NCBI RefSeq assembly: GCF_963921235.1 | Contig: NC_086097.1 | Span: 81,532,001 to 81,596,000 of the forward strand | Length of the DNA: 64,000 bases | Origin: Mobula hypostoma | Taxonomy: Eukaryota | Direction of reading: 5' to 3' | Shown: piece by piece, positions 1 through 64,000 of the stretch | Position numbering within the stretch: position 1 is the stretch's first letter | How the letters are laid out: the number at the start of each line of letters is the position of its first letter | Program-made: the position numbers and the translations under genes | The notes under the pieces: generated by a model | What the model saw: only the letters and a program-made list of their open reading frames with translations | Database searches by the model: none | What the model was told of the DNA's origin: nothing

Positions 1-112
1 CAAATCTCTTACTACCTCTTCTTTCAGTTAGTCCTGATGAAGGGTCTCAGCCCGAAACATCGACTGTACCTCTTCCTAGAGGTGCTGCATTCACCAGCAA
101 TTTTTATGTGTG
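1..112 (+). mobile_element. 3' tail of Neptune-type Penelope-like element (cut by window start)
   Basis: Near-identical to the tail after the GIY-YIG ORF at 37135-37258. Confidence 0.85.
30..65 (+). ncRNA. Minimal type I hammerhead ribozyme motif in PLE tail
   Basis: agtc-CTGATGA-a-ggg(tctcag)ccc-GAAA-c-ATC-gact: core boxes, stem II, and stem I agtc/gact. Confidence 0.7.
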
Positions 113-2169
113 TCCCTTCTTCAGAGCTCCTCTTTGGCCTGAAGCATTTGCTCCACTTCCCCATAGATGTGGCTTGATTTGCTGAGTATTTCCAGCATTG
201 TGCTTTTATTTCAGATTTCCACCATCTGCAGTTATTTTTTGAAATTCACTTCATACCTCTGTGACCTAGATTTAAAAGGCAATGTGAAGAGACAGCAATG
301 TGCTCTGTTCTTTGAGTTCAGCATACCCTACATTGTATTGACAAATGGGATATACAATCATTTTGGCCACAAGTTTAAGGGAAACAAAACAATTAACACA
401 TGCATCTGGTACACATTTTCAAGATGTCATTTGGAAACACATTATCAGCTTAAAGCACAGGGAGTCGATCAACATTCAAGCTATGTTGAAACAGAGCCAC
501 AAGCTTGAAACAACTGCCTGCAAAGCAAATGCTCACATACTTCACTTTACAGAAGAAAATAGTTTAATGATGGTAGAATAAATTTGTGTGAAAAGGTTCC
601 TGTAGCAAACTTGTTGCTCCCCTGTCATAACCCCTAGCTGGACTCCTACTAGTTCTTTCAGATTTAACAATGAACAGAAAGAAAGCCTTAATGAACTGAC
701 ACAAGAGACAAGAAACAAAAAATTTGCCTGTGAAATTTTCAGTCTCCTTGCCAAATGAATCACAAATAACAGAAAGCAAAAGGGAAAAATCTGGTTAAAC
801 ATTAATACAAATGTAATTAATTTCCCAAACACATTTCAAAATTGGCCAAGGAAAAGAACCACATTGTTATGTCTAGCTTCTTGTATCAATAGTAAAGATG
901 ACATGCAAACTGAAAATACTGTGACAAATCAAAATCCCATCAGGGTTTTAAATAAACAGATGCTTTTGAAAGAAATTATGCCATTCAGGTCCATTAAATT
1001 CTGAGAAACCACTACAGGATCCTCACCTGTAACACAACAGCTGAAATTAAAACAATGGATTTCCCCAACAGCTCTCTACAGAACTATCACAGTCTACACA
1101 ACATCCAAAGATGTGTACCTACTGTACATGCTACAGAAGCTAAGAAATGATATTAGAGCTATTTCATGCTTGACTATTGTGTCTAAGAATTTACAGCTGC
1201 AGGGGACTTTACAGAGAAAAATGCTGATACCTCCAGTCAGTTTGTAAAATATTAACATTTTAATGCATTCCAATCACTTGGAAAGCAGAACAACACAATT
1301 GCCACTTTGTCCTTGTGTGGTAATGAGCACAGATGCTAAACTGTTCTTCCCAGTTTTTATCGTAACACAAGCATAAAAATAATCACTGTCATTATATCGT
1401 ACATAGCTCCCAGAAGTGGTTTAAGAAAGATAGGCTCCTCTGACATCTGTCACAGTCCAACAACACGGACCTTTAATGATTTTTTTTAGCCATAAATTCA
1501 CAAAACATACAAATTATGTATAGGTGGAGATTCAAAGTTTCTATTTGTAAAAAATGTTTAGTGGCCTAAAGGTCAATTTAAAAGATCCATTTACAGCATT
1601 TCAATGAAAATGGACAGAAATGTTATGCTGAATTAGTTTAACAGTCCATTTCTCAGCCAATCATTTCCATTAGCTCTGTTTGCACCTCCTGTTACAATTA
1701 CTTCACATCTTTATTGTAACAGCTAAGTGTACAGTGCAGCAGGACAAAGGAGATAAGAAAAAAGTGAATATCATCCCATTCTAAAACCACTTCTGACATT
1801 GGACACTGTTTACGAATGAAATTGCCATCATTTCCTGACCATAATTATTTACAGGAATAAAAGGAGTTTGGACTTAACTTTTGCACTCACATTGTCCCTT
1901 TTCATCCTTCTAGTTACGTCATTCCATGCTGTGTGCACTTCCCAATGTGCTATTCCATTTGTCAAGTTCTAGTTTAACTTTAATTGTTATTCAACTGTAC
2001 ATACTGTATGTATACAACCAAATGAAACAGCATTCCTGTGAGGCCAAGGTGCACAGCACATATAGTCACACACAGCACATATAATTACACCAATGAACCG
2101 GACTTGCAATACTTTATATTACCAATGTACAAAAGGCTCTTGTGGTCACAAGAAAAACACTTATGACAA

Positions 2170-3250
2170 AAAGGATCTGGTGCTTTCCCGGTGTATGTGA
2201 TGATTAAACTCTTTTCGGGCTTCCAGCCAGTACGGGTATCGATTATATGCCAAGTCTCAACAGCAAACTCTGCCATCTTCAGAGATGATGCCAGCATACG
2301 TGGTATTTATATGCCCGAAGTCCATCCCTCTTGATTGGGTGAGGACTAATCAATCAGGTTTCCACTCTCCCACCTTGTTTACAATTGAATTCCAGTTCTT
2401 ACTTAGAATGAGACCTTTGTCTTTGTTAAAATTCTTTTCCTCTAGTTTTATTTCAATGGCTTCATTTACCAGGTGGTCCCAAAACCCACTAGTATGGCAC
2501 AGAGTTTTGTGCCATCGATATCAATCCTACGGCTATTGCGAATGCAGTGTTCTGTTACCACCAATTTCTTTAGGTAACCCAAACGGATACCCCTCCTATG
2601 CTCCTTGCTACGGGTTTCCACCGTGCATTCTGTCTGGCTGCTATACACTGCTCTATATTCACAGGGAATCCATCCCAGGTCGTCTTTCACCCACATAAGC
2701 TGTGATTTGAGCTTCCTTATGGGTTTGTGGATGGTATTAATATCTGGTATTTCTTCAGGATCCCAGCGATCCTTCCAGAAACCGTGGAAATAACGGGAAG
2801 GCAGGCGGTAGCAACATGTTCCTTCTCATTGTTTGGTTTCACAATTTTTCTGGATTGATTTCCTTCACCTTATAGCTATTCTGTAGGAACACCATGCATA
2901 ATAGTCTTATTTCATCAAGGTGTTTCTCTGGGTCCGAAATAGTTTTTGCACGGTTAATCAAAGTAGAAAGAACTGCTCTACATTGGGAGGCGTGATGCTG
3001 GCTGTTATTGTTGAAGTATAAGTCTGTGTGAGTAGGTTTCCAATAGACACTATGTCAGAGGTTACCATTAAAATGTCCAGGTTGGGGGGAGGGGGAGCAG
3101 CAACCATTCTTCTTCATGTCCATTATAAATTGAATGATTGGATGTACACTGTTCAGATGGTTGTGGAGTCCAAGAGGCCACAATAAGAAGTTATTATCGA
3201 TGTATCTGAAGCAGCATTTGGGGCTTAACGGCAATGAACTCAGAGCCCTG
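2170..3250 (-). mobile_element. Poseidon-type Penelope-like element, decayed, 5'-truncated (left arm of inverted pair)
   Basis: Minus-strand RT remnant CFRYIDN..LNSVHPIIQF; GIY-YIG remnant CEYRAVY..QT..EH; same 3' end as 4190-4290. Confidence 0.8.
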
Positions 3251-4290
3251 ATGGAGATGGAGAAGAATGATTGCCCCCCGTTCCTGGACATTCTAACAGG
3301 ACACAAACCGTTTGGTAGCCTCAGACATGGCTTCCAACGAAACCCACTCACAGGGACATATGCTTCAACAATAACAGCCACCATCATGCCTCCCAACGTA
3401 CAGTAATTCCTTCTACTTTGATTAACCATGCAAAAACTATTTTGGACCCAGAGAGACTCCTTGAGGAAATAAGATGATTAGGCTCGTTGTTCCTACAGAA
3501 TAGCTACAAAGTGAAGGAAATCAAAAGGGTCGACAGAAAAACCAGTAAATCTAACAACAAGAGAATCCGTCGCACTGCTTATCTTCCCTATATTTCCATG
3601 GTTTCTGGAAGGATCACCAGGATCCTGAAGAAATACTAAATTAAATTGTTACTTCAATGTACTCATGCTATTTCTTTTGTATACTATAACAATAAAAAGA
3701 TTTGAAATGAAAGAAAGAAATACTAAATTAATATCATTCACAAACCTGTAAGGAAGCTAAAATCACAGTTTATATGGTGGAAGATGACCTGGGGTTCAGT
3801 TTAGCTGGCATTTACAGGGTTCCCGGTGAATGCAGAGCAGTGTATAATGGCCAGACAGAACACACGGTGGAAGCTCACATCAAGGAGCACAGGATTACCC
3901 GGAGGAATCACCGGTAGCAGAACACTACATTTGCAATGGCCACAGAATTGACATCAATGGCACAAAATTACTGTTGCACCAATGGCTTTTGGGACTGCCC
4001 AGTAAAAGAAGCCATTGAAATAAAACTGGAGGAAAAGAATTTTAGCAAAGACAAAGGTTTCACTCTAAGGAAAAACTGGAATTTAATTGTAAACAAGGTG
4101 GGAGAGCAGAGAGCTGATTGGATTAGGACTAACCAATCAGGTGGGACGAGCTACGAGTATATAAATATCACCAAACTTGACATGCCCAGGCATCTTCCCT
4201 GATGAAGATGGCAGAGTTTGTCATTGCAACATTTTTTAAAATCGATACCTGTACCCGGCTGGAAGCCCGAGTGGAGTCTATTCGTCATTT
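3251..4290 (+). mobile_element. Poseidon-type Penelope-like element, decayed (right arm of inverted pair)
   Basis: MEMEKNDCPPFLDIL (RT C-terminal part); KEAIEIKLEEKNFSKDKGFTL (endonuclease end); inverted homology to 2170-3250. Confidence 0.8.
3645..3714 (+). mobile_element. 70-bp non-LTR (L1-like) 3' end insertion
   Basis: AATAAA plus (GAAA)n tail, flanked by a 17-bp direct repeat aagaaatactaaattaa (3628-3644, 3715-3731). Confidence 0.7.
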
Positions 4291-4559
4291 AAGACAAACA
4301 TTTACACCATTTGTTGTGACTAACCAAGCTGCCATCTTACCAGGAATCCAGGTCAAAGCAACATATCCATATTTTATCAAGTTACTAATTTGCCTGACCA
4401 AAAATCATCAGATTTGAATACAAATTCAGGAACCACAATATAGGACTTTTCAAGATCAGACAGGAACATAGTTCTTCTTCCTTGCCTGAAGAGGCAAAGG
4501 GCCACTCAGGCAACTTTTAGTACATCCACCATTACCCACTGTGAGATCAATAGACAGTT

Positions 4560-4823
4560 TATTAACTTTATTTTATTTGTAAATACAACATGGAAAAGGC
4601 CTTTCAAGCCACACCACCTTGCAACCCTGACTTAACCCTAACCTAATCAAAGGGCAATTTACAAATGACCGATTAACCTACCCTGTAGACCATTGGATTG
4701 TGGTAGACAGCTGGAGCAACCGAGGAAAACCAACATTTTGCACTCCTTGAAGATGACACTGGAATTGAAATCCAAACTCCAACACCTCGAGCTGTAACAG
4801 TGTCAATGAAAACCACTACGCTA
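4560..4823 (-). mobile_element. V-SINE-like tRNA-derived SINE, decayed
   Basis: Minus strand starts tagcgtagtggtt (A-box-like); V-domain-like ggtttcctcggttgctcc; homologous to 55855-56110. Confidence 0.6.
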
Positions 4824-5169
4824 TTGAATGAGGGGTGATGTTGCAAAAGTATATAAAATTATGAGGGACATTCATAATTACTTTCATTTTCGATCAATTC
4901 AGCATCATAAAGTTAACTTCTAAGAAACATTAAGCCACTATGAACTACTCAATGGTCAAAATGAGATCTAAAAAAACATTCTAATTTATTCAGACTTGGA
5001 AATGTGTTTGCAGACACTGCTGACCCGTTCAGCAATTCTAACATCTTATGTGCTATATCATAACAATTTTGAAAGCTTGAGACAAACTTCAATCAGAGAA
5101 AGCATGGCAGAAATACCTTGCGCAATTCCACTACAATTGTCATTCCTGGAGGTCAGTAGTTGTGAACAA

Positions 5170-5685
5170 GTACGGTATATTTTCTACAGAACGCTGGAGA
5201 GAATTCTGATTGGATGCATTAGTGGCAGATATGAAGGCTCCAAAATACAGCAACGAAAGAGGCTGTTAGAGCAGGGGTTTCCAACCTAGGTTCCACAGAC
5301 CCCCTAGTTAATGGTAGGGGTCCAAGGCATTAAAAAAGGTTGGGGACCCCTGTGAAGGGTTGCACATTTAGCCGGCTCCATCATGGGCACAAACCTTCCA
5401 CACCATTGAGGACATCATCAAGTTACTGTATCTCAAGTAGGCGGCATCCATTATTGAGCAGCCTCACCATCCTCTTCACATGAGTACCATCAGGGAAGAG
5501 GTACAGAAGCCTGAAGACTCACACTCAAAATTGTAAGAACAGCTTCCTAACCTCCACTATCTGATTTCTGTATGGTCCATGAACAGTGCTTCAAGATTCC
5601 TCATTTGCACTACTCCTTATTGAAAGTTATTGTATTTTTTATGTCTTGTAGGGAACCTCTGCCATAAAGCAACAAATTTCACAAC
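5170..5685 (+). mobile_element. Rex1/Babar-type LINE 3' fragment
   Basis: FYRTLERILIGCI...; PSGKRYRSLKTHT..KNSF C-terminal motifs. Confidence 0.65.
5272..5352. mobile_element. 81-bp hAT-type MITE inserted in the Rex1 fragment
   Basis: Terminal inverted repeats CAGGGGTTTCCAACC / GGTTGGGGACCCCTG; TSD degraded. Confidence 0.7.
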
Positions 5686-6277
5686 AACACACACAAAATG
5701 CTGGAGGAACTCAGCAGGTCAGGCAGCATCTATGGAAATGAATAACCAGTCAACATTTCAAGCTTAGACACCTCTTCAGTACTGGAAAGGAAGGGGGAAG
5801 ATGCTAGAATGAAAAGATGGGGAAGGGGAAGGAGGGCTAGCTAGGTGTTAGGTGAAACCAGGAGAATGGGAAAAGCAAAAGGCTGGAGAAAGAGGAATCT
5901 GATAGGAGAGGAGAGTGGACAATGGGAGAAGGGGAAGAAGGAGGGGCACCAGGGGAAGGTGATAGGCAAGTGAGGAGAACAGGTTAGAGGCCAGAGTGGG
6001 GAATAGAAGAAAAGGGAAGGGGGAGGAAACAAAGCAATTACTGGAAGGAGAAACTGATATTCATGCCATCAGGTTAGAGGCTACCTAAACAGAATATAAG
6101 GTGTTGCTCCTCCACCCTGAAAATGGGCTCAACGTAGCAAACGAGGTGGCCATGGACCAACATGTCAGAATGGGAATGGCATAGGAATTAAAATGGTTGG
6201 CCACTGGGAAATTCCGCTTTTAGTGGGTGGATGGAGCAGAGGTGCTCACCAGTGCAGTCCCCCAATTTACGTCAGAT
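5686..6277 (-). mobile_element. Neptune-type PLE fragment (GIY-YIG C-terminus plus tail with degenerate hammerhead)
   Basis: Homologous to 46260-46500; tail at 5686-5790. Confidence 0.8.
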
Positions 6278-6618
6278 CTCATCTCCTTCTACCTTAGGCC
6301 ACGAACCTATCCATCACCCCTGCTGTTGACCACCTAGAGATCCAAGACGCTCTCGTTACATGCACATGCAGTTCAAATCTTTGAGTGATAATGCAGAAAG
6401 CTTGAAGTTAATAACTCATCTCCTTCCACCTTAGGCCACAAACTTATCAATCACCCCTGCTGTGGACCACTTCTACAAAGAAGTGATCCGTATGCTCCAC
6501 GACCACTGGACTAAGTGTGTACATGTAGGAGGGGATTATGTTGAAAAATAAATGTGCTAGGTTTTCTAAAATTGACTCCTTCTACCTCAGGCCACGAACT
6601 TATCAATCACCCCTTATA
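6278..6618 (+). mobile_element. Mariner-derived remnant with three direct copies of the right TIR
   Basis: 6471-6551 encodes FYKEVIRMLHDHWTKCVHVGGDYVEK* (mariner C-terminus); ctccttctaccttaggccacgaacttatcaatcacccct occurs three times. Confidence 0.8.
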
Positions 6619-8509
6619 AAATGTTGTGCTAATTTATTATTTATATTAATTAATTTTTTTAAATGGTGGCAAAGTCCTGAAGTAGTTCATCAATTGGCCA
6701 ATGAAAAATAAAAATTATGGAGCCTGAAGTTAATCTGTTACTGCTGCATTTTAGAGATACTAGTTTGCCAGTTCAGACAAAATCAGCAGCTTAATGCTTA
6801 TGGAAAAGGCTCACACCTGAAACCAAACTACCACTCACAAAACTTACAACTTTTAAACACTGCGGAATGGCTTTGAAAACATTACATTTTCATGATAGCT
6901 AATGACAAATGCATGCTTATTTCCAAAATGCCTATTATACTGATTGTTTAAAAAAAATCATCGACCACACTGATCTGCTTTTTCCATTAGAGGAAGAATC
7001 TGTCAAGAGGAAGTTAATGTTAGACTACTTTTAGATTCCATTAAAGTGTCTGCACTCTTGGGGGCCTTTGTATCCTCATTTGCCTCCAGGCTGATTGGAA
7101 GTCAATGGATAGATAGCGAACCCATTTTAAAGAGGTCTTAAAAATTCTTCATGAATTCTTCCCTAGATATGTTTTACCCTTCGAGAATTCAAATTTCTAT
7201 TTGAATTGGGTTGTAAATTGAATCACTTCAGCTTCATCAATGCCAAACAGAATGAGTGGAAAATTTTTGCAGGAAAGTGGAAGTACACAAGTTGAATGTG
7301 TTGTTTCTGCCATCAGAAAGTATCGCAGACTCCCAAGGGATTCAACAGAATTTGTCAAATAGCAGTGAGGCCCTCAATATATTGGCTGAGTTGACAATGT
7401 TGAGGGACAAATGCATCGGAGTTAACTCAGTCTTATTAATGCTGATGAAGGTGCATCGCATGCAAGTCTAATGGCCAGCAGTAATGAAGCCTCAACTTTC
7501 CACTCATTGAAAATGAAAACAACTGCAGATAACAGAAATCCAAAAGTGCTGGAAGCAGTCAATGTCTGGCTGAGGGAACTGACAAAGCATTGTCAGAAAG
7601 ATGACAATTTTACACCACAACCAAGTCATTTTGTACTTTTTAGCATTTTACGGCAAATTGCATCTTTCAAGTTTTCCCACAGATGTAATTGAAATGAAAC
7701 TGTGATTTTACGTATTCATCTTACTTAAAAACAAAATTATTTCTTATTGGAGACTTTTAACCGTGTCAGTGTCACTGTCCCTGGCAGGAATTAATTGGTT
7801 CAAAACTGCTGACAGATTCAGAGAGTTCAAATGTTAGGAATATAAAAAGTCTGCCTCGGCATAGAAATTGGTAGCTTTTCCCATTAAGCATATGAAACTT
7901 GCATTTAAAAACACTGAGTCTAAAGTTAAAGTAAAAACAAACTTTTTTTTGCATCAATTTAGTAACTCTCCAATAACATTGCTGAAATGGAGCATTAGGA
8001 AAAAACAGGAAAATTAAGTGTTACATTGCTAACGCAAGTTCAACGTGTGGTGGGTGGGAGTAATATAACAGACAAAGCAATCTGGAGAACATCTGAAAGG
8101 TATTGAATCTGGGGAAGGGCCACTGTGCAGAAGCTGGGCTTGGCTATGCAGATAAGTTTATCATCGTATATTGATCATTCTGAAATACTACAAGACTTGC
8201 TTTTTAACTTGAATATGTAGTTATCTGAACTAAAGGAATGCTGCCAATACTCATACAGTTCTGCCAATTTTCAAGGCTGCTGCTCTAATGCTGACCTTCT
8301 TCATTTGACCAATGTGTCTGTGTCAGGCCATAACCTCCCAAATTTCCTCTACCTCTCTACTCAATGCTCCATATTTAAGATGCTACTTAAAACTTTTCTC
8401 CTCAAAAGTGATGTCGAACAGGTATCAAACATTGTTTGATAATATTGCTGTGAAACCTTAGGCAATTCACTATGTCAAAGTGCGCTTTGTATATCAAAAG
8501 TTGTTGCTA

Positions 8510-8720
8510 AGGGCACAGTGACACAGCTGGTAGATCCCACAACTCCATCCATCTGGTTTAATCCTGATCCTTTGTGCTGAGTGTGTGTAATCTGCATATT
8601 CAACCTGCGACTGCGCTGGTTTCCTACAAGTCCTCTAGATTCCCTCCATATCCCAATGACGTATGGCTTGGTAGTTTAACTGGCCACCCTAAGCTACATT
8701 TAGTGCACAGGTGAGTAGTA
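8510..8720 (+). mobile_element. V-SINE-like element, old
   Basis: tRNA-like head gcacagtgacacagctggtag; V-domain-like tgcatattc..ctgcgctggtttcc..cccaatgacgt. Confidence 0.55.
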
Positions 8721-11589
8721 GATGATGAATAAGAATACATGGGACAGTGGAGAGAACCTAATATTGAGGGTAGGATTGCTGTCAAACTGTGAATTCCCGA
8801 CCCACTTGGTGGGCCACAGACTATGTTTCCAAGCTGCATCTCTCAATGACAATGAGGAGGAAGGACAAACTCAACTGCCTTGTGTGGGCAGTTATTAAAG
8901 GAAATAGAGGAACTGCATCATTACAGCAAGTAATTGAAGAGCATCCTTCTAGTGAGGTTGATATATCACTATTGCCAAATATTAGATTCAGCTTGTATTA
9001 AATTCAGTTTGTATTCGTGACTACTGAGACTGCTTTATAAAATCATAACCAGCTGCTCAGAAGGTTAAATGGTTGCAATTCCTTTCACTGATCTGCATAT
9101 GGAAGTGGGTTAAAAAGAAATTTGTTTTGGTTTAATGGGAAGCTTTCATCCATACTTTATCACCACAAATGATTTGAGCACCCTTTAGTCAAATTACAAC
9201 CAATATGCCATTTAATTTCCTTGGTAGCCCAAATCAGAATGGCTTGATTGTCTCTGTAAGTGCAATGTCAAACATGCCACACAGTGCAACACAAACACTG
9301 CAATTCTCAAAGTCAGGTTAATTTAATGTCTAGTTCCTGGGTTGTTCACAGCAATTTGATTTTTTTTCTTACAACTCCAACAGTTTTTCTCCAAAGAAAT
9401 AAATTCCTTGAGTTAACATTATTATTTTTACTGAAAGCAAAGAGCAGTGAACTGACACACCAGCATTTCTTATTGCACTGGAGAGTGTCATTCTGTATTC
9501 CAAGTACCAACATTTTAGGGGTCATGGTTGGACTAGTCATATCAATAAGAGAAGGGCATTCTGTTGCAAGTGCCTCATCTCTAAGCATTCTCCATTTACA
9601 TGAAATTTTCATTAGATCCATCAACAACAAAACGTGGCTTCAGAGTATACCATCTGTAAGATGCACAGCAGCAACTTAGCACAGTTTCTTTCATATCTCC
9701 CAAAGCCAGAATCACAACCATCCAGAAGCGCGAGGGCAGAGGACTAAAGAAAACAACAACTGAAAGTTTCTGTACCAAATTGGAGATGTATCATCATTCC
9801 TTTGTTCAAACTGGCTCAAATTTCCAAAGCTCCATGTATCTCCATCATCTTCATGACAGAGTTTAGAGCTGTTTGCCACCATCTTCTGGTCAGCAATTTA
9901 AAAATAAAGAGGCAATAAATGCCGACCTTGGCAGCAGCTCCTTAACCTAAAAATTTATTAATTTAGAGAAGTCACTATCCAGTCTCACAAATAAAAATGT
10001 ACACATCAAATTGTGACCTTCCAACCGAAAACTTTACATCTGTAGATCTTTGCACTTGGCATACCTTCTGCACACTATTTGTCCTTTAGAATAGCTGCAG
10101 TTTAATCAATCACAACTTTATATCAACAGCACTGTTGTCCAATCACACCTTGAAATTTGGCAAAAATGCATGCTCACTGCAGCATCAGTGAATAAATCAT
10201 CACTCTCATTGATATAGAAGTAAGCTATGAGGCAGTGATTTATAAGCTAGATTCGGCAGAGCTTAATTCCTTGGTAACTCCTTGGTTACCAAGACACAAA
10301 CTGCTGCCTGCATCTCTCAACTGCTTCAGAGGTCAAAGATTATTGCTCTCATCTCCTCGTTCCTCAGAACATTGCTCATGCTAATTTGGATTTTTTTTTA
10401 AAAATCTGGCTCGAAATTGCCATTATATTCAGACACAAGGCCATACTTGACACAGTTTTGCAACTTTGTAGTACTAACTAGCTCCCTGTATGAACATCAA
10501 ATATTGCTCCTAAAAACAGATTCAGTATTTTTAAAAGCCATAAAACTAGCCATTCTACACTTTGAAATTATCTGCTTCAGTACACTGAATTCTTTCGAAT
10601 GGAATGAAATATTGCAACACTATCTCTTTGAACATTTATACAAAAGCAAAATACCAGAAATGTTGAAAACTGTTATTAATGAGAAAATCTGGTGATTCTC
10701 AAAAGTTCAGGTAACAAGTGGAAGGACAAACAGAATTAACGTTCCTAATGACCTTTTACCAGAGCCTTCCATTTATTTCAGACTTCCAGTAGCCATAGTA
10801 TTTTGTAGTATTTTTGAGCTGCATTGAGTGAAGTTGCATTTTAGCTTCTTGGACATTTTATTCTGAACCTCTTTGACCTAGTTTTTTTGGCATCTAATCT
10901 TGGAAGTCATGGTGCCAAATCTATTTTGATAATGCTCAGGCAAAGCACTTTAGGAAGGTGCACTCTGATCATTTTGCTGCCTACATGACTGTCACAGCCA
11001 TCTTCCTTGTACACATCAATACTAATCCCATTAGGTTGCATATCACTGGAAAAATGCACGATATCAATACATCAAAATGAAAAATAAATGGGGTCAGAAG
11101 TAGGCCCACGACACAATATGGTACCACATATCAACACATTTCATGACATATGTCAGCGGTAATTATCTGACTTCTCTGCCATTCATCACAGATTACAGGT
11201 GAGCCTTTGCCTCAGCAGTATTTCATATCCCTTGACTCTCTTGACACCCGTAAGATTTGGGCATACCCTGAGCATTGTCTGGAGGCTTGAGGTCAAGCAG
11301 CATAGTTCAGAAACTCAAGCTGAAATCTCAAATATCCTTGTACCTCTACAGATCACTTAAGCCTGCTGGAGTCCCTCCTGAGCTGCTTTTGATCCAGATT
11401 ACACCATCTGCTGCCTCTTGTTCCCAATATGGATTGGTTTAGTGGAACAGTCCATTTCTGGGTTACAAATATTATTTAATGCTTAGCTTTGAAATTCAAG
11501 GTAACCTATATTGCCATATCTTGATAATACAGAGTCTGAGCAGACACTAAGTGGTGCCTGAATTCTGGACCCTTCTTGTAAACAAAAAC

Positions 11590-12342
11590 TTAAAAGTTAA
11601 TTTTCAAAGATATAGCATGCATCTTTCATTCAAACGAATCCCTCACTGTGTAGAATTTCACTGCTCAAAGAAAAGCATCAAACCCCGCGGGCATCCCAGT
11701 ATGCAAAAAAAAACAAGCTGCACTAATGGCAAAAAAACGAGTGAAAACACAGAATATAAAAAACAAAATCAAAAGTGTCTAGGCATATCCAGTTCACTTC
11801 AATATAGTGCTGCATTGTTCATTAACTGTAGGCCATCTGATCAAAATTGCCCAAAATAGCAACAAATAAGTTATCAACCAGAAACCAGAAACACGTCACA
11901 TAAAGAGAACAACAGGGTCCAACCCACAAACCTAGTCGATTAAACTTTGCGTGAGGGGAAGGGAGAGAGACCATCACACACAGACAGCTTACTCCAGTAG
12001 CAGCAAGCAAGAGGCTGGCGGACAGCGCTAAACACCCACTCGGCTCAATGATTTCAATCTTCCTCAATGCTTCAACTAGCAAGATTTGTACTTGATCATG
12101 GCCTCCAGGTTTCTTGGACTCGAGTTCGCACACTTCACTTCAAACCTCACCAATCATCCTTGGAGACTGCAAAGTGCCAGATCGCTCAATCGACTCAAAA
12201 ACACACCACCAAAATGTAGTTCACAGGCTCACAGGCTCCAACCATAGCAGAACCACATTTGAAAAATGATGTAAAAGTAGCTGTTTTGTGAACCATCTGA
12301 AGGAAGCCGCACTTGATCAGAATAGTCGAAGGTGCCATCTTC
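11590..12342 (-). repeat. Unclassified interspersed repeat (probable non-autonomous retroelement)
   Basis: CpG-richer than its flanks; minus strand opens aagatggcacc and ends in a LINE-like T-rich tail; family not identified. Confidence 0.35.
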
Positions 12343-12434
12343 TTTTTAGAAAACTGCAAGAGTTAGTGGTGCTGAAAATCAATCTATCATAGTCCAGGTT
12401 TAGGAATTTTTGTTTTTTTTTCCAACTAAAAGAT

Positions 12435-12830
12435 AGAGTAACATGGCACCGCATGGGTCCTTAACCCACGATATTGTACTACCACAATAAAAGTACTCCA
12501 CAATCAATCTGACCCTTCCTTCCGACATAGCCCATAACCTTTCATATGCCTATCTAACAGTCTTTACAATCTTTCTATTGCATTGTCCTCTACCTCCATT
12601 CCTAGCAGAACCATCACTCTGCAAAAAAAAACCTACCCTACATACCCACTAAATTTTCCTACACTCACCTTAAGTACACCTCCTCTGGTATTGTGCATTG
12701 CCACTCTGGGGGAATGATGCTGGCTGTGCGCTCTGTCTATTCCTCTCAATCTTATATACCTCTATCAAGCCATCTCTCATCGTCTATCTCTCCAGAGAGA
12801 AAAGGCTGTGCAAGCTCAAACTTTCTTTAT
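12435..12830 (-). mobile_element. CR1 LINE 3' fragment, old
   Basis: Homologous to the CR1 3' end at 45068-45480. Confidence 0.6.
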
Positions 12831-12974
12831 TGGACAATCAATCATTCATCACTTTCTAAAGAATTTGTTGCAACTGCTCAAAACTGTGCCCAAGTTCATT
12901 TCCAAGTTACTTAACTTCAAGCTGCACTATCAGTTAACAAACAATGCCACAGAAATTCATTATTAGCAGGAAGA

Positions 12975-13660
12975 TGATGCACTTCTTCTACTTCCTGTGG
13001 AGTCTGCAAAGATTCTGCATGACATCTAAACTTTGATAAACGTCTATAGGTGTGTGGTGGAGAGTACATTGACTGGTCGCACAACAGCATGGTATGGAAA
13101 CACCAATGCCCTTGAATGGAAAATCCTAAAAACTAGTGGATCCAGCCCAGTCCATCACAGGTAAAGCCCTCCCCACCAATCTGCACATCTACACAAAGCA
13201 TTGTCATAGGAAAGCAGTATCTATCATAGGGGATCCCACCACCCAGGTCATGCTCTCTTCTCACTGATGCAACAGGAAGATGGTACAGAAGCCTCAGGAC
13301 TCACACCAGTAGGTTCAGCAACAGTTATTACCCCTCAACAGGCTCCTGAACCAACGGGAATAACTTCACTTACCCCATCACTGAAATGTTCTCACAACCT
13401 ATGGGCTCACTTTCCAACACTCATCATCTTATGTTCCCAATATTTATTAGCAATTTATTTATTGTTTTATTTCTTTCCTTTTGTATTTGCACAGTTTGTG
13501 TCTTTTGCACACTGGTGAACACCCAAGTTGATGCGCTCTTTCATTGATTCTATTATGGTTATTATTCTATTAAGGATTTATTGAGATGCCTGCAAGAAAA
13601 TGATCTCAGGGTTGTATATGGTGACATACATGTACTTTGATAAAAACTTTACTTTGAACA
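12975..13660 (+). mobile_element. Rex1/Babar-type LINE 3' fragment
   Basis: YRCVVESTLTG..TAWYGN; HPGHALFSL..GR.YRSLRTHTSRFSNSYYP; tail ataaaaactttactttgaac. Confidence 0.75.
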
Positions 13661-14768
13661 TGCTCCAAAGCAAACTCTAATCACGCCCAACTTGGTTTGA
13701 TGTCTTCCTTCACTAGAAACTGGATTCCTAAGTAATCATTTATTCACTATAATTAAAAATATTTAAGATGTTTTCCAAAAAATTCAGCCAGAATTGATTA
13801 TCTGATGGAGATCCTTTCGTTCTCCTAAAGCCAGTTACTTTAAGTTGTTGCATTAACTTTTGGGATGTTGCAGGAGGTCCTTCACCCCTTTGTCTCCACT
13901 AATATTCCACAGCAATAAACCAACATTCACAAGAAAACACTATTCATCGCACTGAGTCACTGCACATCTTTCTTTGAGAATGCAAGGAAAGTATACCCTT
14001 GCTTCTCTTTGCAGTCTCACTAAGCCAAAATTTTAGGAACATTCAGCAGTTCAGTGCCAAAAATGTTATCCAAAACACACTTGACAATTAGCTGCTTTAT
14101 TAATGAAAAGACCTTGAACTTGCTTATTAATTCCTGTACAAAATCAAAATCATAACAGACCTATCAATTCACAAAGTCTCATTCTCTTTGCATGCCTCCT
14201 TTTAAAGTGAAACATCAATAAGAAGTGGGGTTTCTTCTTCCATGACACATGAACAGCGATGCATCTTTATTTTCAACATGGAGAATGATGCTTTCGGCAC
14301 AGGCACCTTAAATAATTGAACGATTGCAACAAGGCAATCTACTGATTGACAACAGTCAGGAACATCATCTTGAGGCAATGATCAACATATAACCCTTGCA
14401 TCATCTCACAAAATCTGTGCATTTTGGGCAACTGTATCTGATGGATGTAGGTCCAAACTGGATGATGAAATCCTATCCCCACTTACTGTGGATAACAAAG
14501 AAATGAGATCTCACTGTCAGACAGTTGTGCATCATCATCCGTTCACCACAAATAAAGCAGAACTGCTTGCACAGGTCTCATATATTGCAACTGCATTTCC
14601 TTCCCCATTTTCCTTACAAATAATGAGTTCAAATGGAGATAAAATAGAAAACTTTACTTAGGATTCAATTATATCCTGAACTCAGTGCCAGGTATGTTCA
14701 TGATGAATGTTAAATTATCATTCTTTGTTACTCAGGACAAACAGGTCACAACTCCTGCCTTTGTAATA

Positions 14769-17700
14769 CAGAGGATTCCATTTAATTGTGACACATCGGG
14801 ACCAGTCGGTTTTGGCCATTTAAGTAGCTGCACTAATCATTTGAAGTTTCATGTGAATAGTTAAAAACTTTAAAAAAAAGATAAACTACCACTTAATGGA
14901 CATTGGTACCAATGACATAGGTAGAAAAAGGGAGGAGGTCCTGGACAGAATTCAGGAAGTTAGGTAGGAAGCTGAAAAGCAGGACCTCTAGGGTAGCATT
15001 CGTGGGATTGCTGCCTGTGCCACATGCTAGCGAGTGCAAGAATAGCATGATCAGGCATACTAATGAGTGGTTGAGAGACTGGTGTCGGGGGCAGGGCTTC
15101 AGATGCCTGGATCATCAGGGCCTCTTCCGGGAGAGGTATGACCTATACAAAAAAGGATGGGTTACACCTGAACCCAAAGGGGTCCAATATCCTAGCGGGC
15201 ACATTTGATAGAGCTGTTAGCGAGGATTTAAACAAATTTGCCAGGGGAATGGGAACCGAGGATTTAAACTAATTTGGCAGGGGAATGGGACCGCAGTGAT
15301 AGGGTTGAGGAAGGAAAAAACAGAAGTAAATCAAAGATAGCATACAACAGAGATTATAGAAAGAACAGGCAGGAGATGAGGCTTATTCACAGCCAGTAGC
15401 ATGAGTTATAGGGCAATAGAGCCATGGTGCAGTTAAAACAAAAAGCAACAAATACTGGACTGAAGGTGTTATATTTGGATACACGCAGCATAAGGAATTA
15501 AATGGACATTCTTGAAAATCAGCCACAGATTGGCAAAAATGACGTTGTGGCCATCTCTGAAACTTGGCTAAACGATGGCTGCCATTGAGAGTTGAATGTC
15601 CAAGGATATACAGTGTATCAGAAAGATAAGTTAGTAGGCAGAGGGGGTGGTGTGGCTCTGTGTATAAGAAATAATATTAAATCATTAGAAAGAGATGACA
15701 GAGACTCTACACCTTCCAATCCTATGGGTTGAGTTAAGAAATGGCAAGGGTAAAAGGACCCTAATGGCAGCTGTATACGGGCCTCCAAACAGCAGCTGGG
15801 ATGTGGATTACAAATTACAACAGGAGATAGAAAGGACGTGTCAGAAAGGCAATGTCATGATAATCGTTGGGGACTTTAACATGAAAGTCGATTGGGAAAA
15901 CTAGGTCAGTACTGGACCTCAAGAGAGAGAATTTGTAGAATGTCTAAGGGATGGCTTTTTAGAACAGCTTGTTGTTGAGCCCACTAGGAGATTGGTTGTG
16001 CTGGATTTGGTGTTGTGCAATGATCCGGAGGTGATAAGAGAGCTCAACATTAAGGAACCCTTGGGGAACAGTGATCACAATATGATCGAGTTCACATTGA
16101 AATTTGAGAGGGAAAAAATAAAATCCAATGTGCCGGTATTTCAGTGGAATAAATGAAATTACCATAGCACAAGAGGGGAACTGGCCAAAGTTGACTGGAA
16201 AGGGACAATTGCAGGAAAGGCAGTAGAGCAGCAATGGCTGGAGTTTCTGCGAAAAATGAGGGAAGTGCAAGACAGATACAGTATATTCCAAATAAGAAGA
16301 AATTTTCAAAGGGAAGAAGAACACTACTGTGGCTGACAAGTAAAGTCAGAGCCAAAGTAAAAGCAAAACAGAGGGCATACAAGGAAGCCAGAGCTAGTGG
16401 GAAGATAGAGGATTGGGGAGCTTTTAAAAACTTGCAGAAGGAAACTAAGAAGGTCATTAGGAAGGAGAAGATGAATTATGAAAGGAAGCTGGCAAATAAT
16501 ATCAAAGAAGATACTAAAAGTTCTTTTTTTAAAGTATATAAAGAGAATTGAGGGTAGATATAGGACTAATTCAAAATGACGCTGGAGATATTGTAATGAG
16601 AGATGCAGAGATGGCAGAGGAACTGAATGCGTATTTTGCATTAGTCTTCACAGTGGAAGACGTCTGCAATATACCGGACATTCAGGTTCTAAAGCAAGTA
16701 GCTAGAGAGATTGCAGAGGCATTAACAATGATCTTTCAAGAATCGATAGATCCTGGCATTGTACTGGATGCCTGGAAAATTGCAAATGTTACTGTGCTAT
16801 TTAAGAAGGGTGGAAGGCAGCAGAAAGGAAACTATGGACCTGTTAGCCTGACATCAGTGATTGGGAAGTTGTTGGAATCGACTGTTAGGGATGAGATTAT
16901 GGAGTACCTGGAGGCACATGACAAGATACGCCAAAGCCAGCATGGTTTCCTGAAAGGGAAATCCTGCCTAACAAACCTACTGCAATTCTTTGAGGAAATT
17001 ACAAGCAGGGTAGACAAAGGAGATGCAGTAGACGTGGTGTCCTCGGATTTTCAGAAGGCCACTGACAAGGTGCCGCATACGAGTCTGTTTAGCAAGATAA
17101 GAGCCCATGGAATTACAGGGAAGTTACTAGCGTGGGTGCAGCATTGGCCGGTCAGCAGAAAACAGAGAGTGGAAATAAAGGGATCCTATTCTGGCTGGTT
17201 GCCAATTACCAGTGGAGATCCACAGGGGTCGGTGTTGGGATCGCTGCTTTATATTAAGTATATCAATGATTTGGACTACTGTATTAATGGATTTGTGGCT
17301 AAATTTGCCAATGATACAAAGATAGGTGGAGGAATGGGTAGTGTTGAGGGAACAGAGAGCCTGCAGGGAGACTTAGATAGTTTAGGAGAACGGGCAAAGA
17401 AGTGGCAAATGAAATACAATGTTGGAAAGTGTACGGTCATGCACTTTGGTGGAAGAAATAAACGGGCAGACTATTATTTAGGTGGGGAAAGAATTCAAAA
17501 TGCAGAGATGCAAAGAGACTTGGGAGTCCTTGTGCAAGATACCCTAAAGGTTAACCTCCAGGTTGAGTTGGTTGTGAAGAAGGTGAATGCAATGTTGGCA
17601 TTCATTTCTAGAGGTATAGAATATAAGAGCAGGGATGTGATGTTGAGGTTCTATAAGGCACTCGTGAGACCACACTTGGAGTATTGTGTGCAGTTATGGG

Positions 17701-18919
17701 CTCCTTATTTTAGAAAGGATATACTGACATTGGAGAAGGTTCAGAGAAGATTCACAAGCATGATTCCAGGAATGAAAGGGTTACCGTATGAGGAATATCT
17801 GGCAGCTCTTGGGCTGTATTCCCTGGAGTTCAGGAGAATGAGGGGGGAATCTCATAGAAACATTCTGAATGTTAAAAGGCCTGAACAGATTAGATATGGC
17901 AAAGTTATTTCCTATGGTCAAGGATTCTAGGACAAGGGGGCACAACTTCAGGATTGAAGGACGTCCATTTAGAACTGAGATGCGGAGAGATTACTTTAGT
18001 CAGAGGGTGGTAAAGCTGTGGAATTTGTTGTCACGAGTGGCTGTGGAGGCCAAGTTATTGGCTGTATTTAAGGCAGTGATAGATAGGTTCTTGATTAGCC
18101 AGGGCATCAAAGGGTATGGGGTAAAGGCAGGGGAGTGGGGATGACTTGAAGAATTGGATCAGCTCATGATTGAATGGTGGAGCAGACTCAATGGGCCGAA
18201 TGGCCGACAACTGTTTCTATATCTTATGGTCTTATGGACTGAATAACAAGCTATGTACTTAAATGAAAAACAGAACAAATCAGAACTTCAGTTATACTAC
18301 CGCAGTACTACAAAACTGTAGTTCCTACTAGCTATCAATGGAGGAATTCATCCAGTATACACTGCTGTCCTTTTGATTGACTGTAAATAAACAAAATCAG
18401 CGCAGACACCTAGTGCAGATAATAGACTGTTTTCATACAACGCTTTTGACAATTACATCCTTCAAATCTTCATTTTCATTGTAACATTCAATATAATTGT
18501 CAATACCTTTAAATTCTTTGTAGCTCCTAACTTGAAGTGAAATTGTTTCATTTTTATTTCTGGTCACTCTTGTCGTCTCCAAGTCTGAATGCTTGAAACC
18601 AGAGTGAGCCAAACAAATCCGAATTGTCTTACTGCTTATTGCTCACCAACTATGAATGACAAAAATCATGCTTTTTGCACACACACACAACTGAGGCTAT
18701 TTGAAATGGTTTGCTCTAAGCACAGTATTAGTGTCTAATGGCCACACGTGCACACATCAGACACTTGTTAGAAACTGCTCAACAAGAGTCTTCTGCCCCA
18801 GTTAAGCAGCATTATGTCCCAAATAAACAAAGGGAATTTCAGCCATTTTCTTGATTCATTTTGGTACTTTATAAATTGTCCCAAATAAGAAAATTGCCCT
18901 GATTAACCAGAATCCACTG
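14769..18919. mobile_element. Tigger/pogo-like non-autonomous DNA transposon split by a CR1 insertion
   Basis: TA|cagaggattccatttaatt ... gattaaccagaatccactg|TA; both halves homologous to 40871-41563. Confidence 0.75.
14902..18239 (+). mobile_element. CR1 LINE, 5'-truncated, with ORF1 esterase remnant and frameshifted APE-RT ORF2
   Basis: HIGTND..NEWLRDWC..GLHLN (SGNH esterase); VYGPPN, VGDFN, LGNSDH (APE); QHGFLKGKSCLTNL, PQGSVLG, KFANDTK (RT; ADD mutated); (tcttatgg)2 tail. Confidence 0.95.
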
Positions 18920-19434
18920 TAGAAATAATCCTGGCTGTTCACTTCTGGGAGTTGCATATTGTATTTGCACTTTATTATTCAGTTACTTCGGGCATACAGC
19001 GATTCAAGTTGCAAACTTGAAACGTAAATGAATTTAATGGGCAGAATCAGAAAAAATGTTTTGATATTGATAGGTTAATGAGTACAATTAAATTAAATGC
19101 TGAGAACAGTGTACATAAAGAATAATTCACCTCTTTACTTAAATGAAGGGAGGTTATGCATGCCCAGAGGGTTCTGCTGTGCCTCTGTGCAAAGAACTGG
19201 AATTGGCAAGGTAATTTGACCAGAACACATTAGGGTCTGTTAGCAGAAAAAAAAAGAGAAAATGCTGGAGGAGCTCAGTGTATCAAGCAATATATGTAGA
19301 GGTAAACAAATGGTCAATATTTTGGTTATAACCCTGCATCAAGTCTGACCATCCTTTTGCTTCCACAGGTGTTGCTTGTCACGCTAAGTTCCCCTTGGCA
19401 TCTGTGCCTTCTTGCAACAAAGATATAATTTATG

Positions 19435-20023
19435 ATGCTGTAGTCAGGTTTCCAGTTTGGTCGTCGGCCGCTCAACCATGGTTTTCGGTCTGGCGCCGGA
19501 CGCTCGGAGAGATTCGGCGGGAGGCAGGTGTCCAGCGCTCGGCCGGGGGCCGTGGTCGGGTGGTCGGCGACTTGGCCAGCTCCCCCACCGGACTTAGTCT
19601 GGTGAGGAGGGTGTGAGGACACCCAGCAGGACTAAAAAAAAAAGACCTGACAAAGGGCAGATGAGCTCCTTGTGAGCCAACGGCCATCTTCCGTGGAAGA
19701 GAGTAAAACCTCACCATGTATCTACGAATCCTATGCTATGCATCTAGTTAGAAGAGACATGATGGACTTGGGCGCTGCATCGTGTGCCTGGACCTGCCCA
19801 AGGCCTCCGCCTAAGGAAGGGCCGAGCTCAAAGAAGCAGCCGCGGCTGGAGGCCGACACGGCCTCGGGCTTGAGTTTGGCGGGGGCAGCGGCGGGTGGTG
19901 CCAAGGCAGCCAGCGAGAACAAGCTGGAGGCGAGGCTGTACTCGGTGCTGTCGCAAGATCGAAGAAGATGGAGGTGCATAGCCGCCAACCCCGGATTCGG
20001 GACGGCACCCACTGACTGACTGA
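19435..20023 (+). mobile_element. Probable RTE-clade-derived short retroelement carrying a captured gene fragment
   Basis: LVRRDMMDLG...(A)QDRRRWRCIAANP resembles an RTE ORF C-terminus; (ACTG)3 tail; hairpin-rich GC-rich head; 5' boundary uncertain. Confidence 0.5.
19774..19951 (+). pseudogene. ZFTRAF1: Circularly permuted 178-bp fragment of ZFTRAF1/CYHR1 N-terminal coding region
   Basis: 19810-19951 encodes PKEGPSSKKQPRLE...[10 protein letters not shown] and 19774-19809 encodes (C)[11 protein letters not shown]; rejoined they match the recalled ZFTRAF1 segment [23 protein letters not shown]. Confidence 0.85.
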
Positions 20024-20170
20024 GCAGGAAAGAGCTGACTGAAGTTCCCCTGTTTTCTACTTTCTCGTCCCCATTCAGAGTAAAACTTATGGACAGCAAT
20101 CAGCAATTCCAATGCATGGAAAAAGTAATTTGGATTGTTTTAACTGCACTCATCATTCAATATCACTTTA

Positions 20171-21720
20171 GAGTGCCTTGAAAAAGTGTTCAACCCCAAA
20201 ACGATTCTCACATTTTAGTGTCATTTTCAAAATTTAATATATTGAAGTAAGATTTTTTAGCTAATCTAGAAAACGTGCGTCATGTCAAATCAAAAGAAAA
20301 ATTCCAAAACATGTCAATGATTAACTAAAAAATTAAAAACCAAAATGATGAGGCTGAAAAAGTATTCATCCCCATTATAATTACAATGGTAACTTTCCTC
20401 AAGTACAATATACAGTATTACCTTAGCAACTCACTCGATTCATTGATGTAGAAACCTGTAGAATCACCTGTTTCCAATCAATCCATAAGAATAAATACCC
20501 CTCTCTCTGTAAGGCCCAATAGTATGGTAAATTTTCAACAGACCAAGCCAAAATAAAGACAAAATAGAATTCAAGGCAAGTCAGGTAAGTAGCAACAGAG
20601 AAGCACAAATCCAGGGAAGTATACAAGACCATCTCAAAGGCACTGAACATACCTCAGAGATCAGTGCAGTCCATCGTGAAAAAAATGGAAAAGATATGAA
20701 ACCGCATCCACACTGCTTGGATCAGGTTGCCTCTCTAAACTTAGTTGCTGGTGAAAAAATGGCACTTGTAAGAGATGCCACAATGACGCCAGCAGTCCCT
20801 GAATGCAACTAGAGATGAAGTTTATTGTTCCTGAATCTCCAAGGCCTTGCACAATAAAGTATTTATGGAAGAGTGACAAGGAAGAATCCTTGGCAAAAAC
20901 TAAACATATCGTTGCCCATACAGACTTTGCAAAGTGTCACTTAGAAGATACTGCAAAGGTATGGAAGGTAGTCTTGTGGTTGGATGGGACTGAAGTGCGA
21001 TCTTTTGGCCTCAACACTGAGCAGTACGTGTGGCATAAATCTAATACAGAGCATCAAACGTCCTGACTGTGAAATACAGCGGAGGTCGCATCATGCTATG
21101 GGGATGCTTTTCAGCAGCAGGGACTGGAAATCTGGTCAGGACTGATGGCAAGATGAATGCTGCTAAATACAGAGAAATCCTGGATAAAAAAAAACTGCTA
21201 GCCTCTGCCAGAAAGCTTAAAATGGGGAGAAAGTTTGTCTTTCAGCAGGACACTATCACAGCAACCATGGAGTGGCTTCAAATGAAGAAAATTGATGTCC
21301 TTGAGTGGCCCAGTCAGACTCTTGACCTTAACATGATGGAACATCTCTGGCAAAACCTCAGGTTTGCTGTCCACTGCTGCTCTGCAACTACCCTGGCACA
21401 GCTTGAGCAATGTTGCAAGGAGGGATGGGCAAATCTTGCTCAAATCACATTGTGCAAAGCTAATAGAGACTTATCTAGAAAGACTACTGGCTGTAATAGC
21501 TGTGACAGGTTCAACTAAGTACTAAGCAAAGGGAGGTGAATACTTTTGGACTACTGACATTTCAGTTCTTTTAATTTTTAGATTTTCATGCTTTAAAATT
21601 TTCCACATTATTTGAGCTCTACCATGAAAAAAGGAGCAGTTAAATTGATCAAAATCCCTGGTTATAATACTCATTTATGTGAATACAGGCTGGTGGGCTG
21701 AATACTTTTTCAAGGCACTG
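20171..21720 (+). mobile_element. Near full-length decayed Tc1 transposon
   Basis: TA|gagtgccttgaaaaagtgttcaaccc ... gggctgaatactttttcaaggcactg|TA; VLWLDGT, KYSGGRIMLWGCFS, FQQD, WPSQTLDLNMMEHLW (DD34E motifs) with stops, frameshifts and a deletion. Confidence 0.95.
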
Positions 21721-21962
21721 TATTTTATTCCTGTTTGCCTAAATAGCTGTACCATATATCTATACAATAATAGCTTAATTATCCCTGAAATAAGACGACC
21801 CACGGCTGGTTCCATTTCTGCTCTGATATTGCTATCAGAATAGTCACATACTGTCAGTAAACGGGAATAACGTTGGGCCAGCTGAAATGATGAAACTTGC
21901 TGAAAAAAAATAACATTAAACAAACAGATTCTCTCACAGAAGGCTCAAACTTACCCAACTGA

Positions 21963-22044
21963 ATGCTGCCTGGCCTGCTGCGTTCACCAGCAACTTTGAT
22001 GTGTGTTGCTTGAATTTCCAGCATCTGCAGAATTCCTCGTGTTT
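21963..22044 (+). mobile_element. Isolated terminal ~80 bp of a young Neptune PLE tail
   Basis: Near-identical to 47194-47274. Confidence 0.8.
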
Positions 22045-22272
22045 ACTTTCCTGTAAAAGTTTATTTCTCCCAAGTATGTCCATTTTATAGTTGAAACAAC
22101 TCAAAACCCTATCATCAGACTTCTCTGATTTGTTGATTATCAATATCCTCTGTTGCACAGAAATGGGATTAAACATTTTACTACCAAACTTTAATTAAAA
22201 GTGCAACATATTCGAGTTTACATTGAAATAAACCTGAAAAAAAAGGTCAATCAAGGTTAAGGAAAAAAATAC

Positions 22273-24987
22273 AAAGCAACATACACAAAATGCTTGAAGA
22301 ACTCAGCAAGTCAGAGACCATCTTTGTAAAGGATCAAACAGTTGATGTTTTGGGCCGAAACTATTCTTTCAAGACTGGAAAGGAAGGAAGAGGATGCCAA
22401 AATAAAATGCGAGGGGGCAGGGAAGGAGGGTAAGCTAGAATGTTAAAGATGAAGCCAGGTGGGTTGGAAAGTCGTAGGGCCGGAGGTGAAGGAACTTTAT
22501 TGGAGAGGAGAGTGAACCATAGGAGAAAGGGAAGGAGGAAGGGCACTAGGGGGAGGTGATAAGCAGGTGAGAAGAGGTAAGAGACTAGATTGGGGAGAAG
22601 AAGAAAAGGTATGGAAAAAGGATTTTTTTTTGCAGAACGATAAATTGATATTCATGCCATCAGGTTGGAGGTTACCCAGATGGAATATAAGGTGTTGCTC
22701 CTCCACCCAACGAGGGTGGCACAAGACAGACCATGGACCAACATATCGGAACAGAAATGGGAAATTGAATTAAAATGTTGGGCCATCGGTGAGTTCTGCT
22801 TTTGGTGGATGGAGCAGAAGTACTCAATGAAGCTGTCCCCCATTTACGACTAGCCTCACCAATGTAAAGGAGGCCGCATCGGGAGCATCAGACACAGTAG
22901 ACAACCCAGCAAATTTGCAGGTGAAGTGTTGCTTCACCTGGAAGGACTGTTTGGGGCCCTGAATGGAGGTGAAGGAGGAGGTGAATGGACTGATATAGCA
23001 TTTTGACTGCTTGCAGGGACAAGTTACGGGAGGAAGATTAGAAGGGAGGGATAAATGGACGAGAGAATTATGGAGGGAGCTTTACCTGCAGAAAGCAGAC
23101 AGTGATGGGTGGTTGGTAAAGATTTGTTTGGTGTTAGGGTCTCTTTGGAGATGGTGGATGTTGCGGCGGTTGATATGTTGGATGCAGAGGCTCATGGGGT
23201 GGTAAGCAAGGACAAGAGGAACTCTATCTCTGTTAAAGGGGGTGAGAAGATGGGTTGAATGCAGATGTCCAGGAAATGTAGAAGATGCAGGTGAAGGCAG
23301 CATCAATGGTGAAGGAAGGGAAACCCCATTCTTTAAAGGAAGAGGACACCTCTGATGTCCTGGAAAAGAAAGCCTCATTCTGGGAACAAAAGTGGCCAAG
23401 ATGAAGGAAGTGAGAAAAAGGAATAGTATTTTTGTAGGAAATGGGATGAGAGGAAGTATCATCAAGATAGCAATGGGAATTGGTAGGTTTATAAAAGATG
23501 TCGGTCGAGAGTTTGTCTTCAGAGATGGAGACACAAGGATCTAGAAAGGAGGCGGAGGCTTCAGAAATTGACCAAGTGAATTTAAGGACAGGGTGGAAAT
23601 TAGAGGCAAAGTTGATGAAATGGATGAACTCAGCATGGGTGCATGAAGCAGGACCAATGCAATTGTCAATGTCGCAGGGGAAGAGTTGGAGAGCATAATC
23701 AGCGAAGGCTTGAACACGAACTGCTTCACATAGCCAGCAAAAAGGCAGGCACAGCTGGGGTCCACGCAGCTGTCAATGGCTACCTCTGGAGTCCGGAGAA
23801 CGGGTGGAGAAGCCAAAGGAGAAATCGTTGAGGGTGAGGACCAGTTTTGCTAGACAAAGCAAGGTGGTGATAGAGGGGAACTGGCTGGTTCTTTTATTGA
23901 GAAAGAAGCTGAGAGCTTTAAGGCCTTCTTGATGAGGGAACAGAAGTGTAAAGGGACAGGACTTCCATGTTGAAAATGAGGCAGTCAGGGCGAGGGAGTT
24001 GAAAGTTGATGAGGAGATTGAGAGCATGAGAAGTGTCGCGGATGTAGGTAGGAAGGGTCTGAACCAAGGGGGATAGAATGAAGCCAAGATATGAGGATTC
24101 GAGTTGTTGAGGCAGGATCAGGCAGATACAACGAGCCTACAAGGACAGTCAGGTTTTTGGAACTTGGGTAGGTGGTAGAAGCAAGCAGTGTGGGGTAAAG
24201 GAACTACAAGTTTGGTGGCAGTGGATGGGAGTTCTTCAGTTGATGAGGTCAGTGATGGTGTTAGAGGCAGTTTTCCGATGGCCTGGAATAGGGCCCTCTT
24301 CAAGGGGTTGGTAAGAGGTGGTGTCTGAGAGTTGCCAACTAGCCTTGGCAAGGTAAAGGTTAGTAAACCATGCTACAACAACACTCTCTTTGTCGAGCAC
24401 CAATGCTCCATCCGCCAAAAGCGGAACTTCTCTGGTGGCCCAGTATGTTAATTCCCATTCCCATTCTGACATGTCGGTCCATAGCCTCTCTTGTGCCATG
24501 ACGAGACCATCCTCAGGATTGAGGAGCAACACCTTATACTCCATCTGAGTAGCTATTAATCTGATGACATGAATATTGATTTCTCCTTCCAGTAAAATAA
24601 ATCCTTCCCCCTCCTCTCGCTTATTCCCCACTCTGGCATTTTGCTTCTTTTCACCTGCCTATCACCTCCCCCTGGTGCACCTCCTCCTTCCTTTTTTCCC
24701 TTGGTTCACTCTCCTTTCCTATCAAATTCCTTCATCTCCAGCCCTTTATCTTTCCCACCCACCTAGCTTCACCTATCACCTTCCAGCTCTCCTCCCTCCT
24801 CTCCCCCCACCTCTTTATTCTGGTACCTTCCTTTTCCTTTCCAGTTGTGACAAAGGATCTTGACCCAAAACATTGACTGTCTGTTCACTTGCATTAATAC
24901 TGCCCGACCTGCTGAGTTCTTCCAGCATTTTGTGTATGTTACTCTGGATTTTTCCAGCACCTACAGAATTTCTTGCATTTATATTTA
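22273..24987. mobile_element. Neptune PLE: minus-strand body (22273-~24390) plus inverted plus-strand 3' segment (~24390-24987)
   Basis: RT and GIY-YIG remnants (RVPLVLAYHP, LVLTLNDFSF, QKPDCPCRLVVSA); tails point outward; candidate TSD aaaaaaatac (22263-22272, 24988-24997). Confidence 0.85.
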
Positions 24988-25056
24988 AAAAAAATACTTT
25001 CCAGTAGTTCTACTATCTGTAAAAGTATTTGTAAATGAATTTAGAATGCTAATCTA

Positions 25057-26012
25057 CACTCAGTGGCCATTTTATTAGGGTCGCCTGTACACCTGCTCAT
25101 CAATGCAACTAACTCGTCAAAAAGGTTGGATCCATCCTTGGCTACAATCCAGATTTTGAGTTAGTGGTGGAGAGGAGGTCACTAAACAAACTGTTATCCA
25201 TTATGGACAATCAGGCACATCCTCCCCATGACTTACTGAATAAACAGCAGAGCACCCTTTCGAATGGACTCTTTCAGCTCCACTGTAATAAGGACTGCTA
25301 CATAAAATCTTTCCTCCCAAATGCAATAAGCCTATATAGAGCAGTTCATCTCTGTGAGACAGGAGAATAAGTCTCTGTTTTATTATTTTGTACATTATTG
25401 CACATTGGTACATTATTGAGATGTATTATTATTCTGTACATTATTATTAGTTAAGTCTGTACATTGCTAAATATGTTTTTAATTGTTGCTGCTCTAACAA
25501 AAGAATTTCCCACTCGGGATCAATAAAATACTTATTACTATCTACCCTGTTTGTAATTAACCAATCACGTGACAGCAACTCAATGCATAAAAACATGCAG
25601 ACATGGTTAAGAGGTTCAGTTGTTTAGACCAATCTTCAGAAATATGATCTAAATGACTGACTATGGAATGATTGTGGTGCCACACAAGGTGGTTTGAGTT
25701 TCTCAGAAACTGCTGATCTCCTGGGATTTTCATGCATAACAGTCTCTACAGTTACAGAGAATGGTGTGGAAAAACAAACCAAAAACAACCAGTGAGCTGC
25801 AGTTCTGTGGGTAAAAATGAGAGAGGACAGAGGAGAATGGCCAGGCAGGTTCAAGCTGACAGGAAGGTGACAATAACTCACATAACCACTTGTCACAACA
25901 ATGCTGTGCAGAAGAGCATTTCTGAATGCACAACACTTCAAACCTTGTGCTACAACAGCAGCAGATCAGAAATATACACTCTGGCCACACCGAAGAAAGT
26001 GGCCACTGAATG
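25057..26012 (+). mobile_element. Internally deleted Tc1-like element
   Basis: TA|cactcagtggccatttt ... aaagtggccactgaatg|TA; transposase N-terminal remnant RGQRRMARQVQADRKVTITHITT. Confidence 0.8.
25105..25545 (+). mobile_element. Rex1 LINE 3' fragment nested in the Tc1-like element
   Basis: VVERRSLNKLLSIMDNQAHPPH..KSFLPNAISLY; end aatttcccactcgggatcaataaa. Confidence 0.8.
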
Positions 26013-26969
26013 TACGTCCTCTAGTATTCTATTACTATTCTCCTCACCACTTACCACGTCTGAAGGATGTATTCCCTACAAATTACATAAATTCTGCCCT
26101 GCACACCAGGCCTTGCCAGTAACACATGCTAACACGAAAGATCCCCCAATGTTCTGTCATTTTATCACATCCTTCCTAAAAATCTTACCACTTTTTTCAA
26201 ATAATTTTTTCTGTTCCAAGTTGATACAGGTAGCCTTTAGTTTTAAACTTTGCCTTCTCACTGTGGAGACATCCAAGATTCATTTCACAGTGTTTCAAGT
26301 TCACGTTCCTTGTAAGTTTGCTGACAGAAACCTTGAGTTTGTCATCATTTTAAAATCTTCACACCTTCCCTAGTCCAATTGTCATTTCTCTCGATGGTGC
26401 AACAAACCTCTGGCTTGAACCTACATCATATGTCTGAAGTAGAAGAATCTGGCTGTTTTCATTGGTAACTGAGGAGGAACACACTCAACTGTGCACTTAG
26501 CAAGGGAAAATAGAGAAGATGTTACCATTCCTTTCTATAAGGTTCAAGACAAATTTCTAATTTTCACACCGGGATAGGGTGACCGAGTATATAACTCTGA
26601 ATATGTTACATAATTATATTAAACAATTTGTGACATTAGCACTCCCAACTTCCTTGTCTCTTCAAGCCAGACAGACACAGCAACTCTCGGGTACAGCCGA
26701 CATTCCAACCTGAATAATAATGTCATGTCACTAAAAATAAAAGGACTAAATTTGAGGAAGAAGATATGAAAACCATGACTAGAATTATAAAAGATTAGTC
26801 GCAAGTAGTTCAGACTTCTAGTGTTTATAAAGGCAATTTACACTATAGCTCAGAGCTGTATAAAATGTGCAAACATATTCATGTTGAACAGCTGCATTAC
26901 AGGGTTACTGCAGTAGTCCCTCAAAATTACATATAGTTTTCTTATCAGTTTTGTTTCAACAAAATAGTC

Positions 26970-28725
26970 CACAAGACATAACAGCAGAATTAGGCCATTT
27001 GGCATATTCAGTATAGCTCAACCATTGCTCATTTCTTTTCCCTCACAACCCTATCCTTGTGCCTTATCTCCATAACCGTACTTACCAAAAAACCCATCAA
27101 CCTTCACTTTAAACATATCAAATGACCTGGCCTCTACACCTCTCTGTGGCAATGAATTCCACACCCTCTGGTTAAAGGAATTCCTCATATCCGTCCCTCT
27201 TGTCCTAAACTCTCCCACTATTGGAAACATCCCCTCAACATCCACTCTATCCAGCTTTCCCAAAATTCATTAGGTTTCAATGAGAAAACACCACCCCCAC
27301 TGCATTCTTCTAAACTTCAGTGAGTGAAAGCCCATAGTCATCAAACATTCCACATACATCAACCTTCCATTCCTGGATCATTCTTGTGAACCTCCACTAG
27401 ATCCTCTCCAATGCCAGCAAGCCTTTCTTAGATAAGGGGCCCAAACCTTCTCACAATACTCCAAGTGCAATCTGACCAATGCATTTTAAAACCTGAGCAT
27501 TATATCCTTGCTTTTGCATTCTAGTCCTCTCGAAATGAATGCTAACATTGCATTTGCCTTCATTACTACCGACTCAACCTGCAAGTTAACCTTTAGGGAA
27601 TCCTGCATGAGGACCCCCCCACCCCCCGCCAAGTCCCTTTGCACCTTCAATTTCAGAACTTGCTTCCCATTTAGAAAATAATCTGTACTTTTATTCCTTC
27701 TACCAAAGTGGGTGACCACACACTTCTCATACAATTCACTTGCTGTATTCCATCTACCTCTTCTTTAGCCATTCTCCTCACCTACCCAAATCCTTCTGCC
27801 ATCCACCTGCTTCCTCAACACTGCCTCCCCCTCCACCTATCTTTGTATCATCAACAAACTGGGCCACAAAGACATCAATTCCATCATCCAGATCATTAAC
27901 ATATAACGTTAAAAGTAGCTGACCCTACCTTAGCCCCTGTGCAGCACCACTAGTTGCCAGGAGCCAACCAGAAAAGACATCCTTTACTCCCATTCTTTCT
28001 TTCCAGCCAGTCAGCCAATCTTCTGTCCATGCTAGTATCTTTCATGTCCTACCATGGGCTCTTATTTTGACTAGCAGCCTCATGTGCTGTTGTCAAAGTC
28101 CATCTGAAAATCCAAGTAAAGAACATCCACTTACTCTCCTTTGTCTATCCTGCCTATTATTTCCTCAAAGAATTCCAAAAGATTTGTCAGGCAAGATCTA
28201 CCCTTAAGGAAACCATGCTGATGGCAGCCTATTTTATTGTGTACCCCCAAGTACCCCAAAGCCTCATTCTTAATAATAACTCCCATACCTTGCCAATCAC
28301 TGAAGTCAGATAATCTGGCCTATAATTTCCTGTCTTTTGCCTCCCTCCTTCTTAAAGAGTGGAGTGACTCTTGTGATTTTCCTGTCCCCTGGAACCATTC
28401 CAGAACCTAATGATTTTTGAAAAATTATTACTAATGTGTCCCCGATATCTTTAGCTACCTCTTTCAGAACTCTGGGCTGTTGTCCTTCAGGTCCAGGTGA
28501 TTTATCTAACTTCCAACCTTTCAGCTTCCCAAGCTCCTCAAATAATAGGAAGCACACTCACTTCTGCTTCCTGACACTCCTAAATTTCTAAAAAGCTACT
28601 GATGTGTTCCACAATGAAGCCTGATGCAACATCCTCAGTTCATCTGCCATTTCCTTGTTCCCTAATTCTACCTCTCCAGCATCATTTTCCGGCAGTCACT
28701 GTCCCTGTTGCCTCTCATTTACTCT
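26970..28725 (-). mobile_element. CR1 LINE fragment, decayed
   Basis: DKSPGPEG..PRVLKEVA, VTPLFKK, KANAMLAFISRGLE on the minus strand. Confidence 0.9.
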
Positions 28726-29033
28726 GAACAGTACTTAAAATTGCACCACTACAAAATATCATGCAAAAGTCTGCTTCCATTAATCAAGCTAAATGTTCAG
28801 CCTACAGCGTATAATGACAAGAGCACAGCAGGAAAAAGTACTGGTCTGGTAAATCATGCAATTGCAGTGCAATCATAAAATACTCTTCTCTCGATTAAAA
28901 ATGGCAATCTTATTTTTTATGATAAATATTAATATGCAGTAGGATCTGCCCATGCTTCCTATGATTTTGTCATCCAGTTGAAATAATAATTAATTTATAA
29001 TACATTAATTATAAAATAAATTAATAAAGTTAC

Positions 29034-29090
29034 CTGTTATCAGTAAGATGGAATGATTGATATAGGAATCTTCATTGAAAATTAATAACC
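29034..29090 (-). CDS. Candidate 57-nt internal exon of an unidentified host gene (coding status unproven)
   Basis: Acceptor ctctttatttcttttgcag|G and donor CAG|gtaact; only phase 1-1 is open: LLIFNEDSYINHSILLIT. Confidence 0.45.
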
Positions 29091-30214
29091 CTGCAAAAGA
29101 AATAAAGAGCCATATTAATAAATCCACCTTATGCAGTTCTTAGATCTATAGTTACCACAGTTTTATATTGACTCCGTACTGTGTGAACAAATAAATAACT
29201 TGATAAAGAACACGTTCCCGAAAACTCCCACAGGAAACCAGGATGATTTATTTCTTATCCCGCAGTGACTGGTTTTAATAATTGATGAATATAATTCTCT
29301 GCAACTCACAAAACCCTCACTTCTGTTCTCCTTTCCAAATGCGACATGGTTTCACTATCGAGTGCAAAAACTGAAGGGTAAATCAAGAGGTACCCAATAA
29401 AAAAAAGAGGGTCACTCTTCATAAAGAGCAGGTATGTTAGTGAAAAACAAAATTTTATTTTTATGTCAATGGAATATAAAAGGTAAATTCCATAAAATGC
29501 TTGTTTACTTTTATCCAGCACTGAGCTTGGCCTTGAAAGTGTTGTTCTGGAAAACTTCGAATTAAATATAATAATTGATCCAAAAATAGTTACAAAAGTG
29601 GTAATTCACAGCATCGTTTGTGCTAAACTTCCACGTGCAACATTCATAATCCAGAATGGAAAACTGAACTCCACCTTGTTTTATTAAGGAAATCTGCTGC
29701 GATTTGTAAAATGAAAGATATTTACCAGCAACACTCAGTTCCATTCTATGCCTGTGCTTTATCCTTTAAAATTGCTGCAGGAGAAGCAAAGGATCAGTCA
29801 TTTTGTATGGGACTTGTGCTGTGACATCAATAAGTTCTACACCAGCGACCTCACAAACAGGGAGACCAACACACAGTCAAACAACCATCCTGATACTAAA
29901 ACAGCAGGAAGCATCACCATACAAGCCATCTGTCCCAAGCTACTTCTAAATACCAACTTTGACAAAAAGAGCACCCCAACCGACGAGTGTATCAGTAACT
30001 TTTGTTCTGAACATATGATTTGCATTGCAATTCAGCAGAATATAATTACCTGTGAAAACAAAAGTTTGCAGTAGTTTTGAATTCTTTAGTTTCACTCATT
30101 TCATTTCCATGCAGCTGGAAAGCAGAACATGCCCAATAACTGTGAAAGTACAACACTAGTCTATCTCTAGGCAACCCAAAAAGACACTGGGAGAAGATCC
30201 TTGGAAACCAATAA

Positions 30215-31590
30215 TTTAAGTTCCAACATGTTCCAGATGACTTTTTTTTATATAAGCTTTTAAAAACCAACAGACGGCAACTAAAGAAGTTATTAAGAAG
30301 GTAAAGATGGAATAAGAAAGTAAGCTAGCCAATAACATTAAAATGTATACCAAAAGTTTCTTCAGTTACATAAATTGTGAAAGAGCGGCAAGAGTGAATA
30401 TCAGACTGCTGGAAAATGATGCTGGAGAGGTAGTAATGGGGCATAATGAAATGGTAGACGAACTGAATAAGTATTTTGCATCAGTCTTCACTGTGCAAGA
30501 CACTAGTAGTATGGTGGAAGTTCCAGGTGTCAGGAGGCATGAAGCCTGCGAAGTTACCATGACCGGAGAGAAGGTCCTTAAGAAACTGAAAGGTCCGAAG
30601 GTAGATAAATTACTGGAACCAGATGTTTACACCCCAGAGTTCAGAAAGTGTTGACTGAAGAGATCGTGGAGACATTAGTAATTCAGGAATCACTTAATTC
30701 TGGAATGGTTCTGGAAGATTGGAAAATTGCAAATGTCACTCCACTCTTTTTACGTTACATGTCAATGATTTGGATGATGGAATCGATGGCTTTGTTGCAA
30801 AGTTTGCAGACAATATGAAGATAGGTGGAGGGGCAGGTAGTTCTGAGGAAGTAGAGAGGCTACAGAAGGACTTAGGCAGATTAGGAGAATGGGCAAAGAA
30901 ATGGCAGATGGAATATAATGCTGGGAAGTGTATGGTCGTGCACTTTGGCAGAAGAAATGAAAGGGTTGACTAATTTCTAAATGGAGAGAAAATACAAAAA
31001 ACTGAGGCACAAAGGGACTTGGGAGTCCTTGTGCAGGATTCCCTCAAGGGTAATTTGCAGGTTGAGTCCGTGATGAGGAAGGCAAATGCAATGTTAGCAT
31101 TAATTTAAGACAACTAGAATACAAAAGTAAGGATGTAATATTCAGGTTTGTTAAAGCACTGGTGAGGCCTCACTTGGAGTATTGTGAGCAGTTTTCACTG
31201 GCTTGTATTCACTGGAATTCAGAAGAATAAGGGGGGGACCTCATTGAAACCTATCTAATGGTGAAAGGTCTTGGATGTGGACGGGATGTTTCCTATGGTG
31301 GGACAGCCTAAGACCCGAGGACACAGCCTCAGAATAGAGGGGTGCTCTTTGAGAACAGAAATGAGGAGTAATTTTTTTTAACCAGAGAGTGGTGAATCTG
31401 TGGAGGCCAAGTCTTTATGTATATTTAAGGCAGAGATGACAGGTTCTTGATTGGTCAGGGCATGAAGAGATACTGGGAAAAGGCAGGATACTGGGGCCGA
31501 GAGGGAATTTGGATCAGCCATAATGAAATGGCGGAGCAGACTCGATGGGCCAAATGGCCAAAATCTGCTCATATATCTTATGGTCTCATG
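30215..31590 (+). mobile_element. CR1 LINE fragment with internal deletions
   Basis: TKSFFSYIN, ELNKYFASVFT, VAKFADNMKIGG, EWAKKWQMEYN; tail atcttatggtctcatg. Confidence 0.9.
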
Positions 31591-31829
31591 TGGTTCACAT
31601 ACCGCCCTCGATAATAGGTCAATATTGACAACAGATTATTTTGCAGGGTTTTCAAGGATTGCTCTCAGATTAATCTCACTTCTTTTGGCCAACATTTACT
31701 TCTGATCTACTGAGACACATCTACATGCATGATCCACATGCAAAACTCCAGAGTTGCCTAAGAAAGTCCTCTACATAGAATTTTAAACATGGAATTATGT
31801 AGAGCAATATCATGAGATTAGACATGAAC

Positions 31830-32226
31830 AATAATGTTGAAATGTCTTAAGCACCCTAGAGTTTTTAAAATATGGTTTCATATAGTATGGCCTCCATAGA
31901 CCCCTGATCCCAAAAGCATCAATGCTGTCTGGGATTTTCTAGAGAGACAGAAGTCGGCAGAAGAATTGTGGTAAGTTCTCCAAGATGCCTGGAACAACCT
32001 ACCAGCTAATTTTCACTGCATGACAGTGTCCTAAGAGAATTAATGCAATTTTAAAGGCAATGGATGGCCACCCAAATATTGATTTGATTTCAATTTTTTT
32101 TTAACTGTTTACTGCTCTTTATAGTAATTTTTTGATATTTAGAAACTTTTCTATTCATTATTTTTGAAAGCATATTTGCTTTAGCATTCTTTTTTAGCAT
32201 GTGCCTAAGACTTTTGCACAGTATTG
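31830..32226 (+). mobile_element. Tc1 deletion derivative (transposase C-terminus plus right TIR)
   Basis: WPP*TPDP..INAVWD..LQDAWNNLP; ends gtgcctaagacttttgcacagtattg|TA; degenerate left TIR near 31840. Confidence 0.7.
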
Positions 32227-32280
32227 TAGTTAAATTTCAAATCCCATTTAAATTCAGCTAGACATCTTGAAAATACTTGA

Positions 32281-32892
32281 GCAACACACACATAATGCTG
32301 GAGGAGCTCAACAGGTAGCATCAATGGAAACGAATAAATAGTCAATATTTCTGACTGAACTCCATCTTCAAGACTGGAAGGAAGGGGGAAGCTACCAGAA
32401 TAAAATGGTAGGGGAGGGGAAGGAGGCTAGCTGGAAAGTGACTGGTGGGGGGGGGGTGCGGGGGGAGCCAGGTGGATGGAAAAGATAAAGGGCTGGAGAT
32501 GAACAAATCGGATAGGACATGAGTGAACCGTGGGAGAAAGGGAAGGAAGGGCACCAGAAGGAGGTGACAGGCAGGTGAAGAGAGGTAAGAGGCCAAAGTG
32601 GGAAATAGAAGAGGGAAGGAGAGAATTATTTATTTTACTACAGGAAGGAGAAATCCATGTTCATGCCATCAGTTTAGAGGCTACCTAACGGAATATGATG
32701 TTGCTCCTCTACCCTGAGAGTGGCCTCATCATGGAAACGGAGGTGGTCATGGACCAACAAATGGGAATGGGGATAGGAGTTAAAATGGTTAGCCACGAGG
32801 AAATTTCAATCTAAGTGGATGGAGTGGCAGTGTTTGCAAGCACGGTTCCCCAATTTACATTGGATTTCATCAATGCAGAGGAGGCCGCATCA
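32281..32892 (-). mobile_element. Neptune PLE 3' fragment, older subfamily
   Basis: Homologous to 5686-6277. Confidence 0.8.
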
Positions 32893-33769
32893 GGTAAAAT
32901 ACAGGCAAAACACTTGTTTGCCTGTAGCATCCAGTACAGGTTACTGCCCAAATAGCACAATTTCACACGACATTTTCCAAAAGACATCAATAAGCCGATG
33001 CCAATACAAATCGTTCAGTGCATGAGGGAATAAACTGAGGTGCCACATTGCTCATTGCTGGCTTGTGTGTTCTAATCTGTATTTTTAACTAATGTACTAA
33101 TCAGTCGAATTATTTCTCCTGTATTTGTAATTATTACCAGCAGAGCCACCACCGTGCTAATGCTTCACCATTCCTCCCCTCCAGAAGAAATCGGAGAAAG
33201 CAACAGGAGAAAATATGAGCTGCAGGCCCCTCAAGCCAGCCCAATCTTTCAAGGTGATCATGGCCGATTTCTGCTGGTCTTGGCTCCTTTTCTATTCTCA
33301 TTTTGTACAATGCTCAATTCTTTGATCTTTCAAACATTTATCCATCTCCATCTTCAATTTATCTAATGGCTTGACCTCAACCACCTTTGGGGGCAGAGAA
33401 TTCCAGAGATCCACTATCCTCAAAGATTCACTTCAGTTGACTTAAAAAAGAAAACATTATTTTATTCAAATTACCATTGCAATCAGGATGTTTACACAAT
33501 AATTCCAACAACATGGTAAATCTTCCTTGCTAGCAACCATCCCCACATCATATTCTTGATTTGCAACTTAAGAAATATGTGCAAAAACAAGAGTATTCAA
33601 TCTCTCATGCATCATTTAGTATGACATAATTTATCATTCATCTCAACACTATTTTCCTGACTTACCCCAGGATATTCCTTTAATATCCTGAAAGCTTTTG
33701 ATATCTACCTCCACAGCTCTCTGGGAGTGTGCACTGCAAAACTTCACCACCTTGTGTGAAAAAAAATCT

Positions 33770-34018
33770 AAACAGGAATTCTGCAGATGCTGGAAATTCA
33801 AGCAACACACATCAAAGTTGCTGGTGAACTCAGCAGGCCAGGCAGCATCTGTAGGAAGAGGTGCAGTCAACGTTTCAGGCCGAGACCCTTCGTCTGCAGT
33901 CGACGTTTCAGGCCGAGACTCTTCGTCAGGACTGACGAAGGGTCTCGGCCTGAAACGTTGACTGCACCTCTTCCTACAGATGCTGCCTGGCTCCTGCTGC
34001 GTTCACCAGCAACTTTGA
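33770..34018. mobile_element. 249-bp fold-back insertion made only of PLE tails with hammerhead cores
   Basis: 15-bp TSD tgtgaaaaaaaatct (33755-33769, 34019-34033); inverted arms meet at cttcgtcag-ga-ctgacgaag. Confidence 0.9.
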
Positions 34019-36693
34019 TGTGAAAAAAAATCTCTTCACTTCAGTTCTTTATGGCCTGTGCTTGTGTTCATAAATCTTTGCACGTGGCAGTGCAGAGTCA
34101 CAAAACATGTGCTGAGACATCACATCATGCAATGTCACCTCAACTTCAATGACAAATGAAACACATTTGAAAACCAGAGACCTGCTGCATGTTGCATAAT
34201 CTAGCATCTAACTTGCTAAATTGTGAAGTTAAACATATTGTCCAAGCACGCGCCATGGAATCTGATGGCATACAAATGCAAGACTGGATACCTTTTATAG
34301 GTTTATAATCAGAAACGACACCAATGCAGTTTGGGGATCCCCTCATGAACCTCAGATACTTCACAATACTAGAGGTCGGCTTCAGTGAAACTTCATTGAG
34401 ATGTGGACAAATTATTTTTCTTGCCCAAGTTGACATTACATAGCATAGCACTTCTGGCTGCTTGCCCTTCTGCTCAAGAATGTTCTGCAACCACTCAAAG
34501 ATATACTGGACACACTAGGATGTCCCACCAACAACACAGGTTTGAAATGTGAAGAACACATATAAAATGCTGGAGGAAACCAGCAGTTTAGGCAGCATTT
34601 ATGGAGGGAAATAGACAGTTGACATTTTGGGCTGAGAACTTTCATCTGGATATCCAACTGCAAAATTGGCTACGTTCCCTCATCTCCTGTCTCAGGCAAA
34701 GAAAGGGCACAAGGAATAAAAGCCATTGATAATGCAAGGCATTTTCATTTGAGGTATTACAAGTATCCCAGAATCACGATCTCAAACTGAACATTCAATA
34801 GTCCACCTCAAACAATAGGCTCATCTTAGTTTCCCAGCGATAAGATCTGAGCATTATACATTTGAGCCACAGAATATAGTTCCTGTATTAAGCAGTGGTT
34901 AGGCCACAACTGATTATTGCATTAAATTCTGGTCACCACACATTAGGAAACATTCAAGTGTGAGAAGGTGTGCAGGAAAGATCAACTGCCACAAACCTGC
35001 CTGTCCAGATAGACCCATTGTCTCAGCTTGCTCCTGCCCCACCGAACTCATTTCCACATACCTCAACACTGTTTTATCCCCCCTTGTTCAATCCCTTCCC
35101 ATGTTCGTGACACTTCTCACACTCTGAATTTTTTTTGATGATTTTAAGTTCCCTGGCCCCCACCGCTTTATTTTCACCATGGATGTCCAGTCCCTATATA
35201 CTTCCATCCCCCAGCAGGAAGGTCTCAAAGCTCTACGCTTCTTTTTGGATTCCAGACTTAACCAGTTCCCCTCTACCACCACTCTGCTCTGTCTAGCGGA
35301 ATTAGTCCTTACTCTTAATAATTTCTCCTTTGGCTCCTCCCACTTCCTCCAAACTAAGGTGTAGCCATGGGCACCCGTATCGGTCCCAGCTATGCTGGCC
35401 TTTTTGTTGGCTTTGTGGAACAATCCATGTTCCAAGCCTATACTGGTATCTGTCCCCCACTTTTACTTCGCTACATCAAGGGCTGCATTGGTGCTGCTTC
35501 CTGCACGCATGCTGTGCTCGTTGACTTCATTAACTTTGCCTCCAACTTTCACCCTGCCCTCAAGTTTACCTGGTCCATTTCCCACACCTCCCTCCCCTTT
35601 CTTCATCTTTCTGTCTCTATCTCTGGAGACAGCTTATCTACTCATGTCTACAATAAGCCTACGGACTCTCACAGCTACCTGGACTACTCCTTTTCCCACC
35701 CTGTCTCTTGCAAAAATGCCATCCCCTTCTTGCAATTACTCCGTCTCTGCCGCATCTGCTCTCAGGATGAGACTTTTCATTCCAGGACGAAGGAGATGTC
35801 CTCCATTTTTAATGAAAGGGGCTTCCCTTCCCAACTCTGCTCTCAAACGAATCTCTCCCATTTCACGCACATCTGCTCTCACCCCATCCTCCCGCCACCC
35901 TACTAGGAATAGGGTTCCCCTTGTCCTCACCTACCACCCCACCGGCCTCCAGGTCCAACATATTATTCTCCGTAACTTCTGCCACCTCCAACGGGATCCC
36001 ACCACTAAGCTCATCTTTCCCTCCCCCCCTCTCTCTGCATTCCGCAGGGATCGCTCCCTACACAACTCCCTTGTCCATTCGTCCCCCCCATCCCTCCCTA
36101 TTGATCTCCCTCCTGGCACTTATCCGTGTAAGCGGAACAAGTGCTACACATGCCCTTACACTTCCTCCCTTACCACCATTCAGGGCCCCAGACAGTCCTT
36201 CCAGGTGAGCAACACTTCACCTGTGAATTGGCTGGGGTGATATACTACGTCCGGTGCTCCCGATGCGGCCTTCTATATATTGGCGAGAACCGACACAGGC
36301 TGGGAGACCGTTTCGCTGAACACCTACGCTCTTGTCCACCAGAGAAATCAGGATCTCCCAATGGCCACACATTTTAATTCCACGTCCCATTCCCATTCTG
36401 GTATGTCTATCCACGGCTTCCTCTACTGTCAAGATGAGGCCACACTCAGGTTGGAGGAAGAACACCTTATATTCCAGCTGGGTAACCTCCAACCTGATGG
36501 CATGAAAATTGACTTCTCTAACTTCCGTTAATGCCCCACCTCCCCTTCGTACCCCATCTGTTATTTATTTATTATTATTAATTTTTTTCCTCTCTCTCTC
36601 TTTTTTCTCCCTCTGTCCCTCTCACTATACTCCTTGCCCATCCTCTGGGCTTCCCCCCTCCCCCTTTCTTTCTCCCTAGGCCTCCTGTCCCAT

Positions 36694-37023
36694 AGATAGA
36701 TAGATAGATAGATAGACAGATAGACAGACATACTTTATTGATCCCGAGGGAAATTGGGTTTCATTACAGTTACACCAAGCAAGAATAGAGTATAAATATA
36801 GCAATATAAAACCATAAATAATTAAATAATATGTAAATTATGCCAGATGGAAATAAGTCCAGGATCATCCCATTGGCTCAGGGTATCTGACTCTCCAAGG
36901 GAGGAGTTGTAAAGTTTGATAGCCACAGGCAGGAATGACTTCCTATGACGCTCAGTGTTGCATCTCGGTGGAATGAGTCTCTGGCTGAATGTACTCCTGC
37001 GCCCAACCAGTACATTATGTAGT
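36694..37023 (-). mobile_element. Rex1 LINE 3' fragment with (TCTA)n tail nested in the PLE 3' UTR
   Basis: RSTFSQRLIPPRCNTERHRKSFLPVAIKLYNSS; ccctcgggatcaataaagta followed by (tcta)n. Confidence 0.85.
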
Positions 37024-37164
37024 AATCCTCTCATGATCCTCTCATATCCCTTTTGCCAATCAACTTTCCAGCTCTTAGCTCCATCCCTCCATCTCCTGTC
37101 TTCTCCTAACATTTCGGATCTCCCCCTCCCCCTCTCAAATCTCTTACTATCTCTTCTTTCAGTT

Positions 37165-37200
37165 AGTCCTGACGAAGGGTCTCAGCCCGAAACGTTGACT
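37165..37200 (+). ncRNA. Minimal hammerhead ribozyme motif
   Basis: agtc-CTGACGA-a-ggg(tctcag)ccc-GAAA-c-GTT-gact. Confidence 0.75.
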
Positions 37201-38249
37201 GTACCTCTTCCTATAGATGCTGCCTGGCCTGCTGCGTTCACCAGCAACTTTTGTGTGCGTAACATGGGGTTAATTATTGGAGATCGCCTTTTAAATGTAC
37301 ATATTCATTAAAGTGGTTTGCATAAAGAGAAGCTGTTCCTGTTTACATACAGTTGAAGGAACAGAATTTGAAAAGAAAAAAATGCAGCTGTGCATCAATT
37401 GAGGACTGGAAGAGGAGAATGAAATTTGAAGGCGGAATTAAAAGGACCATCTTATTTTCAAAAGGGAGTGGATATACACTGGAACCCACTGCCAGAAGGG
37501 TACACTCACATTATGGAAAGGTTGCCTTCTTCAAGAAATGTCCATATTACTATTTTCCATAATATGAACCCTGGACAAAAATTGACAAAATTTCTTGTTT
37601 CTTTCACACTGTTTATTTAATTTTCTTTATTCTAGCATAAATTCACTAATTGTGACTGTGTACTGGTTTCAATTTTTTTCCAAGTGATTTGTGAGATGCA
37701 CTGTATGATGCATAGGACTGTCTCTAAAGAGCAGAGAATGAAACCAAGTGGAGGGTTTTACCAACTGTTGGCAGAGACCTGATGGGCTGAATGGCCTCTG
37801 TTTGTGTTTTAAGATTTCCATTTTGCCAGGCCACCCATTGCTATAAATAGCATTCTGAAGAAAACAAAAGCAGCAGAAACCAGTATGAGCAGTCACATTT
37901 TCAGACTTATTTTATGCAATGCCAAAGAGCAATATAATATTAAAAACTGATAACACAGCTATAGAACTGTAGCACTAATCCCCTCACAAAAGAGTACTTT
38001 TTCATTGATCAAAACCTTGTCCTGGAAAAACCATTCATTACTGTCATTCAGAGCCAGGAATAATTGGTGACAGCAGAAACAGAAATATTGGATGTGCCAA
38101 GAGGCAAGTTGAGAAATCTTTTGGTAACAGTGCTTTCACTATAAATATGTGGTCAAAAAGGAGCAATTCCATCACACTCTTTTCAAAACATTAACCACGA
38201 GCAATTTTAGGATGTAATGGAGTGGAAACGAACAGGTTTGAACAGTTAG

Positions 38250-38565
38250 TGAAACCTATAAGAATCAAGCCATTCAGATCCACACAACTCCCAGGGAAGC
38301 AATTCCAATAGTCCACTGGCCTGATCCTTCACCCAGTCCTTGACCCTCTGCAACTTATTCTGCATCCTTAAATTGCCCTTTTGATTCTTTTCACCATTAG
38401 TGTGCATAAATGGTAAATATACCTTCACCAATTAACTGACCAGCATGTCTTTAAGATGTGGTAGGAAAAAAAAGGGCATCATAAAGAAACACACACTGTC
38501 ACAGAAAGAACATGCAAACTTTGTACAGAGAGCACCCAAGGTCAGGCAGGGCCAAACCCGGGAAC
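38250..38565 (-). mobile_element. V-SINE-like element, old
   Basis: ccaattaactgaccagcatgtcttt...gaacatgcaaact matches the reverse-complemented V-domain seen at 55970-56055. Confidence 0.5.
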
Positions 38566-39173
38566 TCACTTTCTCAGTTTCTATCAGAACTAGCCGGTCT
38601 ACATGTGATATTGGCTCAGTACAAGCATGCCCTACAGCTCAGCATTTTGCAATTTTAACAATCATTTATATTCTCACGCTCAACAACCCTAACTTGATAA
38701 CTTCCACATCACTTTTACATTTCCAATAATTCCATCATTTTCATCCGAGAGACAGGTCCGAATGCCAACCCTGACCCCAGAGGTACAAAGATATTCCCTT
38801 TTGCTTATCCATCCTCTTCCAACACACATTTCCTCTATAAACTGAAAACCAGCTTGTTTTCTCTCCCAGTTTGAATAAAGGATCTTCAAACTAATTTGTC
38901 AATTCTCTTTCTTTTCACACACACTGCCCAACCTGCTGGGCACTTCTGGCACTTTTTACTTTTATTTTAGATTTCAAGCATTTGGAATATTTTGAATTTC
39001 ATCCAGGTCTTGTTATAGGCAGGCAAGGTCTGTTTCATTTTCTGATGAATTGCAAACTGAATTGAACCATCTGTTATCAAGCCATCACCTTGGTGATTAC
39101 TCATGTAAATAAGTTATGAATAAAGATATAAAATATTTTTACAGGAAGAAAACCCTACCATGTGCATGCATGT

Positions 39174-40017
39174 TGTGACGAGAATACACACAAAATTAAG
39201 ATGTTTGCTGGCCTGGGCTAGCATCAGTGGGCATCAGCAGTTGGTCTGCCACCTGTCCTCAGGGGAAGGAGAGATAAGGAACAATGAAGCAGCATCTGGA
39301 GATGTGTAATGAAGGGACAGGAGAGAGAGCTGTCTGGAGCGGCTCCCCCTTTGAACCCTGAACTGAAGTGATGGACAGGCGATACCCCAGCAGGGGGATA
39401 AAAAGGGCCAGGTTCGCTAAGGCAGGACACACACACAACACCCGAGGTAATGAGACCCTGGAAGCGGTGCGCCTCTCACGAGTCGGTGGGAGGTACCGGG
39501 CCACAAACGCACAGGGTGGAAAGGTACGATCAGCGGGAACCCGGTGTGTGTCCACCCTCACTTGGGTGCCAGGTTCACTGCAGAGGATCGACCGCATCTG
39601 GAGGAGGGGTCACAGTCGGTGACCTCAGGTGACATCACAAAGGACCCGCCCGGAAGCTGCTTGTGAGCAATATCACCGGTCTGTGAGTGGAAGCCGTTCC
39701 CGTTCTCTCTCTCTCCCTCCCCCCACGTTGTCCATCGCCATGGTAACGATTACTGTGAACTGAACTAAATTGGACTGAACCTTGTGTCACTTTGAAATTG
39801 GTCATTTACCCCTAGACAATGATAGAGCTTGATTGATGCTGTTATCTTAATTCTGTGCACATGTGTGTTTATCATCGCTGAACTGTTGCATTTATTATCC
39901 TTCCGCTTACTGTGTTGCTTGTTTCTTTAATAAAACTTTCTTAGTTCTAGTAATCCAGACTCCAACTGAGTGATCCATTTCTGCTGGTTTGGCAACCCAG
40001 TTACGGGGTACGTAACA
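39174..40017 (+). mobile_element. Solo LTR (844 bp), probably Gypsy-type
   Basis: TGTGACG...CGTAACA termini; 4-bp TSD ATGT (39170-39173, 40018-40021); TATA-like gataaaa near 39397; AATAAA near 39928. Confidence 0.9.
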
Positions 40018-40870
40018 ATGTGTATACCAATACACATAGACATAAGCACACAAATACATGGAAATAGAAAATGAGTTATTCTGTTAACAATCTTAACAAA
40101 GCTGAAATATGTATTTAAGTGCTATTTATATAAAATAATAATTACAAAATGAAACATGATCAGTACTATCAAATTCAAATTTGTTAACTTTGCAATTAAG
40201 GCCATTTTCCATGCTTATATTATCATGTACAAGTTATGAATCCCCCCTCCTTTTTATGGTTGCATTAATTTAAAAATTGCTGTTAACCTACAAAAGCTTT
40301 GAAATTCTCATCACATTATTTGTGAAGATGTGGCAAAAGCTTCTTGAAATGTACCTTATTTTCATCATTAAGGCTTGGTTCTGCAGAGACTAGAATCTGA
40401 GGACTGCAAGGGTCCTTGACTGAGGCACAACTTTGCTGCATCACCTTGGTCATAGACACCAATACAATCCAGCCTGGTCAACCAAAATTTCCCTGAATCC
40501 AAAACTGTTCCTTATTAATCATGGGAATAAAGCAGTCTTGTTTGTGACAACCACAGTAATGATAAGCAAACTGTAATTGCAGTTTGTCCACCCTGCAACT
40601 GGATTGAAAAGGAACTAAATCACAAATATGGCGAGGTAAATGGTGGAAAATGACTACATCTTACAGGAAGAGAATAAAACTTATCTTGCTGAGATTTCAG
40701 TCCACATTTAGTACCAGTCATGACTTGGCATCTGCAGGATCAAAAGGACGTGCCTTACAGTACATCCTGAGCAAAGACTTCAACAAGAGGAGTTTCGTGA
40801 AGCAAAATGTGGTGCATGCACATGATTGACAACTGGCTATTAACCTGGAAAAATGAACACCTACCAAATG

Positions 40871-41563
40871 CAGTGCATTCCAGTTCGTTGGGACACATTG
40901 GGACCAGTACATTTTGGCACAATTAAGCAGTTGTGCCAATTAGCTGAAGTTTCACAGAAATAGTTATAAAGGCATAATGTAGATTATTGCTTTCAACAAT
41001 TACATCCTCCAAATCTTCATTTTCATTGTAACATTCAAGATAATTGATATAATGTAGATCATTGCTTTCAACAATTACATCCTCCAAATCTTCATTTTCA
41101 TTGTAACATTCGAGATGATAATTGATAGCTTCAAATTCAAAATTCTTCATTGTCCCCAACTTGTTGTAGTAGTTAAATCATCTCATTTTCACATCCAGCC
41201 ATTTCTGGCATCCCCAAGCCCCAAAGCTTGAAACCACAGTGAGCAAAACAGTTCTGAATTGTCTTACAGATTTTCTCTTGCCAACTATCAGTAACAAAAA
41301 TCACTGCTATTTGAACACAAACACAGACAACTGACACCATTTAAAAGCTATTCGCTCCAAGCACAGTGTAATGTCTAACAGCCACATAAGCACACGTGAC
41401 TGACGCTATAGGAAGCTGTTTGGTAACAATTTCCTGTCCCAATTAAGGAGCGTAGTGTCCCAAAAGAAATGGGTATTTTTTCAATTTGTTTTTGTTCTTT
41501 ATGAGTTGTCCCAAATAAACAGCTGCCTGATTCACCAATAACCAAATTAACTGGAATCCACTA
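40871..41563. mobile_element. Tigger/pogo-like non-autonomous element with internal tandem duplication
   Basis: cagtgcattccagtt ... aactggaatccacta|TA; ~75-bp unit repeated twice at ~40974-41127. Confidence 0.75.
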
Positions 41564-44500
41564 TATTTGCCAAAGGTAGGAATTGCAAGGGAAAGAAGCG
41601 CTGGAGATAAATGAAAGTGGTACACATAAGTTGTTCAAATTTTATAACCTTCACTTAACACTTTTACTTTTAAAGAGTACCATCAGCCAGTACAAATAGA
41701 CAATAAAATATCCTTCAACAATCCAATTCAACAACCTAAACTTTGTTCAACCTTACATGTTGCTGGCTCATTATATTAAAGAAACACTCTGGTGCAATTT
41801 GTTCAACAATCATTCTGATATTTCTAGCCATATTACAAAAGGAGATCAAGTGCATTTTCCTTTGGTATGTCCAGACATGCACCAAGGAAACAGATAAAAC
41901 ACTTATAGAGGTGCAGTGACCCAAATAATTGACTTCTCTTGATATAGTTACAGAGATCTGATCTTTAATTCTCAAATGCACCATTAATTTAAGCTAAGTC
42001 CTGCACCAAGGAATTATGGTTTTCATCTTTCACACTCCCTGCCTGCTCAGAGCTCAGATAAGTGCACAAGTGATTTCACTAAGAAGCTCAAACTGAATTT
42101 CTACTCTTTGACCTCTAGGCTACTAGAATTAAATCATGAAAATTCTGTATCATCTTTCCACTGTCCTGTAACTTGTAGCATAAGCCAGTGAGGAGCATTC
42201 TCCGCATCCCTACATGTATATTAATTCAGTGGAACATGTATCTGTTTCCATGTTTAATGGGCTTGAGCTACCATACTGATTTAAAAGCTCCAGGTAAAAA
42301 ATGAGTACCGAAAAGGGATGCTGTCGAGAAACAAAATCTGCCAGCAGGTAAAGTATAATCTACGTATTCAGCTGCCAAAGACCCAAAATGATGTGTTTTG
42401 CAAGAATTGTGAAATAGATTAGGTAAAAACTGAATGCATATGGAGTGTCAATCATAGAAAAATTCATCATGAATTACCAGATGTTGAAAAGTAAGGTCAA
42501 CAAAGCAATCACTAATGCTTGGCATATGGAATTGAATACGGGATCTTCAGGGTGAATGACTTGAGGACAAAAATGGGTTCTCTTGAGGTGCAGTAACACA
42601 TTAAAACCTCCATCAGAAGGCAAAAGGTCATCAGGCAGTTTACGGTGGCCAGCTGGAGAAATATTTATAAAACTTTGCTTTAATATTGCATCTGAACAGA
42701 ACTCCTCTCAATGGAACTACAGCTTAAAACACTGAAAGTTTTGAGTAAGACCAATATAAAAACAAAGAAAACATAGAAAAGCAAAAAAAAGGACACTACG
42801 ATTTATAAACTACCAGTTGCCTACCCACCCAAGTCCAGCAAATAATTTCAGCTACAGTGCTACAGTGCACCTTTGCTAACTAGTGTTTTGATTGTTGGGT
42901 TGCTTAAATAAACTTGCAGTTATTTTACCAGTAAGCTTTGCAATGCAATTCATTGACTGGCAATATGCCAATACTTAACAAATGTTGGAAGGCTATTAAG
43001 CCAAGGTTAGCCCAACTGAAATAAAACAGCTGGACAGTTTACAAAAGCAACTTCACCAACACTAGGATTATGCATAATTTAACAGTGATTTCTTTCAAAT
43101 GCAAACCTTTCATTGAAAAATTCGGGCTTCTCTCAGAGAAAGCCCTCTGGCTTCATTGTTTCGGAACAGTACTGCAACCAGTTGTGAAACCGCAATAGTA
43201 CAGGAGTGAGGCAAGAAACAATTGATGAGAAATCAATTGGAATGTTGGGTACATTAAGCCCTGCAATTAAAGTCAGTGTTGTTATCGTCAACCAATTAAA
43301 ACTTGCACCACTGGTTCAAGTGCGAGTAAGAACAATTTACTTCCGTTTAGACTTAGCCCACACTTAGTATTGTCTGGAACTGGTCAGGAGATGTTGAACT
43401 AAATTCCGTTATATTTTAAACTTAAATATAGATGCAATCTTCACACTGCAATAGTCATGCACTCTTCTCAGCCAATTCAACTCTTTAAGTTATTTATTAC
43501 CACACTGCAAGATACTTCAGGAACCACAGAACAGAATATAAAAGCTCCATTAATGATGAAAACCAGTCAATTCTCAGTTTTATTTGGAGACACAAATTGA
43601 TTGATAGATTGATTAATTGAGATGTGACAAGAAGCAAGAGCAGTTCCTGACAGCTTCGTCACTGCCCCTGAACAGGGTGGCTTGCTTGGTTACGTCAGAG
43701 TTACTATTGCAGTTAGTCTTAAATCTGAAGTAGGTTAGCCTGGGTAAGGCTGAGAGGCTTCTTCCCCTCAAGGACATTCTGGAATCAGGTTGATAATGGA
43801 TTTGGATTTAGTGGAAACAGTGCTTTCATCGAGTCATGAATGATACTACAGGAAAGAAGAATAAAATAGGTAGGGGCTCTGAAGCATTACCAGCTTAGCT
43901 TTTGGCGAAGCCTATTTTTAATCAGTGTGCTATAATTAACAATTTTGAAAATGTAGGGGTTCATGCATGTAGAATTTAATTTAAACACCCTAATAAGACT
44001 GATTTATTTAGACTAAACCGTATTATTTTAATATATTTGCAAAACCCTTATCACTATTATCAATGTTCTTCCTTAGTGTATAATTATATTCATTCTTCAG
44101 ACTGGGGTTGTGTCTCTCAACTCTTTTTACAGGGTTTGCAAATGTGATATGTTTTCTCATCAGCGCTCTCACCTGCCTACAAGTTTCCTTAAACCCTGAA
44201 ACTAGTTAGGCTTGTCAATGGGAATCGGAAGCCACAATGCAGACCCTGGGCTGTCACTTTGCAGGTGAACAGCACCACTGCCTGACAGTGTTTAAATCAT
44301 TACAGCAAGCAAGCCTCACCTCAGCGAAAGAAAGAGCTGGAGGAAGGAGTTTACAACATTGATAACTATCCGGACAAGACCACAGCGCCAATGCTAGTAA
44401 ATGAGATAAGCATAAACGGGTACTCGATTGTCAGTATGGACATAGTAAGCAGAAGGAGTCATTTGTGTGCTCTAAGACTCCATAAAAAAAATAAAGGGAT

Positions 44501-45870
44501 GAAAAGAAAATCAAAAGAAAGGGAAGGGAAGATGACAACAGGGACTCACTGACAAAGCATTGTACTTAATGCCATATTTGTATCAGTCATCCATTTAATA
44601 GTCAGCATTCAAAGTTGTTTTTGCTGGTTGCATTTTTTTTTAATCCTATCCTTAAGAGCAAGGGCATAGCCCCACCTGACCAAGGAGGTCACATTAAGCA
44701 AACATAAAAACAGAGAAACTCAGCCATGAACAAGCTAACCCAACATCCTCCAGTCACCAAAATAAGTACACAAGAGACAATCAAATTATTTTAATTTTCA
44801 TACACTCCATTTATCGTGATAACAAACTGCAAATCGTCATATACTGTAGCAAAGTTGGCAGTGGGTGCTGGTGATAGACAAACCGAGAGCAGGGTATACC
44901 CAAGGTCAGACACTTTGACAGTTAAACACAACTGCACCTACTAATGTGCTGCTGCCTTCCTGCAGTGGATTGCCTTCCTTCCAGACACAAACTATTATTT
45001 CTCTCTTATCCCTTTGTAATTAGCAATTCTCCCCTCTCCCAAATTCAGTGATTACATTATTGATTTTAGAAACATAGAAGTATAGAAAATCTACAACACA
45101 ATACACTCCCTCCGGCCCACAAAGTTGTGCCAAACATGTCCCTACCTTAGAAATTATGAGGCTTACCTATAGCCCTCTATTTTTCTAAGCTCCATGTACC
45201 AATCCAAAAGTCTCTTAAAAGACCCTATCGTATCCGCTTCCACCACCATTGCTGGCAGCCCATTCCACGCACTCACCACTCTCAGAGTAAAAAACTTACC
45301 ACTGACGTCTCCTCTGTATCTACTCCCCAGCACCTTAAACCTGTGTTCTCTTGTGGCAACTATTTCAGCCCTGAGAAAAAGCCTCTGACTATCCACACGA
45401 TCAATGCCTCTCATCATCTTATACACCTCTGTCAGGTGACCTCTCATCCTCCGTTGCTCCAAGGAGAAAAGGCCGAGTTCACTCAACCTATTCTCATAAG
45501 GCATGCTCCCCAATCCAGGCAACATCCTTGTAAATCTCCTCTGCACCCTTTCTATGGCTTCCAAATCCTTCCTGTAGTGAGGCGACCAGAACTGAGCACA
45601 GTACTCCAAGTGGGGTCTGACCAGGGTCCTATATAGCTGCAACATTACCTTTTGGATCCTAAATTCAATTCCACGTTGATGAAGCCCAATACACCGTATG
45701 CCCTCTTAACCGCAGAGTCAACCTGCGCAGCTGCTTTCACGTCCTATGGACTCGGACCCCAAGATCCCTCTGATCCTCCACACTGCCATTAACACTTACC
45801 ATTAAGTCTTACCATTAACACTATATTCCATCATCATATTTGACCTACCAAAATGAACCACTTCACACTT

Positions 45871-47275
45871 CACAACGTCAGAGTTGCTGGTGAATGCAGC
45901 AGGCCAGGCAGCATCTCTAGGAAGAGGTACAGTCGACGTTTCCGGCCCAGACCCTTCGTCAGGACTAACTGAAAGAAGAGATAGTAAGAGATTTGAAAGT
46001 GGGAGGAGGAGGGGGAGATCCAAAATGATAGGAGAAGACAGGAGGGGGAGGGATGGAGCCAAGAGCTGGACAGGTGATTGGCAAAAGGGATATGAGAGGA
46101 TCATGGGACAGGAGGCCTAGGGAGAAAGAAAAAGGGGGGGGTAAAACCCAGAGGATGGGCAAGGGGTATAGTCAGAGGGACAGAGGGAGAAAAAGGAGAG
46201 AGAGAAAAAGAATGTGTGTATATAAATAAATAATGGATGGGGTACGAGGGGGAGGTGGGGCATTAGCGGAAGTTAGAGAAGTCAATGTTCATGCCATCAG
46301 GTTGGAGGCTACCCAGACGGAATACAAGGTGTTGTTCCTCCAACCTGAGTGTGGCTTCATCTTTACAGTAGAGGAGGCCGTGGATAGCCATATCAGAATG
46401 GGAATGGGACGTGGAATTAAAATGTGTGGCCACTGGGAGCTCCTGCTTTCTCTGGCAGACAGAGCGTAGGTGTTCAGCGAAATGATCTCCCAGTCTGCGT
46501 CGGGTCTCGCCAATATATAGGAGGACACATCGGGAGCACCGGACGCAGTATATCACCCCAGCTGACTCACAGGTGAAGTGTCGCCTCACCTGGAAGGACT
46601 GTCTGGGGCCCTGAATGGTGGTAAGGGAGGAAGTGTAAGGGCATGTGTAGCACTTGTTCCGCTTACAAGGATAAGTGCCAGGAGGGAGATCGGTGGGGAG
46701 GGATGGGGGGGGACGAATTGTCAAGGGAGTCACATAGGGACTGATCCCTGCGGGAAGGGGGGGGGGGGAGGGAAAGATGTGCTTAGTGGTGGGATCCCAT
46801 TGGAGGTGGCAGAAGTTACGGAGAATAATATGTTGGACCTGGAGGCTGGTGGGGTGGGTAGGTGAGGACAAGGGGAACCCTATTTCTAGTGGGGTGGTGG
46901 GAAGATGGAGTGAGAGCAGATGTACGTGAAATGGGGGAGATGCGTTTAAGAGCAGAGTTGATAGTGGAGGAAGGGAAGCCCCTTTCTTTAAAAAAGGACA
47001 TCTCCCTCGTCCTGGAATGAAAAGCCTCATCCTGAGAGCAGTTGCGGCAGAGACGGAGGAATTGCGAGAAGGGGATGGCATTTTTGCAAGGGACAGGGTG
47101 AGAAGAGGAATAGTCCAGATAGCTAGCTCTTCTTTCAGTTAGTCCTGACGAAGAGTCTCGGCCCGAAACACCAACTGTACCTCTTCCTAGAGATGCTGCC
47201 TGGCCTGCTGCGTTCACCAGCAACTTTGATGTTTGTTGCTTGAATTTCCAGCATCTGCAGATTTCCTCGTGTTTG
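45871..47275 (-). mobile_element. Neptune PLE: minus-strand GIY-YIG body plus inverted tail (47127-47275)
   Basis: GVIYCVRCSRCVLLYIGETRRRLGDHFAEH; 12-bp TSD cacttcacactt (45859-45870, 47276-47287). Confidence 0.95.
45931..45966 (-). ncRNA. Minimal hammerhead ribozyme motif with intact GUC site
   Basis: Reverse complement: agtc-CTGACGA-agggtctgggccg-GAAA-c-GTC-gact. Confidence 0.75.
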
Positions 47276-50086
47276 CACTTCACACTTATCTGGGTTGAAC
47301 TCCACCTGCCACTCCTCAGCCCAGTTTTGCATCCTATCAACGTCCCGCTGTAACCTCTGACAGCCCTCCACACTATCCACAACACCTCCGACCTTTGTGT
47401 CATCAACAAACTGACTAACCCATCCCTCCACTTCCTCATCCAGGTCATTTATAAAAATTACGAAGAGCAAGGGTCCCAGAGGCACTCCAGTGGTGACCAA
47501 CATCCATGCAGAATATGACCCATCTACAACCACTCTTTGTCTTCTGTGGGCAATCCAGTTCTGGATCCACAAAGCAATGTCCCCTTGGATCCCATGCCTC
47601 CTTACTTTCTCAATAAGCCTTGCATGGGGTACCTTATCAAATGCCTTGCTGAAATCCATATACACTACATCTACTGCTCTTCCTTCATCAATGTGTTTAG
47701 TCACATCCTCAAAAAATTCAAAGAGGCTCATAAGGCACGACCTGCCCTTGACAAAGCCATGCTGACTATTCCTAATCTTATTATGCCTCTCCAAATGTTC
47801 ATAAATCCTGCCTCTCAGGATATTTTCCATTAACTTACCAACCACTGAGGTAAGACTCAATGGTCTATAATTTTCTGGGCTATCCCTATTCCCCTTCTTG
47901 AATAAAGGAACAACTTCCGCAACCCTCCAATCCTCCGGTGTATTTCCACTACTTGTCTTTAAATAATCACTACCATAATTATGTTTAAAGTTCTTTGCCT
48001 TCACATGTACCAATGGACCTTCTCCAGCTAAAAATATCATAGGCAGGGATCTCCAATACCTCATTAAATCCAAATGTTCATTCTTTGGTCTTTTTCCAAG
48101 GAAGTCCCCAGCGTTGAGGATGATTTACTTCCACTCTAACTTCATGGGTCCCCAAGTAGTTGATGAGCTTAGTAGAGGACTAGTTAGTGCAGTTGGATCA
48201 TATAATGTTTGAGGATCTGTATGGGCCCATTGCATTATTATCTACTCTTTACATTATTTGCACTTGGCCACCACATATTCTCAAGTTTGCCCAAAGTTTT
48301 TCCAGATTCTCTTCCTCTAATTTGAATAATGAAGACAAGATATTCCCCAGAGGAGATCTGGAAACATAATGTATGCAAGTGCAGACAGAATGCATCAGTG
48401 TGCTCCATTGACTGAGCAGTTCACAGAAAAGTTCTTTGTTATTCTTACCAAAGTTTCAAAGGCTCACTTTTTTTAATCAAAGTATGTATGCAGAATACAA
48501 CTAAAATTCGTCTTCTCCAGGTAGCCATAAAATACAGAAAAACGATGGGAGTCATTTAGGGTACCCACCCGCACAAGAAAGATAAAGAAACAAAACTTGA
48601 AAACTCCAAACTCCCTCAACTTCTCCCTCACACAAAAACTAACAGATCACCCACCATGATATGGCAAACAATGCCTGTTCATACAGATAAGATGCACTGC
48701 GGGTTATTCATGAAGACTCTTGAACAGCATCTCCTGATCTGTGACATTTCCCATGAAAGGGACAAAAGCAAGGATGTTGAAAAGCATCTCCAAGTCACTT
48801 GCCACTGTGAAACTATATTCCATTCCTTCAAGCTCCTTCATTCTCATTGCATCGAAACTTGAGAATTGTCAACTCAGCAGCAATGTGCAAACTACTGCAT
48901 CAGGAGAACTGTAAAAGTTCAGCACCATTTTTCCAAGGAGAAGGAAGGATGGGCAGTAAAATCTGGTGGCCTTGACAAATCCATATACATCCCATTAATG
49001 TTAATAAAAAGATATGCCTTTCAAAAAGGATTTTTTGTAGAGTTACTAGGAGTAGGAATATTTGCTATTATTTTTGAGTCTTCTGAAACAAGAAAGCCAA
49101 CTCTAATCTGCCTGATGACTACACCAGGCTCAACTAATTCAGACCAAGTCACAGACCAATTCTGTACAGAATATTTACCTTGTATTATGAAGTTGCATCC
49201 AGTGAGATCAGAAAACCCCAAAGCAACAAGAGATGTGCAACAAAGTTCCTCTAACTTTGTTTTTCAGTGATTAAATCACAGAAATATGCAGTATAGCTTG
49301 TCAGTACAATTACTACTTAATTGACCCTACAGTCATTCCCTGGTCTACTTCTTCCAAGAAACAAGCACCCCTTTTCTGTCCCAGCCATGAAAAGCTAAGG
49401 CGTTAATTTATATCTCAAGTCTTCTGCTCATTAATAAATGTATTATATCCCAAATAATAAAAAGCAGTACAATTTGCTGGAATCAATTAGATTCCCACTG
49501 ACTAGGTTATTGTTTGAACGTAGACATTCACTATATTTTTCCAGCTGGGATGGTAATTTATCCCGTGAAATACCTAATTGGAGAGTAATCTGCTGACAAG
49601 AGATGTATCTAATTTCACTGTTCTTGCTGCAAAGAATCAACAAATCCACCTTTCAATCTCCTTTCCACAATGCCTGTTATTTATAACTTCAATGATATCA
49701 AACAGTGAATAAACACATATAAGACAAGTCATTTCAATAACTTCTGTCTTCATTATTGTAAGATTGGCTACAGTATGTTTTCAGTACTTTGGCTTTAGAG
49801 AGAAATATGTTCCACTTGCATGGAAGTTCATCAGTAGAGGGAAAATGTTTTAGTTATCTGTTGGAATTCTGAGTTTAAGATGCATTCATATGGGGATAAT
49901 AAATGTTGGTGCTATTTGTCCTTTGGACTGGATTTTATTCAGCCTTAAATTGAGACAGGAAAGGTGACAGAGTCATTAAGATTGACAAAGAATTTGTGTC
50001 AGAGTTTTAATTCAAAAGGTCTAATCTTTCCAATGTCGAAATCACAAAGATCTCAATTATCTTCCCCAGGACTGGATTTTGGATGA

Positions 50087-50482
50087 GATTCAAGATTCAA
50101 AAAACATATATTGTCATTCTAAACGTACATCAGCTCTGCAGGGCAGAATGAGACAGCGTTTCTCAGGAGCAGTGCAATCATACCATAACAAATGCAACCA
50201 TTGAATAATAAACATACAATAAATAGTAAAACACAACAACCACATGTCAGTTAAAATCAAATTATAAGTGTCCAGTGCAAGTTAAAAGTGTCCAAAGCAG
50301 AGTCAGGTAGAGCAGCTATTTCTATTTAGTAGTCTGACTGCCTGTGGGAGGAAGCTGTTTAGTATCCTTGTGGTTTTAGTTTTGATGCTCCTGTAACATT
50401 TGCCTGATGGCAGAAGAACAAACAGTTCATGGAGAGGGTGTGAGGGGTCTTTAATGATGTACTGTATCTTCTGGAAGCATCG
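50087..50482 (-). mobile_element. Rex1/Babar-type LINE 3' fragment
   Basis: IIKDPSHPLHELFVLLPSGKCYRSIKTKTTRILNSFLPQAVRLLN; (ttgaatc)n tail. Confidence 0.85.
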
Positions 50483-51044
50483 AATGAGCATTCTGTCAGC
50501 AGAGAAACCAAAGTCAAGAGGGGTGGTGGATATTTCGGGTAGGCATCAGCAGCTCCTAAATAGTCACTGAGATGAGAGACAAATCCTGGGACACATTCAA
50601 AATTTATATGCAGGTTCAGTACAAGGACAAAATGCTGTAATTACTTCTATCTAGCCAGGTAGGTCAGAGTGCAAACAAGGAAATGCATTTACAGTCTGTT
50701 GAACAATGGAGGATAGATGCCAGAGGATGATGGAACATACCACACTGAAGGAAGTTTTGGTCCACATTGAAAGGATTCAAACATGGATCTGAGGTAGAGA
50801 TGGGCATAAATTCAGGAAGCTACACCATGACCATGTGGAAAGGAGTTTGGAGCAGGAAGGTAACATAGAATGACAGAATGGTCAATAGTGATATTTTTAA
50901 GCCATTTCTGAGGATAGGGGAATCAAATGAACATGAAGGATGTTAAGCAATCTAGGCTGTACTCAAGATCAAAGATGAGAGGCCACATGAGTTGCAGCCA
51001 GTGAGGAAGTGGAGTTAATACAGGGCAACAGTTCTTGTATAAAA

Positions 51045-51452
51045 ATTCACAGGTCAAATTTATTATTGAAGTACATACATGTCGTCATCTTCCCTGCGAG
51101 GCATTTTCTTGTGAGCATTCACAGTAGATTCAAAGAAATACAATATCAATCAAAAACAATATACAAAGATGGAAAAACAACTAACGTGCAAAAGACAAAC
51201 TACAAATAATAAAAAATAAATAAATAACATTGAGAACGCAAGTTGTAGAGAGCTTGAAAGTGAGTCCATAGGTTATGGAATCAATTCAGTGTCGAGCTAA
51301 GTGACGTTATCCATACTCGTCCAAGAGCCTGATGGCTGGAGGGTACTAACTGTTCCTGAATCTGGTGCTGTGGGACCCAAGGGTCCTGTAACTCCTTCCT
51401 GACAGCAACAGTGAGAAGAGTGCATGATTTAGATAGCGGAGGTCCTTGATGG
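51045..51452 (-). mobile_element. Rex1/Babar-type LINE 3' fragment, old
   Basis: Reverse-complement similarity to 13230-13660 (IKDL..HALL..SGRSY..RFRNS). Confidence 0.6.
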
Positions 51453-54400
51453 ATTTATATGAAGGAAAATAATGAGAAAGAAATGGAAGAGTAAAAACAG
51501 TGGAGAAAAGGTGTGATTAAAATTGGTTAACCCTACCCTCTCTCCAAACACTTCCTGGCCTGAAAATTGCAGCATTCGCTGTTTTTATAACAGTTTTAAC
51601 CCTCTATTCCAAAACAAAAAAATCACAAAATTATAATTAATCAATTCTGAAACTCAGCACCGTGTAGCTCTGTTATTATCACTGTTAATCTTTCTCAGTA
51701 TTTTCTTTGTACACTTATATGGATGAAAGGTGATGGAGTTCCTTAATAAAGTGTAACAAATCCATCTTTATGCCCATCTATCCAATGCTGTTAGCATCCA
51801 CTAACTTGGCTAGGAAGCTCAAAGGCAAGAAATATGGAGTGAAAAAGAAATTTTAAAAGACCAAATTCAAACATATGCCAGTAATGGTCCTCCTGAAAGC
51901 AATAATGTTTAAGCCAAAAGAATCATAATTGAGCTGAAAAGCTAATGATAGAACTAATCTGTGGCAGGTTGCTATTCAGCTGGGAGTTCCACACAGATAA
52001 CTTCTGTAAGCACTTCTTCTCAAAAGGATTTATCTATTGTTTTATGTGTGGAATGGGTAAGAGGTTGGCAGAATAAAACCAGAAATTGTGTCAAAAGAAG
52101 CACAATAGTTTTCAAACAAGCCTCTGAACTTAATCCAGCAAAAAAAACCAGGAGGAGATGTGCTTAACACCACAGTACATTTTTCTCCAGTGAAACAAAG
52201 GATATATTTCATCCTTTGCAGACTTGTCACCTCCTCTGGAAATTCATACACTACCTGCTATCGAAATACTCTTCAATAACCAGCAGTAATCTGCTCAATA
52301 TTCAGCAGGAAAGATAATGCAAGTACTTCAGATGGAAGACAATGTTATCCACAGCCAAATGCAACTTCATCCGATTATAGCAGGTACCAGATAAAAGCTT
52401 TTTGAATTGCTACTTTCTCACATTTAATCTGTGTAATATTTAAATTGTACAATCCAACCAAATAAATGCAATTTAAAATAAAATCCAAATTAATATTCCT
52501 CTTGTTCTGTAACAATTTACTTTAGCAAGTAGTCTCCAAACCCTATCTCACTGGAGCGGTACTTCCTCTAAAACACAAGTGCAATGGTAAACTAAGTTAA
52601 AATTTCTTCCAATTGAACAAATTCAAGAGCCTGGCTCTCAAAGAGAGTAATTTCAAACAAGAGCTGTGCTCTCAGGCCTATTTTAATTGGAACAACAGGA
52701 GTTTTATAAGTTGTCTGTGCAATGTGACAAGAGTCATAGCACCAATAGTCCCTTTAAGGGCAACACAAATGAAAAGCGATAGATGGCGCAATCAATCTTA
52801 AAGATATTTAATATAAAGCATATAAGCTCATGGACCAAGAGAATTCTTAACAACTAAAGTGCATTGATATTGTTCAATTTGTCACAAAGACCACTGGTCA
52901 AAGGTGGCATGTAGTATATACCATGAATGGTCACTCACCACACAATGGACCATGAGGCACAGGCAAGATCATAAAGAGAGGTAGGCAGAGAGAGCTGTGA
53001 CTAGCTCAATGTGTTCATGAAACCCTAAAATAAAAACCTCCTCTTTTGCTATTCTAACTTGCTTTTAAGTGCTTCAAATGCTTCTGAAATCTGAAGTTTT
53101 TGATGATCAAATTAAGTTTTGTCGGGCAATAGATCACAGCAATCTAAATTATGCAATTCTCTTTCAAGGAAATCCTGTAAACTGTCAGTAAAAGGGTAAA
53201 TTACTAGGACTTTGACATATTAAATTTCTTTCACAGCACACAAAAGGCAGATTTTTATCTTGTAGGAACTTTTGGAAGCTGCATTTTGCAACAATCGCAA
53301 GTCAAATAATCCTGAGGTCCAATGGATTGGGCTATCCAGTGCTCAAAGGAGAAAGTTATTTCAACTAAAGCCAAAATCAGCCTCTGCACTTGTGCAGTTA
53401 AACTTGAAAGTCAGGAAGTTTCTCTGCTTTACACAAACCTTCTTAAGGGATTCAGCATTAAAATCACAAGATTGGTGTGGAGAAACAAGGGACAACAAAT
53501 GGAGGAATCTTTTGCAAAAAAACAAACTGCTGTAGCAGCTTAGTGGGTTAGATGGTATGCATCGAGTGAAATGAATAGCCAATGTTTCAGGTTCAACTCC
53601 TTCATCTGCTCCTCCAACAGTCTATTTTTTGCACAGGATTACAGTACTTATCCTCTGAAAACACTGGCAATGGGTGAAAGAGAAAAAAAGTGGTCTCAAT
53701 TGGGACCAGTTGAGTTTTATTGGAAATAATGTTCTGTTCAACCCATCTCACCAGTCAGCAATTTCCAAAAGACCATGACAGATTATTTCCATCAGTCAGT
53801 GGCAAATGCCTGGCTAGTGATAATTCTGTACTTTGATTATTTAGCAACAAATAAATAATCAGCTTTCATATATTGTGGTTCTCCTTCCTAAATGGCACAC
53901 AGGACAAAATGGAGATGTGCAAACTCTCACCAAGCTTGGGTGTATTCAATAAATAATGAATCCAAATACAATGTTATACCAAGACTACCTATTCTCAACC
54001 ATACATAACAATTCTATAAACTCTTCAAAAGAGAAAGGCTTGATAACAATCACCTTACCCATCAAAACAAAGCACATTATCTGATGTGATTTAGGAAATA
54101 TATTTAAGGCACAATTAGGTCACATAGACAGCAATTTGATAAGGACCATGTCACTTGCTATTCATTCATTTTGACCAAGGAATATATATTGCCTAAAGAT
54201 TGGGGGTAATGACCCAGAAAAAGAGATGCCTTCCATCTACCTGGGACAGGAGAAAGGACCTTAATTTATTTTAAAGATGACAACGCTGGAGGAGGAAGGA
54301 ATCCTTCTAATGTCCTGGTGTGCATTTTTGCCTCAGCCAAACAAATAAACATATGATCAAGTCTCTTTTTTTGTCTCTTGAAGCTTACTGTGCACTAATT

Positions 54401-54969
54401 GCTCAAGGTTTTGCCAATGTAACTGAAGTTACATCTCAAAAGTGTATCATTGGCTGTGAAACACTTTGGAAGATCTCAAAACAATGATACATACACTCAA
54501 CAAAGTATCATTCCTGACTTGCAACCGTTCCAAATACCTTGTAATATTTCTGAACTGCACCATTATGTGGGTGAACAATGATACCTCTGTCCACCCCAAG
54601 ATCAACAAATAACAGGATTTGCACATGCAACCATCTGCTCCAGTGCATCACCACACCAGCTGTATAGCTTTGTTTGGTTCAGCCAATAAATATAGTTTAA
54701 TATAATTACAGTATACATTTGCTATTTAATTAGATTCAATTATTCTTCCAGTAGTTTAAGAGCAAGGCAAACCCGATACAAGCAATGAGAGAAGAAAGGA
54801 GGTCAAATCAATCTTCCATTCATTCCTATTGTACTCACCTCAGTCAGGAATATTTCTCAACCCATACACCAAGAAATTTGAAGATGCCTTTGCTATATCA
54901 TAGGAGTTCTTAAGCCGTCTACTAGTGCAGTACATGTACCTCAAAGCCAGCCACTTTGAAGCAGATTGC

Positions 54970-55770
54970 TCGTTAGGGCCCTAAATAGTCCTTGCAAGTG
55001 AGGCAAGACAGTCTGACAGGGTCATTTGTTACAACCAGTGCAACCTCCTCTACATTAGTGAGACCCAAAACAGATTGAGGGACTACCTTGTTGAGTGTTT
55101 TTGCTCTGTCTGCTGCAATAGATATGATCTCCAGTTGGTCACCTACTTCGATTTGATTTCCCATTCCCACACTGACATGTCTGTCCATGGTCTTCTCTAA
55201 AGCCATGATGAGAAGGAGCAACACCTCATATTTCATCTCAGTAATTGCAGCTTGATGGCATGATCACCAATTTCTAAAACTTCCAGTAACCATTCCCCTG
55301 TGTTCTTCTCCCCACCACCTTTTCTTCATTGATTGCTCTCTCACCCCTTCTCTACCCCTCCCCCATGACCTGCCTATCACCTCTCTCTGATCCCCACTTC
55401 CTTCCTTTTATTCCCTGATCTGCTGTCCTCTCCGATCAGATTCCTTCTTTTTCAGCCCTTTTCCTCTTCCACTTATCACCTCCTAGTTTTTCAATCCTGC
55501 CCTTCATCCCTCCTTCCTCTCCCAACTACTTTCACCCTCACCTGGGCTATTTCCTGCCAGCTTGTGCTCCTTCCCTGTCCCCTTTTTATTTTGACTTCTT
55601 ACCACCCCCCCCCCCCACCATCCTTTCTAGTCCTGATGAAGAGTCTTGGCCCGAAATATTGACTGTTTATTTCCATTCATAGGTGCTGCCTGACCTGCTG
55701 AATTTCTCCAGCATTTTGTTTGGTTGTCACTCAAGATTTTCAGCATCTGAAGAATCTGTTGTCTCTGTTC
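54970..55770 (+). mobile_element. Neptune PLE 3' fragment, old, with hammerhead motif at 55629-55664
   Basis: Decayed GIY-YIG similar to 60045-60397; agtc-CTGATGA-agagtcttggccc-GAAA-tatt-gact. Confidence 0.75.
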
Positions 55771-55854
55771 TTCAGTCTCTGCCTGGCGGCCCAAGTTTCC
55801 ACACAATCAAGTTAATTAAAGCTGTCGTTTCTCTCTGCCCCAAAGATTTATCAC

Positions 55855-56110
55855 AATTATTTATTTATTTATTGAGCTACAGTGCAGAATAGCCCTTCTG
55901 GTCCTTCGAACCAGGCCGCCCATCAATCCCTCAATTTAATCCTAGCCAAATCATGGAACAATTTACATGACCAATTAACCTAGCAACTGGTACATCTTTG
56001 GACTGTGGGAGCACCCAGAGGAAACACACACAGTCAGGGGGAGAACGTACAAATTCCTTACATAAATACCGCGGGAACTGAAGTGTTGAGCTAACCACTA
56101 CGCTACCGTG
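55855..56110 (-). mobile_element. V-SINE-like element
   Basis: Minus strand cacggtagcgtagtggttagc head; cccacagtccaaagatgtacc..aggttaattggtcatgtaaattg; (taaa)n tail. Confidence 0.7.
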
Positions 56111-59100
56111 TATTTAAATTGGTCAAGCACTTTTCATAGACTGATAGCTGTATCAGTTGTTAATTGACTAGGTGGCTTGTATTCAAGCTGCTCTATAACA
56201 GGCACCAAAGCTATTTACATGCTCATCTTGCTGAATTATTAGACAGAATGATAGGAGTTAACCATCTTGCCCTTTTGCCTCACCTTTGCCAAGAATAGCC
56301 TGGGTCAAAAGTTAGGCTCCAACTCCATTCTGTACTACTACATAAATTAAATTCTAAATAAAACTGATTTCAAAACAGCAGTGAATATCTAAAGATTCAT
56401 TCAGCAGTACACCTTTAAAGTACATATCTTCTTACAGGCATTAAAACAACAAAATGAGTTATGATCTTTATTGTTCAGGGTCAAATTACAATTTATGAAT
56501 TGTCTTCTAAGAGTTTTCTGAAATTAGTCAATTCTTCCACACAATATGCACATAAAAGCAAAGTTGTGGATTAGTTTCCATTCCTATTTCCTAGTCTGCT
56601 GCACAGCAATGTCAAATTCTCTTTATGCTTTATCTCCTGATCAAATAATGCCATCTACTTAAGAAACAAATTTGTACCACCTAATTACACTAAAATTACA
56701 GACATTTCCAGTTCTCTATTGTGAATTAACTGAAACACTATAAATCAGGGAACTACATATTTGAATTCCAATATTTATCAAGCAGTTTGGATTAACAATA
56801 ATTACAACTGTACAGGAAATGAAGTTTAAACAAAAGGCACCAGCCCACTGCTAGAACTGAGACAGAAACAAACTAACTGCCTTCAGCAGAACAAGCCTCT
56901 TCAATCAGTAAGGCAACCAAAATTATTCCAAGCGGATAAAACTAAGAGTTCTTTGCCTCAAGCTTGAGGGGAGAGTGCGGATGCATCAAGAAGATGTACT
57001 GTTCTGATAGTCCTGTCGGCTTGAAGATCAAATCTTAAAGGAGCTTTCACGAAGTAGAAGGGCGAATGGCGAACTAAACAGATGTACAAAGGTAAATGGC
57101 AACAAAGATATTTACCAAGAAATACTTCAGCGTTCTTTTTTGATATTTAATAGCATTACGTTTCACCTGTATTTTGTTCATGTAGTTCCAGAATAATTGC
57201 AATATCCACTGCATGGTTTTAAAAGAAGCTCCTGCAGATAACACATCGTTTCAGCTTCTGCAAGTATTACTGAAAAGCTCTCAGAGCTGCTGACCTCACA
57301 GTGAGCCCTCAACAGAAACCCTTTAAATAAAAGAGGTTTGAGAACAACACACTTGGAAGTCTTCCAGGACCTGAGTGCTGATTACCCAAAGATACTCACT
57401 TCGGGTTTTGTCACAGGGTCCTGGGGAGGTACCCACAGGAGGTCTTTCAGGGCAACCAACAAGTGATCGCTGCAAACATCCTGGGATGTTTCTGATACAA
57501 GTAATTTAACTCTTCCTCATTAATTTTTCACACACACACACCACTGCTTCTAGCAAAAGAGACACAGACACTGATGAAAGGGCATGTGATGAGGTTGTGT
57601 GGGGAGACGTGAATCACAGGAAGGGGGAAAGAGAGCTAGATTGTCAGAGACATGGAAATACGGAGAGGGACATGGACAGCAGCAGAGAACAGCAAGTGGC
57701 AGAAAGACATTAATTCTGCAGCCATAGGCTATGTTGTGCTCCTTCCCCACCCTGACCCCACACCGCTGACACCTCACTTGCCCACCCTTTCCCATTCCAG
57801 TGCTACGTGAAGTCGATTAAGGTTCATTGAGTCTCTCCCATCTCCTTCCATGTCTATTCATGCCCATTGTCTTTCCCTCTCCCTCACACACAGAGAGCTC
57901 CTACACCTCCCAGGCTTACAGTCCCCTGCCCCAATTGCACTCTCTCCATTACTTCATGACTTCATTAGTGATCCCGTTCAGTCACTTGTACACTGATACA
58001 GACGTACATTTTGTCCTACATCACAACCTCCTCCACATCTACACTTTGCGCTCATTCCCTGGAACAAAGTGAACATGCCTATCCAATTTTTAAAGGATTC
58101 CTATGACATTGCTGGAACAACCATTTTCACATCCACTACCCTGCTCTCTTCCCATTCTACTGTATGGTTTCAGAATGCGCAATAGCCCTTTCTCTGAAAG
58201 ATCGAACACGGATTTAATTCCCAATCAAAGATAAAAGCTGAAAACACTTTACTTTAAGCTGCAACTTGAAAATTTCACCCTGTACCACATAACCTGTTTT
58301 CTGAAAGTGCAGATACTGGCAATCTAAAATAAAATGAAATATTGCTAATTAGCAGGACAGGCAGCATCTGTGGAGAGAGAAAAATAGAGCTCATGTTTTG
58401 ATTTCTCCACAAGTATGACTTAGCTGTTGTGTTTCAATTTTTGGTTTTATTTCAATATATTCATCTACTTGGATATTTTCCACTACAAAGGCAAAGGCCA
58501 TTTGAGTTCAAATATCCACCTGTTTTGTGTCCTGTGTTAACTAAGGCCAAGATAGTGAATAAACTAAAACTGGACAGTAAAGGAATGCACTTTAATCCTC
58601 AAAGCCAAAGTAACTGAAAATTAAATTACTTCGTTTCTTCCAATTTGCTTGCTTGATCCATTTACAGTAAATGCCATTTGGATTTCCAATATTTATTGGC
58701 AGACAATAAGCATACAACTTTTCAGAAGTTGGCAGTCTTACATATCAAAACGTCATCTAAATATAGCTTTTAAGGCCTTGTTGCTACTGCCAAGGTATAC
58801 ATAAGAGAGGTCAAATATTAAGCCAATGTGCAAGCATCCTATTACACATCTGAACAAAATCCTCAATATCTATTGCAGGATGGTCCACATTTGTTGGAAA
58901 ATATTAACATTTATCCACATGATCATTGATGTTTCATTGTGTGACCATGAAGATCTTTGTAATCTACAGTCCATCTCCATTTAGTTTCCTTCAAAAATAT
59001 TCCTTGGCTGGTCATGGAGAAAAGTTCTCATAGTGATCAAACAGACAGCAATTTAATTTGCAGTGGCAAGTTCCTTCCTACACTCTTACTGATATTTTCG

Positions 59101-59950
59101 TTCACTCATTGCATATGGGTATCACAGGAAAGACCCTGAGATTTGCCCCATGAACTGATCTACCTTTATGAACCACTCAGACCAGTTTGCTTCCAATACT
59201 TCAGCCATTTTAGAGAGCAATTAAGAGCAACATTTATGAGTTGCAGTCACACCTGGAATTCATAATAACAACTGGCATGAAGTTTACTCGGAATTATTTG
59301 ATTCATAAAACAAATTCCCTCGATATTGCACTGGCATCCAAATGTGTGCATTTGGATTGTCATTCAGGACCTCAGGATTACTTATTCAGTAATTTAATCC
59401 TGCTCCTGGTTGGTGTAGGGAACCGATCCATTTGATTAAATTTGAGATAAAAATTTAGAAGGAATCTATCTTTATCTCATTATGCTTGAACTCCTCAGCT
59501 TACAGCAGTTGTGCTTTCAGGAAGATCCATATCTAGCCAACAGCGTTGTCCACCAAAACAGCAGATCCATGAAAGTCAGTTGTATCAGGCATCAAAGCAA
59601 ATATTTGAACAGATCTGACAAAAATATAACGGACAGCCACAGATCATGCAAAGGCTTTTGAAAAAAAAAAGCTGCGCTATTCTATGAAATGAGCAAATAG
59701 ATTAACCACACTGAAAATACACCATTTAGCTTCCAAAAAAGCTAAAAACTCAGCAGGTCAGGCAGCATCAGTGGAGGGAAATGGAAGGTCAACATTTCAG
59801 TCAAAACAAGCTTATGATATCCCTCAGCTTGATGAGTTATTCTTGCAAATTAGATTTGAATCCAACTTTCAATTAAAGGATTAATCAGATATTGCTCATC
59901 CATCTAAGGCTAAAGAATACCTTAAGAATACAAGTTAGATCAAGAATGAT

Positions 59951-60794
59951 GTCCACACGTCCCTCCCCACGGATCTCCCACCTGGCACTTATCCCTGTAA
60001 GCGTAAGTGCTACACCTGTCCCTACACCTCCTCTCTTGCCACCATTCAGGGCCCCAAACAGTCCTTCCAGGTGAGGAAACACTTCACTTGTGAGTCTGTT
60101 GGGGTCATCGATTGCATCCGTTGCTCCCAGTGCGGTCTCCTCTACATCGGTGAAACCTGGCGCAGATTGGAGGACCGCTTCGTCGAGCACCTCCGCTTCG
60201 TCCACCACAACAGACAGGAACTCCCAGTAGCCACCCACTTCAACTCTGCTTCCCATTCCCATCCGGATATGTCCATACATGGCCTCCTCTACTGCCATGA
60301 TGAGGCTAAACTCAGGTTGGAGGAGCAACACCTCATATACCATCTAGGTAGTCTCCAGCCCCTTGGTATGAACATAGAATTCTCCAACTTCCGGTAATTC
60401 CCTCCCCCTCCCTTCCCCTATCCCTATGTCACTCTGCCCCCTGCCCCAGCTGCCTATCACCTCCCTCTTGGTTCTGCCTCCTTCTACTACCCATTGTGTT
60501 TTCCCCTATTCCTTCTTCACCTTTCCTGCCTATCACCTCCCTGCTTCCCCTCCCCCACCCCTTTATCTTTCCCCTTACTGGTTTTTCACCTGGAACCTAC
60601 CAGCCTTCTCCTACCCACCCTCCCCCCCACCTTCTTTATAGGGCCTCTGCCCCTTCCCTATTCAGTCCTGACGAAGGGTTCCAGCCCGAAACGTTGACTG
60701 ATTGTTTCCATGGATGCTGCCCAACCTGCTGAGTCCCTGCAGCGTTTTGTGAGTGTTGCTTTGACCCCAGAATCTGCAGAGTATTTTGTGTTTA
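59951..60794 (+). mobile_element. Neptune PLE 3' segment with open GIY-YIG frame and full tail
   Basis: CIRCSQCGLLYIGETWRRLEDRFVEH (60071-60397); 14-bp TSD agatcaagaatgat (59937-59950, 60795-60808). Confidence 0.95.
60662..60701 (+). ncRNA. Minimal hammerhead ribozyme motif, best-paired copy
   Basis: tcagtc-CTGACGA-a-ggg(ttccag)ccc-GAAA-c-GTT-gactga; 6-bp stem I. Confidence 0.8.
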
Positions 60795-61784
60795 AGATCA
60801 AGAATGATAAAGCCAACAACAAGGTATATTTCCAAAGGAACACATGTTAAAGATGGAGTAAATCGTTCTGAAATAGAATGAAATCAAGAAGATCTAAAAG
60901 GACCATTTTCCTAATGCATCCTTTGATAAAACCAGTACTGTGGAGAAGAATGTTTCTGAAGTGTCCTGAGACAAGCATGCACCAGAAATACCAACAGGAT
61001 GAATTTCTTCTGACATTGAACATCATCCTCACTCTCAGGAAAAGCAGGGCTGAAGAGAACAGAAATCATTGTTCATTCATTCTCCTGTAATAAAATATTG
61101 TTAAGCCTTTGTCTGCTTGGAAAAGATTGCTACCCCGCCTTGCCACCTGAAATGGCAAACAATGATTAATGCTGAGCAATTACAGACCAACAAAAGGCTC
61201 TATTATCTTCTACAACTGATGCTGAAATTCATAACTGCCAAATAAGTCTGAAACAATTTGGGAACAGAATTGGGAATACACAAAAAGAGGGTATGTTCTT
61301 TCTGAACATAACTTGTAGCCATGGCTCTTTTTACTAAAATCCTGATTGAACCAGAACGTATTTCTCTGAAACACATTTTAGTGATTTTAAGGAAAATACA
61401 AAGCCAAATGCACAACATCTAAACATAATTGACTATAGTTTTAAGTGGTTATCAGCATCATCCTTCTCCTGCTGGCTTACACAGTCAGACTCTCCAACAT
61501 TTCCGATTGCGTTTACTGAATATTGTCAGCATGCTTCATTTTGCCTTTTGACATCCAGCAAAGTAGTAATGAGAGAATTTTATTAACATTTCAACATAAA
61601 TTTCCTTTAGACTCTCAAATTCTTTATTTTGAAAGTTATGTCTTACAAACAGTTCAAAAACTCCACTGTTGCAACCACTCGTTTTGTTTGACTCATTCAC
61701 AACATGTGAACATCACTGACTCAGCACTCATTTACTGTCCATTCTAATTGTTTTCCAGACCAAGTTAGACAATTTATGCAAGAA

Positions 61785-63245
61785 CATTAAGAAAACAGCA
61801 GGAGCTTGCCGCTCGACCCCTCGAGCCTGCCTCACCATTTAATATGATCATGGCTAATCAACCTCAGGTCTCAACTCCTCCGTGTTGGTCCCCCATTTCC
61901 CTTAATTACCTTATTTTCAAAACAAGAATATCTACTTTCTCTTTAAATAGTCTAAAGATCCAGTCTCAACTATCTAGTATCATGGATTCCAGAAATGTAC
62001 CACCCTCTGCAAGAAGAAATTTTAAATTACTTTCTTTAATCTCATCACTTTGTTGCCCTTGTTTAAGGTTCTCCCTCTAACAGGCATTTTCCAATATCTA
62101 TCCCATCATATTCCCTTCAAAATCTTGCATGATTCAACAAGATTGCTGCTCATTCTTCCAAACTCAAGAATATAAATCTAACTTCGTTAGGGGCCATGAT
62201 AGAGCAACCATCACATGTTCGGAATTAGTTAACTGAATCTCTTTTGGTCTACCTCCAAAATGCTTAAATGAAGGGACCAGAACCATGAAAAACACTCCAG
62301 ATGTAATCTCACCAATACCGTCTACAAGTGGAAGAATACTTCACTTTTTTTTTAAAAAAACTCCAACCCTCTTTCAATGAAGGCCACTGTGCCAGTTGCC
62401 TTACTAACTACATCTGCTGCACCAACATGTGCACTCCTCAGCATCCACATTTGTACTACATTAATAGTCTGCGTTTAAATTCCACTTACTGAAGTGCATG
62501 AACTCACATTTTCCCAGGTGACTCTCTATTTGCCAAATTGTCAACCAGGCACTCAATCTATTTACATCCTAATACAGAGCCCAAACATCCGTATTGCAAC
62601 ATGACCTCTGACCAATATCTGCTTTATCAGCAAACTAGGATATCTTACACTCTACCCCATTTCCAGGTTGTTACTATCAGTTATTTACTATTTAAAACCA
62701 GGAACTGATCTTTGGGGGCACTCTACCTGTTACATTCTTCAAGCCCGAAAAGAATGATTTAATCTAGCTCTCTTCTTTATGACGATGAATCCTCAACAAA
62801 CTTCCCTGATACCTTTGCACTTGCCTTTCAACTGGCAACTTGTCAAGTTCCTTCTGAAAATTTAAATGCATGACAATAACTACATGATAATAGAGGTTCC
62901 CCTCTATTGACCCAACTTGTTGCATCCTCAAAGAACCCCAGAAAATTTGTCATAAAACACGGCTGAATTGGTTTGGTTACATTTAGCTTTTTTAAATTAC
63001 ACACAATTTTTTTCTTGATTATAGAAAACAGCATCTTGCTAATACCGGATGTTAATCTCTTTAGCCCATAGTTATCGATTGTTTGTCTTCCTTTCTTGGC
63101 CAAGGAAATTATTTCTGTGGTTTTCTAATCTGCTGATATCCTCCCGGAACCTAGTCAATGTTTGAAAAACTTCAGTCACATCTCTATAACCACATCTTTT
63201 AATATGGTAAGAGTGCAGGTCATTGGGTCCCACAGGTTTTCCTGC
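61785..63245 (-). mobile_element. CR1 LINE fragment, old
   Basis: GKPVGPNDLH, LTSGISKML.SIIK, TNFLGFFEDATS.VNRGEP on the minus strand; CR1-like 3' end near 61790. Confidence 0.75.
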
Positions 63246-64000
63246 CTTTAAAACCATTAAAGGCATAGCATTAAATATGATTTTAAAACCATATCTTGGC
63301 CTAGTGAAAGAGATTACTACATGCTATTTGCAACAAGTCCATCAGATATATTTGGGACACTTAGCATGCCCTCCAATATGAGGATTAATGCAGCGTATTG
63401 ATGGAGTTGACCTATGGTTTTTAAGTGAATGCTTTGCTCTTTGGATAAGGAGTGTTATTTTACCCCCATCCAGTACAATGGTATAATGGCATACTTAAGG
63501 ATCTACATCCTTTGATGCATCTGAAGTCACCCACCCAAAAGACTCTTTTGACACTGAGGTTATGGAAGGGTCCAACCAGTTGAAACAGCACTATATTGAA
63601 ATAGATTTTTTTTAGGTTAGTGTTATATTTCTAACGCTTTTTCATATTTTCTTAAAATATAGGAAGCCATAAGGGCCATACAAGTCTATGCTTTGTCTTG
63701 GAGCAGTCCTATCAATTATATTCCCTTTCATCTGTTCTCTGTCACAGCCCATCTGCTTCACCAAAGAACACTAAGCTATATAGCACAGGTACAGGCCCTT
63801 TGACTCAATATGTGCTGACCATGATTCAAAGCTAATTCTATCTGCCTGCACATGATCTATTCTTTTATTCTCATTTGTAGGGTTGTTCACTGAGCCTGGA
63901 GGTGAGGTCTCAAAAGCTTCATCATAGGCGACAAAACATTTGCGACCTAACCTCCAGGCTCAGTTAACAACCCTACAAACAAGAAGCCAACCCAAGCTAC

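What the first reader, a model, noticed from the sequence alone, without database searches (positions are those of the whole stretch)
33770..34018. Protein-free fold-back cassette of hammerhead-bearing tails with its own 15-bp TSD
Seen: two PLE tails head-to-head, with the hairpin apex (ga, 33930-33931) immediately 5' of the CTGACGA box on both strands. The left arm also has a 33-bp tandem duplication (33862-33894, 33895-33927), giving two consecutive minus-strand cores: one complete with GTC, one with CAGACGA. The plus-strand core lacks its 5' stem I strand. The TSD is perfect and divergence is low. Knowledge: minimal PLE hammerheads lack a stable stem III and are thought to cleave as dimers; retrozymes are non-autonomous hammerhead retroelements. 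Inference: either an extreme truncation-inversion product or a retrozyme/MITE-like minimal mobile unit.
Basis: partly seen in the sequence, partly recalled or inferred. Interest (0 to 1): 0.7.

Follow-up and report, generated by a model that had tools for sequence, protein, structure and literature searches.

The report
Minimal two-armed Penelope retroelement insertion
This 249-base hairpin is a real insertion, but it is the shortest form of a known pattern in which Penelope-like jumping genes leave two head-to-head copies of their tail, so it is most likely an ordinary dead by-product and not a new mobile element.

Summary
The 15-bp TSD is perfect, and a contig from a related organism shows the empty site with one copy of it.

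The insert is two head-to-head tails of a very abundant Penelope-like element (PLE). The sense arm ends at the short end. The inverted arm carries a 38-nt extension. The arms meet at a 2-nt overlap.

Two longer copies in the same window have the same layout and their own TSDs but turn at other points. Contigs show many further head-to-head joints, most resolvable ones with 2-3 nt of microhomology. This "inverted copy plus one-sided tail" layout is described for PLEs (PMC8557442, PMC3846280).

None of the three hammerhead cores looks functional. One lacks stem I, one has U4A, and the complete one has a damaged stem II. The retrozyme tandem-repeat criterion was tested and not met.

The copy number of the exact junction could not be measured, because no genome is held. 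One lead remains: arm ends may cluster at the hammerhead's 5' edge.

The scan reported this pattern before, in this genome and others.

The parts
33755..33769 (+). Left copy of the 15-bp target-site duplication
   Evidence: D3; empty site with one copy in run X13, record 9
33770..33807 (-). 38-nt one-sided 'tail' extension of the inverted arm (long end of the PLE terminal repeat)
   Evidence: present in the left arm and in copies at 47125-47275 and 21963-22046, absent from the right arm; 30-40 bp tail described in PMC8557442 and PMC11167929
33770..33894 (-). Inverted PLE tail arm, ending 2 nt into the hammerhead's CTGACGA box
33862..33894 (-). Duplication unit 1; carries hammerhead core 2 (33896-33869), dead: U4A and no 5' stem I strand; same letters as the right arm
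   Evidence: not matched by the CTGA.GA descriptor
33895..33933 (-). 39-nt middle segment (duplication unit 2 plus 6 nt): one whole minimal type I hammerhead; stem I 33934-33930 with 33901-33897, core 33929-33902, GTC triplet, stem II weakened by G-to-A; differs from both outer arms at 2 positions
33932..33933 (.). 2-nt overlap (CT) shared by the inverted and the sense arm: the actual junction
33932..34022 (+). Sense PLE tail arm, 5'-truncated at the CTGACGA box; core 33932-33959 with GTT triplet and no 5' stem I strand; short 3' end whose last 4 nt coincide with the first 4 nt of the TSD
34019..34033 (+). Right copy of the 15-bp target-site duplication
45871..47275 (-). Comparison copy B (not part of the finding): same family, sense short end + 3' UTR + GIY-YIG + part of RT, then inverted tail with long end; own 12-bp TSD at 45859 and 47276; turn near 47124 with a 2-nt overlap
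22273..24987 (-). Comparison copy G (older subfamily): two arms of about 550 bp (73% alike), 10-bp A-rich TSD at 22263 and 24988, turn between 24166 and 24395
34983..37260 (+). Comparison copy C: one-armed copy of the parent PLE (RT part, GIY-YIG, 3' UTR, hammerhead tail, short end); no TSD found

Best explanation
A single, dead-on-arrival integration product of an endonuclease-positive Penelope-like retroelement, the shortest case of the usual 'sense copy plus adjoining inverted copy with a one-sided tail'. Proposed steps: (1) the element's GIY-YIG nuclease cut both strands of an A-rich target 15 bp apart (TSD and empty site shown; the enzyme is inferred). (2) One DNA end primed reverse transcription at the short start site of the terminal repeat, helped by a 4-nt match to the target; the other end primed at the long start site about 38 nt further on (the two end points are shown; priming on both strands at two internal sites was shown in vitro for an anole PLE and is inferred here). 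(3) Both copies stopped after 90-165 nt, at the hammerhead's 5' edge and about 26-32 nt upstream of its cut site, so the templates were uncut RNA (end points shown). One strand picked up a 33-nt repeat, most simply by a jump to a second RNA of the family, since the middle segment differs from both arms at 2 positions (inferred). (4) The two ends were joined head-to-head through a 2-nt microhomology (overlap shown; repair route inferred). The hammerhead motifs are passengers of the terminal repeat and are sequestered or damaged.
For: Same short-end/long-end polarity and own TSD in 3 of 3 two-armed tail-bearing copies found in the window, with three different turn points. [quoted passage not shown] Empty site in organism D: one 1594-nt contig covers 33560-33735 and then 34019-34207. 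The tail is extremely repetitive: 53,016 contigs laid in X1, summed depth 10^6-10^7 against 10-30 on the flanks (not a copy number). Of 15 joints shown (304 not shown), 9 join nine different left-arm points (33820-33895) to 33932, 1 joins 33919 to 33993, and 5 are artefacts of the duplication in the reference. Microhomology of 2 nt or more in 5 of the 6 joints I resolved, and at the junctions of this copy and copy B, against 15% for random pairs. Literature passages: inverted 5'-truncated copy and 30-40 bp tail (PMC8557442); head-to-head junctions with palindromes and TSDs of 8-10 bp (PMC3846280); both strands cut and extended, two RT start sites, ribozyme cleavage not needed in vitro (PMC11167929).
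Against: The copy number of the exact junction and of the duplication junction is unmeasured. Some single joint types have depth far above single copy: a near-identical apex at 284.6 in 2 contigs in X1 and 43.4 in X5, and 33868-to-33932 at 130.2 in one contig in X1 and 0 in X5, against 10-12 for the flank contigs. These could be recurrence or re-amplification. The duplication junction has no microhomology (from the sequence), so step 3 is only one possible route; arm-to-arm conversion after insertion would also explain it. PMC3846280 explains head-to-head palindromes by self-priming on an antisense template, not by two primings. The joints analysed are the best-supported few, not a random sample.
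Confidence: 0.85

Rival explanations
1. Same origin, but not random: reverse transcription of this family preferentially stops at the hammerhead's 5' edge (RNA 5' end, a splice boundary or a structural stall), so minimal fold-backs arise again and again independently. This refines the best explanation and is compatible with it.
For: All three segments of this copy end between 4 nt upstream and 2 nt inside the CTGACGA box. The six resolved joints have one arm starting between -5 and 0 relative to the box. A near-identical apex is multi-copy by depth. A pyrimidine tract ending in CAG lies just upstream of stem I; in D. virilis Penelope the intron end maps to the 5' end of helix I (PMC4209133).
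Against: The reference's sense arm begins at 33932, so joints pile up there by construction and only the best-supported rows are shown. Copy B's inverted arm runs about 20 nt further upstream and copy G's several hundred. No transcript start or splice was tested.
Confidence: 0.35
2. One arm was primed from the target and the other was made by snap-back (self-priming) DNA synthesis or hairpin repair, with the stem I complement as the fold-back handle.
For: The outer arms end at the same nucleotide (33894 and 33934) and are nearly identical. Stem I pairs close the 39-nt loop on both strands. Self-priming is proposed in PMC3846280.
Against: The right arm ends at the family's usual short end, as in the one-armed copies at 37260 and 113, which suggests independent priming. 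Extension from the stem I fold-back would need an additional 3-nt slip to give the observed junction (from the sequence). Copy G's inverted arm cannot be explained by this handle.
Confidence: 0.15
3. A non-autonomous retrozyme- or MITE-like unit that is itself re-copied by the PLE protein, with the duplication freeing one hammerhead at the tip of an RNA rod.
For: Own TSD. On the minus strand the duplication leaves core 1 outside the long helix, with stem I pair probabilities about 0.7, and a hammerhead-like fold only 3.7 kcal/mol above the minimum. Some joint types are multi-copy and uneven between organisms A and B. PLE terminal repeats can act in trans (PMC3846280).
Against: No head-to-tail array of intact ribozymes; repeat unit 33 bp against 51-972 bp or 150-450 bp. 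Core 1's catalytic bases G5-A6-C7 are 97% paired in the ensemble and its stem II is damaged; core 2 and the plus core are incomplete. While the strand is being made, core 1 is first trapped in the inner hairpin. Minimal hammerheads showed no activity as single motifs (PMC4209133). The ends are explained by de novo PLE integration.
Confidence: 0.05
4. Assembly artefact or chance hairpin.
For: Near-perfect inverted repeats of a high-copy element are hard to assemble; no listed contig spans the whole insert.
Against: Both flank-element junctions appear in X1 contigs at single-copy depth, the left one also in organism B (20-29 letters into the element, under the tool's 31-letter bridging rule), and the empty site lacks the insert length. 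X1 may be the source sample.
Confidence: 0.02

Closest known systems
Complex insertions of endonuclease-positive Penelope-like elements: adjoining inverted 5'-truncated copy plus one-sided 30-40 bp tail (PMC8557442; PMC3846280, passages read)
   Same: Head-to-head arms, tail on one arm only, TSD around the whole unit, palindromic junction, parent with RT and C-terminal GIY-YIG.
   Different: No coding sequence is left at all, and there is a 33-bp internal duplication of the hammerhead core.
Minimal type I hammerheads (min-HHR) of metazoan PLE terminal repeats (PMC4209133, parts 1-2 of 4 read)
   Same: No helix III loop, 4-5 bp helix I, extra base between positions 9 and 10.1, palindromic 15.2-16.2 pair; that paper also notes pairs on opposite strands 100-700 bp apart.
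   Different: Here the opposite-strand cores abut, and all three are incomplete or damaged.
Anole Poseidon element PAc in vitro (PMC11167929, parts 1-2 of 4 read)
   Same: Two end points about one tail length apart, A/T-rich target, arms that run through the uncut hammerhead.
   Different: Different species and probably a different clade: the window's family has a CxxxxCxxC-like linker before the nuclease, which fits the description of Neptune/Nematis; no tree was built. The joining step was not shown in that paper.
Metazoan non-LTR retrozymes (PMC7229834, passages; bioRxiv 10.64898/2026.07.22.740005, part 1 of 5 and passages)
   Same: Protein-free, PLE-derived, type I hammerhead, long TSD.
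   Different: Retrozymes are head-to-tail repeats of at least two units with complete ribozymes and give circular RNAs; this is head-to-head, with one complete but damaged core.
MITEs and L1 twin-priming inversions (recalled; only search listings seen)
   Same: Short, non-coding, inverted repeats plus TSD; inversion joined by microhomology.
   Different: The arms are retroelement tails of unequal length, not transposase TIRs; unlike L1 twin priming, the inverted part repeats the 3' end.

Membership tests
EN+ PLE complex insertion | Sequence derives from the terminal repeat of an element with PLE-type RT and C-terminal GIY-YIG | tested here: met
   arms 89-93% identical to the tails of copies B and C; their ORF fragments match PLE-type RT-region and GIY-YIG clusters (Pfam GIY-YIG below cut-off)
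EN+ PLE complex insertion | Inverted 5'-truncated copy adjoining the 5' end, head-to-head | tested here: met
EN+ PLE complex insertion | 30-40 bp tail on one end only | tested here: met
   38 nt, 33770-33807
EN+ PLE complex insertion | TSD around the whole unit at an A/T-rich site | tested here: met
   empty site; chance control
EN+ PLE complex insertion | Clade assignment (Neptune, Poseidon) by RT phylogeny | not tested
   only a Zn-finger-like linker seen
PLE minimal hammerhead | Conserved core, helix I of 4-5 bp, helix II, no helix III loop | tested here: inconclusive
   core 1: stem I 5 bp, stem II 2 bp; plus core: stem I 0; core 2: U4A
PLE minimal hammerhead | Self-cleavage as a dimer or with protein help | not testable with these tools
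   needs an in vitro assay
Non-LTR retrozyme | At least two consecutive head-to-tail units, each with a complete hammerhead | tested here: not met
   criterion; only one of the two tandem cores is complete
Non-LTR retrozyme | Monomer of about 50 to several hundred bp in direct tandem | tested here: not met
   33-bp unit; head-to-head overall
Non-LTR retrozyme | Linear and circular monomer RNAs in vivo | not testable with these tools
   only contigs were available
MITE-like mobile family | Many loci with the same internal structure and different TSDs | tested here: inconclusive
   no genome; the exact junction maps straight through the reference; related joints are diverse, some multi-copy by depth
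MITE-like mobile family | Equal terminal inverted repeats that abut the TSD on both sides | tested here: not met
   the left end has 38 extra nt; the ends are PLE end points

The most novel reading that the evidence does not exclude
The PLE protein recurrently makes protein-free fold-backs that turn at the hammerhead's 5' edge, and some of them are copied again as units. In this copy the 33-bp duplication frees one whole minimal hammerhead at the tip of a long RNA rod, where two rods could pair through the palindromic core and cut with protein help. This would be a head-to-head counterpart of retrozymes.
Probability: 0.05. Interest if true: 0.65.

Novelty: already known. Interest (0 to 1): 0.15.

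Why it matters
As it stands it is a tidy, well-bounded example of a known PLE insertion pattern. Its value is as a data point: a young minimal insertion with a visible empty site records both end points, the target overlap and the joining microhomology. A genome with this many copies could test two-priming against self-priming models of PLE integration, a step still described as undefined in PMC8557442. It would matter more if arm ends proved to cluster sharply at the hammerhead's 5' edge, or if fold-backs proved to be re-copied.

Tried and rejected
Rfam gave no hammerhead match at E up to 1; the mir-3926 hit (48 bits, gathering 82) reflects only the long hairpin. The 20-nt junction pattern in metagenome contigs gave 3 loci; in 3 of 3 only the 20-mer matched the window and the context looks microbial, so they were dropped as chance. 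No RNA holder was listed for the locus; X18 is only guessed to be RNA and was laid as contigs, so nothing is concluded on expression. Organism B has almost no cover of the right flank; a hole proves nothing. Look-ups of earlier findings by sequence returned nothing. Turning at the ribozyme cut site was rejected for this copy: all segments run about 26-32 nt past it. Cleavage as an intramolecular dimer of the two tandem cores was rejected because core 2 has U4A and no stem I. No TSD was found for copies C and D. Joint rows to 33895/33897 (5 of 15) were dropped as artefacts of the duplicated reference. The row 33869-33934 (one unexplained letter between) and the other rows with unknown or unchecked letters between were left out of the microhomology count. 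Four paper searches listed no title on minimal PLE fold-backs in cartilaginous fish; the library lacks most subscription papers and no supplements were read, so this is no claim of absence from print.

Full report
OBSERVATION. The features described are in the sequence. A perfect 15-bp direct repeat lies at 33755-33769 and 34019-34033, and a 33-bp tandem duplication at 33862-33894 / 33895-33927 (94%). The inverted repeats are 33837-33894 / 33934-33991 (58 nt, 100%), 33895-33929 / 33932-33966 (35 nt, 94%, 2-nt loop) and 33808-33837 / 33993-34022. Both strands fold far better than shuffles (z about -21, 0 of 200). A shared 15-mer arose in 0 of 1500 random pairs of end windows.

Four corrections apply. 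The 'ga' apex continues the inverted copy, and the true junction is a 2-nt overlap at 33932-33933. The outer register with a 39-nt loop is 6.6 kcal/mol better than the 2-nt-loop register. The left arm has 38 extra bases, and the right arm runs 4 nt into the TSD. The complete core has a damaged stem II.

IT IS A REAL INSERTION. No genome is held, so I used public runs and laid contigs of four of them on 33560-34240. In organism D (X13), one 1594-nt contig at depth 7.85 covers 33560-33735 and then 34019-34207. It has 20 letters between the two pieces where the window has 19 before the left TSD copy. That is the empty site with one copy of the duplication. In organism B (X5) a contig runs from the left flank 20 letters into the element with no substitution; this is under the tool's 31-letter bridging rule, so it suggests, and does not prove, a shared insertion. 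X1 (possibly the source sample) has both flank junctions at depth 10-12. No listed contig spans the whole insert.

THE PARENT. The arms are the tail of a Penelope-like element that is common in the window. A 19-nt core motif matches 9 times at up to 3 mismatches against 0 expected, and a tail profile gave 18 hits at E below 0.001, three of them inside this insert. Copies at 34983-37260 and 45871-47275 carry the coding body. Its fragments match clusters of PLE-type RT-region proteins (PF26215) and GIY-YIG proteins at 0.96-0.97 (unaligned leads); Pfam GIY-YIG hits are below cut-off. In X1, 53,016 contigs lay on the stretch, with summed depth 10^6-10^7 over the tail against 10-30 on the flanks. 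This is not a copy number but shows extreme repetition. Earlier scan notes call the genome a cartilaginous fish and give tens of thousands of intact motifs (unchecked).

THE ARCHITECTURE IS SHARED; THE TURN IS NOT FIXED. Copy B has a sense short end, about 1.1 kb of body, an inverted tail with the long end, a 12-bp TSD, and a turn near 47124 with a 2-nt overlap. Copy G, of an older subfamily, has 550-bp arms, a 10-bp A-rich TSD and a turn between 24166 and 24395. So 3 of 3 two-armed tail-bearing copies found in the window share the short-end/long-end polarity and differ in turn point.

In one search, 15 joints are shown and 304 are not. Nine join nine different left-arm positions (33820 to 33895) to 33932, one joins 33919 to 33993, and five are artefacts of the duplicated reference. 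Of six joints I resolved, five have 2-3 nt of microhomology, against 15% expected for random end pairs. These are the best-supported rows, not a random sample, and one further row was left out as unresolved.

Results against my reading: some joint types are well above single-copy depth. A near-identical apex has depth 284.6 in 2 contigs in X1 and 43.4 in X5; 33868-to-33932 has 130.2 in one contig in X1 and none in X5. All six resolved joints have one arm starting within 5 nt upstream of the CTGACGA box, but the reference piles joints up there. The exact junction of this copy maps straight through the reference and could not be counted.

THE HAMMERHEADS. By a minimal type I descriptor, the plus core has 0 bp of stem I, minus core 1 has 5 bp of stem I and 2 bp of stem II, and core 2 fails (U4A). 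In the full minus-strand ensemble core 1 sits in the 39-nt loop. Four of its five stem I pairs have probability 0.68-0.74 and the fifth 0.28. G5, A6 and C7 are 97% paired, and stem II pairs reach at most 0.18. A hammerhead-like fold costs 3.7 kcal/mol. While the strand is being made, core 1 is first trapped in the inner hairpin. The plus core is almost fully paired. Single minimal hammerheads showed no detectable cleavage, and dimers only low cleavage (PMC4209133). The anole PLE ribozyme cut only with protein, and its cleavage was not needed for insertion in vitro (PMC11167929). All segments here run past the cut site, so the templates were uncut.

MECHANISM. Shown: TSD, empty site, two characteristic end points, 4-nt target match at the short end, 2-nt junction overlap. 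Inferred: both target ends primed reverse transcription, one at each internal start site, as the anole protein cuts and extends both strands and starts at two sites that bound the tail. Both copies stopped at the hammerhead's 5' edge and were joined by microhomology. The middle segment differs from both outer arms at two positions. At one of them it has the GTC of copy B's 3' arm; at the other it has the same A as copy B's inverted arm. A jump to a second template is the simplest account; later arm-to-arm conversion is an alternative. The duplication junction has no microhomology. Snap-back synthesis is a rival, and PMC3846280 favours self-priming on an antisense template. A pyrimidine tract ending in CAG lies just upstream of stem I, and one frame is open through the tail. 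Together with the D. virilis intron end at helix I, this suggests a transcript boundary near the stopping zone; it was not tested.

COMPARISON. PMC8557442 (passages) describes an inverted 5'-truncated copy adjoining the 5' end and a 30-40 bp tail at one end as typical of PLEs. PMC3846280 (passages) describes head-to-head junctions with palindromes as the most frequent arrangement, with TSDs of 8-10 bp. PMC4209133 (parts 1-2 of 4) notes minimal hammerhead pairs on opposite strands 100-700 bp apart. [quoted passage not shown] MITE and L1 comparisons are recalled; only listings were seen. No supplements were read; the supplements of PMC11167929 and PMC4209133 may bear on end points and motif variants. 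The scan has reported the same pattern at several other places in this genome and in other genomes (AI notes, unchecked, not counted as support).

VERDICT. A real insertion and a known pattern, most likely a dead minimal PLE integration product (0.85). Interest 0.15. The open lead is a preferred stopping zone at the hammerhead's 5' edge (0.35). A re-copied fold-back unit is not excluded but unlikely (0.05).

Noticed in passing
window 45871-47275: Two-armed PLE copy with 12-bp TSD inserted into the 3' part of a LINE-like RT copy; same layout as the finding, with about 1.1 kb of body.
   Followed up: yes
window 22273-24987: Older two-armed PLE copy, 550-bp arms, 10-bp A-rich TSD, turn between 24166 and 24395.
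   Followed up: partly
window 37146-37168 and 45963-45985: Pyrimidine tract ending in CAG directly upstream of the hammerhead's stem I looks like a splice acceptor; one reading frame is open through the whole tail (47125-47275), so the ORF may start in the terminal repeat.
   Followed up: partly
joints on window 33770-34022: Some head-to-head joint types are at ten or more times single-copy depth and differ between organisms A and B (33868-to-33932: 130.2 against 0; near-identical apex: 284.6 against 43.4).
   Followed up: no
window 21963-22046: Solo 84-bp tail fragment with the long end, lacking the hammerhead; no TSD found.
   Followed up: partly
window 34539-34664: Old, decayed solo tail on the minus strand that also seems to begin near the hammerhead's 5' edge.
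   Followed up: no
window 63868-63985: Unrelated 118-bp hairpin (52-nt arms, 87%, 14-nt spacer); its weak Rfam mir-5615 score is below the gathering cut-off.
   Followed up: no
window 2198-4287: About 2.1-kb decayed fold-back of nested inverted repeats (73-87%), not from the PLE tail.
   Followed up: no
window 27196-31320: Long decayed inverted pair of LINE-like RT fragments (about 75-85%), similar to the RT ORF at 16542-17930 (Pfam RVT_1).
   Followed up: no
window 21045-21518: Fragment of a DDE transposase (Pfam DDE_3, E 3e-4, below cut-off).
   Followed up: partly
window 19651-20099: G+C-richer stretch with open frames of 122 codons on both strands and no Pfam match; may be a host exon or a LINE ORF1 remnant.
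   Followed up: partly
window 36697-36730: GATA/GACA microsatellite with a further insert interrupting the 3' UTR of PLE copy C.
   Followed up: no
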